Source: Terriglobia bacterium (lineage in GTDB: Bacteria > Acidobacteriota > Terriglobia > 20CM-2-55-15). Taken from it: DNA of 64,000 nt. The translations under genes were made by a program, and so were the position numbers. The notes under the pieces were generated by a model. The model did not search any database. It was not told the origin of the DNA and saw nothing but the letters and a program-made list of their open reading frames with translations. Shown one piece after another: positions 1 through 64,000 of this stretch; position 1 is the first letter of the stretch, and every line of letters starts with the position of its first letter. The stretch spans positions 10,202 to 74,201 of the forward strand of contig CBDBIN010000039.1 of assembly GCA_965206125.1 (NCBI GenBank). The letters run 5' to 3'.

Positions 1-3000
1 AGGTGATGCCGGTCCCATTGGCGAAATGCGCGAAGTCGAGAACTTCCGGCGCTTCCGGCGTAGCCTCGGCTCGGTTGGAAGCCCGGCCCCTGCCGATCCG
101 GTTCACCGCCCGCACCTCGAAGACGTAGGCCGTGCCGTTGACGAGTCCGGTGATCGTATGGGTGGTTTGGGTGGAACCGATGGAGGTCCAGGGATTCCTC
201 CTGTCGATCCGGTACTGGTAATCCGTGATCGCCGCCCCGCCGTCTCTCGCCGGAGTGTCCCAGCTCAGCACGACCTCGCCGTCCCCGACCACCGCCGTCA
301 GGTTAACCGGCGCGCCGGGCACTGTTGTGGAGCTGCCACCCCCGCCGAAACCACCGCCACCGCCACCGCCGCTGCCTGGCGATGACGGCGGACCCTCGAC
401 GGTGTGCTCCAGTGGAGACGACAGCCGCCGTCCGTTACTGGTGCAGATGGCACCGGGGACCGTACAGCGGCGGTTTGCGGCCAGGGCCAGCCTTACGTCC
501 GCATAGGAATCCGGCGTGACATCAATCTCCCACCGGTCCCCGCGGCCGTCCAGGCGTCGGGCGTCCGTCAGCGCGCCGCCTGTCACCGCCACCGCGTGGT
601 CCCGGAACTCCTTGTAGGAGGTCAAGAGGTTGTCGCTGAACCGGAACCGAACACTGAAGGCGTTTCCATCATGCGTCGCGGGTGGGTCGTCGAAGCTCGC
701 CGTCAGAGCATTGCCCGTGCCCACCGCGAGGCCCCCGCTCCCGAGCGCGCCGTCGCTGAAGATCCAGGGGCGGGCCTGTTTGATCGCCAGGATATTGTCG
801 CTGGTGATCTTGAACTCGATTTCCATGGCGAACGGTTCATCGGGGCCGGGGTTGTACAGCACCGCGGAGTGGTCATGGATCACAGTGAGGTGATCGCGCA
901 ACTGATCCAGTTGATCGTTGCTCATGAGAAGTTGCCCCCGCAGCACTTGGTTGGAGATCGCAACAACGGTGTGTGTACCGTACGAGTTCAACAGGATTTC
1001 CTCCGGCACCGATAGCGCGTCGGGATTGGTAACCAGATCCTCACCGATCTGACTGTTGACGTAGTAGCTCCCGTCTGTGCTGTAGGCGGGGTCAAAGCTG
1101 ACGGCGACGCCGTTGACCAGTTCGTCGGAGTAGTTGGGATGCACCAGGACCCCCATCGCAGCCTCCAGGTGGTCGATGCGATGGAAGTCGCGTTCGATGA
1201 AGGCGCGGAAGTTCCACAGGCTGGCGTACACCTGTTTGAGGGATTTGGCGATGCCATCCTCCTCGGTCTCCTCGGGATGCTGGGTCTTGGAGTCGTACAG
1301 GCCCGCGCCGTTGAACCCGGGCAGATCCTCGTTGTTGGTGCTCGACCGGTAGCGCAGGGAGATCCCCACGGGAAACGTCGCGTGCATCGTGGTCAGCGCC
1401 GTGGTCATCCACTCGGGCGTCTCCGCGTCTTTGATGGCTCTGCGCAGCTTCTTGAGCTCGGACTCCTGGGTGTCGAAGTCCGTTTGGAAATCGGAGTCGG
1501 CCAGCATATCTTTGATGTCGTCATAGAGCCCGCTGTCGGTCATGAACTTGTCGTAGAAATAGAACGGGACGGCGAACCCGTCGGGCACAGTCCCCGCGGG
1601 AAAACCCAGCGTCCCCAGCACGGCCACGTTGGCTGCCTTGACGCCGAACGCGGCCCAGTCCTCGAAGCCGACCTGACTGAGCGGGCTGATCGCTGTGACC
1701 GTGAGGTCGCGTTGCGGGGTCTGTGCCTCGGCGGGCTGGGAAGCGGCGTAGTAGGCATCAACTTCAGCGGGGGTGGCTGCGTGGATCGAGTATCCGGTCT
1801 CGGTCACCTCGTAGCGGACATAGCTGCCGACCAGAGACGCGATGTCGGGCTCGTCGAGGGCGTCGCGGATGAAGGCGTTGGGAATGCCGTCTTGAACGGC
1901 GCGCAGGTTAACATGCGACAGCGGTGTCTGGGGCACGGTGCTGACGATGCCGGCGACGCGGGGCAGCTCGTTGGGCAGCGCCTCGTAGATCACCACGTCG
2001 CGGGGGTGGGGATGCTCGTCCGGTTCCCTGACCTGCAGAAGGCCGTACCCTTCCCCCGGGTTCAACGCAACGTAGCTGGTTTCGGCGAAGACGTCTTCGT
2101 CGAACACGAGGTTGATTCGGGATGCCTGGTACAACGGCAAGTCGGACTGGGTATCCAGAAGCGCATCATTTCGTATCCACAAGACCAGGTTGTCCTCAAG
2201 CAGCGGCATGCTGGCTGCGAGCAGAGTATGGGTGCGCGCCACAACGCTGAAGGAGTCATCATGTCGGTCGGCTAACCAGTAACGGTAGACTCCTACACTG
2301 CCATCGGGGGCAACGAGTTCCGGGTCATAGATCATAGCCCCGCGGACCAGCCCGCCCGCCCCGGTGAGGCCTACGGCATCCAGTATGGCTATATGGGGCC
2401 GGACCCTCTCGGTGTTCTGGAAGTAGACAAGCGGCCGGTCAGTGTCCATGTCAATCAGAAGGAACTTGAGGAACAATGTGCCGCTGGAATCTTCAAAAGA
2501 GAGCGTCTCAACTGCATCCCGATCGGGAAGGACCACGGCGCCGTCGCTGAGCTCGATCGCGGCGGCGGGGTTCACCGGGTTCATGCTCCCCAGGGTGTCG
2601 AGTTCGGTGATGTCGTCGACGCAATCTCCGTCGACGTCGGCGGGGTCGGCGATGAGATACTTCTCCACCCGGTAGCGCTCCTTGGGCAGCGCCTCCACGT
2701 TCTCGGCTAGCGTGGTCGTGCCCGCTTCGCCCCGCTTCACCAACACCGGAATCTCAAAGCTGGTGTCCGCGTCCAACTCGTGCCGGACATAAAGCACGAA
2801 GTAGTCCGCAGTCGTGGACGTGACCACGATGGGCACCCCCGTCACTGCCACCGGCGTCGGGTTGTAGCCGCCTCCTGGACACGGCTCTAATTGTGGTTCG
2901 TCCTGCGCCTGTGCCTGCGCCGGCATGATCGCCAGCAGGGCAGCGAGTGTCAGCAGCAGTCCTGGCGCCGTGGGGGCAGTCCGGGATCGGGCAAGGCTTC

Positions 3001-3049
3001 GAAGATGGGTGCAGCGCCCCTGATAGCGGAGGTGATGCTTGCAGCACAT
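1..3049 (-). CDS. Secreted PEP/pyruvate-binding (PPDK_N-like) domain protein with C-terminal fibronectin type III domain; partial, 3-prime end beyond left edge
   Basis: Hand translation of the minus strand: frame open from ATG 3049-3047 to base 1, so it is missing from the track (no stop in window). Signal-like LLLTLAALLAIMPAQAQA. FGVKAANVAVLGTLGFPAGTVPDGFAVPFYFY, LRYRSSTNNEDLPGFNGAGLYDS and AIKQARPW resemble PPDK_N motifs. Final PGAPVNLTAVVGDGEVVLSWD...YVFEVRAVN is FN3-like. Confidence 0.7.
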   Translation of the reverse strand, partial: MCCKHHLRYQGRCTHLRSLARSRTAPTAPGLLLTLAALLAIMPAQAQAQDEPQLEPCPGGGYNPTPVAVTGVPIVVTSTTADYFVLYVRHELDADTSFEIPVLVKRGEAGTTTLAENVEALPKERYRVEKYLIADPADVDGDCVDDITELDTLGSMNPVNPAAAIELSDGAVVLPDRDAVETLSFEDSSGTLFLKFLLIDMDTDRPLVYFQNTERVRPHIAILDAVGLTGAGGLVRGAMIYDPELVAPDGSVGVYRYWLADRHDDSFSVVARTHTLLAASMPLLEDNLVLWIRNDALLDTQSDLPLYQASRINLVFDEDVFAETSYVALNPGEGYGLLQVREPDEHPHPRDVVIYEALPNELPRVAGIVSTVPQTPLSHVNLRAVQDGIPNAFIRDALDEPDIASLVGSYVRYEVTETGYSIHAATPAEVDAYYAASQPAEAQTPQRDLTVTAISPLSQVGFEDWAAFGVKAANVAVLGTLGFPAGTVPDGFAVPFYFYDKFMTDSGLYDDIKDMLADSDFQTDFDTQESELKKLRRAIKDAETPEWMTTALTTMHATFPVGISLRYRSSTNNEDLPGFNGAGLYDSKTQHPEETEEDGIAKSLKQVYASLWNFRAFIERDFHRIDHLEAAMGVLVHPNYSDELVNGVAVSFDPAYSTDGSYYVNSQIGEDLVTNPDALSVPEEILLNSYGTHTVVAISNQVLRGQLLMSNDQLDQLRDHLTVIHDHSAVLYNPGPDEPFAMEIEFKITSDNILAIKQARPWIFSDGALGSGGLAVGTGNALTASFDDPPATHDGNAFSVRFRFSDNLLTSYKEFRDHAVAVTGGALTDARRLDGRGDRWEIDVTPDSYADVRLALAANRRCTVPGAICTSNGRRLSSPLEHTVEGPPSSPGSGGGGGGGFGGGGSSTTVPGAPVNLTAVVGDGEVVLSWDTPARDGGAAITDYQYRIDRRNPWTSIGSTQTTHTITGLVNGTAYVFEVRAVNRIGRGRASNRAEATPEAPEVLDFAHFANGTGIT

Positions 3050-3795
3050 GGCGTCACACCGCCCGGCCCGACGGGCGGGGCCGGGTGGAAGGTCTGACGG
3101 ATGGAGTGAGGTGCCTGATTGTTCGGCCGTGCCGGCCTGGAGATTCAGACCATAGCTGCGGTGCTCGGCGCTCGACTCTGATAGCCCAGTCAAGACGCTG
3201 GTTGGATGTCAGAGCTTTTCTTGAGCCATCCATAACTTTTCCTTACTCCGTGCCGATCCGCTCGGCGTAACCGCACGCGCCCCCCTACATCACGAAAAGT
3301 GGAGATCTATCCGGAGCGACCACCCCGCCACCGGAAGACATGCTCTGGGCTCCTTGGGCCCGGTCGATCCGTTGCAGCACGCCCGCCTACGCCGACAGTG
3401 CATCGGCTGTAACCCGGACTTTCTACTGGCATTAACCGGCGATGATCCCGGCGGCGGAATGGGGGATTTATGCCGTTGTCGGTGGGGTCTGTCAAGGCGC
3501 TGCCGGCGCCGGTTTCCGGCGCTTGACTAGCAGTTTTCAAGTAGGCGCGGAGGGCAATCAGCAAACTGGAATACTTTGGGTTTCTTTCGGTCAGTTACTA
3601 GTAATTCTGCTAGTGAACAAATTATCGCGAGACTGTATTAATAACAGCGTACGGATACCCGGATCTCGCCCTGCCGCGCAACCGGGCGGGGCGGTGAGCG
3701 AGGGCTGGAGCCCGGCCCAGGGGTGGGCGCCGCCGAGAGCGAACTTCCGTGCCGTTGGTCCCCGAGCGTCGTCCGGAGAAGAGGCGGAAATCGTC

Positions 3796-4932
3796 ATGAA
3801 CAGCCAGGACGCCTTTGAGCGGATTCTGGCGTCGTTGTACGACGCCATGCTCGACGATACCCGCTGGCCGGCCACCTCGGCCCTGATCGACGCGGCCTGC
3901 GGCCTGACAGGCAATGGCCTCATGGTCGCTGAAGGCCCGCCCGACGACGTCCGGGCTCTCTTCGTCGGGCTCTACTCCCAGGGGCAGCGCTGCGAAGACC
4001 TGGAGCGCGAGTACCTGGAAAACTACCATTCCATCGACGAACGTGTACCGCGCTTCCGGCAACTGCCGGTCAGTCGCCTGGTGCACATCACCGACCTCTA
4101 CACGGCCGAGGAGTTGAAGACCTCACCGACCTACAACGATCTGCTGTCCCGGGCCGGTATGCAGGACAGCCTGAATGTCCGTCTCCCCGGGCTGGACGGC
4201 TCCCACATCGGCTGGACCGTGAACGATCCCGTCGACTCGGATAGCTGGGGGTCTTCGCGGATCACGATGGTCCAGGGGCTGCTGCCCCATATCCAGCAGT
4301 TCGTCCGCGTCCGGCAGGCGCTGGTCCGCGCCGAGGCGCGGCACACGACCCTGACCGCCCTGCTCGACAACACGCAGATCGGCGTCCTCGAACTGGACCG
4401 GCGCGGGCGGATCATGGCGGCGAATGACCGCGCCCGTAGCATCCTGCGGCGCGGCGATGGGTTGTTGGACCGGGACCGGGTGCTGCGCGCCCGCGCGCCG
4501 GCCGACCAGGTCCGTCTCGAACGGCTGGTGGGCGACGCGCTGCCGGGCACGGGCGCCGTCGCCCTCAGTGGGTCGATGGTGCTCCGCCGCTCGTCCGTGG
4601 TGCCGCCGTTCGTGGTGCACGTCAAGCCGGTGGGCGGCCCTCAACCGGACCACGGAGCGCGACACGTTGCCGTGCTGGTGCTGATTGTCGAGCCGGGACG
4701 CCGGCATCGCATCAATCCCGAACTGGTGGCCACGACCCTGGAACTGACGCCGGCGGAGACTCAGGTGGCGGTCGGGTTGGCGGAAGGCATGAGCGTCGGC
4801 GACATGGCCGATGCGACGGGCCATACGAAAGCCGCCATCTACTGGCACCTGCAGCGGATCTACCAGAAGCACTCCATCTCGCGGCAGGCGGACCTGGTGC
4901 GGTTGGTGCTGTCGCTGGCCGAGCTCGGGTGA
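3796..4932 (+). CDS. LuxR-family transcriptional regulator
   Basis: Internal ATG of track ORF 3442..4932 (MNSQDAFERIL...). C-terminal LTPAETQVAVGLAEGMSVGDMADATGHTKAAIYWHLQRIYQKHSISRQADLVRLV is a LuxR/GerE-type HTH. The first 118 track codons look non-coding. Confidence 0.75.
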   Translation: MNSQDAFERILASLYDAMLDDTRWPATSALIDAACGLTGNGLMVAEGPPDDVRALFVGLYSQGQRCEDLEREYLENYHSIDERVPRFRQLPVSRLVHITDLYTAEELKTSPTYNDLLSRAGMQDSLNVRLPGLDGSHIGWTVNDPVDSDSWGSSRITMVQGLLPHIQQFVRVRQALVRAEARHTTLTALLDNTQIGVLELDRRGRIMAANDRARSILRRGDGLLDRDRVLRARAPADQVRLERLVGDALPGTGAVALSGSMVLRRSSVVPPFVVHVKPVGGPQPDHGARHVAVLVLIVEPGRRHRINPELVATTLELTPAETQVAVGLAEGMSVGDMADATGHTKAAIYWHLQRIYQKHSISRQADLVRLVLSLAELG

Positions 4933-5029
4933 GGGCGGCGCTGCTGGCGGTTCCGGGCCGTCGGGTCGCCAGCGATCCGACGACGCCATCGACGGAAGAC
5001 ATAACCATAATTTAAGGAGGAACTTTCAT

Positions 5030-7672
5030 ATGATCCAATCCAAGGTTGTTGCGGCCACCGTGCTGATCCTCATTGCCCTGACGATACCGGCGATCGCACA
5101 GGATGATCTGACCGACGCGCAGTACGAGGAGCTTAGCCGCGCCCTCGACATGTCGGTCGAGGAAATCCGGGCCATGAACCTCGCGCCCGACGACCTGCAG
5201 ATCCTGCTGGAGGGATACACCCAAGCCATCGTTGTCGTGGGTTCCCGCGCCGAGGCGCGCACGGTCACCGCTTCGACCGTACCCGTGGACATCCTTTCCA
5301 CGTCCGACCTCACGCGGCAGGGTGTCTTCAATCTGCAGGAACAACTCCGGACCGTCGTTCCTTCATTCAATGTCAACACGCAGCCCATCAGCGACGCCTC
5401 GACCGTGGTCCGGCCGGCGATGCTGCGGAACCTGGCGCCGGACCACACGCTCGTTCTGGTGAACGGCAAGCGCCGCCACCGCTCCGCAATCATCGACTGG
5501 CACGGCGGCAACGGCGTGGCCTTCGGCTCCCAGGGGCCGGACATTTCAGCGATTCCGGCCATCGCGCTGCGGCAGGTCGAAGTGTTGCGCGACGGTGCCG
5601 CGGCGCAATACGGCTCGGACGCCATTGCCGGGGTCATGAACTTCCAGTTGAAAGACGCCGCCTCGGGCGGCGCGGTGTCGTTGAACGCCGGCACGCATCT
5701 GGAGGGTGACGGGGAAACCTACAGCGTGGCAGCCAACGTCGGCCTGCCGCTGGGCCGCGGCGGTTTCGCCAATCTCAGCGTGGAATACGGCAGCGCGAAT
5801 CCGACCAACCGGAGCGCGCCCCGCGGCGATGCCATCGCGCTCCGCGCGGCGGGCAACACCCACGTGCTGTCGGACACGCCCCAGATCTGGGGCTCGCCGG
5901 AAGTGGACGGCGATATCAAGTTCTTCGGCAACTTCGGCTACACATCCGACAGCGGTTTTCAGCCCTACGCCCACACCAACTTCGCGCGCAAGCGGGTCAC
6001 GGGCGGGTTTTTCTTCCGCAACCCGAACACGCGTGGCGGCGTCTTCAGCGGGGACGGCGGACAGACGTTGCTGGTGGGCGACCGGCAGTGGGCCGAAACA
6101 GGAATTCCGGACGCTGGCAATTGCCCGACCGTGCCGATCGTTGACAACGTGCCCGACACCAACGCGTTGGCCGCCGTCGCATCCGACGCCAGCTGCTTCA
6201 CCCTCTACAACCGGTTCCCCGGCGGGTTCACGCCCAATTTCGGCGGCGAGGCGCGGGACATGTCGGTGGTCGGCGGCATCCGCGGCGTGATTGGCGCGAA
6301 CTTCATCTGGGACGCCAGCGCCGCGGTGGGTCAGCACGAAGCCGACCTTTTCATCAACAATACCGTCAACGCCTCGCTGGGATACGACACGCCGACCGGG
6401 TTCGATCTGGGCGGCAACCGGCAGCGCGAGTTCGGCCTCAACTTCGACGTTTCATACGCCGCGACCGAAATGGTGAACATCGCCGCCGGCACCGAGTGGC
6501 GGCACGAACAGTATCGAACCACCGAAGGCGAGCCGGATTCCTGGACGGTCGGTCCCTACGGCCGCGGCCAGGGTTTCTCGGCCGGATCCAACGGCTTCTT
6601 CGGCTACGGCCCCCTGGCCGCGGGCACCTGGGGACGGGGGAACGTCGCGGCGTACACCGACCTCGAATTCAACGACATCGACGATCGATGGAGGGTCGGC
6701 GGCGCGGTACGCTTCGAGCACTTCGAGGACTTCGGCGGAACGATCAACGGAAAACTCTCCGCCCGCTACGCCTTCGTGCGGGCCAGCGTGAGCAGCGGGT
6801 TCCGCGCGCCGACGCCCGGGCAACAGAACGGTTTCAACATTTCAACGATTTTTGACCCGGCCCTCAACGATCTCATCAACAACGGCACGATCCCATCCGT
6901 CTCACCGGTGGCGGCGTTGAAAGGGGGATTGCCGCTCGAGCCGGAACGTTCGGTCAACTACAGCACGGGCGTGGTCTTCGACACCGGTCCTGTCGATTTC
7001 TCGGCCGACTACTTCCGCGTGAACGTCTCCGACCGCATCGGCATCACCCGCAACTTCCGCCTGACCAGCGGCGAGGTTGACGGCCTGCTCGCCGAGGGCA
7101 TCGACAGCGCCCGCGACCTGAAGACCTTCCGGTTCTTCACCAACGCCTTCGATACGGCGACCGAAGGGATCGACATCGTTTCGACCTACACGCCGGTCGC
7201 GCTGCGCGGCAACACGGTTCTCAGCTTCCTCTTCAACTACACCGACACCGAGGTGACCGACAACCAGAAGGGTCTGCTCAACGCGCGGCGCCTTGCCGAG
7301 TACGCCTACGCGTTGCCGCGGACGCGGTGGAACGTCGGTATCGACCAGCGGATCGGACGGGTCCAGTTGCTTGGACGCCTCAGCTACTACGGCGGCTGGT
7401 ACGACTACGACAGCGGGTTCGGAGAAGTCTTCATCCCGTCCGGTGGGATTGAGCAGGGATTTTTCGACGGCCGGCCGATCATCGACATGGAAGCCAGCAT
7501 CGCGCTCCGCGAGGACACGACGCTCGTGATCGGAGCCCAGAACGTGTTGGACACGTATCCGCAAGTCAGCGCACGCGCCGCCTCGGTCGGCGAGAAGTAC
7601 AGCGAGTACACACCCTGGGGATTCAACGGAGCGTATTTCTACACGCGCATCGCCTACACCTGGAGCCGGTGA
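5030..7672 (+). CDS. TonB-dependent receptor
   Basis: AAGGAGG at 5014-5020 then ATG 5030. Signal peptide MIQSKVVAATVLILIALTIPAIAQ. Plug-domain motifs LRNLAPDHTLVLVNGKRR and VEVLRDGAAAQYGSDAIAGVMNF. Long barrel-like remainder. Confidence 0.85.
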   Translation: MIQSKVVAATVLILIALTIPAIAQDDLTDAQYEELSRALDMSVEEIRAMNLAPDDLQILLEGYTQAIVVVGSRAEARTVTASTVPVDILSTSDLTRQGVFNLQEQLRTVVPSFNVNTQPISDASTVVRPAMLRNLAPDHTLVLVNGKRRHRSAIIDWHGGNGVAFGSQGPDISAIPAIALRQVEVLRDGAAAQYGSDAIAGVMNFQLKDAASGGAVSLNAGTHLEGDGETYSVAANVGLPLGRGGFANLSVEYGSANPTNRSAPRGDAIALRAAGNTHVLSDTPQIWGSPEVDGDIKFFGNFGYTSDSGFQPYAHTNFARKRVTGGFFFRNPNTRGGVFSGDGGQTLLVGDRQWAETGIPDAGNCPTVPIVDNVPDTNALAAVASDASCFTLYNRFPGGFTPNFGGEARDMSVVGGIRGVIGANFIWDASAAVGQHEADLFINNTVNASLGYDTPTGFDLGGNRQREFGLNFDVSYAATEMVNIAAGTEWRHEQYRTTEGEPDSWTVGPYGRGQGFSAGSNGFFGYGPLAAGTWGRGNVAAYTDLEFNDIDDRWRVGGAVRFEHFEDFGGTINGKLSARYAFVRASVSSGFRAPTPGQQNGFNISTIFDPALNDLINNGTIPSVSPVAALKGGLPLEPERSVNYSTGVVFDTGPVDFSADYFRVNVSDRIGITRNFRLTSGEVDGLLAEGIDSARDLKTFRFFTNAFDTATEGIDIVSTYTPVALRGNTVLSFLFNYTDTEVTDNQKGLLNARRLAEYAYALPRTRWNVGIDQRIGRVQLLGRLSYYGGWYDYDSGFGEVFIPSGGIEQGFFDGRPIIDMEASIALREDTTLVIGAQNVLDTYPQVSARAASVGEKYSEYTPWGFNGAYFYTRIAYTWSR

Positions 7673-8501
7673 CGCTGCAGTCGCACAATTCATAATGAGC
7701 AGAGACGGACCGGATCAAGAATCTTTTGTTTCAGCGCGCGGCCCTGGAAGGTGACTCTGAACGACACCGGTTTTACACGCGGTCAAATCGCGGCGTTCTG
7801 CAGGGCCTTTCCCGAAGACGGTGTTTCACCGGGCACGGCTCTAGCTGTGGGGACGCCCCTGAAACGCAATCCTGGGCGAAATTCCGGGGCCGAAATACGC
7901 GCTGCGGGCGAGTAAGTTGTGGGGCTTCTGATCTTCGGTGCTGTCGTGTCCGTCGCGGCTATTGCGGGTTCGCTGGCGTGGTTCTATCGGAGTACCGGGC
8001 CAAGTCCCCCGACTCAAAAGAGCAACTGGCTCAGATCGCACGGCTCAAGAAGGAACGCAACGCCGATGATTTGTCCGCGATCGAACCGTCGACCGTCGAG
8101 GGCGCAAGCTGGCTGATCCACCGGCTAAAGGATCGGCCGCGCTGGAAATGGGGGGAATGAATCGCGGGCAATCCTGGCGGAAAAGCGGTGATCCGATAAA
8201 CAACGGGCCGCTCCACCATGACCCGCTTGTCAGCGTCACGTCGCCATAACGCAACACGACAAAGACGAACGGTCGAGTGAGTCAAGGAGATTCCGAATCT
8301 TGGAAGGCCGCCAGACACAATTTCGTTAGAATTGAGTAAGAGGATCGCACCTGCGGAGAACCCCTCGACCAATTCGCGCAGGGGCTTAGTTGTTGTCTGA
8401 AATGTCAACGCGGCGATTCAGTGTGGGATGCTCATTCGCGCGATTCCGCAAATAAGTTACGGATAAAGGATTTGGTGTTAGCCATTCAATTGTCCTTGCC
8501 G

Positions 8502-8789
8502 TCATCGGTAGGCGTCTTTTCGGTCACGGAATGAATGAAGAACGACTTCGCGACCCGCGATGTCGTACCGGGCGCGGTAGTCGCCGAACCGGATGCGCCA
8601 TTGCCCTTCTCCGGGTGCGACGCCGGAAAGTTTCTTGATCGTGTGCCTTCCCGTAACATTGTGTGGATCGGATCGGAGTGCAATGAGGATTTCTTCGATC
8701 ACTCCGGTGAGTTCCTGTTTATTGCGCACAGCCTTTCGTGCCTGACGGTCGAATGCCGGAGTCGTGAGAACGTGGAACTTGCCGGCCAT
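8502..8789 (-). CDS. Type II toxin, RelE/ParE family
   Basis: 95 aa. C-terminal WRIRFGDYRARYDIAGREVVLHSFRDRKDAY is the RelE/ParE signature. Sits 12 nt downstream of an antitoxin-like gene. Confidence 0.8.
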   Translation of the reverse strand: MAGKFHVLTTPAFDRQARKAVRNKQELTGVIEEILIALRSDPHNVTGRHTIKKLSGVAPGEGQWRIRFGDYRARYDIAGREVVLHSFRDRKDAYR

Positions 8790-8800
8790 GCGGCGTAACG

Positions 8801-9115
8801 TTATCGGTTCGAGTGTTTCAGCGAGGCGACGAGTTCATCCGCGTCACGAGCCCCCCCGCGACGATACTGTCGTACGCTCTCGCGGATCTGACGTTTCACA
8901 GTCGGGTCACGTAACTCCAGGTAATCTTCCAGCTCGTCGACGTCGATAATCCCGGCGACCGGAATTCCATCCTTTTCAAGAACGAAGTACTCCTTGTTGA
9001 CGTGCACGCGGCGCACGATCTGACCAAGGTTAATGCGGGCTTTGGTGATGGGGATGCGCTGGATCGTGATGGTGTCTTTCTTTTTGTTGCTCAATGAAGC
9101 CCCTTGGCATATCAA
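8801..9115 (-). CDS. Type II antitoxin, Phd/YefM family
   Basis: ITKARINLGQIVRRVHVNKEYFVLEKDGIPVAGIIDVDELEDYLE is Phd/YefM-like. The true start may be an internal TTG (LSNKKK...). Confidence 0.75.
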   Translation of the reverse strand: MICQGASLSNKKKDTITIQRIPITKARINLGQIVRRVHVNKEYFVLEKDGIPVAGIIDVDELEDYLELRDPTVKRQIRESVRQYRRGGARDADELVASLKHSNR

Positions 9116-9197
9116 TCATTATTGATTGATATAAATGATTATACTCCTCTGAGCGGAGTTGTCACATGCACTACAGGGGACGGCGAGCGGTTTGAGT

Positions 9198-10025
9198 GGA
9201 TTCTGGTGCAGATAGGATTGTCGGAGCGATAAGATCAGGAGTGCGCCGCGGCGATGCGGCCTATGCTGCCATGACGTGACACCAGATCACCGCGGGATTC
9301 GACTGCCATGGGATCGGAATTTCGAACTGGCGTTTGTGAATCTTCTGGGCCAGTTCGATGCCGATAATGACGCATCGCGCATTGTAGAACGTCTTGAATC
9401 CCAACATCGGGCGCAAGCGCCCCTTCACCCGGAGGTGGTCCTGCTCCACAACGTTGTTCAGATACTGGCAGCAACGAATCGTCACCGGATTCGGGCTCCG
9501 GAAGTTGAACTCCCCGTCCATTCCCATGCGCCGTAGCGCGCTATGGCTCGGCTGGTGGCCATCCAGGGTGATGCTGTGTGGCTCCCGATGATGCTTCAAC
9601 GCCTTGCGAAAGAAGGCCTTCGCCGCCGCGATGCCACGTGTTCGACTCAGAAAGAACTCCACCGTGTTGCCCTGTCCATCCACGGCTCGATACAGGTACA
9701 TCGACCGGCCCCGAACCTTGATGAACGTTTCATCAACTCGCCAGCTCCCACCCACCGGTCGCTCGAATCGGCTCCAACGCTTTTCGCAGGCTTCGGCATA
9801 GCGGACGACCCAACGCAAGATCGTGGTGTGCGAAATCGATAAACCCCGCTCACCTAAAATCGCGTCCAGATCTCGGTAACTCAGTTTGAAGCGAAAGTAC
9901 CGGCGAAGGCAGAGGAGAATGATGTTGTCTTCGAACCAACGACCGGCGAATAGAGGATTCCGTTCAGTTTTGCGATGCGCCATATCCCATTATCGCCAAT
10001 TTCATTCGCTGTCTGCACCAGAACC
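9198..10025 (-). mobile_element. IS6-family insertion sequence, apparently intact (about 828 bp)
   Basis: Terminal inverted repeats GGATTCTGGTGCAGA (9198-9212) and TCTGCACCAGAACC (10012-10025) bracket one transposase ORF. The flanking 8 bp differ, so no target duplication. Confidence 0.85.
9261..9983 (-). CDS. IS6-family transposase
   Basis: 240 aa. WRVDETFIKVRGRSMYLYRAVDGQGNTVEFFLSRTR, SITLDGHQPS and YLNNVVEQDHLRVKGRLRPMLGFK are IS6/IS26-type DDE motifs. Confidence 0.9.
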   Translation of the reverse strand: MAHRKTERNPLFAGRWFEDNIILLCLRRYFRFKLSYRDLDAILGERGLSISHTTILRWVVRYAEACEKRWSRFERPVGGSWRVDETFIKVRGRSMYLYRAVDGQGNTVEFFLSRTRGIAAAKAFFRKALKHHREPHSITLDGHQPSHSALRRMGMDGEFNFRSPNPVTIRCCQYLNNVVEQDHLRVKGRLRPMLGFKTFYNARCVIIGIELAQKIHKRQFEIPIPWQSNPAVIWCHVMAA

Positions 10026-10344
10026 ATCGAATCCGAGTTGCGCTCTTTAGAAATGGCCGCAGTGGACCAGGCGACATACGTCCGGCTCGCCGAGACGTTA
10101 TCTCACTTTCGTGGCAAACTTCGTACTCGATCCGGTACTCTCGATGTGGTCGAGCGACAGAAGATTCTCCGGCTGGTCGTCAAAGAGATTCTAGTGGGCG
10201 CCAAAGAAATCCGAATCCGCCACTCGATTCCAGTGTCCGATTCCGGTCCTGGAACCTCTGGAACGGGCACGCCCGAACGAACGTCCGGCTCAACCCAAGG
10301 CGGGGCTGAATCTGGAAGTTGCCTTTTGCGTACGGGGAGTCATT
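10026..10344 (+). pseudogene. C-terminal fragment of a large serine recombinase
   Basis: In track ORF 9975..10376: LDVVERQKILRLVVKEILVGAKEIRIRHSIPV resembles the conserved C-terminus of large serine recombinases. It starts exactly at the IS6 end and is cut at about 10345 by an RT fragment. Confidence 0.5.
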
Positions 10345-11004
10345 TCACCATTGCTCAGCAATCTCTACCTCAATGAGGTTGACAAGATGCTGGAGAGGGC
10401 GAAGGAATCTACCCGACAGGGACGATACCACTACGTCGAGTACGCTCGATTCGCCGACGACCTCGTGATTCTTGTCGACGGTTACCGCCGGTGGCGGTGG
10501 CTTGAGAAAGCCGCATACAAAAGGCTTCTGGAGGAACTGGCCAAGCTCGATGTTGAACTCAATCGTGACAAGACGCGTCGTGTTGACCTCGCAAAGGGCG
10601 AGAGCTTCATCTTTCTGGGGTTTGAGTTCCGCCGTGTGAAAACGCGTCGGGGCAAGTGGGGGGTCAGATATGTGCCGACAATGAAGGCACGCACGAAACT
10701 CCTGCGCCGACTCAAGGAAGTATTCCGGAGCTACCGCTCGCAACCGGTCGAGAGGGTCGTGGACCTGATCAACCCGATCCTGCGTGGATGGGTGAACTAT
10801 TTTCGCGTAGGGATGGCGAGCAGATGCTTCAGTCACATCAAAGATTGGGTCGAGAAGAAGATACGGCGACACCTGATGCAACAGCGCGGCCGTCGGGGAT
10901 TTGGCTGGAAGAGGTGGAGCAGGCAGTGGCCGTATGAGCGACTCGGATTGTTCTCTCAATACCGGGTCCACCATCTCCCGCTGAAAGCGCTCCCCAGTCG
11001 ATAG
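10345..11004 (+). pseudogene. Group II intron reverse transcriptase/maturase, 5-prime truncated
   Basis: Begins mid-RT at SPLLSNLYLNEVD. YARFADDLVIL (YADD) and domain X LINPILRGWVNYFRVG are present. RT domains 0-4 are absent. Confidence 0.8.
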
Positions 11005-11043
11005 GCCACATAAGCCGTGGGTTGAAGGCAACAGGAAAGCGCA

Positions 11044-12186
11044 GTGCGGGAAGGAGCAGCCGACAAGGCTGTCATCCAGCTGGTGGAAGTCCAGCCCTGT
11101 CAATTGCCCGTTTTGGACAGGTAGCGATACCACATCCCGGTCTGGGTAACCAGCCGGGCGATGCGTGGTGTAAACGGCCTGGCCGCCCAGTCGAGAGACT
11201 GCGGTGGGAGCGATCTGGAGGTCTAGCGAGTGTAGGAGCCTGAAGGTTATCGAATGACTGCAGCATCGAAAGTACGCTCCCTGTAGAAGTCGTCTTGCAG
11301 GGGTAAATCCGTGTGTCGAACGTGTTTCCCGTGATGTGAGGCCATTGTCGTTGGGGAAGAAATGGGCAAGCGCACCCGACGGACCCGGCGCGGTATGGGT
11401 CCAAGCACCTACACAAGGATGGCAGAGATAATGTCGGGAAGGGGCACTCTCCAGCAGAGACTTGCAACAACCTGTAAAGACCGGATGACCGAGGTCAAGA
11501 CCGAGGCGTACGGAGGAGGGTGGTCTGGCGCATGAGCCCGTAAGAGCGATGAAGGAGGAGTAATGTCCTCTGAGGCGACCCACGAGGTGGCCCGGGTTGT
11601 GGGTAATGTCCACGCCAGGCAAAGGGGCTCTGAGCACTCGGTGGTCTCGATGATCCCATGGGTTCCCGGACACAGTGCTGGGCAAAATGCTTGTTGGGAG
11701 TCGGGGCGAAGGGACAGGCAAACCAGACGTCGGTGGGGTGTATGTGAGCAGGCACTTCAGCCTCACCGTGTACGGAAAGGCCTGTCGCCGATAGATGGCG
11801 TGCAGGGCCGAGGCCAGAACCGGATTCGGGAAATCCGACCGTCCGGGATCGTAGGGGGGCTTGCGGAAACGTGAACCAAGGTGGAACTAGGAACCCGTTG
11901 CACAACCGAAAGGGTGCAGGTCGGAAACTCTCCACCTAACGTTGCGCGCGCCGCATTTCTATCCCGAAAGCCGCATGCTGCGTTTGACGAGGTGGGAACT
12001 GGAAACGTGGTTACGGGAGCCGGACTGAGGCCCAAAGCGAAAGCAATGGAACAGCCACCCGACCCTACCGATGAGCGGCGACTGGAAACGAAGCCACGGC
12101 GAGGAGTGAGGCACCGGAATCGGCGAAAGCCACCGGCAACAGCTACCTCCTTTGCCTACCGCCACCGCGCCAGTCGTCGACTCTAC
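11044..12186 (+). ncRNA. ORF-less, degenerate group II intron-like RNA (possibly two nested remnants)
   Basis: No credible ORF. GTGCG at 11044 followed by CTGGTGGAAGTCCAG (compare CCGGTGAAAGTCCGG in the 46328 intron). Domain-V-like hairpin 11817-11850. The 3-prime 118 nt (12069-12186) are homologous to the 3-prime tail of the intron at 48198-48315; both end TCGACTCTAC. Confidence 0.4.
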
Positions 12187-12267
12187 AGCAATCTGGTCGC
12201 TACCCTAAGTCCGCCCTCAGGCTGCTCCATATCGCGGTAATGGCGAAAAGACCAGCAGTTATGGCTA

Positions 12268-15200
12268 TTGTCCTGTGGCTCGGGTTTGGCCTGCGGAGTC
12301 GGGGCCCGGGCGCAGGGACGCGAGCTACTTCTGGGGGGCCTAGGGGCGGACATGGAAGTGGACGTCGCGCGGCAGCGTCTGTACGTATCGGTGCCTTCCC
12401 GCAACCAGATCGTTGTTATTTCGACTGAGACCTACGAAATCCTCGAACGGGTAACGGTTGGAACGGGGCCGCGGGGAATTGACATCAGCATCGACGGGAG
12501 CCTGTTGTTCGTTGCACTCGATGGGGGCGGTTCCGTCGTCTTTCTCGATCTGGAAACGTTCAGCTTTAGCAAGGTAGTGATCGGTGCGGAATTGAATAGC
12601 TCACGCACGCGGGACGTGATTGAAGGCCGCCCCGGCCGCGTGTTTGTATCCGCCATCAACGACCGCGGGCCCTCCTACGTCGTAATGATCAATCGTGATG
12701 CGAACAACGCGGCGACACGTGTCGCCGACGGTCGGATCATTTCGTCGTGGCCGGTATTCGCCAGCAGTCCCGACCAGGTCGCTGTATATATCGGAGAGGG
12801 TTTCTCAACGACGACGGACTGGCTTTACAAGCTGGACATTTCCGAAACCCCGGACTCGGGTCCAACGGCAGGACGGATCATACTGCGTAACGTTTTCGGT
12901 TCCGTGTCGGGAACCGAAAAGCTGGCGGTCAGTCCTGACGGAAACTTCATCTATACGGGGAGCGGACAGGTTCTCAGAACGAACTCGTTCATCCAAGTCG
13001 GCAGAGTGGGCAGGGGCGTGCCACGGGTCAGCGATGACGGCTCGCTCGTGTACGTCGCCCAAGTGCCCGATAAGATCTCCGTCTATGAGACGGCTACCTA
13101 TTCCCTGGTTGGTTCGATCACCATACCGTGCCGCATGTCGTCGATCCAGGCCTTCGATATCCTCCCGAACGGAGAAGACTACGTCATTCTGGCCGACGAC
13201 AGCGTGTGCACGGGCAGCCTTACGAGGACGGATCGGGTGGCGCTGGAGGCGTTGTACGATGCGACATACGGTTCGATCATCTGGAAAAACAGCACGAACT
13301 GGAAGACGGCTGCACCGCTGGGCGAGTGGTACGGGGTGACGACAGACGCTGCTGGCCGGGTCACGAAACTGGATCTCAGCGGGAATGAGTTAAAGGGGCG
13401 GATACCGGAGTCACTGGGGAGTCTGTCCAACCTCCAAGAGTTGAATCTACGAGACAACGAGTTGAGGGGGCCGATTCCTGAGGTGCTAAGAATTCTGTCC
13501 AACCTCCAAGTGCTGGATCTCAGTGAGAACGTGTTGGCCGGGCCGGTGCCGGCGTGGTTGAGGAATCTGTCCAACCTTAGAGAGCTATATCTCAGTTTCA
13601 ACGAGTTGAGGGGACCGATACCGGAATCACTGGGGAGCCTCTCCAACCTCCAAATGCTGGTTCTCTCCTACAACTGGGACGTGTCCGGACCGCTCCCGGC
13701 CAGCCTGCGACGGCCGCATCTTCGTGTACTGGATATTGGGGTGACGCAGGCCTGTGCGCCGCCAACCGCTTGGTGGGACTGGGTCCGGACGATCGATTTC
13801 TTCTTAGGAGCGGTGTGCGGGGTGGAGGCGGCTGTGACGATCGACGTGGCGGTCGTGTATACGCCGTCGGCCCGCGAGGCGGCGGGCGGTACTGCTGCGA
13901 TTGAGACGGAGATCGACCTGATGATCGCCGAGACGAACACGGCCTACACCGCGAGCGGGGTACACCACCGCGTGGCGTTGGTAGGCAGGTCCGAGGTGCG
14001 ATACACGGAGACGGGCGATTCTTACATCGATCTGGACCGGCTAAGGGATCCGGGGGATGGACACATGGACGGGGTCCACGCTATGCGCGACCGGACCGGG
14101 GCCGACCTCTTGCATCTAATTTTCAAGCGCGAGAGCGACGTTGCCGTTTTGGGCCTTGCGGAACTCGGCGGCCCGTTCGGCCTTACTTGCCAGGGATGTG
14201 GTGGCGACGTCTTCGCGCATGAGACGGGGCACAACATAGGGCTCCTCCATGATCGGTATGATGAGCGCCGTTTGGGCAAGACGTTGTTGCCACATCCGGC
14301 GTACGGCTATGTGAACCAGCGGGCGTTCGGCGCTTCCACCACTCCGTCCAGTGCTTGGATAACGATCATGGCGTACAATGCACAGTGCGCCGAAGCCGGA
14401 AAAACGTGCTCGAGGTTGCTCCGTTTCTCGAATCCGCGCCAGACCTGGATGGGTGACCGATTGGGCGTGCCCTTACACTCTGGAGGGCAGCGTGTGAGCG
14501 GCCCAGCCGACGCCGCGACGGTCCTCAATGCCACGGGTCTCGCCGTGGCGGCGTGGCGGGGCGGGGTGCCGGGCGTCGCCAATCCGCAGGCGGTTGGGAC
14601 CGAATCGTTTTCAATTCCGGACCGTGGGGGCCGATCAATAACGAGTAGCGGACTGGCGGAGTCTTTGAGAGTGGGCTATGGGCGAATTCGCGCGGACGAG
14701 GGTTCGACCACGCCTTCCGGGATCGCAATCTTTCAATTCAGGGACAGTGACGGTGTCCTGATTTCCGAAGCAGGTGTTCCAGCCGCCGAGCCGGTCCAGG
14801 ATGGGCGGATATTTGTCGAAGTAAACGGGCCGGTCAATACGGGCTTGGCGATCGCCAATCCGAACGACGGGCCAGCCACGATCCGCTTCTATTTCACCGA
14901 CACCAGCGGCACCCGTTTCGCTGACGGCAGCTTCGAACTCAGTGCGCGCCAGCAGACTGCGAAATTCCTGGATCAGGCACCATTCAACGGTGGCCCCTTC
15001 GTATTGGGAACATTTACGTTTACCTCATCGGTGCCGGTCGCTGTCGTCGCCCTACGGGGATTCACCAACGAAGCTGGCGAGTTTCTGATGACGACGCTCC
15101 CGGTTGCGCCCCTGTCATCCACCGTTTCGGATACGGTCTACTTCCCTCATTTTGCCGATGGTAGCGGATGGGCAACCCAGGTCATCCTCGTGAATCCAAC

Positions 15201-16011
15201 AGACCGAACGATCACGGGAACAGTTGGGTTCCTGGGACCCGGGAGCGACACGGCGGCGGTCTCGCCCGTGGTCCTGACGCTGGACGATGGCTCTACGGGA
15301 TCGAACTTCGATTATTCCATTGTTCCCCGCAGTGCCCAGAGATTCACCACCGGGAATCCCACAGGCGGCTTGGCCGTGGGTTCGGTGAGAGCGACACCGG
15401 ACATCGGAAACGCGGCCCCCTCGGGACTCGTTGTCTTTTCTTATGCCTCAGATGGGAAGACCCTTTCGGAATCCGGCGTGCCCGCGTTGCCAAAAGGCTC
15501 GGCATTCCGTCTCTATGTCGAAGCGTCCGGGTCGCCCGGCCAGGAAGGCTCGATCCGAAGCGGACTGGCCATCGCCAACGCGGCGGTCACGTTGAATACC
15601 GTGACTCTGGAGGTGACCCATCTGGATGGATCGCTGGCGGCCCCCCCGGCGACACGATCGCTTCCACCCTCGGGCCAGATTGCCCGTTTCATCGACGAGA
15701 TATTTTCGTTGCCGGACAACTTGTCCGGGGTGCTCCGGGTCACCTCCATGGCCGAAGTGGCCATCGTTGGATTGCGGTTACGCGTCAACGAGAGAGGCGA
15801 ACTGAAGGTAACGACGCCCCCACCATCAAACGAGACGGACCCGTTGACTACGGCGGAGACATTCTTCCCGCATATCGTGGACTCGGGGGGATGGTCCACC
15901 CAGTTGATCCTGTTCAGCGGAACAGCCGGCCAAGCGTCGTCGGGGACATTGCGTTTCATTGACGCGTCCGGACAACCGCTGGATCTGCCCATCACCCCAG
16001 CCCAACCCTGA
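12268..16011 (+). CDS. Multidomain protein: YVTN beta-propeller repeats, plant-type LRRs, reprolysin-like zinc metalloprotease, repeated C-terminal domains
   Basis: NQIVVISTETYEILERVTVGTGPRGIDIS (YVTN). LGSLSNLQELNLRDNELRGPIPE-type 24-residue LRRs. FAHETGHNIGLLHD (HExxHxxGxxH). Paired C-terminal repeats (YFPHFADGSGWATQVILVNP / FFPHIVDSGGWSTQLILFSG). TTG 12268 or ATG 12352; no signal peptide seen. Confidence 0.8.
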   Translation: MSCGSGLACGVGARAQGRELLLGGLGADMEVDVARQRLYVSVPSRNQIVVISTETYEILERVTVGTGPRGIDISIDGSLLFVALDGGGSVVFLDLETFSFSKVVIGAELNSSRTRDVIEGRPGRVFVSAINDRGPSYVVMINRDANNAATRVADGRIISSWPVFASSPDQVAVYIGEGFSTTTDWLYKLDISETPDSGPTAGRIILRNVFGSVSGTEKLAVSPDGNFIYTGSGQVLRTNSFIQVGRVGRGVPRVSDDGSLVYVAQVPDKISVYETATYSLVGSITIPCRMSSIQAFDILPNGEDYVILADDSVCTGSLTRTDRVALEALYDATYGSIIWKNSTNWKTAAPLGEWYGVTTDAAGRVTKLDLSGNELKGRIPESLGSLSNLQELNLRDNELRGPIPEVLRILSNLQVLDLSENVLAGPVPAWLRNLSNLRELYLSFNELRGPIPESLGSLSNLQMLVLSYNWDVSGPLPASLRRPHLRVLDIGVTQACAPPTAWWDWVRTIDFFLGAVCGVEAAVTIDVAVVYTPSAREAAGGTAAIETEIDLMIAETNTAYTASGVHHRVALVGRSEVRYTETGDSYIDLDRLRDPGDGHMDGVHAMRDRTGADLLHLIFKRESDVAVLGLAELGGPFGLTCQGCGGDVFAHETGHNIGLLHDRYDERRLGKTLLPHPAYGYVNQRAFGASTTPSSAWITIMAYNAQCAEAGKTCSRLLRFSNPRQTWMGDRLGVPLHSGGQRVSGPADAATVLNATGLAVAAWRGGVPGVANPQAVGTESFSIPDRGGRSITSSGLAESLRVGYGRIRADEGSTTPSGIAIFQFRDSDGVLISEAGVPAAEPVQDGRIFVEVNGPVNTGLAIANPNDGPATIRFYFTDTSGTRFADGSFELSARQQTAKFLDQAPFNGGPFVLGTFTFTSSVPVAVVALRGFTNEAGEFLMTTLPVAPLSSTVSDTVYFPHFADGSGWATQVILVNPTDRTITGTVGFLGPGSDTAAVSPVVLTLDDGSTGSNFDYSIVPRSAQRFTTGNPTGGLAVGSVRATPDIGNAAPSGLVVFSYASDGKTLSESGVPALPKGSAFRLYVEASGSPGQEGSIRSGLAIANAAVTLNTVTLEVTHLDGSLAAPPATRSLPPSGQIARFIDEIFSLPDNLSGVLRVTSMAEVAIVGLRLRVNERGELKVTTPPPSNETDPLTTAETFFPHIVDSGGWSTQLILFSGTAGQASSGTLRFIDASGQPLDLPITPAQP

Positions 16012-16078
16012 GCGGCTGGGGTGTGTGGGATACCGGCCGCAGTTAGCCGTGACTGGAGAGAAAAGGAGGTAAGTTCTA

Positions 16079-16684
16079 ATGGATCACGCCGAACAGGGTT
16101 CAAGGTCAGCGCTCGATGGTACTGGGCGGCGGCGTGCGGCTCTGGTCGCTGTGCTGTTGGCAGTGGCGTTGGCGGGCGAGGTGGCGGCGCAACCGGCTGG
16201 TCTGTTCACGCCCGTCGAGCAGACCTCGTCCGTGGCCACGGCGCTTGTTTCCCCGACCCCGCCGGATCCACTGACCTTACGTAGCCGGCTGGTCACGATC
16301 GACCTCGGGCATCTCACCCCGTCGACCACCGCGCTCTCGTCAGCTGCCGAGCTCCCGTCGGGCACGCCCGTTCCGGTTGGAGTGCTCCGGTTGAACCTGT
16401 TCGACGAGGCGGTGTTCACGGGCATCGTCGAGCGGATGGCACCCACCTTTTCGGGCGGCTACGTGCTGTCGGGACAGTTGCTGGGCGTCGAGGAGGGCAC
16501 GCTGACGCTGGTGGTGAACGGTGACGTGGTGGCCGGCACGGTTCGGACACTGGAGGCGACTTACCGCATCCGGCCAGCCGGGCCCGGGCTGCACACCGTC
16601 AGCCAGATCGATCCGTCGCAGCTGCAGCCTCTGGGCGAGCCGATACCCCGGCGACCGCCCGGAGGCGGCCCGCCGCCGCGCTGA
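16079..16684 (+). CDS. Signal-peptide protein, probably 3-prime truncated
   Basis: RRRAALVAVLLAVALAGEVAAQ signal-like N-terminus. Ends in a proline/glycine run (PRRPPGGGPPPR) overlapping the convergent 16599..17288 gene. Confidence 0.45.
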   Translation: MDHAEQGSRSALDGTGRRRAALVAVLLAVALAGEVAAQPAGLFTPVEQTSSVATALVSPTPPDPLTLRSRLVTIDLGHLTPSTTALSSAAELPSGTPVPVGVLRLNLFDEAVFTGIVERMAPTFSGGYVLSGQLLGVEEGTLTLVVNGDVVAGTVRTLEATYRIRPAGPGLHTVSQIDPSQLQPLGEPIPRRPPGGGPPPR

Positions 16685-17288
16685 ATCCGTCCGGCGAATA
16701 TACCCCGCATTCTTCAAAGATGTCGAATTGTCTTGCAGGATCAAGATCAAATTCCCTGGCACCTTGGTAGAATTCAGCATAGAAGGCCGAGAATGGCGCA
16801 AGCCGTCGCGCGTATTCATCCAGGTTTGCGACCTTGTACAGGCCGAAGTCTTGCCACGACCAGCGGAGGCTTGAGCCGGGGTGGAATAACTCAGACACGA
16901 GCTCGTTCTTGCCGTCGGCAGCCAGTTCGATGGGTTCGAGGGTCTGGATGAAGTGGCAGACGCTGACATCGTGATTTCCCGGTACGAGCACGAGGCGCTG
17001 GCGGTCGCCTCCGAGCAATCGGTCAGTCAGGGCGGTAAGGAATTGCAGTGCCTCCTGATGTTGCTGGCCTAGATTCGCTTCGTAGTCCTCGGTGCCAGGC
17101 GGAACACCGCGAACGATGTCGCCGCTGACAACGATGATGTCCGGTGAGCGGATAGGGGCGCTGTCGCGTCCGGTGGCGTAACGGGTCCGGTCGTTCTCCA
17201 GGGAGTTTAGGAGAACGTCATTGCGGATCGAGCTCAGTGGCTCACGGTGAAGATCCGAAATCTGGAGAACGCTGACCGACGGGATCAT
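16599..17288 (-). CDS. Calcineurin-like metallophosphoesterase (C-terminal region uncertain or truncated)
   Basis: ISDLH, VVSGDIV and VLVPGNHD motifs in canonical order. The last ~30 codons overlap the convergent gene and look non-native. Confidence 0.65.
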   Translation of the reverse strand: MIPSVSVLQISDLHREPLSSIRNDVLLNSLENDRTRYATGRDSAPIRSPDIIVVSGDIVRGVPPGTEDYEANLGQQHQEALQFLTALTDRLLGGDRQRLVLVPGNHDVSVCHFIQTLEPIELAADGKNELVSELFHPGSSLRWSWQDFGLYKVANLDEYARRLAPFSAFYAEFYQGAREFDLDPARQFDIFEECGVYSPDGFSAAAGRLRAVAGVSARPEAAAATDRSG

Positions 17289-17434
17289 GGTCGGCCTCCG
17301 TCGCGGTCTGAGTAGTCTGATCGGCCCGCGCCGGCACCCGGAGAACCCCCGAAATCGACCCTTAGAGTAATTCTACGAACAAACCTTGCGATGCCCCCTA
17401 CTACACGCTCTTTGTCGGCCGAGCACGCACGGTA

Positions 17435-17737
17435 ATGCAGACCAGTAACCTCACCATATCCCAATGTGTTGCGCGCAACCCTGGAACGCGCGGATTGGCC
17501 CAATTGTCAGGAAACTCGATATATGTGTATGTGAATCCAAATTTGATTACAGGCAACACGCAAGATATGGCAGCATTTCTCCTGCACGAAGGGCTCCATA
17601 ATAATCTGACTGGATTAACCGATAGTGCGCTCATGAGCCAACGCGCCATTCCACTCTTTGTAAGAAACCAGGCAGGTCAAATGGTCCGAAACCCTTCAGC
17701 AGAAATATCCGAACACCTGAAAAGGGAGTGTTTTTGA
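17435..17737 (+). CDS. Small hypothetical protein with HExxH motif
   Basis: 100 aa in a visibly lower-GC stretch. AAFLLHEGLHNNLTG contains HEGLH. Overlaps the next ORF by 10 nt. Confidence 0.4.
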   Translation: MQTSNLTISQCVARNPGTRGLAQLSGNSIYVYVNPNLITGNTQDMAAFLLHEGLHNNLTGLTDSALMSQRAIPLFVRNQAGQMVRNPSAEISEHLKRECF

Positions 17738-18387
17738 GGAAGATTACTTTACTTATGTCAATCAGCTGGTTCCTGTGGCTGTGTTCACTAATCACCGCCG
17801 CCCAAGTAGGCACCCAGCCGGTTTCTACAGTTGCAGTCCTTCCGGTAGATGGGGCTGGCGATGAAATACTTGGAGCAACGATTCAACTGAAAGCACTGGA
17901 AACCGAGGCTTCCCACGTAGTCTATGGCCCGAATTTAGCGATCACGGATGTTGCTCCTGGCCCCTACGAACTTCAGGGCTCAGAAAAGTCTGGCCTATTC
18001 GGTTCAAAACATGTTGTGGTCGATGAAGGTTACAATTTTTTCGTGCTCAAGATGCATGCTGTTATCGAGTTGCCAGGATACTCATGGTTGATTGGCAAAG
18101 TGGCGGCTCCTCCGAGCCTAATCGAGCGCCTATGGGTTAAAGCCGTTAGTCTGTATGGAGGCGTCAGCCCGTATGAACCTGAAGTTGTTTCAGATTCAGT
18201 AGACCAAAGCGGCCGATTCGAGATCAGAAAAGGGATCTATGGTGGCAGATTTGTATTAATGACTTTCCACGGTAGCGATCTCTGCGACATTAGGATTGTC
18301 ACAATGCCTAACTCTGAGGTTGAGATCATCGTATCGGATATCGAACAGTGTCAGATGACCCCAGCGCTTAAACTTCCTCCTCCCTGA
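17728..18387 (+). CDS. Secreted hypothetical protein
   Basis: N-terminal LLMSISWFLWLCSLITAAQ signal-like segment. 219 aa, low GC, no recognised catalytic motif. Confidence 0.5.
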   Translation: MFLRKITLLMSISWFLWLCSLITAAQVGTQPVSTVAVLPVDGAGDEILGATIQLKALETEASHVVYGPNLAITDVAPGPYELQGSEKSGLFGSKHVVVDEGYNFFVLKMHAVIELPGYSWLIGKVAAPPSLIERLWVKAVSLYGGVSPYEPEVVSDSVDQSGRFEIRKGIYGGRFVLMTFHGSDLCDIRIVTMPNSEVEIIVSDIEQCQMTPALKLPPP

Positions 18388-18994
18388 AGCTCTCTACCAG
18401 CACGGTTCTGGATGGCTTGCCCGGCTGAATGAACCGCAAGGTCACGCCGGTTTGTTGAGACTAGAGGTGATTCACGAACTGTCCCGAAACGATGTCCACG
18501 CTGCGCCCTATCGCCCCAGGGGCCTGATCCGGCGGTTGCGGAGTCGGCTTTCTCACCGAGGCCGAGCATTACGCTGGCGCTCGAGAATGTGGCGTCTTGG
18601 CATGCGATGTCGTCCCAGTTGAACATTAGTCTGTTCTGGACAAATATTGCACAAGCAAAATCAGTCGGTTACCGACCACGGAGCCGAGGGGGTTCAATTG
18701 GGAGAGCGCGCCGCCATCTAGTCGGGGTCTCCACCACCGATCAGTCCTGCCAACGGCAGATTGCCGAGCTCACCGCAGGGTCCCGGCCAGCGGTGAAGTG
18801 GTCCGGAGGTGTTTTGACCCGCGATGCCAAGCGGTCAAAAAGTCCAAGGTCGCTTTGCTTCGCTACCATCGTGGTGGGGATGCGGAACGCGCCCGAAGAC
18901 GGAAGCGATACGCGGCCCGTCGCACGACCGCCCCCGCTTGAGACAGAGCCAGTTCCGCCCACGGTAACGCAGGAGACCTCTGAGCTACCCCAAC

Positions 18995-19021
18995 GGCCCG
19001 GCTTCGACCGGGCCTTTTCTT
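18995..19021 (+). terminator. Rho-independent terminator-like hairpin
   Basis: GGCCCGG-CTTCGA-CCGGGCC followed by TTTTCTT. No confident upstream gene assigned. Confidence 0.5.
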
Positions 19022-19391
19022 GGGCAAATCTAGAGAACCAGATTAATCTGGTGATGCTGGGCCTTGTATGTACCGGTGGCGTGGTAGCTTTGCAGTCATG
19101 ATTAAAATTTATTTTCAAATGGATGAGCGAAGCGAAACGACCCGGTGAATGGCAACGGCAACGTCGGACGGAAAACCTCTACCCCATGGCGATATCGGGG
19201 TATACGGTGGCCCGCCGGACCACGGGGTTGCAGAAATAGGCGACAAGCTGTTTGGGGTGATGGCGGAACGGCTGAAAAGTCACGAGCACCCGGTGCCCGA
19301 CCATTACTGGATGCGGAGATTCCCTTCGTCCTCCTGACCGTCCTCAACCTGCGACTGCACGAAAAAGATGAACCGGGAGAAGGGAACGTAG

Positions 19392-19934
19392 ATGGCGATC
19401 AATTGGACGATGGTTTGGTATCAGTGTCCCATTTGGAAGGGATTCGAACAGCAAGCAATGGGCTTCGGCATTGCGGCGGATAAGTTACAGCACGAGATCA
19501 CTGTGTTGGCCCAATCGAAGTCTGGGGACGACGTTCGGATTTCGACGGCAGCCTATACTATCTCCGTCGCGGTGCTGAGAGGGCTGGCAACCGAGTGCGC
19601 CTTAAAGGCTGTCGTCAGGAGGAGCACTGGCGATCATCTACGCATTCACGACCTTGCGAAACTCTATGAAGACCTGCCGGTAGACGTGACGAGCATGATG
19701 GAGAATTTGGTACAAGACCAAGGCATCTTGCCTCTGGAAATTCTAAAACGCCATCGGAACGATTTTGTGGATTGGCGGTACCCTTCACCTGAACCCGTGA
19801 TAAATAACCTGCACGATTTGCAGAAGGTGCTGCGTCTTCTAATTTGGACCCTGCATCACGAGGACTTCATCGCGCTTTGCCCTCAGGACGATAACGGCGG
19901 CTCGCCGCCTCCAGCAGACCAAGTGCCGGAGTGA
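19392..19934 (+). CDS. Hypothetical protein, HEPN-like helical features
   Basis: GLATECALKAVV...RIHDLAKLYEDL and KRHRNDFVDWRY are reminiscent of HEPN-type helical nuclease domains. Weak, by eye only. Confidence 0.4.
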   Translation: MAINWTMVWYQCPIWKGFEQQAMGFGIAADKLQHEITVLAQSKSGDDVRISTAAYTISVAVLRGLATECALKAVVRRSTGDHLRIHDLAKLYEDLPVDVTSMMENLVQDQGILPLEILKRHRNDFVDWRYPSPEPVINNLHDLQKVLRLLIWTLHHEDFIALCPQDDNGGSPPPADQVPE

Positions 19935-20282
19935 ATCTCGGACCACCGCGAACTTTATCTGCCTCAACCGGCTGGTCTGTGATCGCCGGTCGCACCACAA
20001 GGAGCAAGCGAGCAATATGCCAACAGAAATCATCAGAAAGCTGACCGCCCTACTGAACGACGGAATCACAAGCGAGATTAAGGTCGTTTATCTATTGGTT
20101 GGGATTCGGAAACTCATCGAGGCTGGCACGACTGGCTCTAGCTATAGCTAGAGGTGTCCCGGGCTGGGGCAGGTCCGGGGGGGCCGAGACTAGTCTGCCG
20201 GCCCCGCGCACGAGGCGCGAAGCCGGCTTCGCTGCAAGATCAGGAGCCCGTGACCGCAAGGCGCGACGGGCTCCGGGCTACG

Positions 20283-21839
20283 TCAGTTGCCGTTCGTCGA
20301 GGCGATGAACTCGCGCGCCTCGGCGTAGCCCGGATCGTCGGCCGCGCCAATCCAGAAGTCGGCGAGCGTCGCGTAGCGCTCGCGGGCGGTGGCACGATCC
20401 CCGACGGCCGCGGCAGCGCGGGCCGCGCCGAGCAGCGAACGCCTCCGGTTCGGCATGCGGAGCAGCGAGGTCTCGAACTTCTCGAGCGCGTCGTCGTGGC
20501 GCCCGAGCTGCAGCAGGATCTCGCCGTACAGCTCGTACGGCGGCTTGACCGGGCTAGCCGCGCCGTTCGGCCGACGCAGCGTCTCGACGATGGCGATAGC
20601 CTCGTCCATCGAGGCGATCGCCGCCTCGGCGTCGCCTTCGGCCGCCTGAATCGAGGCGGTGACCTCCTTGTGGGCGATGCGATCTTGTGCGCCCCCGTTC
20701 TCGGCCCGCGCCGCCAGCGCCGCCTCGGCCTCGTGCGCCGTGGCCAGGTCGCCGCTGCGGACCGCACTCAGGCCCGTGGCCAGCAGCTCGTGCATCGACG
20801 AGTCGTCCGTGATCGGCTCGACGCGCCACTGCTCGGTCTCCACCACGTAGCGGGCGTTGACCAGGGGCAGCGCGCTGACGGCTCGCGCCTGCCCGTCGCT
20901 GTCGGCGATGAGCCGTTCCAGCCTTTCGATCCAGACTCGGGCCTTGTCGTAGTCCCCGCGCTGCAGATCGCCGTACTGACCCCAGTCGAGCGAATGGACC
21001 GCGTCGGCGACGCTGTCGTCGGGCTCCCACAGAGCGATGGCCGCGTCGTGCGCCAACTGGTTGTGCTGCGAGACGAGGTCCCACATGCCGTGCTGGATGA
21101 AAATGTGCGTCGGCATGTGGCGCGCGTGCGAGACCGCCGGCGCTATCTCGGCGTAGCGGTGGGCCGCGTCGAGTGCCAGCGGGGCATGGAGCGGATCGTC
21201 GAAGGCGTGAATGGTGTAGTGCACCGCTCCGGGATGGTCGCGGTTCTCGTTGAACACCTTCATCGCGATCGTGCCAGCCCGCACCTCAAGCCGCAACGAC
21301 TGATCGCCGAGTGCACGGGATCCGGACAGCATCGACAGCGCGTAGAACGTCGCCACCTCGTCGTCATCGGGGTAGCGCTCGTAGAGCCGCTCCATCGCCT
21401 CCATGTAGCCGACCCGCCGCTCGTTGTAGGTTCTCTCGTCGCTCCACAGGACCTCGATCGCTTCGAGGAAGCCCCTCTCGCGATCGGTCGGGGCCTTGGC
21501 GGCCCGCGCCGCCGGCGTCGGACCGAGCCGCGCGAGCACCGCGCGCGGATTCTCCTCGTCGAGGCCGGGTCCGCCGCCGAACAGCGGGTGATTGTAGCTT
21601 AGCGTCTCGCCCCAGTACGCGAGAGCGAAGTCCGGCTCGATGGCCTGCGCGGCCTGGAACTGCTCGATGGCCTGCTTCCAGCCGAAGCTGTGCAGGATGG
21701 CGACGCCCCGCAGGAAATGGCGCTGCGCCTCCTCCGAACGCGCGGACGTCGGAAAGTCGAGCGACCCGACCTCGGCGAATTGCGCGGCGGTGGGCGCCGC
21801 GAGCAGGAGCGTGACGATCAGATAGATGGCAGCCTTCAT
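20283..21839 (-). CDS. Secreted tetratricopeptide-repeat protein
   Basis: Internal ATG 21839 gives MKAAIYLIVTLLLAAPTAAQ signal peptide. Helical TPR-like repeats throughout. Track ORF 20154..21602 + is its antisense shadow. Confidence 0.7.
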   Translation of the reverse strand: MKAAIYLIVTLLLAAPTAAQFAEVGSLDFPTSARSEEAQRHFLRGVAILHSFGWKQAIEQFQAAQAIEPDFALAYWGETLSYNHPLFGGGPGLDEENPRAVLARLGPTPAARAAKAPTDRERGFLEAIEVLWSDERTYNERRVGYMEAMERLYERYPDDDEVATFYALSMLSGSRALGDQSLRLEVRAGTIAMKVFNENRDHPGAVHYTIHAFDDPLHAPLALDAAHRYAEIAPAVSHARHMPTHIFIQHGMWDLVSQHNQLAHDAAIALWEPDDSVADAVHSLDWGQYGDLQRGDYDKARVWIERLERLIADSDGQARAVSALPLVNARYVVETEQWRVEPITDDSSMHELLATGLSAVRSGDLATAHEAEAALAARAENGGAQDRIAHKEVTASIQAAEGDAEAAIASMDEAIAIVETLRRPNGAASPVKPPYELYGEILLQLGRHDDALEKFETSLLRMPNRRRSLLGAARAAAAVGDRATARERYATLADFWIGAADDPGYAEAREFIASTNGN

Positions 21840-22450
21840 GGGATCCCCCGTTCCCGAGCAGCCTAGCACAATGCGGCGCGGTAAGCGCCTGAACGTACCC
21901 CGCGACGACGGCAGGAGGTCGCTGGCGAAGGAGTACGTGATGGATGGACTCTCTCGTTTCACTACAGGGCAGTACTCGGAGAATCTACCCGTGGGGTTCA
22001 TGCTCGGCTACGTCCTCAACGGCGATGTGAAGTACGTGGCTTCGAGCGTTCAAGCGAAGATCATCGAACATCGTGAGCACGTCGCGCTGGTCCTGCATCC
22101 GCGACGCGACATTTCCTGAAATCCACGGCGGCGGCAAGTTTGCGCGTTGGTTCGCTGCACATTTCTAAGCTATGCGAGGCAGCATGGATTCAGGACGCTC
22201 GCGGGCCCGCCCGGCGCGAAGATGAGACAAAGCGGCTGTTCGCAGCGTATGGGGTGTCAGGCAAATTGGTGCGATTTTGCACGCTAAGGCTGTGAGGCGA
22301 CCGCCGTAAAACCTTTTGCGACAGGTAACGGGGAAGGCTCACGACGCAGGATCAGGACGCGGATTGCGTTGCAGAACCCTGTCGCATAAGTCATTGTTGC
22401 AATTCTACGGGGTCGCGGGCTTTCTGCGACACCCAGACAAGGGGAGGGTG

Positions 22451-22814
22451 ATGATGCTCATTGGGTATGCACGGGTCTCCACCCAAGACCAGACGCTGCA
22501 ACTCCAGCACGACGCGCTCACCGACGGTGGCTGCGAGAAGCTCTTCCGCGAGAAGCTCTCCGGCACCAGCACGACTCTCCCGGCGAGAGAGAAGCTCCTC
22601 GCCTTCGCGCGCAAGGGCGATGTCGTCGTGGTGTGGAAACTCGACCGCCTTTGGGCGTTCCATCCGCGATCTGATTGATGTGGTGAACTCGCTCCAGGAC
22701 CGCGGGGTCCGATTACGGCCCCTCCAGGAAGCCATCGACACGACAACGCCCGCCGGCAAGCTCACGTTTCACATCTTTGCCGCACTCGCCGAGTTCGAGC
22801 GCGACATGATCCGT
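22451..22814 (+). pseudogene. Small serine recombinase (resolvase/invertase), frameshifted and 3-prime truncated
   Basis: MMLIGYARVSTQDQTLQLQHDAL catalytic-Ser N-terminus. A +1 shift near 22650 (KLDRL then GRSIRDLID in another frame). Homology to the copy at 56811-57119 stops at FERDMIR. Confidence 0.8.
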
Positions 22815-23203
22815 CGCATCCTCAGCCCCGCGTCATCAACACGGACCCTGCACGCCTCTACGGCGCGGCGATTTCAGAACTGAAAAAGGAAGGAATACCT
22901 GCGACGCCGTTGCCGCCACCGGCCTGTCCAATACTTGAACAACATCCTGGAGCAGGATCACCGTGCGATCAAACGACGCGTGAAGGCCAAGCAGGGCTTT
23001 CGTGAGTTTCAGGCGGCGCGACGAACGATCAAGGATACGAGGCAATGCACATGATCCGGAAGGGACAGGCAAGGGGGGTGAACGGATCGGATGTTCGGCG
23101 ACAGATTCAGTTCATCAACAAGCTGTTCAAGGTGGCTGCATGAGATCGAGCCTGGCCGACTCGATCAATCGCTCTGTTGCCGCTTTTTGAATGTTGCAAC
23201 ACC
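22815..23203 (+). mobile_element. IS6-family element fragment (different lineage), 5-prime truncated and frameshifted
   Basis: Hand translation gives VINTDPARLYGAAISELKKEG, HRPVQYLNNILEQDHRAIKRRVKAKQGF and, after a 1-nt gap, EAMHMIRKGQ. Terminal IR is the reverse complement of GGTGTTGCAACATTCAAA at 23186-23203. Confidence 0.65.
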
Positions 23204-23436
23204 TCCCTTCGACTTCATCGACGACCCGCGATCGGCGTGGAGAATCAGTTGATCCCGGTCGATCCGTTGCTTGTCGCAGCTTTCACGAATCAACTGGGAG
23301 GCGGGCGCGACAGGCGTTTGGCCAGACTTGCCGATTCGCAATCGGCCACCATCCAGCCCACAACCTGGCGGCTGAAGATGTCCAGAATCACGTACAGGCA
23401 GTAGTAGGTCCACTTCCGTGGACCCTTCAGCTTCGG
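23204..23436 (-). pseudogene. IS3-family transposase (integrase core) fragment
   Basis: KWTYYCLYVILDIFSRQVVGWMVADCESASLAKRL then, in another frame, IRESCDKQRIDRDQLILHADRGSSMKSK. Bounded by intron 3-prime end and IS6-type IR. Confidence 0.6.
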
Positions 23437-24345
23437 TTGAGTAGGGCATGCGCGCCGAGTCGCTGTTAACCAGCGGAGGTTTCGCATGCCCTCTCGCCGA
23501 ACCGGACGTGCACCTTTCGTTATGCATCCGGCTCTCCAGAAGTCCATGTAAAGTCGGGGGCTCGCATCCAGCCGCGACGGTAGCGCTGAACCGTCAGCCA
23601 TCCCATCTGAAACTGTTCGGATCGGCCGTCTCGCCAGACCCGCCACGCAGGACGGATCGAACTCGGCTTCCGAAACCGCAACAACGATGAGACTTGCGCC
23701 TTCGGCATCTTCTTCCGTAGCCAACGCCAGAGCCGATCTCGAACATACCAGTCGAGACTGAAGAGAATCTTCTTGGCCCCGGTACAGTAACGATAGAAGT
23801 GCGCCCAACCACGGAGGATGGGATTCAGCTTCCGAAATAACTTCGGCAAAGGCCAAGGCGTCGTTGCGCGACCGGTCCACTGTTTGACCCGATAGCGCAA
23901 ATCGGCGACTTTGTGTTTCGGAATCTCGACGCGCGGCGTCCAGCCGTATCGAGGATCCCAACGCAGTCGCACGCGGTGTCCGAGAAACTCGAATCCTCGC
24001 GTTAAGGCAGTGATTCGAGTCTTCTCAGGTGACAGAGTCAATCCCATGCTGTCCATCAGCACTGCTTCCAATGCTGTCCGTTCAGCCTGAGCCTGAGCTT
24101 CAGTCCCACAGACGAGTACGACGAAATCATCAGCGTACCGGATCGGGAAGAACACGTTCCGGCCTGACCGGCGATCCGTGCTCCGAGCCTCCAGCGCCGC
24201 CTTGATCCCGCTCGATGTCCGTCGTGCCTGACGCTTGGTCTGGTGGTTCACCCACCGCTCGTACCGCTCCTCGATGATACTGAGCGCGATGTTCGCAAGC
24301 AGCGGCGAGATGACGCCCCGAACACAAAAGGTAACTTCCGTTTTG
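23437..24345 (-). mobile_element. Group II intron, 5-prime truncated (RT C-terminal half plus domains V-VI)
   Basis: RT ORF 23520..24251 extends in frame to about 24345 (VISPLLANIAL, YADDFVVL, LNPILRGWAHFYRY). Domain V GAGCCGGATGCATAACGAAAGGTGCACGTCCGGTTC lies at 23534-23499 and overlaps the RT stop. DVI-like stem AGGGCATGCG...CGCATGCCCTAC follows. Confidence 0.75.
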
Positions 24346-24418
24346 AACGTCAGATCGTGGCATGGAGGAATCGTCTCCTGGTTGAGTTACGTCGTAAACG
24401 GTAATACTCTAATGGCAA

Positions 24419-24748
24419 ATGGTTCGGTCCACACGGTCCCAGAAGATCAAGCGGCTCAACGCCGCTTATTCGCTGCTCGCTCAGGGCGTCACGGCGAGCG
24501 AAGCCGTACACCGGTTGTCGCAACGCTTCGGATTGTCGCAGCGTCAGTCTTATCGCTACGTTCAGGACGCGCGCGCCATGGGCCAGCCGGCCGAGCCGGC
24601 CGAGGCGTTGATCCCGATCACTATCAAGATTCCGGGCACCTTGGCGGTGACCTTGCGTGCACATGCCAGGAGCAGCGGGCACTCTATCGGGGAGATCGTT
24701 GCGCGGGCCATGAGACGCTTTTTCTCAGACGCGGATCGCCATGGTTGA
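24419..24748 (+). CDS. Small DNA-binding protein (HTH N-terminus, ribbon-helix-helix-like C-terminus)
   Basis: 109 aa. LLAQGVTASEAVHRLSQRFGLSQRQSYRYV is HTH-like. ITIKIPGTLAVTLRAHARSSGHSIGEIVARAMRRFF is RHH/CopG-like. Directly upstream of the serine recombinase. Confidence 0.5.
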   Translation: MVRSTRSQKIKRLNAAYSLLAQGVTASEAVHRLSQRFGLSQRQSYRYVQDARAMGQPAEPAEALIPITIKIPGTLAVTLRAHARSSGHSIGEIVARAMRRFFSDADRHG

Positions 24749-24894
24749 ATACCGCCCGAACTCGCGGACCGCTGTTCACCTCGCATATGCCTTCGATCGC
24801 CTGCTCGACGCCAAACTCCAGAACGCCTACGCGATCTTGGTGCCCGATCAGGCTCACAAAATCCCGGCCCGGGCGCAGGGCATAGGAGACGACC

Positions 24895-25702
24895 ATGAAG
24901 ATCGCAGCCCTTTACGCACGTGTCTCGGGCGAGCAGCAGAGAGATAGCAACACGATCGCCAGCCAGACCGAGGCCCTGGTCGACTACGCCGAGCGCCACG
25001 GTTACCGCGTCGCGCCCGACATGATCATCGAGGATGACGGCTATACCGGCGCCGTTCTCGAGCGGCCGGGGCTCGATCGGGTCAGGGATCTCGCCGCGGA
25101 AGGGTGCATCGACACGGTTGTGGTCCATGCCCCGGACCGCTTGAGCCGCCGCTATGCTTACCAGGTGCTGATCATCGAGGAACTGGCCCGACAGGGCGTC
25201 GAAACCGTGTTTGTGAACGCGCCGTCGATGGAAACCCCCGAAGATCATCTCCTCGTCCAGTTCCAGGGCATGATTGCGGAATACGAGCGCGCGCAGATTC
25301 TGGAACGTTCCCGGCGAGGCAAGCGCCATCGGGCGCGCCGCGGCGAAGTGGCCGTCCTCGGCAGCGCGCCCTATGGCTACCGTTACCACAAGAAAACCCC
25401 GGACAGCGATGCGTTCTACGAAATCATCGAACCGCAGGCATCGGTGGTTCGCGATGTCTACCGCTACTACACCTGCGATCACATGAGCATCGGCGCGATA
25501 GCGCGCAAGCTCAATGAACGCGCGGTCCTCACGTCCACCGGGCGTTCGCGCTGGGAACGGTCGGTAGTATGGGCGATGCTGCGTAATCCGGCGTACAAGG
25601 GAAGGGCGTGCTTCGGCAAGACCCGGATTGCCCCGCGCCAGCGTGTGACCCGCCCTTTGCGCCAACGCGACGGGTTCGCCAACCGCAACAGTGCCAGTCA
25701 TG
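24895..25702 (+). pseudogene. Large serine recombinase, N-terminal ~269 aa, truncated by IS6 end
   Basis: MKIAALYARVSGEQQ catalytic-Ser motif, resolvase domain, then recombinase domain (APYGYRY..., RWERSVVWAMLRNPAYKG). The reading frame runs into the IS6 IR at 25703. Confidence 0.8.
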
Positions 25703-25973
25703 GGTTCTGGTGCAGATAGGATTCTCGGAACGATAAGACCAGGAGTGCGCCGTGGCGATGCGGACTATGCGGCCATGACGTGACGCCCGATCACCGCGGG
25801 ATTCGACCGCCATGGGATCGGAATTGCGAACTGGCGTTTGTGAATCTTCTGCGCCAGCTCGATACCGATAATCACGCGTCGCGCATTGTAGAACGCTTTG
25901 AACCCCAACATCGGGCGTAAGCGCCCCTGCACCCGGCGGTGGTCCTGCTCCACAACCTTGTTCAGGTATTGAC
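25703..25973 (-). mobile_element. IS6-family element, truncated copy (IR plus last ~62 codons of transposase)
   Basis: About 90 percent identical by eye to 9198-9470, including IR GGTTCTGGTGCAGATAGGATT. Track ORF 25765..25953 matches the C-terminus of the 9261..9983 transposase. Confidence 0.85.
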
Positions 25974-26004
25974 GGATGTGTTGCAGCCCACAGATAGAAA
26001 AGAC

Positions 26005-26036
26005 GGCGGCATAGAAAGCGCCACCGCCTTTTCTTT
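26005..26036. terminator. Bidirectional terminator-like hairpin downstream of katG
   Basis: GGCGGC...GCCACCGCC stem flanked by T-runs on both strands (TTTTCTTTC on plus). Confidence 0.45.
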
Positions 26037-26134
26037 CAAATCACGAAGAGTTCCACGTGATCTCACAACACGACGCTCAATATGAGCCGCCAGTCAGAAG
26101 CTCGACTATTTATCGTGTCGTTACGACCTTGCCA

Positions 26135-28360
<2,226 letters not shown>

Positions 28361-28509
28361 CTCAGTTGGCTCCTGGTAAGTCAGAAATTCAGTACATTTG
28401 CTTCATGCATTGGTCTCACTCTTTCCTGATATCTCCAGTCAGTCTGAAACGGACCTGGTTGATACGTCCAAGACATTATTTCTATAAGGATGATAGGATT
28501 TTACTATCA

Positions 28510-29457
28510 ATGATGAAACCCTACAACTTCTCACTTCGGCAGATTCAGTACGCAGTGACCGTGGCCGATACGAGGAACTTTCGCCGGGCTGCGGAGCGGT
28601 GCCATGTGTCTCAACCCTCACTGAGCGTGCAGGTGGCGGAGCTAGAAGCCGGGCTGGGCGTCCAGTTGTTTGAGCGCGATCGTCGTGGCGTGATGATTAC
28701 CACGGCAGGATCTGAACTCATTGACCGTATGCGGCGCGTTCTCCTTGAGGTAGACGATGTGAGAGGCGCCGCACGGCGGTTCCTGGATCCTCTAGCAGGC
28801 ACGCTACGAATCGGGGTGATACCGACCGTTGGACCCTACCTGCTCCCGACCGTCGCACCGCTACTACGCAAGGCACTTCCGCGCTTGACTCTAGCTTGGC
28901 TGGAGGACAAAACCGAGGCACTCGTTCGCCAGATCCGTCATGGAAACCTCGATGGCGGGTTGCTTGCTTTGGAAGCCGACATCGGTGACCTCACCTACGA
29001 GACGATCGGAAGAGATCCGTTCGTGCTTGCAACGCCACCGGATCACCTCCTTGGGCGGTCGTCCGCACCGATACCCTTCAGCCGATTGCGGGGCGAGCAC
29101 ATTCTTCTGCTTGATGAGGGACACTGCCTTCGGGATCAGGTTATCGAGTTTTGTAGCGGAAGAGGTGTTGAGGAACTCAATTTTCGGGCAACGAGTCTGC
29201 CGACGCTTGTGCAGATGGTCCGCGCCAACATGGGTATCACCTTGCTGCCACGCATCTCTGTGCCTACCGAAATTCTTCGGTCCGGCCTTAAGACCCGTCC
29301 AATATCACGACCGGTGCCATACCGCACCATCGTTCTGGCCTGGCGGCGGCGATCGTCTCTATTTGAAGCGATGCGGAAGATCGCCCAAACTGCGCGGCTC
29401 GCCGTTCATCGTACCCATTACAGAAAAGTACGCGGGGAAAAGAAGCAAGATCCGTGA
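28510..29457 (+). CDS. oxyR: LysR-family peroxide regulator OxyR
   Basis: Divergent from katG. LRQIQYAVTVADTRNFRRAAERCHVSQPSLSVQV LysR HTH. LLLDEGHCLRDQVIEFCSG carries the two redox cysteines spaced as in OxyR. Start ATG 28510 or 28513. Confidence 0.85.
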   Translation: MMKPYNFSLRQIQYAVTVADTRNFRRAAERCHVSQPSLSVQVAELEAGLGVQLFERDRRGVMITTAGSELIDRMRRVLLEVDDVRGAARRFLDPLAGTLRIGVIPTVGPYLLPTVAPLLRKALPRLTLAWLEDKTEALVRQIRHGNLDGGLLALEADIGDLTYETIGRDPFVLATPPDHLLGRSSAPIPFSRLRGEHILLLDEGHCLRDQVIEFCSGRGVEELNFRATSLPTLVQMVRANMGITLLPRISVPTEILRSGLKTRPISRPVPYRTIVLAWRRRSSLFEAMRKIAQTARLAVHRTHYRKVRGEKKQDP

Positions 29458-29515
29458 CCATCCCCGGGGAACCTACTATTGCGGGGCTTCTGTTGATCCT
29501 GCGTCCGGAGAATCG

Positions 29516-29530
29516 GGTTCTGGTGCAGAT
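29516..29530 (+). repeat. Solo IS6-type terminal inverted repeat
   Basis: GGTTCTGGTGCAGAT is identical to the IR at 25703-25717 (16 bp if 29515 is included). Sequence diverges immediately after. Confidence 0.6.
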
Positions 29531-29789
29531 GTCGCGTTCGCTGAGGCTTTTCTTCTCCATCGTGATTCAATCACCCGCGAGGCGTACCGGAAGAAAGGCA
29601 TTCTCCACCTGAGCGATGTTAGCCCACCGCCTTCTTCCATCGGCGCCGCCCCATCTCATTGACCTTCCGGAGCGTCCAATCATGCGCGCCTGACCGCGGT
29701 CTCCGCCGGAATAGCCTTACCGCCACGCCAGTGGAAACGCGGCCCTTCGCGCGATGCTCGCTCGCCACGTTGTAGAGGGGGTCACTGGG

Positions 29790-30224
29790 TCAAGGCAGTC
29801 TTTCGAAGGGGTCGGTGGCCGGGATACCCAAGGGGACAAAATGGCGCAGGTTGCGCGTCAGAACGGTCAGGTTATGGCTCCCTGCCGTGGCCGCGATAGC
29901 GACATCGGCAAAGCCGGGCGAATGCCCCGTCGCACGCGCCTTGTCCATCAATTTTCCCGCCAAGCGAGCCGCTGAGACATCGAACGGTAGCACCCGTTCC
30001 CCGTAGAGATGCAGCACAAGTTCAAGCCAATCCTTGAGAGCCCCAGCCCTGGAAGCGGACCCAGTCCGTTCCATCTTAGCAATCCCGTCGGAGATTTCGG
30101 CCACGGTCACCGCCGATAAGAAAAGACCGTCCGAATGCGTGTCCATCCATGTGACTAATGCCGCGGATCGTTCGGGGCGGCCAGGAGCCCCGGACGATAG
30201 CACGTTGGTGTCTACCAAGTACAA
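29790..30224 (-). CDS. vapC: PIN-domain toxin VapC
   Basis: MYLVDTNVLS start, internal acidic residues and LTVLTRNLRHF C-terminal motif. Adjacent to antitoxin gene. Confidence 0.85.
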   Translation of the reverse strand: MYLVDTNVLSSGAPGRPERSAALVTWMDTHSDGLFLSAVTVAEISDGIAKMERTGSASRAGALKDWLELVLHLYGERVLPFDVSAARLAGKLMDKARATGHSPGFADVAIAATAGSHNLTVLTRNLRHFVPLGIPATDPFERLP

Positions 30225-30233
30225 GCGGCGTTC

Positions 30234-30476
30234 CTAAAACGCGACATCCCGTGATGGGCTTGTGTCTCGCGGCGGCAGGTTTCCATCTTCCAAGGGCGAA
30301 GACAACAGCAACCGGCCGAAGGACGGCACCCGGCGGAGACGATTCCACTCATCGATCCCCAGGATGATGGCCCGGGGCTTGCCATGGCGGGTGATGACCG
30401 CTGTTTCACCGTGAGCAGCCTCTTCCACAAGTGCCGACAGCTTGGTCTTGGCCTCGCGTAACTGCACCTTTCGCAT
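30234..30476 (-). CDS. vapB: Phd/YefM-type antitoxin (VapB)
   Basis: MRKVQLREAKTKLSALVEEAAHGETAVITRHGKPRAIILGIDEWNRL is the classic Phd/YefM N-terminus. Confidence 0.85.
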   Translation of the reverse strand: MRKVQLREAKTKLSALVEEAAHGETAVITRHGKPRAIILGIDEWNRLRRVPSFGRLLLSSPLEDGNLPPRDTSPSRDVAF

Positions 30477-31100
30477 GACAACCTCCTAAAAGAACCAATG
30501 TGGTCATTTTAAACGATGTCGCATAGCCGGGCAACAGCTCGTCCGAGCGCACCACAACCGAACCCGGTTCACGAAGGTGGGGCATCGGTAATCACAGACG
30601 AGTCGACGGTCTCGTGAAACGGGCATGAATAGCGCGCCACAAATATATATATCCAGTCTCCCGGGTATATTTACTTCACGCAGCGTCATCATATTGCGGG
30701 TTTGGGCGGTGGCATCCTTGACGCAACCATGGGGTCTGAAAACGAATCTACTTCCGGGCGATTGCGATCTTTATTTTTCCTTCCGCTTGATCCTTGTGCC
30801 GAAGTCGGCAGTCAGCGTGGCGTAGTACTCGAACAAGCCAAGAACAATCCCACCTCGAATTTATGGAAACCGCGAACATTCCTCGTCACTACCGTCAGCC
30901 GATGAACCCGAGCCGTGGCGGCGATCATCGCATCCTCGAAACTCTAATCCGACTGCCGGTGCACGAAGTCTTTGAAACCAAACAATTTGGGCAGTCACCG
31001 GGAACCCCTCTTATTACTCCATGTGAGGGCGCGATCCGGCATTATATGATTTTCCGGAGATTGAGGCGGGAATTAACGATGAACGATAAAGGATGCCAGC

Positions 31101-31250
31101 TCAACCGGTCGATGCAACACATGCATTAAATGTTTCTGCCGGAGTTGCGAACTCCAGCGTCTTGCGTGGCCGCTCGTTGAGTTGCCGAGCAACCGCGTCC
31201 AAATGTTCCTGTGAGTGTAGCGACAGATTCGTCCTTTTGGGAAAGTAGCG
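31101..31250 (-). pseudogene. IS30-family transposase C-terminal fragment
   Basis: Hand translation: RYFPKRTNLSLHSQEHLDAVARQLNERPRKTLEFATPAETFNACVASTG-stop, matching the IS30 C-terminal consensus (YFPKGTDLS...LNxRPRKxL). Confidence 0.6.
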
Positions 31251-31253
31251 ACC

Positions 31254-31802
31254 GTGCGCACCTCCAGGGCGTTGGTCACCACCAAGGATGCGTTCGAACT
31301 CTTAGTGCTGACGGCGGCGCGGTCCGGCGAGGTGCGCCTGGCGACGTGGGATGAGATGGACCTGCACGCTGACGTGTGGATCATCCCCGCCGCGCGCATG
31401 AAGGCCAAGCGAGATCACCGTGTGCTGCTCTCCGGGCGGGCGCTCGCGATCCTGTACGACGCACGGAGACGCAGTGATGGCACGGGCTTGGTGTTCCGCA
31501 GTCCACGCGGGAAGCCGCTCTCTGACATGACGCTGTCGAAATTGATCAAAGAACTCGGCATCGCCGCCGTGCCGCATGGGTTCCGGTCGAGCTTCCGGGA
31601 CTGGGCCGCGGAGCAAACGAATACGCCTCGTGAGGTGGTCGAAGCCGCGCTCGCCCATACGGTGCGCAACCCGACAGAGGCGGCCTACGCCCGCAGTGAT
31701 CTCTTCGAGCGTCGGCGCCGCCTGATGGACGATTGGGCGGCCTATCTCGAAGAGTGCCGATCACAGGTTCGGGCGACAGATGGCCGCCGCTCCAGCCTGT
31801 GA
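31254..31802 (+). pseudogene. P4-type tyrosine integrase, C-terminal catalytic half only
   Basis: LLVLTAARSGEVRLATWDEMDL (catalytic Arg), HGFRSSFRDWAAE (HxxR), AYARSDLFERRRRLMDDW (catalytic Tyr region). N-terminal SAM-like domain absent. Confidence 0.8.
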
Positions 31803-31864
31803 ACGGGACAGCGCCTCCGATCACAGCCGATCCTGCCCGATCCGCGACTCTTACCACAGCCTGC

Positions 31865-32440
31865 CTAGGTCAAATGCACCGAGCGAGGGTCGACGAAGAG
31901 GTCGCCGGCAGGATGCGGCTGCTCCACACGCTGTAGGTACCCCTTCTTCTGCAGCGAAACCAAGCGGTTTCCTGCTGCCGTTTTCTCGATATTGACCCGT
32001 TCGGCAAAGCCAAAAGCGGTAACGGTCCCACCAGCTTGCGAGACCAGGCTCAGGGTTTCACGATCCTTCGCGGTGAGTACACCGACGGGTTCTGCGTCCT
32101 TGAGGTCGGCGGAAGAGGAGCATACGAACATGGCAACGTTCCTCGACTCAGCGACATCGCGAATCACGCTTCGGGTGTCCTCATCCTCACTGCAAATGAA
32201 CAACGAGAAATTCCCGTATCGCCCGGCTTTCACGTCTTCACCGACGGTCACAACGATATTCAGCAGGACCCCCGGTGCCGGGCGAGCGGCGTCCATATGG
32301 AGGACACCGAGCATAGGTCCGTGCTTCCGATCGTGTGGCATGAACCTGTGAATGAGCTGATCAACGCAAGGATCATCCACAACAGTAGGACCACTACCCA
32401 CAGGAGCGAATTTGACCTCGAACGGAATCGTCCCGGACAT
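31865..32440 (-). CDS. Hypothetical protein with C-terminal winged-helix-like region
   Basis: 191 aa. DRETLSLVSQAGGTVTAFGFAERVNIEKTAAGNRLVSLQKKGYLQRVE looks MarR/wHTH-like. N-terminal 120 aa unassigned. Divergent from the Ubl operon. Confidence 0.5.
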   Translation of the reverse strand: MSGTIPFEVKFAPVGSGPTVVDDPCVDQLIHRFMPHDRKHGPMLGVLHMDAARPAPGVLLNIVVTVGEDVKAGRYGNFSLFICSEDEDTRSVIRDVAESRNVAMFVCSSSADLKDAEPVGVLTAKDRETLSLVSQAGGTVTAFGFAERVNIEKTAAGNRLVSLQKKGYLQRVEQPHPAGDLFVDPRSVHLT

Positions 32441-32674
32441 AATTATTTCCCCCGTCGAAGTGAAGGGTAGCAGGTCTGAACGGGATTTGGATAGGCACCA
32501 TGGTCTCGGTCGGCGTCGTGGTGCCCGTCCTGCGTCAGTCGCGGCACTAACTCCTCGGCCGCCGCCGTCAGGCCGAACTGCTTCAGCAACGTCGTCAACG
32601 CCGTGCTCGGCGATGTCACCCGCGCAGACCTCCAGTCAACAGCGCGGGAACGGACTGGCCTCTGGTCCGGAGAC

Positions 32675-32703
32675 TTGACAGCCATGGCACACATGCGCAT
32701 AAT
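32675..32703 (+). promoter_or_regulatory. Near-consensus sigma70 promoter for the Ubl operon
   Basis: TTGACA (32675-32680), 17-nt spacer, CATAAT (32698-32703). Overlaps palindrome ATGCGCAT. TCCAC-N8-GTGGA follows. AAGGAG RBS lies 7 nt before ATG 32746. Confidence 0.55.
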
Positions 32704-32745
32704 ATCCACTGTGCATCGTGGACACCCTGGGCAAGGAGACAAGAA

Positions 32746-33012
32746 ATGAGCGACAAGCGTTTTGAGATCACATTCATTATTAATGGCCAGCCGTTTGAGG
32801 TCAAGGTCGGTCTGGACGAACAGATCGGGGAGGCCGTGGAAGAGGCGCTGAAGGTCTCGGGCAATTCCGGACAGGCCGCAGCGCGGTGGGAGCTGCGGGA
32901 CGAATCCGGCCAACCCATTGATACCGGGAAGAAGATCGGTGAATCGGGCATTGTTGCAGGCGCCAAACTACTCCTGAGCCTCAAGGCCGGCGTTGGCGGT
33001 AGCCGTGTCTGA
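32746..33012 (+). CDS. Ubiquitin-like (beta-grasp-sized) protein with C-terminal GG plus 3-residue tail
   Basis: 88 aa, ends LLLSLKAGVGG-SRV. First gene of an E2/JAB/E1 operon. Good RBS. Confidence 0.6.
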   Translation: MSDKRFEITFIINGQPFEVKVGLDEQIGEAVEEALKVSGNSGQAAARWELRDESGQPIDTGKKIGESGIVAGAKLLLSLKAGVGGSRV

Positions 33013-33733
33013 GCCGCAGTTCGCGGACCCGGCTGTTTCTCGACGGAAATTCGACAGGGAAATAGCCGAGTTTCGGTCGCAGGCCGACGAATACAGACGC
33101 CGCGGCTGGTTGCTCGAGGAAGCCGAATTCCCCCATGCGCTGGTGATTCTGACAACCGCCAAGACGCAACCCATCTCGATCCTGTGCGGGGTCTGGTTCG
33201 ACTACTCGAACTATGACGCGGCACCGCCATCCGTGCGTCTCGTCCACCCGTTGACCCGTGAGCCTTACACATGGTCGGAGGTGCCAACGCGGTTGCCGCG
33301 AATGCCAGCGCCGCCGGGCGTCGCACAGGCGCTGCCGCCGGGCGTCGCGCAGGCGCTGCCACCGGGCGTCGCGCAGGCGCTGCCACCGGGCGTCGCGCAG
33401 GCGCTGCCACCGGGCGTCGCGCAGGCGCTGCCACCGGGCGTCGCGCAGGCGCTGGCGCAAGGTGTCGCGCAAGCGCAACTGGTGGTGCCGATACCGCTCA
33501 TGCAAGCCTACGGCGACGACGACATTCCTTTTCTGTGCCTCGCCGGCGTGCGGGAATACCACGAGCATCCTGCCCACAGCGGCGACCACTGGTTATCGCA
33601 CCGGACTTCCGGCGCGGGGCGTCTTGTCCGGCTTCTCGAGGTCATCTCCAAGTACGGCCCGGAGACCATCCTCGGTTTTGAGGTCGAGATGACACCGAAA
33701 ATCCGACTCCGTGCGGCCAGTCCACCGGAATGA
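32993..33733 (+). CDS. E2-like (UBC-fold) conjugating enzyme with internal octapeptide repeat
   Basis: AAPPSVRLVHP (PPxxxF/HPN-like) and DIPFLCLAGVREYHEHPAHSGDHW (candidate catalytic Cys, codon 33536-33538). Start TTG 32993 or GTG 33005 overlapping the Ubl stop. Confidence 0.6.
   Translation: MAVAVSEPQFADPAVSRRKFDREIAEFRSQADEYRRRGWLLEEAEFPHALVILTTAKTQPISILCGVWFDYSNYDAAPPSVRLVHPLTREPYTWSEVPTRLPRMPAPPGVAQALPPGVAQALPPGVAQALPPGVAQALPPGVAQALPPGVAQALAQGVAQAQLVVPIPLMQAYGDDDIPFLCLAGVREYHEHPAHSGDHWLSHRTSGAGRLVRLLEVISKYGPETILGFEVEMTPKIRLRAASPPE
33311..33478 (+). repeat. 24-bp in-frame tandem repeat, 6 near-perfect units plus 1 degenerate
   Basis: Unit CCRCCGGGCGTCGCRCAGGCGCTG. Units 3-6 (33359-33454) are identical. 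Encodes PPGVAQAL x6 then AQGVAQAQ. Confidence 0.95.
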
Positions 33734-34215
33734 GTACTTTCGAGTTGATTCGAGAGTTTGTTGTTTCGGGTGACCTTTGTGACGCGACGGACCGGCAGTT
33801 ACGTGCAGCTGGACTCGATGGAAACGAGCGCTTCATACTCTGGACCGGCATAGTCCGCGACGACCGCTTGCTTGTCAGGACGATGCACTGCCCGAAACAG
33901 ACTGCCTATCGCCTGGCCAGCGGGTTGTGCGTGCGCGTCGAGGCGGACGAGCTTCATCGGCTCAACGTGTGGCTGTACGAGAACGCCGAACGGCTTGCCA
34001 TACAGGTGCACTCGCACCCCACCGAAGCCTTTCACTCGGATACCGACGACGCCTACCCCATGGTGACGACGCTTGGGGGGTTGTCTCTGGTGGTGCCCGA
34101 CTTCGCCCGGTACGGCGTTCGGGGTCCCGAAACCGCGCTGTACCGCTTGTCGATTACGGGATGGCTTGGGCTGTCGCCAACGGAGGCCAGGCGTGTCCTG
34201 CGCCTGGAGGATTGA
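33730..34215 (+). CDS. JAB/MPN (JAMM) metallopeptidase
   Basis: 161 aa. IQVHSHPTEAFHSDTDD is the HxH...SxxD JAMM motif, with upstream Glu in GNERFILW. The start ATG shares ATGA with the E2 stop. Confidence 0.85.
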   Translation: MSTFELIREFVVSGDLCDATDRQLRAAGLDGNERFILWTGIVRDDRLLVRTMHCPKQTAYRLASGLCVRVEADELHRLNVWLYENAERLAIQVHSHPTEAFHSDTDDAYPMVTTLGGLSLVVPDFARYGVRGPETALYRLSITGWLGLSPTEARRVLRLED

Positions 34216-34217
34216 CC

Positions 34218-35699
34218 ATGGCGATTCCGGACTACTTTCAACGTAATGCCGTCGCCATTTCTCAAGCCATTTCCGGCCTCGACGAACAGCGTCTTGAGGC
34301 GCGGTTGGCCGATGTGTGTATTGGCGTCACACTCGGGCCTGACGCTGGCGACGAAGAGGGTCAGGCCATGGCCGATTTGCTGGTTCGCTTATTGGCACGG
34401 CTCTATCCGTCGCTAGTCATTCGCGAGGAGGGAGCAGGTGGCGTCGGGGACCAGGTCAGTGCGTTGGCGCGCCGAATCAACCCGCGTATCGACCTGTCGG
34501 GGCAGCCGACAATAGAGGTGGTCGTCGGCACAGCGCGTCCGCGCTGGAAGACCGCTCGAACCGTGTTCGTGGGATCCAAGAGCTGGAGTGCCAGGCTGTC
34601 GACACATGACACGCAAGGATGCGGGGCGAGCAACAACCCGTTCGGGGCGGGGTTGGCGTCCTGTCTGGCGGCGGCCGACGTGTTCAGACACGTGTTCCTT
34701 CCCGGAGCAGAACAACTGGACGGCGAATACGAGATCGCCGTTCCAAATGTCGGCGAATGGGCTACTGACGACGAGGATGTCCATGGGAACGTCGGCAGCG
34801 TCGTTCTGGCCGGCGCCGGCGCCATCGGCAACGCCGCCGCATGGGCATTGTCCCGCACTCGGGTGGAGGGGTCGATCGAGATCGTCGATCACGAGTCGGT
34901 GGACCTCGGCAATCTGCAACGGTACGTACTGGCGGAACGTGACGACAAGGAGAAGCCAAAGGCCTCTTTCGTCGCCGGGGGATTCAATGGCACGCTCAGC
35001 GCGAGTGCCCATGAATGCACGCTTGCCGAGTTTCTGCAGAAGAAGAATCACAAGGTCGACAACCTCCTGCTGGCGCTCGACTCCGCGAAGGATCGTTGTG
35101 CTGCTCAGGCGTCATTGCCCCGCCGAGTAGCCAACGCGTGGACCCAGCCGGGCGACCTGGGTGTTTCCTCGCACGACTTTCTGGAAGGCGCTTGCGTCAC
35201 CTGCCTGTACCTGCCGGATGGCGAGCAGAAGAACGAGGATCAGATCATCGCGGAATCCTTCGGTGTGCCGGATCGGTTGATGCAGGTTCGGACGCTGCTG
35301 TACCAGAATGCAGGTGCGCCAAGGGATCTGCTCGTGGCGATTGCCACGGCACGGGACTTACCGCTCGCAAAGCTCCTGCCGTTCGAGGGCCGCCCGTTGC
35401 TGGCCCTGTACACGGAAGGCTTTTGCGGCGGCGCCGTGATCCCGCTAGGTGACCTTGGAAGGCCGGCGAATGACGTCCATGTTCCCTTGGCCCACCAGTC
35501 GGCGTTGGCCGGCGTGCTGCTGGCCGCCGCCGGTGTACGCATGGGCCTGAGCGGACGTGTGGACAGTGTCGTCACGCGGTATGACGTACTCAAGCCGCAG
35601 AAACGGTTTCAGGTGTCTCCAGCGGCAAAACATGCCGGGGAAAGGTGCATCTGCCAGGACGCAGATTATCGTGAGGTGTACCGCAGAAAGTACCAGTGA
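34218..35699 (+). CDS. E1-like ThiF-family adenylyltransferase
   Basis: ATG 34218, 2 nt after the JAB stop. VVLAGAGAIGNAAAWAL Rossmann loop, IEIVDHESVDLGNLQRYVL, Cys-rich GACVTCLYLPDG. The track start 33927 is a spurious extension over JAB. Confidence 0.8.
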   Translation: MAIPDYFQRNAVAISQAISGLDEQRLEARLADVCIGVTLGPDAGDEEGQAMADLLVRLLARLYPSLVIREEGAGGVGDQVSALARRINPRIDLSGQPTIEVVVGTARPRWKTARTVFVGSKSWSARLSTHDTQGCGASNNPFGAGLASCLAAADVFRHVFLPGAEQLDGEYEIAVPNVGEWATDDEDVHGNVGSVVLAGAGAIGNAAAWALSRTRVEGSIEIVDHESVDLGNLQRYVLAERDDKEKPKASFVAGGFNGTLSASAHECTLAEFLQKKNHKVDNLLLALDSAKDRCAAQASLPRRVANAWTQPGDLGVSSHDFLEGACVTCLYLPDGEQKNEDQIIAESFGVPDRLMQVRTLLYQNAGAPRDLLVAIATARDLPLAKLLPFEGRPLLALYTEGFCGGAVIPLGDLGRPANDVHVPLAHQSALAGVLLAAAGVRMGLSGRVDSVVTRYDVLKPQKRFQVSPAAKHAGERCICQDADYREVYRRKYQ

Positions 35700-35702
35700 A
35701 TG

Positions 35703-35855
35703 ACCCAACCGCCGGGATCCCCCGCGCGGGTCTCGTACTGCTCGGTCCGCGATTCCGCGCCGGCCGCGATGTTGATCATGTCGGTGGCGGCGTAGGACAC
35801 GTCGGCGTGGAGCGCGACCTCCCGCCGCCGGTTGCTGCCGAGCTGCCGGTCTGTA
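35703..35855 (-). pseudogene. TonB-dependent receptor gene fragment (about 50 codons)
   Basis: Track ORF 35666..35899 contains LGSNRRREVALHADVSYAATDMINIAAGAESRTEQYETRAGDPGGW. This is a paralog of GGNRQREFGLNFDVSYAATEMVNIAAGTEWRHEQYRTTEGEPDSW in the 5030..7672 receptor. Confidence 0.7.
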
Positions 35856-35911
35856 TCGCTGAGGTGGACGGGACGGGGATCGGATGTGTGCGACAACAAA
35901 GGAGCACAACG

Positions 35912-36625
35912 GTGGGTGGCACTGAGGGCAGCGATCTCTTGTGGTACGAATCACTGTCGGACGACGAGTCGTGGTTTTCGCTGTGGAGCGGGTACATCCG
36001 CTGCGTCTGCAGCGGATGTACCCGCTCCACAGCGGAACAATGCCCCGTTTGCGGCGAGGACCCGCCGAATCTGGACTGGAAGGTCGTGCGCGACACTGAC
36101 GGCAACGAATACCGTGTGCCACCTGCCTTCTGTGGGGCCGAGGGCCGGTACGAGGATTGGATCTACCTGCGAATGCTGGAACGGGAGTGGCTAAGGCCCG
36201 TCGAGGCGGAACTATATGACTCGATCCCAGAGGACCATCGCCCTTCCGCGCGAGCGATTGTCGTGCTGATGTTTTGGAGTTACTTCGAGACGCGTATCGA
36301 AAGGTTGTTTCGGGAGACGGTGAAGGCGGTGCCTGAGAAGGTGATGGACCACCTTCTGGATCGCTATTCCTCCGTCGGTGCGAGGATGGACAGGCTCTAT
36401 AAGATTGTTTTTTCAACGACGTATCGGGCCGATCTCAACGATCTCGGGTATGGCAAAGTAGCGGCGCTCCTAGGAAGGGTGCAAAAGTGTCGAAATAAAT
36501 TTACGCACGGCCACCCGGAAGCGATTGACGATGCACTGGTCGAAGAGCTAGTGCCAGGTCTGAAGGACGAACATGAGGGTTGGATCGCCGTCTTCAACAG
36601 GCGCCTGAAGGAAGTGCGCAAGTAA
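35912..36625 (+). CDS. Zinc-ribbon protein with HEPN-like C-terminal helical domain
   Basis: AAAGGAG then GTG 35912. CVCSGC...CPVCG zinc ribbon. C-terminal LLGRVQKCRNKFTHGHP has an RNxxxH (Rx4H) HEPN-type motif. The track start 35696 reads through the antisense TBDR scar. Confidence 0.55.
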   Translation: MGGTEGSDLLWYESLSDDESWFSLWSGYIRCVCSGCTRSTAEQCPVCGEDPPNLDWKVVRDTDGNEYRVPPAFCGAEGRYEDWIYLRMLEREWLRPVEAELYDSIPEDHRPSARAIVVLMFWSYFETRIERLFRETVKAVPEKVMDHLLDRYSSVGARMDRLYKIVFSTTYRADLNDLGYGKVAALLGRVQKCRNKFTHGHPEAIDDALVEELVPGLKDEHEGWIAVFNRRLKEVRK

Positions 36626-36899
36626 TCGGGAATGCAGCACGGCTGATCGGGCGCGGTGACAGACGAACGAGGCGCACACCGGTTCGAGCGCGGCACTCCA
36701 CCGGCCGGCACGGTGATTCCGTCACCTGGACGATTTCGGGCCGACCAGCGTGCGGCAGTTCGTCGACCGGCCAGACGTGCTCGGAGAGCGCACCGCCGAT
36801 CAAGGGCAGCAGGACGCCTTCGGGCAGGTGGACGCTTGGCTCTCGGTGCTAGGCTTGAGGTGATTCGTGACTGCGGCGTCAAGTGTCAAGATTCGCTCC

Positions 36900-37691
36900 A
36901 TGGACATGCCGATCATCGATAGGGTGTTCGGCATGGAGGGCGGCTTTGTGCTCGATTTCTCAAATCGGACTTTCGCGGAGTTCTTTCACGACGAGGTCAA
37001 CGTCGACATCGACAATCCCCATTGGGCGGTTCAGGGTGGGAGCAAGGCCAAGCGCCTTCGCTACTACTTGCGCCAGGCAGACCGTCCAGAAGCCCTCGAC
37101 ACGCTGAATGCATTGTGGGAATACCGCGAGGCGAGCAGGGTTACCGCCGACTATCCAGAACTAGATGACTCGGTACTCACGGCCTACTTCCGGATCATCG
37201 AACGGCTCGGGGGCAAGCCACCAGAGTCTGCGGTGCCCACCGCCGCGCATCGAGAACTGCGTATCGATGTCGCCGCAACGTCTGCGCTCGCCGCCCAATT
37301 GCTCGCCGTTTCCACCATGGACCCGCAAGCCCGTGGCTATGCCTTCGAGAAGTTCCTGAAGGATGTGTTCGACGCCTATGGGATGTCCGCGCGCGCCTCC
37401 TTCCGTCTCACGGGCGAGCAGATCGACGGCAGTTTCGTGCTCGGCGAACAGACCTATTTGCTCGAAGCGAGATGGAGGAACGCGAAGGTCGATGTGGAGA
37501 CGCTTCGTGCCTTCAACGCCAAGGTTGAGGACAAGGCCAGTTGGTCCCGCGGCCTTATCATCAGCCAAAGCGGCTTCACAGCGGACGGACTGCACGCATT
37601 TGGACGCGGCAAGAGTGTCGTTTGTATGAATGGACTCGATCTGCACGAGGTCTTGTCCGGCCCGCTTGATCTGGCTGAAGTCATCGCATAA
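36900..37691 (+). CDS. Mrr-like (PD-(D/E)xK) restriction endonuclease domain protein with N-terminal helical domain
   Basis: GYAFEKFLKDVFDAYG...EQIDGSFVLGEQTYLLEARWRN...SRGLIISQSGFT matches the Mrr_cat-type layout. N-terminal GGFVLDFSNRTFAEFF module. Confidence 0.6.
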   Translation: MDMPIIDRVFGMEGGFVLDFSNRTFAEFFHDEVNVDIDNPHWAVQGGSKAKRLRYYLRQADRPEALDTLNALWEYREASRVTADYPELDDSVLTAYFRIIERLGGKPPESAVPTAAHRELRIDVAATSALAAQLLAVSTMDPQARGYAFEKFLKDVFDAYGMSARASFRLTGEQIDGSFVLGEQTYLLEARWRNAKVDVETLRAFNAKVEDKASWSRGLIISQSGFTADGLHAFGRGKSVVCMNGLDLHEVLSGPLDLAEVIA

Positions 37692-38006
37692 AAGGTCAGG
37701 CGCGCAGCAGAAACCGGCGTGGCGTTCGTACCTGTGCGCGATCTCAATGTTCCCGCAACCCGAGCCCCTGCGAAGCCAGCGAGCGATTGAATACAGCAGC
37801 CCAGACGAAGCTCGCATACTGAATCCATGGTTCCAAACGCTGGGCTCTGGACCGACTACTGTCGGCAGGTCATTCGAACGATCCAAGGGTTTCGTGCCGG
37901 AGCACTTGAGAAAGCGGTTCCAGCCTTGGGCCAGATTCGACGACGTGACCCACGACTGTCCTATGTTCATAATAGGGAGTCATGGTCCCCCACATGGTCC
38001 CCATAT

Positions 38007-38291
38007 TCCCCAAGCCCGCGTGGGAAGCTGCTCTCCGACGCAACGCTGAGCCAGCTGATCAAAGAACTCGGCATCGCCGCCGTGCCGCATGGGTTCCGGT
38101 CGAGCTTCCGGGACTGGGCCGCGGAACGGACGAACACACCCCGCGAAGTGGTCGAGGCCGCACTCGCCCATACGGTACAGAATCCCACAGAGGCGGCCTA
38201 CGCGCCAACTGATCTCTTCGAGCGTCGGTGCCGCCTGATGGACGACTGGTCCGCCTACCTCTGTGGAACCCTCGGGCCCGTGATGTTATGA
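38007..38291 (+). pseudogene. P4-type integrase 3-prime fragment (second copy)
   Basis: SPRGKLLSDATLSQLIKELGIAAVPHGFRSSFRDWAAERTNTPREVVEAALAH... About 88 percent nucleotide identity by eye to 31520-31760, including a ~69-bp identical run. Confidence 0.8.
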
Positions 38292-38507
38292 CGTCGGTGA
38301 CCGTACGGCGCAGTAAGCACAGGATGCAGAAACTGTCCACACTGGCGGCAGCGAGCAATAGCGGTCTTCATCCAACCCCCCTAGCTACCTCATAATACGA
38401 GCATGTGGCCACAAGACGATGAACACGACGTGCTCTTGATTGACCGTGCAGCCGCGGCGCACGTCCCTCAGGACTCGGACGTCCGGGAGTAGGCCCTAGA
38501 CAAGCGG

Positions 38508-39572
38508 GTGTTCATCTCGAGCGTCATGGCGGAACTTGGCGAGGAGCGCGCGGCCGCAGCCAATGGTGTTCGCTCGCTGGGTGCGAAGCCCGTGATGTTC
38601 GAGGAATTCGGCGGACGCGACGCGGACCCGTTGGACGCCTACCTGGGTGAGGTCGAGACCAGCCAGATCTACGTCGGCATTCTCGGCCAGAGCTACGGCA
38701 GGCCCCTACCTACACGCTTCTCTGCAACGCACACGGAGTTCCGACACGCCGAGCAGCAGGGGCTGCGGATGGCGGTCTGGGCGCTCGCTACGCAGCATCG
38801 TGAGGGGCCACAGCAGTCGTTCCTCGACGAGGTGCGTGTGTTTCACGTGGTCCCTGCGTTCCGTTCTCCTGCGGATCTCGAGCGGCAGGTTGCCGAGCGG
38901 CTTCGCGGTATCGCGGCGGAAGATCTTGCCCCGTGGACCAAGCTGGGCTCCATTGTGTTCCGGGCCACCAAGGTCGTGCACGTCGGAAACGAGATTTCCG
39001 TTACAGCGCGTGTCCAAAGCGATGACGTAGCACACGCTTTAGAGACCGCCGCTCCGAATGATTTCGGTGCAGGAGAGGAACACCGCTTCACATGGGCCGG
39101 GCGCTGTCGCTGTGTTCGAGTGGCGAGCGTCGGGAGCACCACGACGACCGCGCGGTCCAAGTTGATGCAGCTGCAATTGGGGATCGTCGATGGGCACCAA
39201 GACCACATGCTTGAGTTCTCATTCGATGACAAGACGCCAGACGACGTGACCGACGTGGCGCTTCGCACTGCCTTGTTCGGCGAACCGAACCCGTTGGCCA
39301 GACAGCACATGGACTTCATGGTCGAAATGCCGGACCCTCTTGAGCCTTTGCGCGATGCAAGCGCACCGGACGAGATCGTGCGTTCGCTAGCCGAAGTGAT
39401 GATCATCGACGAGTTGGTTGGCTCCGGCCGGGCGGCCAGAGTGACGCAGTTCAAACTCGGGGCCTCCGTAGGAGGCCTGCGGAAGCTCGAACTAGAATGG
39501 GAACCGCGGCGCCGGTACGTTAACGAAAAACGCGGGCGCAGACACTTGGTAGAGGGACGGGTGCGACTCTAA
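38508..39572 (+). CDS. DUF4062-domain protein with unassigned C-terminal 220 aa
   Basis: VFISSVMAELGEERAAAANGVRSLGAKPVMFEEF...QIYVGILGQSYG...SATHTEFRHA matches the DUF4062 N-terminal pattern. GTG start. Confidence 0.6.
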   Translation: MFISSVMAELGEERAAAANGVRSLGAKPVMFEEFGGRDADPLDAYLGEVETSQIYVGILGQSYGRPLPTRFSATHTEFRHAEQQGLRMAVWALATQHREGPQQSFLDEVRVFHVVPAFRSPADLERQVAERLRGIAAEDLAPWTKLGSIVFRATKVVHVGNEISVTARVQSDDVAHALETAAPNDFGAGEEHRFTWAGRCRCVRVASVGSTTTTARSKLMQLQLGIVDGHQDHMLEFSFDDKTPDDVTDVALRTALFGEPNPLARQHMDFMVEMPDPLEPLRDASAPDEIVRSLAEVMIIDELVGSGRAARVTQFKLGASVGGLRKLELEWEPRRRYVNEKRGRRHLVEGRVRL

Positions 39573-40090
39573 CATTCCGAAGTGGGCCGCCACGAAACAC
39601 GGTGGCGGCGGCCGGCGTGGCTGGAGGAAGCTCCACCTTGGCTGCGATCGACCGGGACTTCGCCGCCCCCTGGAATCAGCTGTGTGGCGCGAACGTTTTG
39701 CTGGTAACTAAACAGGAGGCTTGCGGCGCGATGCCAAGAAAGACGTTTATTTCATAAGGCTTGGCGGATTCGGTCTCGCGCGATCGATCCGACGCGAGGT
39801 GCGAGATTACAAACCTTCGGTCAATCAGCTTAGTACTGTTCTCTCCGATAGCGAGAAGCACCGACTTGGTTTCTGACCGAGGTCGACGAGGTCGAGATCA
39901 TCAGACTGCGCAGCTCTACCGATAGCCTGAATAATGCGGCACTTCGAAAACACGTGATGGTAAAGGACACCGCCTTACTGAATCTCGTCATCGAGGTGCC
40001 AGATAGATGACCCGTGTCTTTGTGAGTTCCGTGTCCGTCGGCCTCGAAGCCATTCGCGCACAGATCATTGTCGATCTTCAAACGGCTAAC

Positions 40091-40806
40091 TTCGACTGAA
40101 GCCGGGCGCTCACGGATCGAGATCATGTCTTCGATCTGTCCCTTTCCATGGCCTTTCCGGCTCGCTTTTCCAGATCGGCGAATCGTGCGTCTTGTCCGCA
40201 GATACTGAGTCAGTTCTTTCTTCAAAACCCCGCGGGCCTGGACAAAAAGCCTGCGATAGATCGTCTCGTGGGACACGTGAAGCGACTCGTCTTCCGGATA
40301 TGAGTGTTTCAGCCAACCGGCGATTTGCTCGGGCAACCAGACCTGCCGCAGCTTCTCTTCAACAAGCTGCCGTAAGCGGGGACTGCGGGCTAACCGGCAC
40401 GACTTCGGACGGCGCGCCCGCTCCCAGGTCCGCTCATCGGCTTCCGATGCCCGATAGCTATCAGAGCCCCCGTTTCGGCTGACCTCCCGGCTCACCGTCG
40501 ATGGCGACCGCCCAGTCGCACGGCAATCGGCCGGATCGATTCTTTGGCCGCAATACCTCTGGAGATCTCTTCACGTTCGACCAGAGTCAGTGCCCGCGAT
40601 GACCGGCAACGGGACTGCGGACGGATGCCCCCGTACACGGCCAGTTGACGATGAATCGCCGATCCCCCTCTGTCCAGCACGCGTCCGATCGATTGGGACG
40701 ACTCCCCCCGCTGCCAGCGATCCCACACCTCCACCCGCTCGGTCGCTGTGAACCATCGCCGCTTCCTCATCCGCTTGTTCTTTCCTTTCTTGGCCATACA
40801 CTTCAC
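40091..40806 (-). pseudogene. IS30-family transposase N-terminal part, frameshifted, DDE domain missing
   Basis: Track ORFs 40492..40806 and 39830..40495 are abutting frames. HTH regions, WLPEQIAGWLK, VSHETIYRRLF, ISIRERPASVE. Homology ends at about 40091. Confidence 0.7.
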
Positions 40807-41093
40807 CTCTCTTCTTATGTGAAGTGTTGCATCGACCCCTTGAAATCACCGACCTTATCATTCATAGAATGCCCCCTGCTCCATCCAAGGATCTGTCCGT
40901 AGACGCGGTGGTGCGGGAGCTTTCGTGGTTGGCCATTTGCTGAGCGACCGGATCGGGCGCCAGCAGGGCCGGGAGACGGCCGTCACGGATCCGCTCCACA
41001 GGTATTGTCGTGGCGGTGCGGAGGACAGCCAGCCAGGCAAGACACCTCTCATGGCTCCTTGTTTTTCTCTGCTGGCCGCATTACCCTTGTAGT

Positions 41094-41148
41094 CATGTCG
41101 ACACGTCGACTAAGCATCATGTTGATCACTTGATATATCGACATGTCA
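41094..41148. promoter_or_regulatory. Palindromic GTCGAC/CGACATGTC repeats upstream of parA (operator or centromere-like)
   Basis: CATGTCGACACGTCGAC at 41094-41110 and ATCGACATGTC at 41138-41148. The 11-mer CATGTCGACAC recurs at 41788-41798 inside ATCGACATGTCGACAC. Confidence 0.45.
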
Positions 41149-41170
41149 TCTTGAAACTTGAGGGGTAAAA

Positions 41171-41848
41171 ATGGACGTTATCGCGGTCATAGCTCAGAAA
41201 GGCGGTGCAGGGAAAACGACCCTAGCCCTTTCGATAGCTGTTGCTGCGCAGCGGGAAGGCCGCACGACCGCGATTATTGACCTTGACCCGCAGGCCTCAG
41301 CAAGCAACTGGGGTGATCGCCGCAAAGCCGATCGACCGGCCATTGTTTCAGCGCAGCCGGCCCGTTTGCCTCAGATCCTTGATGCAGCCGAAGAGAGCGG
41401 CGCCGATATGGTCGTTATTGATACTCCGCCGCGAGCTGAGCGGGCCGCCATCGTCGCCGCCCGCGCTGCTCATTTGGTGCTTGTTCCGTGCCGCCCCTCA
41501 ATTTTCGATCTCGAAACTTTTTCAACAACACTTGACCTCATCGCTGCAGTTGGCCCAAAGCCACTCTCCGCCGTACTCAATGCAGTGCCGGCGCGTGGCA
41601 GAAAACGCCAACAAGCAGATCAGGCGTTAAAAGAGTTAGGCATTGCCGTTTGTCCAGAAGTCTTTGGTGCCCGCGTCGCTTTTGACCACGCCAATACGGT
41701 AGGGCTCAGCGCCCAGGAATATGAGCCAGCAAGTCAGGCGGCCAAAGAGATTCAGGATGTCTACACATCAATCTGTCGTCTTATCGACATGTCGACACGA
41801 CGAGGAGATGCTCATGCCAAAGGCCGACTTGCTACAAGCAATGCGTGA
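41171..41848 (+). CDS. parA: ParA-family partition ATPase
   Basis: VIAVIAQKGGAGKTTLAL deviant Walker A, IIDLDPQASAS, MVVIDTPP. Confidence 0.9.
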   Translation: MDVIAVIAQKGGAGKTTLALSIAVAAQREGRTTAIIDLDPQASASNWGDRRKADRPAIVSAQPARLPQILDAAEESGADMVVIDTPPRAERAAIVAARAAHLVLVPCRPSIFDLETFSTTLDLIAAVGPKPLSAVLNAVPARGRKRQQADQALKELGIAVCPEVFGARVAFDHANTVGLSAQEYEPASQAAKEIQDVYTSICRLIDMSTRRGDAHAKGRLATSNA

Positions 41849-42101
41849 GAAAGCCAATCCTGTAGCGCCCGCACCAACCAAACAGGCGCATGGTACAGCA
41901 GCGCAGGCGAAACAACCACCAAGCCGTAACGGTAAGCGCCAGGTGGCCGCCTATTTCCCCGTACCTGTGCAGAAGCAACTCAAGCTCTTGATGGTCGAGC
42001 ATGACACGACCGTGCAGAACCTTCTCGCCGAGGCTCTAAACGACCTCTTCGCCAAATACGGTAAACCCGAGATCGCACCAACGGTCGAACGAGGGATCTG
42101 A
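41814..42101 (+). CDS. Small partition or DNA-binding protein, ribbon-helix-helix-like (ParG-like)
   Basis: GAGGAG then ATG 41814. RQVAAYFPVPVQKQLKLLMVEHDTTVQNLLAEALNDLFAKYG is RHH-like. Immediately follows parA. Confidence 0.55.
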   Translation: MPKADLLQAMREKANPVAPAPTKQAHGTAAQAKQPPSRNGKRQVAAYFPVPVQKQLKLLMVEHDTTVQNLLAEALNDLFAKYGKPEIAPTVERGI

Positions 42102-42228
42102 GCTGTATTAACTCGGAAGCTGCCCGACAAGCGGCAGCACCAGCCGGCGGCCACGGTATTCTCTTCAATGATCAGTGGAGTGGCCGCCGCAGGTAAGCCA
42201 CAAGCCGTTATGCGCACTCACTTGATCT

Positions 42229-43188
42229 ATGACTCGTAAGCGGAAGACAAGACGGGAACTGAAGGTTATTTTCGATACCAGCATCCTGTTTACGCGGATT
42301 GCGGACGATCTGACGAGACCTGACGTTCGGCAGCTAATAGAAAAGAACTCCTCGCACCCCGATCTGGCATTGAGTTGGTATCTGCCCCGAGTAGTCGTTG
42401 ACGAGCGGCAGTACCAAATGCAACAGCGAGCACTTGAGTTGCTGCCGAATCTTGAGAAACTCGAACGACTTCTGGGTCACAAATTGAATATCACCCCAAA
42501 CATACTTGCAACTCGCGTTGAGGCGGCGATTAACGACCAGATCGAGAAGATGTCAATCACTGTCCTGGATCTGGACACTAACGCAGTCGACTGGCCAACT
42601 GTCATCACCCGAGCAGTCCGGCGCGATCCACCTTTCGAAGCTGGAAACACTGAAAAAGGATTCAGGGATTGCCTGATCGCCCAGACGTTCTTTCAGTTGG
42701 TCCGAGACTCACCAACGACGCCCGGTCATTGTGGGCTGGCAGTTGTGACCAGTGACGAGCGCCTAGCTGAGTATGTCCGCGAAGGAACTGACGAAGCAAG
42801 GAACGTCCGAGTGCTAGGGAGTGTTGACGATCTGGAAAGCCTTATCAATACGCTCGTTTCACAAGTCACAGAGGAATTCGTTTCTGATCTCAAGTCACGA
42901 GTCAAGACGTTCTTCTTCGAAAAAGAAAAGGAATCTAGCCTGTATTACAAGCAGGGACTGCGGGACAAATTGAGGGAAGCATTCGGACACGAACTGGAGG
43001 CGGTCCGCAATGAGGGCGAGCATAGAACAAATGGCACGTGGCGGATCGCTGCTCCGGTATTCAACCGCAAGGAACGACAACGGACCTATTGGATCACGCC
43101 GATCACCGTTGATGCTAAGCTCTTCAAGTACCAGGACCCCACAGTACTCACCAGCTCCGAGCCAGCGACCCTAGTGGTCCCCGTCTAA
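42229..43188 (+). CDS. PIN-like domain protein
   Basis: KVIFDTSILF N-terminal acidic motif, KGFRDCLIAQT, VVTSDERL. 319 aa, lower GC than neighbours. Confidence 0.45.
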   Translation: MTRKRKTRRELKVIFDTSILFTRIADDLTRPDVRQLIEKNSSHPDLALSWYLPRVVVDERQYQMQQRALELLPNLEKLERLLGHKLNITPNILATRVEAAINDQIEKMSITVLDLDTNAVDWPTVITRAVRRDPPFEAGNTEKGFRDCLIAQTFFQLVRDSPTTPGHCGLAVVTSDERLAEYVREGTDEARNVRVLGSVDDLESLINTLVSQVTEEFVSDLKSRVKTFFFEKEKESSLYYKQGLRDKLREAFGHELEAVRNEGEHRTNGTWRIAAPVFNRKERQRTYWITPITVDAKLFKYQDPTVLTSSEPATLVVPV

Positions 43189-44094
43189 CAGACTGCACCT
43201 TATTCGGATCGTTCCCCGAGCCAGACCGACACACTGCGGCTTCGGCCAAGCCGTCCGAGTTCGTTCCGCACAGGGATTTCCGATCTAATGGTCATTATTT
43301 TCCTCATATATGATCAGAAATGGGACAGCCAGAGCCGTTACGTTAATTGTGACGGACTACACTAGCGAGTCTTGGGCTGATAGCGTCGGAAGTCGACTGG
43401 CCAGGAATTCTGGCCGGAAGCCCTCAGAGGCCCGAAAAACAGAAGATTGGGACTGGAAGGACCAAGTTCCAAGTGCACTGGAGCGTGAACATCACTCAGG
43501 CCGGCCGCCTCGCCTCGCCCCGAATTGAAAACCTTGAACTGATCGGCACTGAGTGGGACGGCGCATAACACTTATGAGGCCCACTCCAGTCAAGAGACAA
43601 GACTCCCCACAGCACTGAAGAAACGAACAGGTCGCCGGTCAGCGAAGAGGAAACGCGGCGATCGGTAGCGGTCTCTATCTTGATTTCCCAAAGGTCGGGA
43701 TAGCAGTTCGTGCTGCACCAGAACCCCCTTGACGCCGAACAGGCGACTGCCCTGTGGTCTGCTGCTGCTCCGCTCAACGTGGCGCGGCGTCACCGATCTC
43801 GGCTTCGAGGATGAGAGCAGCCTCTTTGCCGACGAACGTCGATGAGAACACGGTCATGCCGACGAACTCGTATTCCGGTGGCGCCTCGTTCATCTCACGT
43901 TCCATGGTACCGGTGCGGTTCGTCGCGAGTAGGCTGTAGCGGAAATGCCGGCCTTCGGGGGCGCTTTGACAACGTAAAAAGAGCCCGTCTTGATCTAGTA
44001 ATTAGATCGGGAGGTTTGATGTAAGTTGTTGGAATATCGAGCTGTGATGTGCACGACGTAGTCGGACAGTCAGTGCTCCTATTGTAAACGTTCC

Positions 44095-44335
44095 CGGAGA
44101 GCTTCATAAGGGGTTGGCCGCCGAAGGCGCTATAGGGTCGAGTGAGGTTGCAGAAGCGCTCCCATTGCGCCAGTTGCTTGTTCAGATCGACATCGTCGAC
44201 GTAGTCGAGCGGCTGATAGAACTCTTGCAGATCGGTCCGGTGGGAGCGTTCGAATCTCCCGTTGATCCTGGTCCATCGATACAGCCTCCTTCTGGTAGAA
44301 AACTCAGAATAAGGCTGTCCGACAGGCTCGTACAT
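44095..44335 (-). pseudogene. IS481/IS3-type integrase-core C-terminal fragment
   Basis: YRWTRINGRFERSHRTDLQEFYQPLDYVDDVDLNKQLAQWERFCNLTRPYSAFGG resembles the ...TNGKVERFHRT...YN..RPH end of DDE transposases. Confidence 0.55.
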
Positions 44336-44462
44336 ATCTACATGGTGCTACTTGTACCAAGCCATCGATTCCACCGGGGCCCCGATCGACTTCGTCCTCT
44401 CAAGCTTGCGCGATGCCGACTTTATGACTAACCGGGGCCACCTCAAGTGAACACTGGAACTC

Positions 44463-44894
44463 TTACTTATCGGAACTTGGTCGCATAATCTTGGCAATCC
44501 GCCGTCTTCTTTTCTCACTTTCTCGCGTCACGTCCGAATTCCATTGTTCGAGCTTAAAGTCCCCGTCTCTAACCTGTCGGCGAAGAACCTTCAAAAACGC
44601 CAAGTGAAATCCGTACCAGGTGTTGTCATACTCGGCATTACCGATGCGCACCGGATCGAGCAACGGTATACATAGGCCGAATCTTTCCAGTCGGACGTAT
44701 AAGGACTTCAGCTGATGTTCAAAGTGTTCCACATTGGTTTCTTCAATCGCCCAGCCAATCCGCTCCAAGTTTTCTTGAAGGTTCCAGACGAGCTTCTTTG
44801 TGATGGGGATGAACGGCAGAATCATACGCACCCACTTCCAAATCCGCGTAAGAAGTCCGCGAAGTAGATCAAAAACAATTCCCCATTCCACCAC
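44463..44894 (-). CDS. Hypothetical protein
   Basis: 143-aa ORF in a low-GC stretch with a basic C-terminus. No recognised motif. Confidence 0.35.
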   Translation of the reverse strand: MVEWGIVFDLLRGLLTRIWKWVRMILPFIPITKKLVWNLQENLERIGWAIEETNVEHFEHQLKSLYVRLERFGLCIPLLDPVRIGNAEYDNTWYGFHLAFLKVLRRQVRDGDFKLEQWNSDVTRESEKRRRRIAKIMRPSSDK

Positions 44895-45453
44895 GACATG
44901 CTATCGGCCTCTTTTCAGTTCGTCACGCGCATAATGAAGAATGAAGTTGATGTAGGCGAGATGCTATTTTGCTCCGATGCTCGACGCCTCTGAGAGTTCC
45001 TGACGCCCTGAGGGGCTCTCTACGTCTCCGATGCCATAGACGAGGTGAGCCGCTGAGCAGAGATTTTCAGTGGCGCGTTGAAAGAGCCATCCTCGAAGAT
45101 TTCTAGAATGGCCAGGAGTCTGCGTGGCAGAAGAAAGGCGGCCGTACATATCGACGCTAAGCGCTGTATACCCACAACATACTGTGGTCATGGTGGCCTA
45201 AAAACGTTCTGCCGCGCAGACTCCTAGGCCGCATATTTCAGCAATCGTGAATGAAGCACGTTTTCGTGCGGAAGAGTGGGCGTTGGGAGAGTCTGGGTTC
45301 CGGTAAGGCACGGATGGGGGCAATCAGGGTGTCGCTGGCCATGAGTGGGTTTGTTTCTGGGGTTTGAAGGAGGCCTGGATAAGGTAGTCAGGCAGAGCTC
45401 TCCGTCGGAGAAAGAAACAAGTCTATTTTGGAGCCGTGGATCGGGGTCCTGTG

Positions 45454-46327
45454 TCAGCACCGCAGAGGAATCGACTGCAGGTTGCGAAGGATGGTCGCAA
45501 AGACTTCGGCGTAGGGATAGGCCTCCGACATCGAGATCCAGACGTTGCGGACCGTCAGGCGGATGCGAGCGCCGATCTTGAGAAGCTTCAGGCGGATGGT
45601 CTGGCATTGAGCGCGGGCCAGCGGGGTATCCTTGAGCCCCAGACGACGCAGTGTATGTATGAGCATGTAAGCGGCTGAGGATAGATACAGCCGGAGCTGA
45701 TTGGCACCCATCGTCGCCGCGCTGGTGAGGTCGGCAAACAGATCCAGTTGTTGTTCCTTGATGCGGTTCTCCATGTCGCCCCGTGCACAGTAGAAATCTT
45801 CCTAGAGAGCTTGGGCGGCGAGGCGTTTTGTCGGTAATGAGGTCACCACGAATCGAGGATTGGCACCCTTGTCCAGGAACTCGGCCTTGGCTCCGACGCG
45901 TCGGGTGCAGCTCCAGCTCTTCAGGGTCCGGTACTGAAAATCCTTAAACACCCGCGCCGGTTTTCCGGTGGTGTTAAACTCCGCTTCGGCCTGAGTCATT
46001 TCTTCCGCAATCTCTCGCTTGAGACGGTCGTTCTTGGCCAACCCGATCACGTAATCGAGCTGATGGGCCTCACACCAACGGAGTAATTCATCCCGGCAAA
46101 AGCCGGAATCGGCCCGGATGATGATCGACACTCCCGGCCAGCTGTGACGGATCTGGCCGATGATACGTTTCAACTCATCCACCGCTCCATCGGCACCATC
46201 GATATTGGATCGGCGCAGACGGGCGCACAACAGGTGTTCGGCACAGAAGATGTACAAAGGCAGATAGCAATAGCGGCGGTAGTGGCCGTGAAAGAACCGG
46301 CCTCGGAACGTGTCAACAAGTTTGAGA
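45454..46327 (-). pseudogene. IS1380-family transposase, N-terminally truncated at intron junction, with in-frame TAG
   Basis: Track ORFs 45802..46350 and 45454..45774 are in the same frame, separated by TAG (45802-45804). HGHYRRYCYLPLYIF, IIIRADSGFC, YCARGDMENRIKEQQ are IS1380-type motifs. Confidence 0.75.
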
Positions 46328-48315
46328 GTGCGCCGTGAAAGGTGAGTCAACGCAGCCGGTGAAAGTCCGGTCCAAGGAGGTGTCGGTAGACCTTGGTAGC
46401 TACCCAGGCGGTGGCAAGGGCGACCAACCCATCGAAGCCCTGGGGACAGAGACCCGCCTTGGGCGGGTTTGCAAGCGTGCGGGCCGCAACGCGAGTGAAG
46501 CCTGAGCAGGCCTCGAAAGGTTGAATGCGAGCGCCGAGTCTCCTCTCATTAGACGAAGGCCCATGAGGGTGGCCAGATGAACCGACAAGAGACGGTCGCC
46601 CTGCTCGCCGGGGTAGTGGGCGCAGCACGTACGCACGCGGGGACTCGCAACACGGGAAACCTGTTGTGCTGCCGGGGAGACCTGGCAACGGCTCCAACTG
46701 GGAGGCGGGCGCGACAGGCGTCGGAGGGGCTCATACTACCGATGAACCCGGGTAATGCCGGGGGAGGGAAGGAGCCCTAGTTCGGGGTGCGTTTGAACGA
46801 GTTGAGATGAGGAGATTGGCGTGAGCCTGGCAACTCCAGAAAAGATTCGGAAGCTCCAACGAGCGCTCTACGTGAAGGCCAAGCATGAGCCGACACGGCG
46901 ATTCCACTTCTTATATGACAAGGTGTGGCGTGAAGACATTCTGACCCACGCCTACGCGCGTTGCCGATCCAACGGTGGGGCGCCGGGCGTGGATGGGGAA
47001 ACCTTTACGCACATTGAGGGATATGGGGTGGACCGCTGGCTCAACACGGTACGGGAGGAGGTGCGAACAGGACGCTACAGACCGCAACCGGTCAAACGGG
47101 TGATGATTCCAAAGTCTGGTGGCGTGGGCCAACGGCCGCTGGGGATTCCGACTATCCGTGACAGGGTAGTGCAAACCGCGGCGAAGTTGGTGCTCGAACC
47201 GATTTTCGAAGCAGACTTCGATGGGGCGGTCTACGGGTATCGTCCCAAACGGAGCGCGCTGGATGCGGTTCGAACCGTTCATCGGGCAATTGATGAGGGG
47301 CACACCAAAATAGTCGATGCCGATCTATCGAAATACTTCGATACGATTCCCCACCCCGAGCTGATCAAGTGCGTTGCACGACGTGTTAGCGACGGGAAGA
47401 TGCTGCATCTGATCAAGATGTGGTTGAAGACGCCGGTCGAGGAGACCGGCGAACGGGGACATCGGCGGATGAGTGGCGGCAAGAAGGCGACGCGGGGAAC
47501 ACCGCAGGGTGGAGTGGCATCGCCATTGTTGGCGAACATCTACATGCATCGTTTCATCAAGGCGTTTCGCAAGCATGGTTTGGATCGTCGGTACGACGCG
47601 GTGCTGGTGACCTACGCGGACGATTTCGTGGTCCTGTGTCGGCATGGCGCCGGTGAGGTCCTCGAAACGACTCGGCGATGGATGGCCAGCATCGGTCTCA
47701 CGCTGAACGAGACCAAGACGCGTGTATGCGACGCCCGATGCGAGCCCTTCGACTTCCTCGGCTATACCTTCGGGCCGATGTACTCTCCGCGAACCGGCGG
47801 ACGCTACAACGGTGCGCGGCCTTCCAAGAAGGCTGTGGCCTCGGTCAAGGAGCATATCCGGCGACGCCTGCGGTCCGGTAATCACGCGCCATGGGAAGAC
47901 GTGGCGCGGGGCCTGAACCGCATGGTGCGGGGATGGTCGGCCTACTTCAGCTATGGGTCGGTGACGCAGGCGCGACACGGGGTGAAACTGTATCTCTATC
48001 ACGCCGTCCGTCGCTTCCTTCGGCGTCGGCACAAAGTGGCCGGGTCTGGTTACCGGCGGTTCCCCACCGATGAGGTATTTGGGAAGCTGGGCGTGCTGTC
48101 TCCCGAATCCTGTCCGCATGAGGTCTGGTCGGCAATGCGCACGCCTTGACGTGAAACCCGTCCGAGAGCCGGGTGCGGGAAATCCGCACGCCCGGTTCGA
48201 TGAGCGGGGAGGAGAAACGGAGCGATGGACTTCTCGGCGAGACCAGCAACGAAAGACGCTGGCCGCTATCGGCGCCGCCGGTCCTGTACGCCACCGCGCT
48301 TCTCCTCGACTCTAC
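46328..48315 (+). mobile_element. Full-length group II intron (about 1.99 kb)
   Basis: 5-prime GTGCG at 46328. Intact RT ORF. Domain V GAGCCGGGTGCGGGAAATCCGCACGCCCGGTTC at 48166-48198. Proposed 3-prime end ...TCGACTCTAC at 48315. Confidence 0.8.
46821..48149 (+). CDS. Group II intron reverse transcriptase/maturase
   Basis: 442 aa. RPLGIPTIRDRVVQ, DADLSKYFDTIPH, GTPQGGVASPLLANIYM, TYADDFVVL, domain X LNRMVRGWSAYFSYG. Confidence 0.9.
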   Translation: MSLATPEKIRKLQRALYVKAKHEPTRRFHFLYDKVWREDILTHAYARCRSNGGAPGVDGETFTHIEGYGVDRWLNTVREEVRTGRYRPQPVKRVMIPKSGGVGQRPLGIPTIRDRVVQTAAKLVLEPIFEADFDGAVYGYRPKRSALDAVRTVHRAIDEGHTKIVDADLSKYFDTIPHPELIKCVARRVSDGKMLHLIKMWLKTPVEETGERGHRRMSGGKKATRGTPQGGVASPLLANIYMHRFIKAFRKHGLDRRYDAVLVTYADDFVVLCRHGAGEVLETTRRWMASIGLTLNETKTRVCDARCEPFDFLGYTFGPMYSPRTGGRYNGARPSKKAVASVKEHIRRRLRSGNHAPWEDVARGLNRMVRGWSAYFSYGSVTQARHGVKLYLYHAVRRFLRRRHKVAGSGYRRFPTDEVFGKLGVLSPESCPHEVWSAMRTP

Positions 48316-48373
48316 CACCTGCCTAACCGTTAATTAGTGAGCAGGGCGGGAAGGAACTGAGCCTAAACATTCT

Positions 48374-48925
48374 TCACACCGACCTCTTGTACGCGGACTT
48401 CAATCGGCCCGCTTCAACAACAAAGTTCCGCAGGGCACCCACGAAATCATGACTCGGAAGCTTGCCAACCTTCAAGAGTTCGGAATCCCGATCTCCATCG
48501 GCGGCTGAAATCCAAGTACCGTTAAAGTTAGAACGCGTGAAGGCATTCGGAATCCGTCCGCGAAATGCGTTGAAGTTGCCGCGGTGCAGTACATAGAGTT
48601 CGCCTCCGTCCTCGGCGAACGCGCCCGCAGGCCGACGATCGATCCCCCGGACGGGCGGATTTATTTCGCACATGATGCTAACCGAATCAGACGGTTTCTC
48701 CAGGCCAAATACATTCCAGTAGCTCTTGCCCGGAGACTTCTCATCCGGGGGAAGACCGAAGTACGCCCAGAGACCGACGCTGGACACCCAATACGCCTGA
48801 GCCTCAAGATGCCCGTTTGGATGTCCAATATCAGTCTGTATACGCTCATCCGCGACGCTCGAGACGGCTTGCTCGAATGCTTTCTGCGCTCCCGTTATCG
48901 CATCTTCGTCAGCCAGAATTCTCAT
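48374..48925 (-). CDS. Hypothetical protein
   Basis: 183-aa ORF with plausible composition. No motif recognised. Confidence 0.45.
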   Translation of the reverse strand: MRILADEDAITGAQKAFEQAVSSVADERIQTDIGHPNGHLEAQAYWVSSVGLWAYFGLPPDEKSPGKSYWNVFGLEKPSDSVSIMCEINPPVRGIDRRPAGAFAEDGGELYVLHRGNFNAFRGRIPNAFTRSNFNGTWISAADGDRDSELLKVGKLPSHDFVGALRNFVVEAGRLKSAYKRSV

Positions 48926-48966
48926 GGTCGTTCCTCACGTTCCTTTTCGAAACTGCCGGAACTCGA

Positions 48967-49194
48967 CTCAATCCCATCGGTAATTTTGCGGCTCATCCCA
49001 TCAAGAGTGAGCACACTGGCGAGGTGATGGAAGTCGAGCCCGGCGAGTCTGAATGGCTTTTAGAGACCCTAGAGAGTTTATTCGACTTTTATTTCGTGCA
49101 GCCCGCGAAGTTGAATAAAAAAAGAGACGCGATAAACAAGAAATTGAAGGAAGCAGGCAAGCCGCAGTTGAAGGGGGCTGCTGGTGAGAAATAG
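48967..49194 (+). pseudogene. DUF4145-like C-terminal fragment
   Basis: LNPIGNFAAHPIKSEHTGEVMEVEPGESEWLLETLESLFDFYFVQPAKLNKKRDAINKKL matches the DUF4145 GNxxAHP... C-terminal pattern. The N-terminal ~100 aa are absent. Confidence 0.5.
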
Positions 49195-49292
49195 GAGTCG
49201 ACCTGCCGTCATGAGCCTGCCTAAGATGGTGTGGGACACCTGCGAGAAAAGGACCAGACGCACTCATGGCTGGAGATTAGGAGAGATGAGAG

Positions 49293-50243
49293 ATGAGGAC
49301 TTTAGCGATAGCGATACTGTTAACGATCCTCGGCTTTACGGCGGAGGCACGAAACATCTACGAACAACAGGCCCCGGAAGCGCCGTCGCTCGAAGAGGAC
49401 CGCCTCGTGCTGTTGAAGACGCATGAGAACGCCTTCGGATCAGCCCGTTACAGCAGTTGGGACAATCGGAAGATCCACGACGCGCAAGTCACTGTTCGCT
49501 CAGGTGTTCGCATAAATGGTGCGATTGATTGGCGACTGGACTACGTGGTTACCGGGAAGGAGTTCCGTGTCGAAGACTTCGATGTTGATGAGGATGACGA
49601 TCAGGTGAAGATCAAGCTCCAAGCTACCGACGTCGATGTCGGAACGGAACTGAACCTGACGATTCCGGGTATTGACAATTTGCCTGTTATCGCAAGTGCT
49701 CTGTTCTCTTCCACGAGGGGAGGCATCGAGGATTACAGGTCGGGGATCGAACCTGAGATGATCGACCGTCATATCGATTCCGCGTTCGACACGACGGGCG
49801 TGACCGATGAACAAAAACAGCGCCTTCTGGCCGCGATAACGGAGTTGCCTATCGACCGCATTCAGGTTGAGGCCGAGGACGAAGGACTGTTTGTCCGGCT
49901 TCCATTCCGACACGGGACGCAGTACAACACGCGCGTCGTGAACAAGTCTCAGAGGCTTGCCAGCACAATACAGGAGGTCCTTCGCGCTGCGAGATCTCTT
50001 ATCTCTGAAGATCAGATGCGCAACGAGTTCTTGGCGGGGTATACGCTCTATTGGACTTCGTTCTTTAGGGACTTCGTTGACGAGGAGTCGGCTTCGTGGG
50101 AGTCCATCGAACTTTCCATGGATCGCTTCGACTTCGAGGATTATGCGGACGGAGACCTGAGCGCCTTCGATCTAGTGAGTCGATCGAAGCTGCGTGTTGC
50201 TAAAGAGCTCTACACGCTCACGTCGTGGGAGCCGATCCAATAG
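49293..50243 (+). CDS. Secreted hypothetical protein
   Basis: MRTLAIAILLTILGFTAEA signal peptide. Acidic 316-aa protein, no recognised domain. Confidence 0.55.
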   Translation: MRTLAIAILLTILGFTAEARNIYEQQAPEAPSLEEDRLVLLKTHENAFGSARYSSWDNRKIHDAQVTVRSGVRINGAIDWRLDYVVTGKEFRVEDFDVDEDDDQVKIKLQATDVDVGTELNLTIPGIDNLPVIASALFSSTRGGIEDYRSGIEPEMIDRHIDSAFDTTGVTDEQKQRLLAAITELPIDRIQVEAEDEGLFVRLPFRHGTQYNTRVVNKSQRLASTIQEVLRAARSLISEDQMRNEFLAGYTLYWTSFFRDFVDEESASWESIELSMDRFDFEDYADGDLSAFDLVSRSKLRVAKELYTLTSWEPIQ

Positions 50244-50338
50244 AACAAAAGATTACGACATCCCTGCGCGCTGCGGCTGCGGTGGCCGCTACGGCGCCGT
50301 ATCCCATACATTCTAATATGGCAATCCAGCGCCTCCTT

Positions 50339-51826
50339 CTACAACCGATCCCCATATTCTTTAATCGCGATGGCCAACGCCGTGTCCAGCCACCGCAAGA
50401 ACGAATCCTCTATCTCCTGCTCGCTCGTCCGATGTGTGAAGACGAATGGCTCCATGGAGCACACTTGAAATTCCTGTGAAACCACGTCCCGGTCTTCGGA
50501 GTTCTCGTAAGATTCCAGCTTGGCAAACGCTGTGGCTTCCATGATTCCCGAAAGCTCCCGTCCAACGTGATGGAATGAGGTGACGAACACGAGCCTCTCG
50601 CGGTCGACCCATACGCTGGCTTTCAGGAAGTAGTGAGCCTCTACGAAGTTCGCAAACTTGCCTACCTCATTGGCCGTCTGGACGACTTCGAATTTGTACC
50701 AATGTGCGTTATCGTGATCCGGCCCACCGTTCGCAATCCTGATGGTTGGTTCGCCAACCGTTGCCAGTGGCTTTGCCAGTTCACTGAAGATCTTCTCGAC
50801 ATGTTCTCTGGCGTTTTGACGTAGCCTGATCGCGACGTCGTTAACCTTCCTAAGCTCGGTCAGCTTCGCCTGACGCCGTCGGCTGAACTTTTCGGTAAGG
50901 GTTTCGATGACGGCTGAAGTCAGGATGCGCTCGTGAGCTACTTCTGCTTCCGCATCGACACTCAGGGCCTGAACAATTGCGGTTCGTTCCAGGCGCGCAA
51001 AAAGCTGTGCAAGAGCGCGAAGGTCGCCGTCGTCGGCCTTTTCCAGAGCACCGAGGTATTCGATGCGGAGATCGCGATCGATAACTAGCGGCAGCAGGTC
51101 CGATCGAAGCAGAACATATGTGATGAGTGCCCTCGCAACGCGTCCATTCCCGTCCTGGTACGGGTGAATTTGAGTGAAGCGATGGTGAAGCCATGATGCG
51201 ACAATGACCGGATCGATTGACTCGTAATTCGAAAAGGACTCCAAAAGGCGCTCCATCTCGGAATCCACGTGTACAGTAGGACAGTACTCATGAACGGATC
51301 CGTCGGGGCGCTTCGGATTGTTTGCCAGTTCTTTGTAGACTCCTTTTCTCAGTGGAATGTCGATCCGGTTACCGAACTGATCGACTGCCACAGTCGTATC
51401 TTGGTGCCTGGTCAGAATCGTGTGAAATTCGTGTATTACGCCTTTGCTCAACGACCGGTTGCCGGCAACACAATCCATCACCAGTTGAATGGCTGCCTCG
51501 TGGTCCCTCAGAATGTCAATCAATCGTGACGGTTCGATGTCCGTGCTCGAACTGGAAATCAGATCTTCGATGAAACCCTTGGCAACGAGCGCTTCGGTTG
51601 TTCCGCGGTCGAGATCGTAGAGGCGTTCGAGGATGCCGGTTTCGACGCTGAGCTGCCGGACGAGCTTTGTCGTAAAGCTCTTCAGCGCCGCAGTGCCTGA
51701 GGCCTTCAGGAGCGCTTTCGATGCGTGCCAGGACTCATACAGGGGGGTCGTGGCCGCCAAGTCGATCGCCCTGTCCTGATCGGTCAGTGGTTCAATCGGG
51801 TGCCACTTATAATTTGTCATCCTCAA
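50339..51826 (-). CDS. Fic-family protein with ~200-aa unassigned C-terminal region
   Basis: HPYQDGNGRVAR matches the Fic core HxFx(D/E)GNGRxxR. N-terminal SVETGILERLY resembles the Fic_N inhibitory-helix region. Confidence 0.85.
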   Translation of the reverse strand: MRMTNYKWHPIEPLTDQDRAIDLAATTPLYESWHASKALLKASGTAALKSFTTKLVRQLSVETGILERLYDLDRGTTEALVAKGFIEDLISSSSTDIEPSRLIDILRDHEAAIQLVMDCVAGNRSLSKGVIHEFHTILTRHQDTTVAVDQFGNRIDIPLRKGVYKELANNPKRPDGSVHEYCPTVHVDSEMERLLESFSNYESIDPVIVASWLHHRFTQIHPYQDGNGRVARALITYVLLRSDLLPLVIDRDLRIEYLGALEKADDGDLRALAQLFARLERTAIVQALSVDAEAEVAHERILTSAVIETLTEKFSRRRQAKLTELRKVNDVAIRLRQNAREHVEKIFSELAKPLATVGEPTIRIANGGPDHDNAHWYKFEVVQTANEVGKFANFVEAHYFLKASVWVDRERLVFVTSFHHVGRELSGIMEATAFAKLESYENSEDRDVVSQEFQVCSMEPFVFTHRTSEQEIEDSFLRWLDTALAIAIKEYGDRL

Positions 51827-51990
51827 TCCACTCCAAAGTTGGTTGCTTATCGGGTCTCACTCCACGACCGCACGGGGCCTGGACCCGAAGCAACCGGGGA
51901 GTCGATGTGGCACATTCGAAGACGACATACAGCCAGTAGCGGTTCCGCGCGTTGCAGGTGCGCTCCCACTCGTTTTCGCTGATCTTGATG

Positions 51991-52863
51991 TCACGGCCGC
52001 GTCATTCGCCATCCGAACAGTTCACGCCAATGCTCCACGGCGGCACGTTCCTTCCCGTCGTTCTCAAGGAGCAGCGCTTCCTCGGCCACCGTCAACCATT
52101 TCCGTACGATGTCTGCTATCTCTCCGCGTCGCGCACGCGAGACTCCACCGTTAACATCAGGGCCAAGTCCGGCAGGATCGGGCCAGTCGTCTGTGATGCG
52201 GTCGGCAACAGAAGCTAAGAAGAACCGGATCTCGTCACGATAACGTCCAAAGGGCTGGAGTACGAGTTCCAGAGCCATGACTTCTAGAAGAAACGAAGGA
52301 TCTATAGGCTCTCCGGCTTCGCGATTGATCCCCTTCACCATCTTCACGAACGGAACGAATTTTTCGTCACATTCCTTGTTCTTGGCCGTTACCAAGGCAG
52401 CGTGCTCTTGTGGATCCGTATCCATCCATCTCGCCCCATTCGGCATGCGATAGCCGTGCCCTTCTCGCGGAAACACCGGGGCAACTTCGTACGATGCAAC
52501 GTCCTCATCGCCGTATTTGATTGTCACCACATTGTCGTCGGTATCGAGATCGCTCCAGCGAGTCGCGAGTACGTCGCGTAGGGCGACGATTGCAGCCGTC
52601 CCTGAGCCCTTCGCCAACGATCCCTGCGGTCCAGCCGGGTCAAGCACTGCGAAGATATCGACATCCTTCAGCTTCTTCGTCTTGGTCTGCCGATTATAGC
52701 TTCCGGTCAGGAAATGATCTGTCAGTTGCCAAGAGGATTCAATATGCTTGCGAACCAACTTGTGTCGACTCTGCGCGAGTTCGCTCTCGGTCTTCGTGAT
52801 TTCAAGATTGGATTTCAAGTTATCAAACGCATCGTCAATGTAAGCCATAGCGTTTCTATTCAC
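51991..52863 (-). CDS. CD-NTase/SMODS-type nucleotidyltransferase
   Basis: FLTGSYNRQTKTKKLKDVDIFAVL gives the GS...DxD polymerase-beta-fold signature. 290 aa. Last gene of a coupled four-gene operon with TRIP13-like and HORMA-like proteins. Confidence 0.7.
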   Translation of the reverse strand: MNRNAMAYIDDAFDNLKSNLEITKTESELAQSRHKLVRKHIESSWQLTDHFLTGSYNRQTKTKKLKDVDIFAVLDPAGPQGSLAKGSGTAAIVALRDVLATRWSDLDTDDNVVTIKYGDEDVASYEVAPVFPREGHGYRMPNGARWMDTDPQEHAALVTAKNKECDEKFVPFVKMVKGINREAGEPIDPSFLLEVMALELVLQPFGRYRDEIRFFLASVADRITDDWPDPAGLGPDVNGGVSRARRGEIADIVRKWLTVAEEALLLENDGKERAAVEHWRELFGWRMTRP

Positions 52864-53369
52864 CTTCTAAGGTAACGGAGACCAGCGCTCGCGTGCGGTC
52901 CGGCTGCAAGTGTGCCGAAACTGTGGGACTGCATCCCGGAAGTGGATGCTCGAATATCCGGACTCCATCCTGGTTGGGCTGAATGAGTTCCCTTGAAGCT
53001 GCAGAACAGGCGGTAGGTGGTTCTCCTAGGAACGCCCTGTAGTTTCGCCAAGTATCGCGCCAGCGCCGCTCGATCCGCGGTGAACTTACGATCACCCTCC
53101 CCAGTGGCCGTGTACGACACCGGGAACTCCATAATCGGACTTACTGTTCCGTTTGGCTGCTGACACTCCAATACTACACACCTGAGTGAACCCTCTTTGA
53201 TCCAGTTCAAAATCGCACGTTGGTCCGTATCCCAATCAGCAAAGAGATATGTTGCGTCGAGGCCCAGCGTCCCGAGAATGTCAGCGATGGACCCAAGTAT
53301 GACGTCGGCCAGATGAGTGGCAGTGTGAGTGCGCGTATACGTCGTCGTCGTCGTTGCCGTGTAGGTCAT
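52860..53369 (-). CDS. Bacterial HORMA-like protein (tentative)
   Basis: 169 aa. Thr-rich N-terminus TYTATTTTTYTRTHTATHLADVILGSIADIL recalls the N-terminal strand/helix of CBASS HORMA proteins. Context with TRIP13-like ATPase. Confidence 0.45.
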   Translation of the reverse strand: MTYTATTTTTYTRTHTATHLADVILGSIADILGTLGLDATYLFADWDTDQRAILNWIKEGSLRCVVLECQQPNGTVSPIMEFPVSYTATGEGDRKFTADRAALARYLAKLQGVPRRTTYRLFCSFKGTHSAQPGWSPDIRASTSGMQSHSFGTLAAGPHASAGLRYLRR

Positions 53370-53860
53370 TGCTTCATCTCCATCTTGCGGAGCGCCTCCA
53401 CATCAATAAGCGAGTCCCTAGAGCTGCCCTTCGCTTTAGCGGAAGGTGCTGACTTTGGCGGCGGGTATGCCGATAGATGCGCCGATTTCTTCACTACTGC
53501 CGCGATGCTCGCATTGAGCGGCCCTGCCTGGGGCAAATAGAGAGTCCATTCTGCTGTGGCACTTGCACCACCTGGCACCGGGTTGGGGTTCTCCTCAACT
53601 TCGAGCGCAGCATCGGCCGTCATCACGGAAACCGTAAGATGCAGGTCGACGTCCACCAGCACCAAGCCCTTGGATTCGAAGTGCCCTCCTGCGATAAGTG
53701 CGGGTGCAAGGCCATAGAGTGGCGCGAGTTCCTGGGCCACACTCCCGACAGGAATTGCCGGGCTGCTTTCAAGCGTGTCGGCAAGAAGTGTGGAAACAAC
53801 CTGCCATGCTTCAGCCGCACTCCGAACTGGTGCCGCCGCGATCGTCCTTTGTCGTTTCAT
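53366..53860 (-). CDS. Unassigned 164-aa protein in the TRIP13/CD-NTase operon (possible second HORMA-like subunit)
   Basis: Start and stop both overlap neighbours by 4 nt. No motif recognised. Lys/Ala/Ser-rich C-terminal tail PPPKSAPSAKAKGSS. Confidence 0.5.
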   Translation of the reverse strand: MKRQRTIAAAPVRSAAEAWQVVSTLLADTLESSPAIPVGSVAQELAPLYGLAPALIAGGHFESKGLVLVDVDLHLTVSVMTADAALEVEENPNPVPGGASATAEWTLYLPQAGPLNASIAAVVKKSAHLSAYPPPKSAPSAKAKGSSRDSLIDVEALRKMEMKQ

Positions 53861-54747
53861 GTCAGTTTCCTCGTCTCTTCTGACCGGGGGCGAGTGGCCT
53901 GCTTCAGACGCGCCGCAGCTGTGAGCAAGTCCTCCACGGTCATGCAGCCTGGGTCCACCACTGTTTCGTGGCGACCGAGCATCGCCTCAGTGATCGTCTT
54001 GCGAATCCGCCTCCCGTCGGTGCCCGCCAGCTGTTCGGCAACTTTCTTAAGTCGAGGCTCGCGGGCGAGCTGAGCAAAGGGTGGGAACGCGGACGACATC
54101 TCTTCAAGAGTGGCTCTCAGAATCGCGACGGCGGCGCGTTCATCCGGTGCAGGGACGTAGATCTCAACATCCACTCTCGAGAGGAACGCTTCGTCGAGAG
54201 CGCCGGTGAAATTACTTGTCGCTACAAAGATGACGTTGGGAAAGTTCGATGTATTCGAATCGAGGGCAGCCAAGACGGCATCGGTGGCGCGGTGGACATC
54301 GGCTGGGTTTGCGGCGAGTGAGGCCTCGCTCCGCGCAACGGCCATGGATTCGACCTCGTCGAGGAGAACTACCGTCGGAATTCCGTCCTCTGCTAGGCTC
54401 GGCACATATTCGGTCAGCAGTTCCGTGACCTTTCGCTGGCTCTGACCATGTTCTGCGCTCATGAGCCCGTGCGGATTCACTTCAATGAACCGAACCTTCT
54501 GCCCCCGGGTGAAAAGTGCCAACTGGTGTGCGAGGCCACGGCCGAGTGTGGTCTTGCCGGTCCCAGGCGGCCCGTGGAGCAGAGCAAGCCCGTGCAGGGC
54601 GGTGGTCTCGAATGGCAGTTCGGCGCGTAGGCGCAGGGCAAGAGCTGCAGATCGAAGAAGGCGTTCCTTGACCGATGGCAGGCTAATGATGGAATCCCAC
54701 AGCTTGGCGTACTGTGGATCTGGCATCATGCGCTCGACCCTCACCAT
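53857..54747 (-). CDS. AAA+ ATPase, Pch2/TRIP13-like
   Basis: LLHGPPGTGKTTL Walker A, VVLLDEVESM Walker B, ATSNFTGALDEAFLSRVD. Start placed at ATG 54747 (or 54729), because track start 54816 lies in the AT-rich operator region. Confidence 0.75.
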   Translation of the reverse strand: MVRVERMMPDPQYAKLWDSIISLPSVKERLLRSAALALRLRAELPFETTALHGLALLHGPPGTGKTTLGRGLAHQLALFTRGQKVRFIEVNPHGLMSAEHGQSQRKVTELLTEYVPSLAEDGIPTVVLLDEVESMAVARSEASLAANPADVHRATDAVLAALDSNTSNFPNVIFVATSNFTGALDEAFLSRVDVEIYVPAPDERAAVAILRATLEEMSSAFPPFAQLAREPRLKKVAEQLAGTDGRRIRKTITEAMLGRHETVVDPGCMTVEDLLTAAARLKQATRPRSEETRKLT

Positions 54748-54774
54748 CTCAGCCGCGTATATCGCGTGTGTGAG

Positions 54775-54816
54775 TTGCATTAATGCAACTATAAGTTGCA
54801 TTATTAAATATTGCAA
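54775..54816. promoter_or_regulatory. Palindromic operator-like sites in divergent promoter region
   Basis: Perfect 14-bp palindrome TTGCATTAATGCAA (54775-54788) and TTGCA-N11-TGCAA (54796-54816) lie between the TRIP13 operon and the XRE gene, in AT-rich sequence. Confidence 0.55.
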
Positions 54817-54891
54817 GGAGTGATGGCGAATCGATACTGTAGGTGCATTCTTCGGGAAGGCACTCCAGAAGCGGGCCTCTCCCCGGATTAA

Positions 54892-55335
54892 ATGACGGTC
54901 AACTACATCATGGGCAATCTAACGAGTACCCACCCATCGGACAGGCCGGGATCAACAGGCCAAGGTCCTGCGGGCCGCGACAAATCGCCACAGGTGGGCA
55001 AAGTGCTACGACGGGCACGGACGCACAGACAAATGTCACTGCGGGAGGTCGAGCGACGGATCGGAAGATCCAACGCCTATTTGTCGCAGGTCGAGCGGGG
55101 CCTCATTAGGCAACCGGATCCGGTTGTTCTCTTGGAACTGGCTGAGCTTTACGGGTTGAACTTCATGACACTGACGACTTGGGCCGGATGGGTTTCAGAA
55201 GGAGGTTCCGAGCCAGACCCTGACCTTGGCAGCTCGACCAGCGTTCTAGTGCGCCGGGTACTGGAACTCGACGACAGGCAGCGCACACAGGTTCTCAGCT
55301 ATGTCGAGAGCCTTCTCCGCGAGAGCCGAACCTAA
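54892..55335 (+). CDS. XRE-family HTH transcriptional regulator
   Basis: VGKVLRRARTHRQMSLREVERRIGRSNAYLSQVERGLIRQPDPVVLLELAELYG is a classic Cro/C1 HTH. The start may be the internal ATG at 54910. Confidence 0.8.
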   Translation: MTVNYIMGNLTSTHPSDRPGSTGQGPAGRDKSPQVGKVLRRARTHRQMSLREVERRIGRSNAYLSQVERGLIRQPDPVVLLELAELYGLNFMTLTTWAGWVSEGGSEPDPDLGSSTSVLVRRVLELDDRQRTQVLSYVESLLRESRT

Positions 55336-55379
55336 GGTACCGAGACGTCCTGCATCCAGGCCATAGACGCGACCCAGGA

Positions 55380-56339
55380 GTGCGTTCAGACTTTGAGTAC
55401 GCGGTTGCTGGCAGCCAGTCTTCGAAACCATATCGTTCATCCATGGCGGATATCTCCACCACTCAGAACTTACTACCGAACATCCAGCGACTGGCTGCCC
55501 AGCGGTACCTATACTCGTGTGCCAAATGCCTTTCGACCATTCAGGCGCTGCTAGCTGGAGCGACGCCAGTCGCAAGTGCCGTGATAGTTGTGTTCTGGAC
55601 GGAAGCACAGCCATGGGCGGCTCTTGCAGGCGTCCTCGTGCTGTTTCTCGGTACGCTTTGGCTCGATCCTTGGGAAGACCGCCTCCGTGAGGCTGCTGCC
55701 GGCATGCAAGAGGATTTTGACTGCAACGTGCTGGATCTTCGGTGGAATGAAGTACTGGCAGGGCGGCGGCCGGCTGCTGAGGAGATCCACGAGGCTGCCA
55801 AGAAGAACAGGCCAGTGCCCCAAGCCCCACTCGAAAACTGGTATCCGACTATCATCGACTCTCTGCCTCTGCACTAGGCCCGGCTTATCTGTCAGCGGAC
55901 TAACTGTTGGTGGGATTCGAAACTGCGGCGGCGATATAGAAGCAAGGTACTGATCGCGTTGAGCCTCATCAGTACCATCGTCTTCGTTCTGGGCTTGTTG
56001 ACGGAAATAAACCTGCAGAAGTTCGTCCTTGCGGTCGCTGTACCACTTTCACCGACTCTCGTTTGGGGGATGCGTGAGGCACAGCGCCAAGAGAAGGCAG
56101 CGGCCACTCTTGATCGCCTCAAAGATTTTGGAGAAGACCTTTGGAAGGGAGTCGTCCAGGGTGAGGTGATGGAACCCGAGGCCACAAGCCGCTCACGCGA
56201 ACTGCAAGATGCGATCTTTCTACGCCGCCGTGCGAACCCCTTCGTCTTCGACTGGCTCTACCGGCTGGTGCGTCGAGACAACGAGGAGCAAATGAATGTC
56301 GGCGCGGAAGTTATGGTGGCTCAGGTGAATAAAGGGTGA
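55380..56339 (+). pseudogene. Four-TM membrane protein (S-4TM-like effector candidate) interrupted by one in-frame TAG
   Basis: Track ORFs 55380..55877 and 55959..56339 are in the same frame. The only stop between them is TAG 55875-55877. Two hydrophobic helices lie before the stop and two after. ICQRTNCWWDSKLRRRY is encoded just after it. Confidence 0.5.
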
Positions 56340-56352
56340 GTTATCAGAACAG

Positions 56353-56811
56353 TGTCGGAAGTGGACCCCATCGGTTGGACAGCGCGGCAGCCATTTTCGT
56401 GTGGATTCCACGGTTCATCATGCTGCCGAAGGGACCGTCGTGATCCCGTCGTAGACCTCGCCTGGGGTGAGATCACCGAGAGCGGAATGGGGCCGGCGGT
56501 CATTGTAGTACTCCATCCAATCCCTTATATGAAGATCCGCATCCTTGAAGTTCTGGAAGGCGTTCAGGTAGACGCACTCGTATTTCAAGGAGCGCCAGAG
56601 CCGCTTGATGAACACGTTGTCCATCCACTGGCCTTTGCCATCCATCGAGATCCGGACGCCGTGATGCTTCAGGAGGCTGGTCCAGGCGGCGCTGATGAAC
56701 TGACTGCCTTGGTCCGTGTTGAAGATCTCCGGACAGCCGTAGCGTTCGATGGCTTCCTCGAGAGCCTCGACGCAGAATGCCGTGTCTTGCGTGTTCGACA
56801 GCCTCCAGGCC
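56353..56811 (-). pseudogene. IS3-family transposase C-terminal fragment with terminal IR
   Basis: LAWRLSNTQDTAFCVEALEEAIERYGCPEIFNTDQGSQFIS...ISMDGKGQWMDNVFIKRLWRSLKYE...YNDRRPHSALG. Putative IS end TGTCGGAAGTGGACCCC at 56353. Confidence 0.8.
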
Positions 56812-57326
56812 AGCACGACGCGCTCACCGACGGTGGATGCGAGAAGCTCTTCCGCGAGAAGCTCTCCGGCACCCGCACGACCCTCCCGGCCAGAGAGAAG
56901 CTCCTCGCGTTCGCGCGCAAGGGCGATGTCGTCGTGGTGTGGAAACTCGATCGCCTTGGGCGCTCCCTCCGCGATCTGATTGATGTGGTGAACTCGCTCC
57001 AGGACCGCGGGGTCGGATTACGGTCTCTCCAGGAAGCCATCGACACGACAACACCCGCCGGCAAGCTCACGTTTCACATCTTTGCCGCACTTGCCGAGTT
57101 CGAGCGCGATATGATCCGTGAGCGCACCCGAGCCGGCCTCGCCGCCGCCCACAAGCGGGGCGTGGCCATCGGACGGCCGCGAGCACTCACGCCTGAGCAG
57201 ATCCTCATAGCCAAGGCGATGACGGCCGACCCATCCATCTCAATACGTCAGGTGGCGGAGCAGTTTGGTATCCACCGCTCGACGCTCTATCGGCACCTCA
57301 ACGCGCGTCAGAAACGCTCCGCTTAG
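56812..57326 (+). pseudogene. Small serine recombinase (resolvase), 5-prime truncated second copy
   Basis: Starts at ...HDALTDGGCEKLF (lacks the catalytic-Ser N-terminus) and runs to an intact C-terminal HTH (IRQVAEQFGIHRSTLYRHL). The first 150 codons of track ORF 56352..57326 are antisense to the IS3 fragment. Confidence 0.8.
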
Positions 57327-57335
57327 CGTGCAAAA

Positions 57336-57964
57336 TTACACCAATCTGCCTGATACCCTGAAGACTCTCGCAAAATATCGGAAACCCAGTTCATGGGCCT
57401 CAAGGAACGCCTGTTGCGTCGCTCGCGGATAGGCCCGATGGAACGCTCCACCACTGCCCATGCTCCGCATGCAAAACACCTGGACCTTCTGATGCTCGCC
57501 ATCCAACTCCGCGACAGATTCGTACCAGTCAATCTGCGCCTCCTGACCCCAGGCGTAGCTCTGCGGCACGAACGTCTCTTGTCGGATGAAACCCATCGCG
57601 CGCTTGCGCTGTCCGACATACCGTCGCACGGTCGATTCTCCAACCGGATGTTCAGGAAACTCGCCCCGAATCCGTTCCTAGATCCGGTAACTCGTGTGCC
57701 GCTGTTTCCGCGGCGCCTTCCGGTCCGCCTCCAACACCTCGTTGATAAATCCCATCACCGGCTCCAGCCGCGGCTTCTTCCGCTCCGGGCTCTTCCTCGC
57801 CGGGGGCACCGCGTCACCCAGTGCCTCACCATCCGCCGATGCACTCCCAGTTTCCGGGACACACCCTGGATCGTTCCAACTCCGAACTCGTGCTCCCGTC
57901 GGATCTCTTCAAATAATTTCACCTTTGATCTCCTCGACACCCGGTCCCTCCGTTCCAACTTCAT
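57336..57964 (-). pseudogene. IS21-family IstA transposase, N-terminal portion, frameshifted
   Basis: [30 protein letters not shown] (HTH) and [59 protein letters not shown] lie in different frames. Truncated at the resolvase end. Confidence 0.7.
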
Positions 57965-58370
57965 GTTTGGAACAGATTCTCCGGGTCAGTTGCCAGGGGT
58001 GGACCAAATCAAATGATCAAATGTGGGCCAATTGAGAGTAGCGAAATCAAGTGGTTGAGTCACGTCACCGAGACACCACAATTATGTGGAGCAAAATCTG
58101 AATCCCGAGACGCTATACCAACGATCGCTCAAAACCGAGATCTCAACTTCACATAATTCGGAGCTTCATATGACATGCCCATATACTTGTCTCACTTCAT
58201 ACTTCGCTTCTTGTGGATTCAACGCCTCAACGTTGAACGGTTGCCGTGATTCTGTCCCGACAACCGCCACAAGGGCGACCTTTCTTGTAGCGTTTTGAAG
58301 TGATCACTGAGGGCTCTGGAAAAGGAGAACCGATGAATGCCGATCAAACACTCTCTTGAAGGAGGAGAAA

Positions 58371-58889
58371 ATGGCCGAGTTCAAGCCCACTGTCGTAGAG
58401 AGACTGATCATCGGGATGCTGTGCGACATCTACAAGCACCTAGAACTGAAAGGCGGTTACGACGCTTCCCTGCTTGAAGAGGCTGTCGTCGGACCGCACC
58501 ATTGGGCACTAGCTTGGAAGTACTCGTTTCAAGATCCTGTCGACGAAGAGGTCGCCGATGAAGTTAGCCTCATCCTCAATATGTGGGAAATGCTCGAAGT
58601 GGGCTACGAACGGCTGTCAGAGGAAGATCAGGCTGATCTGGAGGCACCAAAGTTTCCCGGTTTTGATCTCAATGAGGAGACGAATCACTATAGTGTGGCC
58701 GACGTGATGATCAACCGCTTGGACCGCTTTCAGCGTTTTAAAGAGCGAGACCTCAATTCACATTACCCCATGCTTCACGAGCACAGAGACATGCTGCCTC
58801 GGTATCAGGCGATCAAGAAGGACTTCCTGAAGACCAGGGAAGGCTGGCCGCCAAATAAACAGCAAATCGAGCAGATCCTGAAAGGGTAA
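58371..58889 (+). CDS. YfbU-family protein
   Basis: GGAGGAG RBS then ATG 58371. ERLIIGMLCDIYKHL..., VSLILNMWEML, FPGFDLNEETNHYSVADVMI and NSHYPMLHEHRDMLPRY follow the YfbU (UPF0304) pattern. Confidence 0.65.
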   Translation: MAEFKPTVVERLIIGMLCDIYKHLELKGGYDASLLEEAVVGPHHWALAWKYSFQDPVDEEVADEVSLILNMWEMLEVGYERLSEEDQADLEAPKFPGFDLNEETNHYSVADVMINRLDRFQRFKERDLNSHYPMLHEHRDMLPRYQAIKKDFLKTREGWPPNKQQIEQILKG

Positions 58890-59019
58890 CGATAACGCCA
58901 GTCCGTCGCCTTCTAGCTAACACGACAAAGCAACGACTTAGCTAGCATGTCAATCAGTGGAACCTCCAGGAAATCAGTTAAGTTGACAGTGCCCCCCCAC
59001 CCACGACTGGTGGTCCCTG

Positions 59020-60366
59020 CTACGCAGCTGCGGTTCTGCCCCCGCTCATGCCTTGCTGAATCGCCTCAATGATGGCTTGGGTGACGGGGCCACGGACGCC
59101 ATGCGTCACCTCGGCGAGCGCCTCTGGAATCGAAAAGCCTAGGGCAAGAATCTCAGCGCCAGCGGATGTCTGCGCGTTCCGGACCCGGAGCCGAACCGAC
59201 TTGCTCGACCGCGTCGATGACGGATATATGAGGAGGGCCGCCGGGACCGCTTGGCCGCCGGATCCACCGAACGCGTAGGCGTAGAGGAAACCCTGGTACA
59301 CGTCCCTGCTCTCGAGCTTCCGTTCGTCGTAGAGCTTGTACTTTGCATCGACGGCGACACGAGCGGACACGCTGGGATCCTTCGCCTCAATGAGAAGATC
59401 CGGAACCACTCGAGCGTACGGCTGGTTGGTCGATGCGTTCACAATGATGGAGCCATCGCCTCGCTGGTAGTGCACGTGAAATCCAGTACCGACCAGGGAC
59501 TGATCGACGAGGCGGAAGACGAACATCTCGAAGAGCCGGTTCATATCGATCAGGAAGGCAAAGCAGCGCGTCTTTCCGGTGGAGAGCAGGTCTCGTGTGC
59601 CGAGACCGTCGAGAAGCAACCATGCCAGCACGTGGGCGTTGCGATAGTGGTCGTTGAGCCGGTTGTAAGTGACCCCGCGGTACCGAAGGGCGCGGAGATC
59701 AAAATCCTCGGTTTGGCAGACCTCTTGAAACACGGCCAGCAACCTTCGCACGCGCCGCCGTACAGATTCGTGGGTGATATGTGTCGAGCACCAGCCCAAC
59801 GCCGCCGCGAGGAGCTGGTTTTCGACGATGTCCTGCTCGTGCTCATCGAACCGGCAGACGAGTCGGTCGATCTGTCCAAACCGCCTCAGTACTTGCTGAT
59901 CGCCAAGGAGGCGGCCCCGTAGAACAGGGAGTTCGTCTTCACGCTCGACGTAGTCGGCGAGGATGCCACCGCGCAAGATGGCCTCAGTGGCTTCTGCGAG
60001 CAAAAGTGCCAACAAATCCACGAGGCCAGCACCTTCTGCGTTCAATGTCCGTGCGCTTGGGGCTCTGCGGAGTGCCTCGATCCCGGTGGTGAACTCGATC
60101 ATCTCGACCAGTCCACGGTTGGCGCCCGCCAGTTTAGGAACGACGCGCACCTCGAAGCGCTCGAAGCGCACGACTCCGACCCACGAACGTGCCGTGATTC
60201 GCACCCCGCTACGCAACTCATCCACGAGGAGGCGACCCTCCTCTCCGGGCTTGAGGTTCTGCCTAATAAGTTGCTGATCAGCTGGGGTCAGGGTCTCACC
60301 GTCAATGAGTCGGCTTTGCCACTCCCCCAACTCGAACGTCGGCAGGAGAACGTCAGGTCGGTTCAT
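59020..60366 (-). CDS. mcrC: McrC-like subunit of a McrBC type IV restriction system
   Basis: 448 aa. ITARSWVGVVRFERFEVRVVPKL N-terminal motif. C-terminal PD-(D/E)xK-like VPDLLIE...VAVDAKYK. The start overlaps the mcrB stop by 4 nt. Confidence 0.8.
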   Translation of the reverse strand: MNRPDVLLPTFELGEWQSRLIDGETLTPADQQLIRQNLKPGEEGRLLVDELRSGVRITARSWVGVVRFERFEVRVVPKLAGANRGLVEMIEFTTGIEALRRAPSARTLNAEGAGLVDLLALLLAEATEAILRGGILADYVEREDELPVLRGRLLGDQQVLRRFGQIDRLVCRFDEHEQDIVENQLLAAALGWCSTHITHESVRRRVRRLLAVFQEVCQTEDFDLRALRYRGVTYNRLNDHYRNAHVLAWLLLDGLGTRDLLSTGKTRCFAFLIDMNRLFEMFVFRLVDQSLVGTGFHVHYQRGDGSIIVNASTNQPYARVVPDLLIEAKDPSVSARVAVDAKYKLYDERKLESRDVYQGFLYAYAFGGSGGQAVPAALLIYPSSTRSSKSVRLRVRNAQTSAGAEILALGFSIPEALAEVTHGVRGPVTQAIIEAIQQGMSGGRTAAA

Positions 60367-60821
60367 GCAACGCCTCCATCGCTTCGGCCGAATTCATCCT
60401 CGAGCGCAGCCAACAAAGCGTCCGTGTCGGTAAGCGTTTCGTGGTCTAACGTTTGCGATTCCTTGTCGACCAGCTTGCCGCCGATGTACGACGCCAGAGT
60501 CACATAATCGTCGTAGCAGTACTCCTGCAGAAGCGGCAGGATTTCCTGCCGGAACCGTCGCGCGAACTCGTCCGGATCGCTAACCGGCTCATCTCCCTCG
60601 AGGAGGAACGAGTGCCCAATCTGTTTCTCTCGACCCTCGGTCCTCGCGATCCGACGGTTCAGTTCGTCCAGAAAGTCATCGAGCGCGAGCGTGCCTACCT
60701 TCGCGGCCCGGAGTACGTCGGTATTCGGCATCAGCTCAACGAACGCGAATCGGCGGCGCAATGCTGTGTCGAGAAGCTTCACGCTTCTATCAGCGGTGTT
60801 CATGGTGCCGAGCAAGTAAAC
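60363..60821 (-). pseudogene. mcrB: mcrB 3-prime portion (downstream of IS insertion)
   Basis: LLGTMNTADRSVKLLDTALRRRFAFVEL is the McrB C-terminal AAA+ signature. It continues the frame of 62262..64000 once the IS and one target-duplication copy are removed. Confidence 0.85.
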
Positions 60822-62261
60822 GAAAGTGTGCCAATCTTAGTTGGAAATTGAAACGGCTCCAAACCCTATGGTTTGATGGTATTGGAAGAAACAACATCAA
60901 GCCTGTAAGAGAAAGGAGCCGAGATGAGGAGTCTGTTACGTTCGGTGAAAAAACGCAAGAAGAGGCGAGTACTGGGTGAGGTCGAGGTCATGAGCCGGGA
61001 GGAGTACTCGGGACTGGAATTGGACTCGAAGGTGGAGATGATCCGGGCGTTGATCCCACTGGGGTTGATGCACGTAGAGGAGTTGCTCGACGAGGAAGTG
61101 AAGGCGTTGGCGGGTGAGCGATACGCGCGAAAGGAGGCGACGTTGAGGGGCCGGCGACACGGGAGCAATCCGGGGACCGTGGGGCTCGGGGGCCAGCGGG
61201 TGCCGGTTCGGGTGCCTCGAGTTCGCAGCGTGGCGGGCGGGGAGATTCCGCTTCGGAGCTACGAGGAACTCAGTCCGGATGGCGCGGTGAACGAACTGCT
61301 TCTCAGACGTGTGCTTTATGGGATCTCCTGCCGGAACTACGAGTCGGCCGCGGAAGCGATTCCAGGAGCCATCGGATTGTCGAGCTCGACGGTGTCTCGA
61401 GGATTCGTCCAGGCGAGTGCCGCGAAACTTCGGCAGATGCAGGAGCGGGATCTGTCGGCCGAGGACGTGGTGGCGATCTTCCTGGACGGGAAAATGTTTG
61501 CCGACGCCACGATGGTTGTGGCCCTGGGCATCACAATTACGGGCGACAAACGCTTCTTAGGCTTCGTGGAGACGAGTACGGAGAACGAGCAGGTACTGAC
61601 TCCGTTTCTCCGTTCATTGATGGAGCGAGGCCTGGACATCTCTGAAGGCGTGCTGGTGATCGTCGACGGCGGCAAAGGTCTGCGCGCGGCAGTCAAGCGG
61701 GCATTCGGTAATCGAGCCCTGGTCCAACGCTGCCAATGGCACAAACGCGAGAACGTGGTGAGCTACCTGTCGAAGACCGAGCAAGCCGCGTGGCGCAAGC
61801 GGCTTCAGCGTGCGTACCAGCGCCCGGAGTACAACGAAGCCCGGGCGGCCCTCGAACAGCTCCATGGAGAGCTCGAGGAGCGAAACCAATCGGCCGCTGC
61901 GAGCCTTGAGGAAGGCCTGGAGGAGACCCTCACGTTGCATCGACTCGGCGTGTACGGGGTCCTGGGCCGTTCGTTCAAGACGACGAATTGCTTGGAATCG
62001 GTCAATGCCCTCGTCGAGGAAAGGTGCGCGAAGGTCGATCATTGGAAGAACTCGAGCCAGCGGCAGCGCTGGTTGGCGACGGCGCTCATCGACATCGAAC
62101 GACGCTTGAGGAAGGTGATCGGCTACCGTCATCTTCCAAAGCTCCGCGAAGCCCTCAGGCGGGAGCTGAAGATTGAGGCGAAGACGTCGACGAGATCGAA
62201 GAAGAAGGTTGCGTGACCAATCGTGAGCCGTGGAGAGTTTCAACTAAGAATGGGCTTGACT
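60822..62261 (+). mobile_element. IS256-family insertion sequence (1440 bp) with 9-bp target-site duplication
   Basis: Direct repeat CAAGTAAAC at 60813-60821 and 62262-62270. Imperfect ~37-bp terminal IRs share ...TCTTAGTTG.AAA...ACGGCTC. Single transposase ORF. Confidence 0.9.
60924..62216 (+). CDS. IS256-family (Mutator-like) transposase
   Basis: LDSKVEMIRALIPLGLMHVEELLDEEVKALAGERYAR, VAIFLDGKMF, LVIVDGGKGL, QRCQWHKREN, NCLESVNALVEER. The start could be the internal ATG (MSREEY). Confidence 0.9.
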   Translation: MRSLLRSVKKRKKRRVLGEVEVMSREEYSGLELDSKVEMIRALIPLGLMHVEELLDEEVKALAGERYARKEATLRGRRHGSNPGTVGLGGQRVPVRVPRVRSVAGGEIPLRSYEELSPDGAVNELLLRRVLYGISCRNYESAAEAIPGAIGLSSSTVSRGFVQASAAKLRQMQERDLSAEDVVAIFLDGKMFADATMVVALGITITGDKRFLGFVETSTENEQVLTPFLRSLMERGLDISEGVLVIVDGGKGLRAAVKRAFGNRALVQRCQWHKRENVVSYLSKTEQAAWRKRLQRAYQRPEYNEARAALEQLHGELEERNQSAAASLEEGLEETLTLHRLGVYGVLGRSFKTTNCLESVNALVEERCAKVDHWKNSSQRQRWLATALIDIERRLRKVIGYRHLPKLREALRRELKIEAKTSTRSKKKVA

Positions 62262-64000
62262 CAAGTAAACATTCGGTGGGATGCAGAAGCTGTCCTTGCT
62301 CTGCGGCAGCGTTAACAACAGGCCGCGCTTATCCATCTCAAGGAGTGTGATCATCTCGCCGAACACTTTCGCCACGTTGGCACGATTGATCTCGTCGATG
62401 AGCACAAGAAATGGCTTGGTCGGATGCGCGAGAGCTGCGAGGCAGACGCGCTTGAACATGCCGTCCGCGAGACGAAGCGACAGCGCTCCGTCGCCGACAT
62501 CATGCGGTCGAAAGCCTTCGACAAAATCCTCATAGCTATAGGACGGGTGGAACGTCAGACGCGTGAGGGGGCCCACCGCATCACTGTCGTCATCGATATG
62601 GGGCTGGAGGCCGGGGTCGCGCTCGGCCAGGAGCGACAGAGCGTAATCTGCTTCATCGGCGGTGAGCTCGAAGAGTGTTCCTTGGTTGCGGAACCGCATG
62701 GGCTCAGACCCCTGGAGCACACGATCTGCGGCCAACTCATCGTAGCTGAGTCCGTTCTTGATCGGGGCAACCGCCTCGACCTCGATGCTTGGGTCCTTCC
62801 CATCGCGCTGGCCAAACGCCTGAGTGACGCGCGCGAGCGCCACGACCCGTTTGTCCGGGGTGGATTGGTACCCGATCACGAGATCGCCAATCTTCACATG
62901 CGGGTAGTTGCGCCGAAGGCGGCCGTACCGGTAACTGACCCGCTTCTCTTTGAAGAGCCTGTCCCAGTTCCACTCTTTGGGGTTGGCAACGATCCACCAG
63001 ACACGCCGTGATATTTGGCTAGTGGACAGGCGACGCTCCGCAGCGTCAAATTTCTCAGGGTCGGCGAGAGCTGCTTGTACCTCTCCTGCCAGACCCTGGC
63101 GCTGAAGGAGCCAAGCGACGGCGAATCGGCGTGCGCGGTAAGTCTTCCCGGTCCCGGGTGGGCCGTACAATATCACTTGGCCCTTGCGCTCTATCGCTTC
63201 TTCGATCTCGCGCAGAAGCGGCTCGGCCGGGGTCACCAATGCCTCACCAACGATGGCTCTATGGAGGGCCGCTGGCACGGAAGCCACGGTGACAAGAGCC
63301 CACCGTTTCTGCGGCGGGATTTCTTTCGCGTACGAGGTGTTCCACTTGATCCGCACCGTATGGCAGTAGTCCGGACGCTCCGGTTTCCACATGTACCCTG
63401 GCTCGGCGACCTCCCCTAGAGCAAGGATTTGCGACGTGCCCTTGTTCGCGACCACGATGTCGCCTGGCTCGAGTTCCATCAGTGTCCAGAGCTCATTGGC
63501 CTTCTTGCTGATTGCCGGCCTGTGGTTGTTGTATGTTCCGGCGAATTCTTTCTCGAACCGTGCGCGGAACGCCTCCTTGGATGGGAACTCGCGAAGGTCT
63601 CCAACCTCGCCCCAGCCGACGCAGATATATCCTTCATGTAGGCAGTCGTCCCAATATTTCGCGTCCACTCCAGGCGCAATCTTGACAATGCGGCGTTCCG
63701 CACGTGGATCCGCCCAGCTGTACAAGAACCGCACGACTTCTTGCGTCGACCAGCCCTCAAACTCCGGGCGTTTAATCACATTCGTGAGTAGCGCTCGATT
63801 GAGGCGCACCGCACCGAGGCTGCGGTCGCCGGCCTCGGGTCCCTCGAGAAGCCGCAGAAAGTGCCGAATGTGTTGCTGGGAATATACAGGGAGGATCGCG
63901 TCAGGAAAATACAGGTGGAGCGCCTTGAGGCACAGCGCGGGGCCGCCAGCAAGCGGCGTTAAGTTGTCGATGGTATGCCAATCACTGACACCCGCGTCAT
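62262..64000 (-). pseudogene. mcrB: mcrB 5-prime portion (McrB-like AAA+ GTPase with EVE/PUA-like modules); 5-prime end beyond right edge
   Basis: ILYGPPGTGKTY Walker A, LTFHPSYSYEDFVEGFRP, FLVLIDEINRANVAKVFGEMITLLE. Hand translation shows the frame stays open upstream of track start 63809 to base 64000. Confidence 0.85.

Follow-up and report, generated by a model that had tools for sequence, protein, structure and literature searches.

Four coupled genes on the plus strand, bilA, bilB, bilC and bilD, occupy positions 32746–35699 of the window (the whole stretch of 64,000 nucleotides of DNA that was analysed) according to its list of open reading frames, and a further gene is transcribed divergently from them (Table 1). 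An earlier note on this DNA had described four same-strand genes with coupled junctions behind a promoter and a ribosome-binding site (RBS), and each of these features is found where it had been placed. Specifically, the stop codon of the ubiquitin-like protein (Ubl) gene (TGA, 33010–33012) falls inside the start region of the E2 gene, the E2 and JAB genes meet in an ATGA (33730–33733), and the E1 gene begins at an ATG (34218) 2 nt past the JAB stop (34213–34215). The motifs PPSVRLVHP, FLCLAGVREYHEHPAH, HSHPTEAFHSDTD, GAGAIGN and NLQRY are all found in the operon proteins. Of the two possible starts of bilB, the GTG is likelier than the TTG because its product aligns with residue 1–3 of the E2 protein BilB of Ensifer aridi.

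Table 1 Features of the bilABCD locus, in positions of the window.
Feature	Position	Strand	Details
191-aa winged-helix protein gene	31865–32440	−	divergently transcribed; MarR-like C-terminal domain
sigma-70-type promoter	32675–32703	+	TTGACA-17-CATAAT; 11/12 match
operator-like palindrome	32705–32722		TCCAC-N8-GTGGA; begins 2 nt past the -10 box
RBS	32733–32738	+	AAGGAG; 7 nt upstream of the bilA ATG, read from sequence
bilA (Ubl precursor)	32746–33012	+	88 aa, ends ...LKAGVGG-SRV
bilB (CEHH-family E2)	33005–33733	+	242 aa from GTG 33005; 246 aa from TTG 32993
24-bp x 7 in-frame tandem repeat	33310–33476	+	in the E2 loop that separates strand beta4 from the catalytic Cys
bilC (JAB/JAMM peptidase)	33730–34215	+	161 aa
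bilD (multidomain E1)	34218–35699	+	493 aa

Homology of the four proteins to a crystallised Type II Bil system

The reference for Type II Bil is the BilABCD system of E. aridi TW10 (PDB 8TYX, 8TYY, 8TYZ and 8TZ0), whose proteins have been shown biochemically to carry out E1/E2-dependent Ubl conjugation and DUB processing (Chambers et al., bioRxiv 10.1101/2023.09.26.559546). BilA of the window has one Pfam match, to DUF2604 over residues 3–85 (6.7e-22), and matches the E. aridi Ubl (8TYX_A/8TYZ_B) over residues 5–85 (1.2e-12). This 88-aa protein is homologous to the crystallised beta-grasp BilA, and by that homology it probably adopts a single beta-grasp fold. In Type II Ubls one Gly is universally conserved and up to nine non-conserved residues come after it, and the same arrangement is seen here, G85 being followed by a short SRV tail; the corresponding Gly column is conserved in 11 loci, with tails of 0 to about 20 residues. 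G85 is the predicted reactive Gly, from which the S86-R87-V88 tail would be removed. K80 aligns with K92, the self-conjugation lysine of the E. aridi protein.

BilB matches Metal_CEHH (PF14455; 1.2e-49) and the crystallised E. aridi E2 (8TYZ_C; 1.3e-41), to which it is homologous, in two stretches interrupted by the repeat. Its catalytic C178, together with E184, H186 and H191, aligns with C138, E144, H146 and H151 of E. aridi BilB, and all four residues are invariant across 30 orthologs. BilC matches the E. aridi DUB (8TYX_B; 4.9e-33) and the PADLOC BilC model (2.8e-12). Its active site comprises E33, H94, H96, S103 and D106, that is an H-x-H...S-x-x-D zinc site with a catalytic Glu, and E33 and D106 align with residues that were mutated in the E. 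aridi enzyme; BilC is predicted to act both as a DUB and in processing of the Ubl precursor. BilD aligns over residues 1–492 with residues 1–506 of the E. aridi E1 (8TYZ_A; 7.4e-98) and matches Prok-E2_C (PF14459; 2.1e-25) and ThiF (5.3e-11). Its R235 and catalytic C403 correspond in the alignment to E. aridi R246 and C417, and R9 and the zinc ligands C326, C329, C477 and C479 are also conserved. Homology suggests that BilD consists of two adenylation domains, the first inactive and the second active, and a mobile Cys domain.

Every residue that has been mutated or structurally described in E. aridi is therefore accounted for among the conserved residues of the window proteins, and the Pfam signature of Type II (DUF2604, Metal_CEHH, and Prok-E2_C with ThiF) is present as well. 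Because the E. aridi matches, the Pfam signature and the published residues are all there, we consider the subtype settled: judged by its protein sequences, the locus is a member of a family that has been described before, the Type II BilABCD (CEHH/6C) operons in the definition of Chambers et al. Overall, we put at about 0.9 the probability that this is an intact Type II BilABCD operon that encodes a complete bacterial ubiquitination-like pathway and is probably controlled by a repressor. The earlier note had proposed a Bil-type conjugation operon (Ubl-E2-JAB-E1) in which JAB trims the Ubl precursor, a proposal that the E. aridi matches support; none of the three findings that it had named as refuting this was made. 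It had left the subtype open, which it no longer is. Of the peculiarities it listed, the repeat-expanded E2 stands, whereas a single small Ubl and the lack of an effector turn out to be the norm for Type II: 78% of Type II operons encode a single beta-grasp Ubl (Gong et al., bioRxiv 10.1101/2024.11.21.623966), and the family has neither an E3 nor an effector.

The window and E. aridi operons have in common the Ubl-E2-DUB-E1 gene order published for Type II, the four protein families, a full-length E1 alignment, the catalytic and zinc residues, a single beta-grasp Ubl whose conserved Gly precedes a short tail, and a long, variable E2 loop before the catalytic Cys. They differ in the Ubl tail, which has three residues (SRV) in the window and one (A) in E. 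aridi, and in the length of the E2 loop, which is ~40 residues longer in the window because of its seven octapeptide repeats; neither E. aridi nor Mesorhizobium has these repeats.

From this homology and the conserved residues a pathway can be sketched. BilC would cut the 88-aa pro-BilA after Gly85, releasing Ser-Arg-Val; BilD would adenylate Gly85 with the help of R9 and R235, and then bind BilA through a thioester to Cys403 in its mobile Cys domain; BilA would pass from there to Cys178 of the CEHH-type E2 BilB, next to His191, and BilB, working without an E3, would move it onto lysines of target proteins. BilC may also strip BilA from its conjugates. Expression would probably start at the conserved promoter (Table 1). 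Both the translational coupling and the presence of a promoter and an RBS speak in favour of this reading, as do intact copies of the operon in metagenome-assembled genomes assigned to several phyla, the co-occurring candidate regulator gene, and mobile-element and defence-type surroundings both here and in relatives.

Possible roles and alternative readings

By analogy with Type I Bil, the likely role of the operon would be to interfere with phage assembly through tagging of a phage structural protein. The Type I system of Collimonas sp. OK412 is the only Bil with a known target, the central tail fibre of the phage, and with an antiphage phenotype (Hor, Wolf and Sorek, bioRxiv 10.1101/2023.09.04.556158), and in the literature that we searched neither a target nor an antiphage phenotype has been demonstrated for any Type II Bil system. 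The same biochemistry might instead serve a different biology, in which host proteins are tagged in a stress response, a reading that we think unlikely but take seriously. A stress-response role has been raised by others, who call the targets and consequences of Type II systems unknown (Gong et al., bioRxiv 10.1101/2024.11.21.623966); E. aridi BilABCD attached its Ubl non-specifically both to itself and to E. coli proteins; and a dedicated sensor-type regulator, for which the divergent gene is a candidate, would suit a stress regulon. The company the operon keeps argues the other way, however, since its surroundings are of a mobile, defence type (an Mrr-like nuclease, a DUF4062 protein, a PIN/Phd pair, and integrase and IS fragments), and one relative (L016) adjoins a ThsB-TIR protein and a caspase-like peptidase. 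Also against a stress-response role are the phage defence provided by Type I Bil and the finding of intact, near-identical operons in metagenome-assembled genomes (MAGs) labelled as several different phyla, which points to horizontal spread.

The same surroundings allow the operon to be read as a remnant that is decaying, and no longer functional, within a degraded genomic island. On either side of a 6.5-kb module containing it lies a truncated integrase 3′ fragment, the two being 85% identical to each other, a broken IS30-like transposase lies nearby, and decay is evident in several relatives: bilC is interrupted in L002, the E2 and JAB genes are split in L012, and L015 has no E2 gene and carries an inserted rve. 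Against this improbable reading, the four open reading frames are full length relative to their crystallised homologs, with all catalytic residues intact, and the promoter, the RBS and the coupled junctions are intact too. Because truncated integrases and broken IS elements flank the island and some related operons have decayed, the operon could nonetheless be silent, even though its own sequence shows no break.

A different assignment among bacterial E1/E2 systems (to Type I Bil, Bub, CBASS Cap2/Cap3 or 6A-MBL) is very unlikely to be right. PADLOC models, named in the earlier note as a check, gave weak matches to BilB, BilC and BilD (1e-4 to 1e-11) and none to BilA; there were also weak matches to Cap2-type E1-E2 (about 2e-7 at best) and to the NCBIfam 6A-MBL cap2_3 model (24 bits against a cut-off of 320). 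The matches to the Type II crystal structures, at 1e-12 to 7e-98, are stronger by many orders of magnitude. Type I Bil shares with the window operon its Ubl-E2-DUB-E1 order, its chemistry and its absence of an E3, but its ISG15-like Ubl has two beta-grasp domains, its proteins group in a clade of their own, and its E2 does not conserve E144 and H146 of the CEHH motif; the 88-aa window Ubl is a single domain, with one DUF2604 match, and the E2 retains the equivalent E184 and H186. Bub Type I and II operons are likewise bacterial Ubl/E1/E2 conjugation operons with diverse Ubls, and encode a DUF6527 (BubE) protein and fused Ubl-E2, JAB-E1 or E2-E1 proteins (Gong et al., bioRxiv 10.1101/2024.11.21.623966). 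In the window the four proteins are separate, and no neighbour within about 5 kb matches DUF6527, so that of the original label "Bil/Bub-type" the first half holds and the second is dropped. As for Type II CBASS, the Cap2-model matches are confined to E1 residues 194–305, and no CD-NTase or effector gene is found among the adjacent genes.

A sulfur-carrier pathway (ThiS/MoaD with ThiF/MoeB, or CysO-Mec) without protein conjugation is effectively refuted: the nucleotide-binding region of the E1 (residues 194–331) does match ThiF/MoeB NCBIfam models, and CysO-type carriers are also processed by JAB peptidases, but these biosynthetic models score 17–34 bits against curated cut-offs of 150–650 (33.8 bits against 275 for the best), the alignment of the E1 with BilD, a protein made up of IAD, AAD and Cys domains, is full-length, the operon also encodes an E2 that has its catalytic Cys, and beside the operon there is no sulfurtransferase gene or gene for thiamine, molybdopterin, cysteine or other cofactor biosynthesis.

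The octapeptide repeat of BilB and the divergent gene

Two features of this Type II operon are less ordinary, namely the repeat expansion in the E2 loop and the conserved, undescribed candidate regulator gene that adjoins the operon. Tandem Repeats Finder (TRF) reports the repeat with a period of 24, 7.0 copies, 94% matches and a score of 271; it encodes six exact PPGVAQAL octapeptides and a degenerate seventh unit, and four of the units are identical in DNA sequence. Such an array is slippage-prone. Counted by eye, the copies number 0 to 8 in close orthologs; one allele (L017) is 99% identical and exactly two repeat units shorter. The loop is probably disordered, chiefly on the strength of the published E. 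aridi structure; a model of the window E2 is poor (mean pLDDT 45.9), with a pLDDT of about 30 and no secondary structure in the loop. The disordered loop before the catalytic Cys has been proposed to be a target-recognition element.

The divergent gene was missed in the earlier note. Its 191-aa product combines an alpha/beta domain at the N terminus with a MarR-like winged-helix domain at the C terminus, where Pfam gives a weak match to MarR_2 (residues 129–176; E 4e-4). No significant fold or profile match was obtained outside the winged helix, and the N-terminal domain belongs to no known family: the top Foldseek match of this domain has an E of 0.04 and a TM below 0.4, in an AF2 model of moderate quality (mean pLDDT 59.8). 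All 297 matches in the family of this protein are unnamed, and the gene goes unmentioned in the Bil papers that we consulted. It adjoins the Bil operon in 8 of the 10 genome loci that have upstream DNA and in all four of the further family contigs, and is a candidate dedicated regulator of the operon.

Between the divergent gene and bilA the intergenic DNA is unalignable among relatives save for two elements. The -35 box is kept in the window and in L001, L002, L003, L004, L006 and L012; promoter-like sites number 3 in 6.8 kb, against 1.0 ± 1.0 in shuffled sequence. The palindrome forms an island of invariant columns, present in one copy upstream of bilA in the window and in L001–L004, L006, L012 and L014. 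No copy turned up in L009 and L010, both of which are without the regulator gene, nor in L007, L008 and L013, whose copies of the regulator are divergent in sequence. On these purely comparative grounds we infer that the 191-aa protein binds the palindrome, from where, over the transcription start, it would control the operon. The regulators reported for some Bil and Bub operons are CapH/CapP or CapW, whereas here a winged-helix protein takes that place; neither CapH/CapP nor CapW/BrxR showed a sequence match to it, and a PADLOC scan of 30 members of its family gave weak matches in the winged-helix region to CARF3, CasR and AbiEi. Csa3-type CARF-wHTH and MarR-type regulators share its small two-domain layout, with alpha/beta structure at the N terminus and a winged helix at the C terminus, but its N-terminal domain has no significant match and it is assigned to none of these groups.

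The main value of these results is negative, in that they settle the subtype and allow the locus to be classed as a Type II BilABCD operon. The question that it touches concerns the whole family: what the targets of Type II Bil systems are, and how substrates are chosen by an E2 that has no E3. We offer, as a tentative and rather doubtful proposal, that octapeptide copy number (0–8) in the E2 loop of this clade is a fast-evolving knob for target range or reach, that is a contingency-type locus within an E2, combined with an undescribed sensor-wHTH regulator that switches the operon through the conserved palindrome at its transcription start. Both features could help with the family question, since natural alleles that are otherwise 99% identical, and vary in nothing but the number of repeats in the proposed recognition loop, amount to a ready allelic series, and the conserved regulator and operator provide a handle on the signal that switches the system on.

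We note finally that the closest relatives come from MAGs labelled Tectimicrobiota, Vicinamibacterales/Acidobacteriota, Palauibacter and Pseudomonadales, and none from Rhizobiaceae. The E2 search alone returned 766 matches at E below 1e-10; 162 Type II Bil operons were first catalogued, and the matches suggest that Type II Bil is far commoner in uncultured, non-rhizobial lineages than in that first catalogue.

Identity of the operon

To identify the four gene products we searched their sequences against PDB chains, and each matched its namesake in the Type II BilABCD system of Ensifer aridi (Chambers et al., bioRxiv 10.1101/2023.09.26.559546; PDB 8TYX, 8TYZ). Specifically, the E1 matched 'E1(BilD)' of 8TYZ at 7.4e-98 (residues 1-492 aligning to 1-506), the 246-aa protein matched 'E2(BilB)' at 1.3e-41 in two stretches with a repeat in between, the JAB protein matched 'DUB(BilC)' at 4.9e-33, and the 88-aa protein matched 'Ubl(BilA)' at 1.2e-12. 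Pfam assigns the Ubl to DUF2604, the E2 to Metal_CEHH (PF14455) and the E1 to Prok-E2_C (PF14459) plus ThiF, and exactly these families, in this gene order, make up Type II BilABCD, formerly called CEHH or 6C (Chambers et al., 10.1101/2023.09.26.559546). The PDB-chain search settles the identity of the operon, and we put the probability that it belongs to Type II BilABCD at about 0.95.

All of the residues that were mutated or described in the E. aridi proteins by Chambers et al. are kept in the window proteins. In the E1 these are R9, R235, the catalytic C403 and the zinc residues C326/C329/C477/C479 (E. aridi R9, R246, C417 and C340/C343/C491/C493); in the E2, C178/E184/H186/H191 (C138/E144/H146/H151); in the DUB, E33 and H94/H96/S103/D106 (E33 and D106 in E. 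aridi); and in the Ubl, K80 (K92, the self-conjugation lysine) and G85, which is followed by SRV (G97, followed by A). Homology at about the 40-50% level, together with this complete residue conservation, makes it very likely that the four proteins would form an enzymatic cascade.

At their coordinates in the window we found all four ORFs described in the earlier note, along with the promoter, the RBS and the coupled gene junctions (see the table). We consider a 242-aa E2, begun at the GTG, the likelier product because its N-terminus, Met-Ser-Glu-Pro-Gln, aligns with that of the crystallised homolog. Two features that the earlier note took to distinguish this copy turned out to be usual for the family: a single beta-grasp domain is found in 78% of Type II operons (Gong et al., bioRxiv 10.1101/2024.11.21.623966), so that one small Ubl is the norm, and an E3 or effector is not part of the Type II family. 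Within its family the operon itself is an ordinary one. Tails of up to nine residues are known after the conserved Gly (Chambers et al., 10.1101/2023.09.26.559546), and those in related loci are between 0 and about 20 residues long.

Features of the Bil operon and its surroundings (window coordinates)
Feature	Position	Strand	Details
Group II intron reverse transcriptase, second copy	23520-24251	-	truncated
KatG-like gene	26135-28360	-	741 aa
LysR-like ORF	28366-29457	+	363 aa
Type II toxin-antitoxin pair	29790-30476	-	PIN toxin (2e-15), Phd/YefM antitoxin (1e-15)
Truncated tyrosine-integrase 3' fragments	31254-31802 and 37827-38291		direct orientation; repeat 31500-31748 / 38013-38261
Candidate regulator ORF	31865-32440	- (divergent)	191 aa; weak C-terminal MarR-type winged helix
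Promoter TTGACA-17-CATAAT	32675-32703	+	score 11/12
Palindrome TCCAC-N8-GTGGA	32705-32722		starts 2 nt past -10 box
RBS AAGGAG	7 nt ahead of bilA ATG	+	
bilA (Ubl)	32746-33012	+	88 aa; C-terminal end LKAGVGG-SRV
Promoter-like site TTGACC-17-AATAAT	32776-32804	-	score 10/12; within bilA
bilB (E2)	TTG 32993 to 33733; alternative GTG 33005	+	246 aa / 242 aa
E2 tandem repeat	33310-33476		24 bp x 7.0 copies, 94% matches
bilC (JAB)	33730-34215	+	overlaps E2 stop in ATGA
bilD (E1)	34218-35699	+	starts 2 nt past JAB stop
237-aa ORF	35912-36625	+	GTG start, AAAGGAG RBS, CxxC...CxxC motif, no family match
Inverted repeat	35976-36037		29 nt, near-perfect, 4-nt loop
Mrr-like gene	36867-37691	+	274 aa; C-terminal Mrr_cat domain (3.4e-9)
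DUF4062-domain protein	38508-39572	+	1.6e-20
IS30-like ORFs	39830-40806	-	sole family match weak HTH_32
Group II intron reverse transcriptase/maturase	46821-48149	+	full-length; RVT_1 (7e-38) + GIIM

Taken by itself, the search with PADLOC Bil models that the earlier note had proposed, which gave weak matches only and none for BilA, would suggest a distant or novel system; the PDB-chain search and published work overturn this reading. The PADLOC models appear to represent Type I, in which the Ubl has two domains and the E2 is without the conserved Glu and His (Chambers et al.; Gong et al.), and the weak matches are consistent with that. The Pfam labels, 'Prok-E2_C' for the N-terminus of the E1 and 'metal-binding domain' for the E2, would point to an E2-E1 fusion with an accessory metal-binding protein, a reading we rejected because the E. 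aridi structures identify the N-terminal 'Prok-E2_C' domain of the E1 as an inactive adenylation domain, and the CEHH protein as the true E2 (Chambers et al., 10.1101/2023.09.26.559546). Bub needs a DUF6527 protein and fusion proteins (Gong et al., 10.1101/2024.11.21.623966), and the operon has neither. Placement of the E1 in a sulfur-carrier family, which the earlier note named among the outcomes that would refute its reading, fails because the ThiF and MoeB models reach 17-34 bits, where their cut-offs lie at 150-650. Matches to Cap2-type and 6A-MBL systems are weak and restricted to the Rossmann region.

An octapeptide array in the E2 loop

The repeat expansion of the E2, which the earlier note had also listed as peculiar, did hold up as such. 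The array codes for six exact PPGVAQAL units and a degenerate seventh, four of the units being identical in DNA, and it falls within the loop that leads from strand beta4 to the catalytic Cys, a loop that is disordered and hypervariable and has been proposed as the target-recognition element (Chambers et al., 10.1101/2023.09.26.559546). An AF2 model of this protein is of poor quality as a whole (mean pLDDT 45.9); over the loop (residues 92-175) pLDDT is about 30, with no secondary structure. Unlike the window E2, those of E. aridi and Mesorhizobium are without such a repeat, and about two units are seen in the closest genome loci. The lengths of the 120 best E2 homologs differ in steps of 4-8 residues, and the units in 41 of these sequences, counted by eye, number 0 to 8 per E2, with variants such as PPGIAQAL, PPGGAQAL and AQGVAQAL. 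One allele from a metagenome (L017) differs by 8 substitutions over 760 nt and by a clean gap of 48 bp, or two units, in the array, which argues for recent slippage. The qualification is that L017 comes from short reads at low coverage, and contigs of this kind can have collapsed repeats. We think it rather doubtful that repeat number has an adaptive role. As far as could be checked, copy-number polymorphism of the octapeptide in the E2 loop is previously undescribed.

The divergent candidate regulator gene and the palindrome

Homologs of the candidate regulator adjoin the Bil operon in eight of the ten genome loci with upstream DNA (L001-L004, L006-L008 and L012), the Mesorhizobium loci L009 and L010 having none beside the operon, and all four further family members picked for diversity also lie beside a Type II Bil operon. 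None of the 297 matches to the family carries a name. CapH/CapP and CapW/BrxR are the regulators mentioned for Bil and Bub (Chambers et al.; Gong et al.), and we rejected both identities for this gene, since PADLOC scans of 30 family members gave nothing but weak matches, in the winged-helix region, to CARF3, CasR and AbiEi. A profile search against PDB sequences returned a MarR winged helix alone, at E 0.08; Foldseek against the PDB with the predicted structure (pLDDT 59.8) gave nothing at E < 0.04, the recurring CARF/Csa3 matches being weak and not significant. Profile, PDB and Foldseek searches found no significant sequence or fold relative for the N-terminal alpha/beta domain.

The intergenic DNA cannot be aligned among loci except for two elements, the -35 box and the palindrome. 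The palindrome motif is present in the window and in L001-L004, L006, L012 and L014. Searches for it gave no match in the Mesorhizobium loci or in L007, L008 and L013, whose regulator copies are divergent. On this comparative evidence the regulator and the palindrome may be a repressor-operator pair, a reading to which we give roughly even odds. The minus-strand promoter-like site faces the regulator gene; it could serve as the promoter of that gene or be there by chance. As far as could be checked, neither the conserved candidate regulator nor its putative operator has been described before; together with the repeat polymorphism they merit a specialist's note, and they would make it easier to test how substrates are selected.

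Role and genomic neighbourhood

Type I Bil is antiphage (Hor, Wolf and Sorek, bioRxiv 10.1101/2023.09.04.556158), and the literature that could be searched reports neither a target nor a phenotype for Type II Bil. By analogy with Type I, and given the genomic context, an antiphage role is probable for this operon.

A 6.5-kb module, made up of the regulator gene, bilABCD and two genes unrelated to them, is flanked by two 249-nt direct repeats, 85% identical, both of which are integrase 3' fragments; this bracketing suggests tandem or nested island insertions. The neighbourhood also encodes ParA, an Mrr-like nuclease, a DUF4062 protein and group II intron reverse transcriptases, with a PIN/Phd pair on the upstream side of the island; two adjacent, broken IS30-like ORFs look like the halves of one frameshifted transposase. 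The 64-kb window has no tRNA genes. The closest E1 relatives (82-94% identity) come from MAGs labelled Tectimicrobiota, Vicinamibacterales, Acidobacteria and Palauibacter, which implies horizontal spread of the operon. Three related loci show Bil operons in decay: in L002 (5591-6843) an insertion of about 1.25 kb interrupts bilC, and regulator and operon share a strand; in L012 (5912-6990) E2 and JAB each match in separate pieces; and L015 (1299-5023) is without a called E2 gene and has bilD separated from the regulator by an rve transposase gene.

We rejected the 237-aa ORF and the Mrr-like gene as components of the system: the 12 related Bil loci hold no homologs of either, so that both look like separate cargo, possibly another defence pair. 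Within the 237-aa ORF, about 280 nt past the bilD stop, is an inverted repeat that is unique in the window, has a predicted RNA folding energy of -69 kcal/mol (z -9.3) and is coding in both arms (...LWSGYIRC / CSGCTRST...); it might act on the Bil transcript as a barrier resembling a terminator, or be a palindromic element that inserted there. The DUF4062 gene is found about 3 kb past the downstream end of the operon, and the unrelated contig L014 (1-1012) also has one near its Bil operon, which may reflect coincidence or a recurrent island neighbour. The translations of two divergent genes, read by eye only, resemble a catalase-peroxidase (KatG) and a LysR-type (OxyR-like) regulator, and probably mark the core-genome border of the island.

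Follow-up and report, generated by a model that had tools for sequence, protein, structure and literature searches.

The E2 gene (bilB) of a complete Type II BilABCD operon, which encodes a ubiquitin-like protein (Ubl), an E2, a JAB deubiquitinase (DUB) and an E1, contains a genuine, recently expanded in-frame VNTR. The operon lies within a 64,000-nucleotide stretch of contig CBDBIN010000039.1 from a Terriglobia bacterium, referred to here as the window. The repeat array is the variable middle of a family-specific loop between strand β4 and Cys178, the catalytic residue. Taken as a whole, the data incline us, on balance, to a reading in which replication slippage or unequal recombination drives copy number of this VNTR and may thereby alter the reach of the BilB loop or its choice of targets.

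The array occupies positions 33311–33478 of the plus strand and, as assembled, consists of seven 24-bp in-frame units that specify residues 103–158 of BilB (Table 1). Codon-by-codon reading gives six copies of PPGVAQAL followed by AQGVAQAQ, with residues limited to P, G, V, A, Q and L and free of Lys, Cys and charge. Tandem Repeats Finder placed the array at 33310–33476 (period 24, 7.0 copies, 94% matches, no indels) with a score of 271. No other array in the 64-kb window scores above 52, leaving the bilB array as the sole strong one, and a separate repeat search of the window recovered an identical seven-copy family. The original prediction, made from the letters of the sequence, had given the extent of the repeat, the make-up of its units and the identity of units 3–6, and these agree with both Tandem Repeats Finder and direct reading. 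The positions it gave for VRLVHP (33233–33250) and for the Cys codon of FLCL (33536–33538) were likewise confirmed by reading. Two minus-strand ORFs that run over the array (32616–33434 and 32981–33589) were rejected as genes, the strong homology being in the plus-strand frame, and we treated them as spurious ORFs of the sort usual for GC-rich DNA. Kinship of the units to the 'LPPGIAK' repeats of CigR (PDB 4ew5, E = 0.18) or to ribosomal protein L29 was considered and judged compositional.

Table 1. Features of the bil operon and of the bilB repeat array, in window coordinates
Feature	Coordinates	Strand	Description
Promoter-like site, TTGACA-17-CATAAT	32675–32703	+	Consensus scan, 11/12 matches; consensus match alone
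bilA, Ubl, 88 aa	32746–33012	+	Pfam DUF2604 6.7e-22; PDB 8tyx_A 1.2e-12
bilB, E2 (CEHH / PF14455), 242 aa, GTG 33005	33005–33733	+	Metal_CEHH 1.2e-49; 8tyz_C 9.5e-42
End of strand β4, VRLVHP, residues 77–82	33233–33250	+	Model strand E76–80
Loop N-terminal arm, residues 83–102	33251–33310	+	LTREPYTWSEVPTRLPRMPA; conserved in 120 homologs
Unit 1 (u1)	33311–33334	+	CCGCCGGGCGTCGCACAGGCGCTG; codon boundary of ORF 32993/33005–33733
Unit 2 (u2)	33335–33358	+	As unit 1 but GCA -> GCG
Units 3–6, expanded core (CCA unit)	33359–33454	+	Four identical copies of CCACCGGGCGTCGCGCAGGCGCTG
Unit 7, terminal	33455–33478	+	GCGCAAGGTGTCGCGCAAGCGCAA
Loop C-terminal arm, residues 159–177	33479–33535	+	LVVPIPLMQAYGDDDIPFL; leads into active site
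CEHH active-site motif	33536–33577	+	Cys178 (33536–33538), Glu184, His186, His191
bilC, JAB/JAMM deubiquitinase, 161 aa	33730–34215	+	PDB 8tyx_B 4.9e-33; PADLOC BilC 2.8e-12
bilD, E1, 493 aa, ATG 34218	34218–35699	+	PDB 8tyz_A 2.6e-97, full length

All four window proteins match the solved Bil complex of Ensifer aridi (E values of 1e-12 to 1e-97). The four genes are encoded on the plus strand with their ends overlapping or abutting (the bilB start overlaps the bilA stop by 8 nt), and their order is identical in the operons of relatives. Upstream, an AAGGAGA ribosome-binding site can be read between the promoter-like site and the bilA ATG. The C-terminus of BilA, ...KAGVGG-SRV, aligns with ...KAGVAG-A of E. 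aridi, and the alignment to 8tyx_A stops at the reactive Gly; the three-residue tail that follows Gly-Gly is presumably cut off by the DUB. BilC carries Glu33 and the metal motif HSHPTEAFHSDTD (HxH...S..D type), both aligned to 8tyx_B. BilD contains inactive and active adenylation domains (Pfam Prok-E2_C, which corresponds to the inactive one, plus ThiF). Its catalytic Cys403 aligns with C417 of E. aridi; the elements NLQRYVLA (containing the adenylation Arg), ACVTC and RCIC are kept, and both pairs of zinc cysteines, CxxC and CxC, are present.

We then considered BilB itself. The repeat-bearing gene had been called E2-like, and the homology searches and structural models uphold this assignment. 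BilB is matched by 8tyz_C with an E value of 9.5e-42, and an AlphaFold2 model built on a diverse family alignment (mean pLDDT 86.6, pTM 0.76) superimposes on 8tz0_C with a target-normalised TM score of 0.94 and an rmsd of 1.2 Å. This model supersedes an earlier one that was based on close homologs only and had a mean pLDDT of 55. Foldseek searches with the BilB model returned eukaryotic E2s as weak matches only (E values of 0.3–5, probability up to 0.66). The E. aridi BilB structure has been compared with those of UBC12 and UBE2D2, with rmsd values of 3.0–3.4 Å, supporting a UBC fold (PMC10557695). The PADLOC BilB model, which is based on Type I proteins, matches the window E2 weakly (1e-4) and in its N-terminal half, NCBIfam has no model for it, and an exact-sequence look-up found no identical allele in the collection searched.

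The residues C178, E184, H186 and H191 of the window protein align with C138, E144, H146 and H151 of E. aridi BilB. In a 74-sequence family alignment, no member departs from C178, H186 or H191, and 69 of the 74 have E184. Substitution of the E. aridi cysteine (C138A) abolishes Ubl conjugation (PMC10557695). Because Cys178 aligns with this essential residue and is invariant among the 74 sequences, the Cys of FLCL, proposed at the outset as a candidate, is the catalytic residue. The upstream landmark fared less well. VRLVHP, described in the original prediction as an 'HPN-like' motif, does hold the canonical HPN position, but the Asn is missing (the window reads HPL) and the His is not conserved across the family: among the 74 sequences, column 81, the His position, has D in 33, H in 24 and N in 15, and column 83, the Asn position, has F in 35 and L in 24.

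The Pfam PF14455 (Metal_CEHH / Y4jH-like) match to BilB falls in two stretches that are broken exactly at the array. In the diverse-alignment model, mean pLDDT over ten-residue blocks is 96–98 at residues 11–100 and 161–220, and falls to 71 in the block containing residues 101–102. Blocks of the array itself have means of 51–71, with one-turn helices at most, and means of 28–38 in the shallow-alignment model. Both arms of the loop are thus modelled as ordered, and the array as low-confidence or disordered. In the C-terminal arm, there is little or no variation at M166, Q167, P175, F176 and L177. Structure prediction had been suggested as a means of placing the repeat relative to the active site; the model locates the array in the loop, at low pLDDT, with 19 residues between its end and Cys178. 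A similar picture comes from E. aridi, where 134–146 of 204 BilB residues are modelled in the crystal chains and 58–70 are unresolved. The BilB loop has been described as extended, disordered and highly divergent in sequence, and it has been suggested that it may recognise specific targets (PMC10557695).

Measured from the β4 Pro to the Cys, the loop of the window protein spans 95 residues and is the longest in the 74-member alignment, in which the median is ∼50 residues and the other members range from 34 to 79. Among 48 motif-bearing representatives at 50% identity, the range is 36–121. The repeat had originally been viewed as an insertion into a segment of only 8–10 residues, as in canonical E2s. 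The loop is indeed lengthened, but the proper baseline is the family's own value of ∼50 residues. Hence, the repeat lengthens a pre-existing disordered loop; the insert was not created by it.

To assess variation in copy number, we drew on 767 relatives obtained from a search of 5.8 billion proteins. The best 120 of these 767 are 62–92% identical to the window protein, and their length differences come in multiples of 4 or 8 residues and lie wholly within the loop. Among proteins that share at least 96% identity with the window protein outside the variable middle, the number of full units is 1, 2, 4 or 6. Whole-unit differences also occur among members of single clusters formed at 90% identity, with cluster lengths of 208–266 aa; cluster 4, for example, includes members with three, four and five units of the PPGVAQ(P/A)L type. 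At the nucleotide level, bilB alleles that match the window at 98.0–98.9% once the array is set aside fall into one series of the form u1-u2-(CCA unit)n-terminal, where n is 0 (L001, L084), 1 (L248) or 2 (L247, L082); in the window, n is 4. A further allele whose flanks are 95.8% identical to the window (L249) has n = 3. In alleles at ∼95–96%, the same variant unit is repeated in blocks (PPGGx3 with PPGIx3; PPAVx2 ... PPGIx2), which points to local tandem duplication. Two samples each yielded two arrays of unequal length on separate contigs, with 8 and 3 units in ERZ25069191 and 7 and 4 units in ERZ25766727 (the terminal unit counted). The polymorphism that the original prediction proposed to look for in related genomes is thus present, at flank identities of at least 96% as well as inside 90% clusters. 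The CCA unit occurs 0, 1 or 2 times in near-identical alleles and 4 times in the window, which bears out a recent expansion. The expectation that an eight-codon unit would be frame-neutral also held, as every array read out stays in frame.

Four identical units cover 96 bp, and this could raise the concern that the array or its copy number reflects a mis-assembled repeat. We regard this as very improbable. The array type, with its ordered unit types, is found in frame in at least 10 independent assemblies from various samples. The contig names are mostly in long-read style ("ctg..._39x_l"), with one in SPAdes style (NODE_..._cov_7.3), which suggests that most of the array-bearing assemblies are long-read. 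Moreover, a 150-bp read can span the 96-bp identical core, which has distinguishable units on both sides.

How rare is the repeat, and how old? When 1.84 billion 50%-identity representatives were searched exhaustively with an HMM, only 342 family members emerged, and the entire repeat-bearing clade corresponds to a single one of these representatives (P0069). A scan of 149 other listed representatives found no tandem repeat (period 4–24, at least 2.5 copies, at least 70% identity), in a procedure that detected positive controls with at least 3 copies. Alignment of homologous E2s had been proposed as a way of finding inserts at this position: a loop insert turns out to be family-wide, but a tandem repeat was not seen outside the clade in these 149 representatives. 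Orthologs that are 67–72% identical and come from MAGs of other phyla (Gemmatimonadota) keep the octapeptide motif (LPPGVEQALPPEIAQAL, LPPGVEQALPPEIAQALAQGGAQA), and on the evidence of these sequences the motif is old. Within the unit, variation is greatest at position 4 (V/I/G/F/A) and position 3 (G/D/A) and least at positions 5, 7 and 8 (A, A, L). This pattern, a trend only, derives from 19 distinct, phylogenetically non-independent arrays among 27 close proteins, counted in a fixed 8-residue register with one out-of-register protein (P0076) included. Nearly all members retain the repeat-like AQGVAQAQ at the end of the array.

The allelic series suggests a mechanism. Units would be gained and lost singly, by replication slippage or unequal recombination between 24-bp units, and copy change would outpace point substitution. 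The window allele, u1-u2-4xCCA-terminal, would represent a recent expansion of a u1-u2-terminal ancestor. Because the unit is eight codons, the frame and the downstream catalytic Cys are kept, so the array may serve as a length dial; an on/off phase-variation switch was rejected on these grounds, as length alone changes. Added or removed octapeptides most likely change how far the loop projects from the active-site face, and the altered projection might bring other target surfaces or lysines within reach of the E2~Ubl thioester. The idea of reach tuning stems from the fact that Bil pathways lack an E3, together with the published proposal that the loop selects targets. That copy number functionally tunes the reach of BilB is a tentative proposal.

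One caveat here is that disordered loops tolerate slippage products, and hence neutrality accounts for the polymorphism equally well. Slippage in a GC-rich repeat may simply lengthen and shorten a disordered loop middle of unconstrained length, leaving E2 function unaffected. The spread of family loops, from 34 to 121 residues of unrelated sequence, fits this explanation, as do the predicted disorder of the array and the existence of alleles with 0–1 full units (P0059, P0070, P0027). However, retention of the octapeptide at the protein level in 67–72% identical orthologs of other phyla, conservation of unit positions 5, 7 and 8 beside variable positions 3–4, and the near-constant presence of the repeat-like terminal AQGVAQAQ all argue against it, and we consider strict neutrality somewhat unlikely. 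Another reading is multivalent recognition, in which each PPGVAQAL binds a repetitive or oligomeric phage protein, such as a trimeric tail fibre, and the array stands in for an E3, with copy number and residues 3–4 setting avidity and specificity. A Type I Bil system targets the trimeric central tail fibre (10.1101/2023.09.04.556158), and it has been proposed that the loop recognises targets (PMC10557695). The concentration of variation at positions 3–4, the amplification of variant units in blocks and the finding of 19 distinct arrays among 27 close proteins also speak for it. On the other hand, units so small, uncharged and low in complexity would make a poor specific binding surface; the array has no predicted structure, and the variation could be neutral substitutions hitch-hiking on duplication. 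Multivalent binding is, in our estimation, quite unlikely.

The proximity of the array to the active site raises a different idea, namely that the loop folds over Cys178 as a regulatory lid that restrains E1-to-E2 transfer or discharge until infection is signalled, with copy number setting the strength of auto-inhibition. The loop does run straight into the active site, with 19 residues from array to Cys178, and a Lys-free array would avoid self-modification. But the E. aridi structures and paper give no indication of occlusion, the loop being simply unresolved (PMC10557695), and our model contains no confident contact of this kind. Such a lid seems improbable. Finally, the break of the Pfam domain into two stretches around the repeat might be taken to mean that the Cys is non-catalytic and that the repeat only joins two domains. 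The two stretches are halves of one E2 fold (TM 0.94 to 8tz0_C), and Cys178 aligns with the essential Cys138 and is invariant; these data refute the interdomain-linker reading, to which we attach practically no weight. A slippage-driven VNTR with a possible effect on loop reach or target choice is the interpretation that we carry forward.

Octapeptide arrays with similar dynamics occur elsewhere. The Xr region of Staphylococcus aureus protein A is an in-frame 24-bp octapeptide VNTR that contains Pro and Gly, changes by slippage between strains and acts as a flexible spacer. Arrays of the Xr type form the stalks of surface proteins, outside catalytic domains, whereas the bilB array lies inside an enzyme fold, just before the catalytic residue of a cytoplasmic E2. 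Contingency loci likewise have slippage-prone repeats, but these switch expression by frameshift or promoter spacing, while the bilB array changes length only. E2 loops near the active site can modulate activity; the acidic loop of Cdc34/UBE2G is an active-site-proximal insertion, short, of fixed length and located after the Cys. Canonical UBC E2s such as UBE2D2 have the core fold and a Cys after β4 in common with BilB, but their HPN motif lies ∼8 residues before the Cys, compared to 95 residues in BilB, which lacks the Asn and in which the His is not conserved. We know of no E2 with a copy-number-variable repeat. Literature searches on BilABCD, CEHH and ubiquitin-like Bil found no repeats described in the loop. 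As far as these searches show, a copy-number-variable repeat in an active-site-proximal E2 loop is previously undescribed, and BilB is the first E2-fold enzyme with such a repeat within its catalytic domain.

The operon type itself, Type II BilABCD, is already known, and no new system is described here. The system of E. aridi TW10 (8TYZ/8TZ0; Chambers et al., PMC10557695) has the same gene order, the CEHH motif and the catalytic Cys, and its BilB (overall identity ∼34–38%) has the same β4–Cys loop, extended, unresolved and proposed to be a target-recognition element. There, the loop is ∼56 residues of unique sequence, LPGTPPEMISNLIQQNAV, as opposed to the 95-residue loop with a copy-variable octapeptide array in the window. 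The hosts differ as well, being Rhizobiaceae in the case of E. aridi and Acidobacteriota, Gemmatimonadota and other MAGs here. Type I BilABCD (Hör et al.) has the Ubl–E2–DUB–E1 logic in common with the window operon and constitutes a separate sequence group. Glu184 and His186 of the window protein are Type II features (PMC10557695), and the window Ubl is single-domain, unlike that of Type I. Conjugation by the Type II system of E. aridi is established, and the same study suggested a role in antiviral defence (PMC10557695). The Type I Bil of Collimonas sp. OK412 is antiviral and places Ubl on a phage structural protein without an E3 (10.1101/2023.09.04.556158).

The surroundings of the operon are consistent with a strain-variable defence or mobile island. 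They include a resolvase, PIN toxins, an integrase fragment, a group II intron and a transposase, as well as Mrr-type and McrBC-type nucleases and a Fic protein that matches the PADLOC SoFic and PDC-S04 models. This island context of defence and mobile genes is suggestive of a putative anti-phage role for the window operon. The katG–lysR region (25969–29516) shares 98% identity with a Terriglobia MAG (CBDCKF010000002.1), but synteny ends there. Elsewhere, the operon recurs beside integrases together with a conserved divergent upstream gene and downstream genes, at 94–98% identity. Relatives of BilB are found in MAGs labelled Bryobacterales, Vicinamibacterales, Longimicrobiales, Candidatus Palauibacter, Rhodobacterales and Pseudomonadales, and this spread indicates that the operon is mobile. 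We also observed a 249-nt direct repeat, with copies at 31500–31748 and 38013–38261 that are 85% identical, flanking the cassette.

Collectively, these data show that integrase-associated islands carry the operon between MAGs of sponge-type Acidobacteriota, Gemmatimonadota and Proteobacteria, and its repeat bears directly on substrate selection in bacterial ubiquitination. How Bil systems without an E3 choose their targets was left open in both founding papers, one of which names the loop (PMC10557695; 10.1101/2023.09.04.556158). One possibility, which we think unlikely, is that specificity resides in the octapeptide array as a rapidly evolving module, whose copy number and residues 3–4 would be selected by phage and retarget Ubl conjugation. 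If true, the module would be analogous to hypervariable immune receptors, although embedded in an enzyme, and would retarget on ecological time scales. If copy number is neutral, the array would still be a clean case of length absorbed by a catalytic-site-proximal loop. The clade provides a natural allelic series of near-identical operons with 0 to ∼8 octapeptide units in the loop, and these natural alleles can stand in for engineered truncations when loop function is tested.

A 249-nt direct repeat brackets the Bil operon in the window (31500–31748 and 38013–38261; copies 85% identical, 6513 nt apart), enclosing along with it two genes downstream of the operon. Copy 1 lies within a truncated tyrosine-integrase ORF. 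This layout suggests that the cassette entered, or was duplicated, at a site associated with an integrase. The same arrangement is present in L084, a locus with a related operon in another assembly.

Features in and around the Bil operon (window positions)
Feature	Position	Strand	Remarks
Leucine-rich repeat protein with reprolysin/M12 metallopeptidase domain	12268–16011	+	1247 aa; eukaryote-like architecture, of a type often met in symbionts
Truncated tyrosine-integrase ORF	31254–31802		Phage_integrase C-terminal domain only
Divergently transcribed gene	31865–32440	−	directly upstream of Bil operon
ORF abutting E1 stop	35696–36625		true start probably near 35915
Mrr_cat nuclease	36867–37691		next after the preceding ORF; same order in L084
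Group II intron reverse transcriptase/maturase	46821–48149
Fic protein	50339–51826		matches PADLOC SoFic and PDC-S04 models
McrBC and EVE/AAA_5 McrB-like protein	59020–60366, 60924–62216
Mutator-family transposase	62244–63809

Within the operon, the E1 gene begins at ATG 34218 (34218–35699), two bases past the bilC stop. A start at GTG 33927, which would give the mechanical ORF 33927–35699 beginning inside bilC, was overruled by homology and by the relatives (493 aa). The ORF that abuts the E1 stop has no match in Pfam or PADLOC and contains a Cys-rich segment (CxxC...CxxC). Its counterpart (236 aa) is kept 3′ of the operon in L084, and it is absent from L081 and L085, two further loci with related operons. 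The product of this ORF could thereby serve the Bil cassette as an accessory partner.

On the other side, the divergent gene is conserved at 91–93% nucleotide identity, directly 5′ of the operon, in four related loci (L081, L082, L083 and L085). A MarR-type HTH is its sole match, and a weak one (4e-4); the gene is a candidate regulator. CapH/CapP regulators have been reported with some Type II Bil operons (PMC10557695), where they occupy a comparable position.

At the protein level, the bilB repeat (33311–33478) weakly matches Salmonella CigR (PDB 4ew5, E=0.18) in its 'LPPGIAK' repeats and ribosomal protein L29 in an Ala/Gln/Pro/Lys-rich tail; both matches are probably compositional.

Two of the related copies look decayed. 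At L002 6001–9931 (Vicinamibacterales MAG), BilB is interrupted in frame by a stop (REP*KWSE), and bilC carries a ∼1.3 kb insertion at the equivalent of window 34064/34066; at L083 2431–2715, the called bilC is only 94 aa.

Taken together, the group II intron, Fic, McrBC/McrB-like and Mutator-family transposase genes indicate a neighborhood dense in defence and mobile elements. In the nearest genome, that of a Terriglobia MAG (CBDCKF010000002.1), only katG–lysR (25969–29516, 98%) is syntenic with the window; this MAG is not among the 80 loci listed by the BilB scan of genome contigs. Since the two sequences differ on both sides of this segment, the comparison identifies the Bil region as a strain-variable island.

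Follow-up and report, generated by a model that had tools for sequence, protein, structure and literature searches.

A widespread two-HORMA type III CBASS locus from a Terriglobia genome with a premature stop codon in its putative membrane-pore effector gene

Introduction

The locus studied here raises the question of whether CBASS-like genes that stand in an unexpected order, include a subunit without assignment, and seem to lack an effector make up a new kind of system or a known one. It lies within a stretch of 64,000 nucleotides of Terriglobia DNA, which is called the window throughout. The original prediction, made from the sequence alone, described four minus-strand genes, for a TRIP13-like ATPase, an unassigned 164-aa protein, a HORMA-like protein, and a CD-NTase, and read them as type III CBASS content in a noncanonical order. 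We find that the locus is a widespread, ordinary two-HORMA type III CBASS whose sole oddity is a premature stop in the gene of its membrane-pore effector. It is very likely that positions 51990 to 56339 form one mobile cassette that carries such a system in the usual order, with its S-4TM (SMODS-associated four-transmembrane) effector gene interrupted by a TAG codon and its defense probably lost.

Results

Components of the minus-strand unit

The locus consists of two transcription units, a minus-strand unit encoding TRIP13/Cap6, Cap8 (HORMA3), Cap7 (HORMA2), and a CdnD-type cyclase, and a divergent plus-strand unit encoding an XRE-type HTH protein and S-4TM. The four minus-strand open reading frames are real and occupy the positions first assigned to them, and the type III CBASS call was right, with PADLOC profiles recognizing the ATPase as TRIP13 (1e-113, full length), the 164-aa and 169-aa proteins as HORMA proteins (PDLC00885, 1.7e-32, full length, and PDLC00883, 3.3e-76, respectively), and the nucleotidyltransferase as a cyclase (3.7e-93).

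Cap6, a TRIP13/Pch2-like AAA+ ATPase (positions 53857 to 54747), has 296 aa when read from the ATG at 54747, a better start than the upstream TTG at 54816, which would reach into the operator/promoter region. Its translation contains GPPGTGKT (Walker A), VVLLDEVE (Walker B), and SNFTGALDEAFLSRVD, as originally quoted; it matches Pfam AAA (6.8e-24), has eukaryotic Pch2/TRIP13 as its best solved relatives in the PDB (7e-29), and is 88% identical to its orthologue in the nearest relative found (locus L001; dN/dS, 0.18).

The 164-aa protein (positions 53366 to 53860), whose start shares an ATGA with the TRIP13 stop, had been left unassigned and is Cap8/HORMA3, on the evidence of Pfam PF27322 (Cap8), precomputed on the window's own protein, the PADLOC HORMA match, and a fold match. 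Pfam profiles in a set without the Cap8 model return no family for it, and phmmer finds no match in the PDB. Structure prediction had been proposed as a check, and the AF2 model (pLDDT, 78; pTM, 0.73), with its N-terminal strand ordered and its C terminus of low confidence, matches the second HORMA fold of Pseudomonas aeruginosa: the top four Foldseek matches in the PDB are the ATCC27853 protein titled "HORMA1" (6p8s_C, 6p8p; probability, 1.00; TM, 0.49/0.60), and nothing else scores above 0.2. We take this "HORMA1" of the preprint and the PDB titles to be HORMA3/Cap8 in the later nomenclature.

The neighboring 169-aa protein (positions 52860 to 53369), which shares an ATGA with the Cap8 stop, was correctly described as a HORMA protein with a Thr-rich N-terminal tail and is Cap7 (HORMA2); besides its PADLOC match, it hits Pfam bacHORMA_2 (6.1e-23, 81.9 bits; cut-off, 27.3) and P. 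aeruginosa HORMA2 in the PDB (6p8r/6p8s/6p8o, 1.2e-18). By analogy with these homologues, Cap7 is presumably the closure-capable, peptide-sensing HORMA that activates the cyclase. Neither HORMA protein is matched by any NCBIfam profile.

The last gene of the unit (positions 51991 to 52848) encodes a CdnD-type CD-NTase, i.e., a CBASS oligonucleotide cyclase, of 285 aa from the ATG at 52848; a GTG at 52863 would add five residues. As predicted, it is a SMODS/CD-NTase protein, with both SMODS (2e-14, 54.6 bits; cut-off, 26.5) and the NCBIfam equivalog CBASS_cyclase_b (248 bits; cut-off, 200) above their thresholds. An MNT/KNT-type antitoxin nucleotidyltransferase, which would have undermined the prediction, was rejected, as NTP_transf_2 reaches only 20.2 bits, below its cut-off of 21. 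The best solved relative is P. aeruginosa CdnD (PDB 6p82/6p8u/6p8j, 1.5e-39), and in this nearest-structure comparison the next-best match also bears the name CdnD; CD-NTases of two-HORMA operons are assigned to clade D (D05), to which this cyclase may belong. G49-S50, D62, and D64 do not vary across 62 related loci, where the third acidic position, E121, holds E in 45 cases and D in 17; judged from these residues, the GS...DxD...[DE] active site is intact.

Translational coupling by 4-nt overlaps had been proposed for all three junctions. The overlaps at 53857-53860 and 53366-53369 are true (ATGA stop/start), and the one at 52860-52863 (GTGA) is probably not real, because among the homologues listed all cyclases start at the ATG equivalent to 52848 (MAYIDDAF...; mostly 285 aa) and because HORMA2 and cyclase are 11 nt apart in the closest relative.

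Gene order and spread of the cassette

Contrary to the original description, the order of the four genes is not noncanonical, as assessed in 62 loci from genomes and three annotated loci from plasmids. The order TRIP13, Cap8, HORMA2, cyclase is found in every complete locus among the 62 related genome loci (cyclases 48 to 91% identical), and the same core order recurs in the annotated plasmid systems of Rhodococcus, Methylobacterium, and Agrobacterium, whose cyclases are 63%, 36%, and 33% identical, respectively. The layout of cyclase, HORMA, TRIP13, and effector, taken as the textbook one by the original prediction, occurs in none of the two-HORMA loci examined. TRIP13, Cap8, Cap7, cyclase is thus the normal order of two-HORMA type III CBASS and differs from the cyclase-first layout; gene order is therefore unfit as a flag of novelty.

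The cassette forms a tight, horizontally mobile unit. DNA homology between the window and L001 spans exactly positions 51990 to 56324 (86.8% identity), and dN/dS against L001 is 0.13 to 0.29 for all five intact genes. The cyclase family has about 2,750 database relatives (E ≤ 1e-10), and the cassette is found in many phyla at 73 to 91% cyclase identity, in taxa that include Acidobacteriota, Spirochaetia, Pseudomonadales, Alphaproteobacteria, Actinomycetota, Gemmatimonadota, and a Rubritalea MAG. The components that define two-HORMA type III CBASS, namely, a cyclase, a closure-type HORMA, a second HORMA, and TRIP13, are all present here, and an intact linked effector is absent; the locus is a member of this class by descent, with a defective effector. 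As a separate observation, IS insertions and a split McrBC mark similar decay in the surroundings of the cassette.

Divergent promoter region and HTH regulator

Between the TRIP13 and HTH genes lies a putative divergent promoter/operator region (positions 54748 to 54891) with palindromes and TGCAA boxes. It contains an 18-bp perfect palindrome, AGTTGCATTAATGCAACT, at 54773-54790 and a further copy of AGTTGCATTA at 54794-54803, 21 bp from the first; minus-strand promoter-like hexamers (TTGCAA/TATAGT, 54816-54788) overlap these repeats, the count of promoter-like sites (3 versus 2.3 in shuffles) being not significant on its own. The TGCAA boxes align with those of four relatives (L001, L018, L020, and L024), and a strict perfect-palindrome search of the HTH/TRIP13 intergenic regions of relatives was positive only patchily. 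Given the window's own palindromes and the boxes aligned in four relatives, we regard the region as a candidate operator. A scan for terminators yielded nothing useful.

The first gene of the divergent unit (positions 54892 to 55335, plus strand) encodes an XRE-family HTH regulator of 147 aa, which matches Pfam HTH_31 (1.8e-10) and HTH_3 (2.4e-9) and, among solved structures, only generic XRE domains. L001 has an 83% identical orthologue at the corresponding place, and such a gene adjoins the cassette in about 28 of the 62 loci. A CapH/CapP regulator pair was considered and rejected: the match to PADLOC capH is weak (3.6e-4), and the HTH gene stands alone, with no ImmA/IrrE-type metallopeptidase among the neighboring open reading frames. 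The HTH protein, a putative repressor, would set expression, probably by binding the TGCAA-type palindromes of the promoter region that the two units share.

An effector gene interrupted by a single stop codon

The statement that the cyclase is not followed by a SAVED, NucC, or Cap4 gene was correct. The effector is nevertheless not missing, since the divergent four-TM gene, mentioned at first only as a nearby candidate, is a bona fide S-4TM CBASS effector gene (Pfam PF18159), though an interrupted one. The gene (positions 55443 to 56339, plus strand) has 297 sense codons and is split into two open reading frames (55380-55877 and 55959-56339), both in the same frame, by a single TAG at codon 145 (Gln145 to stop, positions 55875 to 55877), between TM2 and TM3 and just before the CQRxNxxWD motif. 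Its halves cover positions 2 to 143 and 174 to 289 of the 291 in the S_4TM profile (1.8e-39 and 1.1e-29) and match the PADLOC "4TM" effector (1.6e-38 and 1.9e-40); together with four hydrophobic segments (roughly residues 30 to 54, 55 to 77, 165 to 192, and 178 to 200), this coverage by both halves places the protein in the S-4TM family. No match was found among solved structures, and the read-through protein is matched by no NCBIfam model.

The gene is 80% identical to the intact 318-aa gene of L001. Glutamine occupies the codon-145 position in the six closest homologues (CAA in the five read at the codon level), and an internal stop or a split gene is seen in none of the roughly 42 S-4TM homologues. 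The TAG allele recurs without a single difference in contigs from five public runs (X1, X2, X3, X4, and X6) of three studies; these are assembled contigs, which drop rare variants, so the same strain may also hold CAG as a minority allele. Run X4 also holds a sister allele, about 87% identical, with C at 55875, i.e., CAG. The dN/dS of S-4TM against L001 is still low (0.24), which points to a recent stop and is no evidence that the gene can be spared; the C-terminal half has a slightly higher value than the other (0.29 versus 0.19), a gap too small to demonstrate relaxed selection. On this sequence evidence, S-4TM is probably a dead gene, either a pseudogene or the source of a severely truncated product. 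Although the sensor half looks intact, the system is probably unable to kill the cell or execute abortive infection, because its effector stops after the second of four transmembrane helices, ahead of the best conserved motif.

An alternative that we consider unlikely is that S-4TM still functions, either because low-level read-through of the TAG delivers a small, deliberate dose of a toxic pore or because the two halves act as a split effector. The lesion is single, and the downstream half is in frame and conserved. The allele occurs in samples of three studies, and its truncation is thus tolerated at the least, which would also fit some residual function. Against read-through, TAG is a normal stop for other genes in the window, e.g., the Fic gene, most of whose homologues also have 493 aa, and the window contains no tRNA genes and hence no suppressor tRNA; recoding of TAG was rejected on these same grounds. 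Against a split effector, a 144-aa piece plus one of about 126 aa from the TTG at 55959 would lack residues 146 to 172, including CQRTNCWWD, the family's best conserved motif, the second piece would begin inside TM3, and none of the relatives is split. Quite improbable, too, is the extended form of this idea, in which the interrupted effector lives on by very low read-through or in two pieces, the separate HTH-effector unit gates the pore dose independently of the sensor, and the recurrence of the allele in three studies reflects selection, not drift.

We likewise hold little brief for the view that the sensor operon persists because an effector elsewhere in the genome answers to its cyclic oligonucleotide, so that defense survives the loss of the linked S-4TM. 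TRIP13, Cap8, HORMA2, and CdnD are indeed intact, with conserved catalytic residues, yet a nonsense mutation of merely recent date would leave them just as intact, and the neighbors examined include no other cyclic-nucleotide-sensing effector.

The downstream Fic protein (positions 50339 to 51826), also put forward originally as a candidate effector, is on the same strand, 164 nt past the cyclase stop, in the slot where actinobacterial relatives carry S-4TM, and it matches the PADLOC candidate-defense models PDC-S04 and SoFic. However, it belongs to a separate mobile module with a 316-aa protein (positions 49069 to 51915), and this module is 99.3% identical to a CBASS-free contig with ParA, an identity that ends 75 nt short of the cyclase stop codon. 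Fic homologues that share 91%, 87%, and 71% identity never adjoin a CD-NTase, and in the 62 CBASS loci the only Fic similarity is a weak match in L013 and L015 (33% over 78 residues), which lies about 2 kb beyond the cyclase on the other strand. This reading is already largely refuted, and we give it hardly any credence. Finally, an intact effector with a TAG that arose through an error of sequencing or assembly is extremely improbable. The codon is one base away from sense, yet it recurs with zero mismatches in independent contigs of three studies (five runs, three samples), and the C variant is confined to an allele that is plainly another one, differing at 47 of 347 bases.

Discussion

With an interrupted S-4TM gene and loss of killing as the preferred reading, the locus can be placed within the mechanism described for HORMA2, HORMA3, TRIP13, and CdnD (bioRxiv 10.1101/694695). 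By homology to the P. aeruginosa and Escherichia coli systems, HORMA2, with Cap8 as its likely partner, would close around a foreign peptide during infection and then bind and activate CdnD, which would make a cyclic oligonucleotide; the P. aeruginosa homologue makes cyclic tri-AMP. TRIP13 would act as the negative regulator, pulling the Thr-rich HORMA2 N terminus to reopen HORMA2 and hold the system off. The signal would open or oligomerize S-4TM in the inner membrane, and the cell would be killed before phage release. Here, the single CAG-to-TAG change at codon 145 would leave a sensor without a working effector.

Every part of the locus is already recognized by profile libraries, and the catalogue of defense systems gains nothing new from it. 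It is of modest interest as a natural CBASS whose killing module appears to have been knocked out by one point mutation with the sensor left intact, a state in line with the view that effectors of abortive infection carry a cost and are the first to be lost.

Among known systems, the two-HORMA type III CBASS of P. aeruginosa ATCC27853 consists of CdnD, HORMA2, a second HORMA, TRIP13/Pch2, and NucC (bioRxiv 10.1101/694695). The window has the same four sensor and regulator components, its cyclase and HORMA2 match those of this strain, the cyclase as the best PDB match, and its Cap8 model matches only the second HORMA, at 18% identity in the structural alignment, where phmmer finds no similarity. 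Its TRIP13 is closest to eukaryotic TRIP13, as the same work reports for two-HORMA operons. In place of the NucC nuclease, the window has a stop-truncated S-4TM in a divergent unit behind an HTH regulator. In this arrangement it resembles CapH/CapP-regulated CBASS (bioRxiv 10.1101/2022.04.27.489752), where a divergent HTH regulator shares the promoter region with the CBASS core genes; it differs in that no CapP-type metallopeptidase is present and the effector follows the HTH gene instead. A distant Agrobacterium two-HORMA relative carries an HTH and ImmA/IrrE pair in the divergent regulator position.

That 4TM proteins can be working CBASS effectors is supported by the E. coli CdnD12-4TM operon, which pairs a clade-D cyclase with a 4TM effector and is listed among the operons that restrict phages of five viral families at least 10,000-fold (bioRxiv 10.1101/2023.05.21.541620). 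It is a type I system without HORMA or TRIP13, and the likeness to the window is one of components. The Rhodococcus opacus plasmid pLPS8 system, with an annotated "CBASS oligonucleotide cyclase" and "S-4TM family putative pore-forming effector," has the order AAA ATPase, two small proteins, cyclase, plus the S-4TM effector; unlike in the window, that effector is intact and lies directly downstream of the cyclase, overlapping it, without a divergent HTH-effector unit. The nearest relative found, the Terriglobia MAG OZ253554.1 (L001/L003), differs in its flanking genes and has an intact S-4TM (318 aa called) with CAA (Gln) at the window's TAG; it shares the identical six-gene layout and orientation, with proteins 80 to 91% identical.

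Results

The locus carries the four consecutive minus-strand genes originally predicted, as ORFs between 51991 and 54816: TRIP13 (Cap6; 53857-54816, or to 54747 with the other start), a 164-aa protein (53366-53860), a 169-aa protein (52860-53369) and the cyclase (51991-52863). Three 4-nt overlaps had been proposed; those between TRIP13 and the 164-aa gene and between the 164- and 169-aa genes are genuine ATGA overlaps. The third, a GTGA, overlaps only if GTG at 52863 is the cyclase start, and is doubtful because the cyclase homologues listed all start with MAYIDDAF (mostly 285 aa), equivalent to the window's ATG at 52848, and because the closest relative has an 11-nt HORMA2-cyclase spacing.

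Three protein identities proposed earlier were borne out. The ATPase matches the PADLOC TRIP13 model at 1e-113, and among solved structures it is nearest to eukaryotic Pch2/TRIP13 (7e-29), as for the ATPases of two-HORMA operons (bioRxiv 10.1101/694695). The 169-aa protein is a bacHORMA_2 member (81.9 bits; cut-off 27.3) and matches Pseudomonas aeruginosa HORMA2 structures at 1.2e-18, making it HORMA2 (Cap7). Against the NCBIfam CBASS_cyclase_b equivalog the cyclase scores above the cut-off, its nearest match is P. aeruginosa CdnD (1.5e-39), and G49-S50, D62, D64 and an acidic residue at 121 are kept across 62 loci; assignment to MNT/KNT nucleotidyltransferases was ruled out, NTP_transf_2 scoring under its cut-off. 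The 164-aa protein, previously left without assignment, gave nothing with a local Pfam copy or with phmmer against the PDB, and is Cap8 (HORMA3): a PADLOC HORMA model covers the whole protein (1.7e-32), and the precomputed Pfam tag PF27322 (Cap8) is attached to it and to over 100 relatives. The suggested fold comparison agrees, as its AlphaFold2 model (48 homologues as input; pLDDT 78, pTM 0.73) retrieved the P. aeruginosa second HORMA as the top four Foldseek matches in the PDB (6p8s_C, 6p8p; probability 1.00), with no other match above 0.2 probability. The model's ordered N-terminal strand and low-confidence C-terminus fit the "open-locked" state described for that second HORMA (bioRxiv 10.1101/694695).

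The 144-bp region between TRIP13 and a divergent XRE-type HTH gene (54892-55335, plus strand) contains an 18-bp perfect palindrome and, 21 bp off, a third half-site copy, both overlapping a promoter-like hexamer pair for the operon, with TGCAA boxes aligned in four relatives; from these elements we infer putative regulation. A CapH/CapP assignment for the HTH protein was not adopted, since the capH match is weak and the CapP peptidase is absent from the window cassette.

The HTH gene opens a divergent unit whose next gene forms two ORF pieces, one matching the first half and the other the second half of Pfam S_4TM (PF18159) and of PADLOC "4TM" effector models. The divergent 4-TM gene, originally listed among the nearest effector candidates, is this effector gene, present although interrupted. 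A lone TAG (55875-55877) divides the two pieces, which are in the same frame. Translation probably starts from the ATG at 55443, the point at which the profile begins to match, giving 297 sense codons with the stop as codon 145, between hydrophobic segments 2 and 3 and directly before a conserved CQRxNxxWD motif. In each of the six nearest homologues this codon encodes Gln, and none of the ∼42 S-4TM homologues in the surveyed loci has an internal stop. Assembled contigs from the public sequencing runs X1, X2, X3, X4 and X6 (three samples, three studies) span 55875 with zero differences from the window, and a second allele in X4 (47 differences in 347 bases) has C at 55875 and reads CAG there. 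TAG also terminates other window genes, Fic among them (its homologues are likewise 493 aa in most cases), and the window holds no tRNA gene. By these observations the stop is a real nonsense mutation of this lineage, from CAG to TAG. Relative to L001, the nearest relative (a Terriglobia MAG cassette, OZ253554.1), S-4TM has a dN/dS of 0.24 (other genes, 0.13-0.29) and carries no second lesion, so that its inactivation is recent relative to that split.

DNA homology to L001 spans exactly 51990-56324. On the cyclase side lie Fic (493 aa, ending in TAG) and, on the opposite strand, a 316-aa gene (49069-51915). This module is 99.3% identical to a 10.6-kb contig with ParA and without CBASS, the identity ending 75 nt before the cyclase, and three further unrelated contexts hold Fic homologues (91%, 87% and 71% identical). 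Fic, earlier a candidate effector, is a separate mobile gene, of a very large family of conserved length (3,787 relatives, mostly 493 aa); given its matches to the PADLOC candidate-defence models PDC-S04 and SoFic, it may itself serve in defence. Directly past the S-4TM stop, from ∼56347, contig word depth rises 20- to 50-fold, which indicates multi-copy IS-like DNA (56347-58016); transposase/resolvase fragments follow. In this stretch lie a resolvase ORF with the N-terminus missing (56352-57326), part of an rve integrase (56418-56816, minus) and short minus-strand ORFs, IS21-like by eye (57336-57629 and 57755-57964), without Pfam matches where tested. More widely, the region forms a defence island rich in mobile elements. 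Present there are a DDE transposase fragment (45802-46350) beside a group II intron (Rfam D1-D4, 46353-46494; RT/maturase ORF, 46821-48149; domain V/VI, 48164-48315), a YfbU-domain gene (58356-58889) and a McrBC-type restriction locus (59020-63809). In the latter, a Mutator-family transposase gene (60924-62216) separates an intact-looking McrC gene (59020-60366) from an EVE plus AAA_5 McrB-like gene (62244-63809), so that the system is probably disrupted. Two more group II intron RNA matches lie at 11077-11215 and 23436-23536.

Discussion

All proteins of the window were placed on 62 loci taken from species-representative genomes (cyclases 40-91% identical), and every complete locus has the order TRIP13, Cap8, HORMA2, cyclase. 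PGAP-annotated plasmid systems of Rhodococcus, Methylobacterium and Agrobacterium (cyclases 63%, 36% and 33% identical to the window's) read AAA ATPase, hypothetical protein, HORMA protein, CBASS cyclase, effector; those of Methylobacterium and Agrobacterium also have a divergent upstream XRE or HTH plus ImmA/IrrE pair. The gene order, once taken as non-canonical, is thus what two-HORMA type III CBASS normally shows and no exception. In relatives, S-4TM either follows the cyclase directly (mostly in Actinomycetota) or adjoins the HTH gene upstream, and the arrangement seen in the window, with S-4TM behind the HTH gene in a unit divergent from the operon, is also that of L001/L003, L020 and L021. 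Cyclases 73-91% identical occur in MAGs of Terriglobia, Spirochaetia, Pseudomonadales, Alphaproteobacteria, Vicinamibacterales, Gemmatimonadota, Actinomycetota and Rubritalea, which suggests that the cassette has recently spread horizontally between phyla.

A second, tandem partial cassette (TRIP13 fragment, Cap8, HORMA2, CdnD) directly follows the first in L020 (Bryobacterales MAG, 7067-8996) and L021 (Rubritalea MAG, 8430-10554). A second, distant CD-NTase (25% identical) adjoins the cassette in L006 (8820-9662, between the HTH and S-4TM genes) and in L013 and L015 (both 7949-8512). In L063 (Pseudomonadales MAG, 5112-5903), an in-frame stop interrupts the TRIP13 orthologue, and the surroundings yielded no S-4TM gene; possibly this system too has decayed, losing its effector along with its negative regulator.

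By homology to the characterized P. aeruginosa and Escherichia coli systems (bioRxiv 10.1101/694695), HORMA2, with Cap8 as its partner, would sense a foreign peptide, close, and bind and activate CdnD, and TRIP13 would reset it; the cyclic oligonucleotide would then switch on the S-4TM membrane effector, aborting infection. With its effector truncated in this genome, the CBASS described here is probably sensor-competent but unable to kill. The sole noteworthy point of the locus is this nonsense mutation; existing knowledge accounts for the three features that first drew attention, namely the gene order, the unassigned subunit and the apparent lack of an effector. A clade-D cyclase with a 4TM effector protects E. 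coli as a type I system (bioRxiv 10.1101/2023.05.21.541620). Two-HORMA type III CBASS is a well-populated known kind, of which the window locus is one further member.
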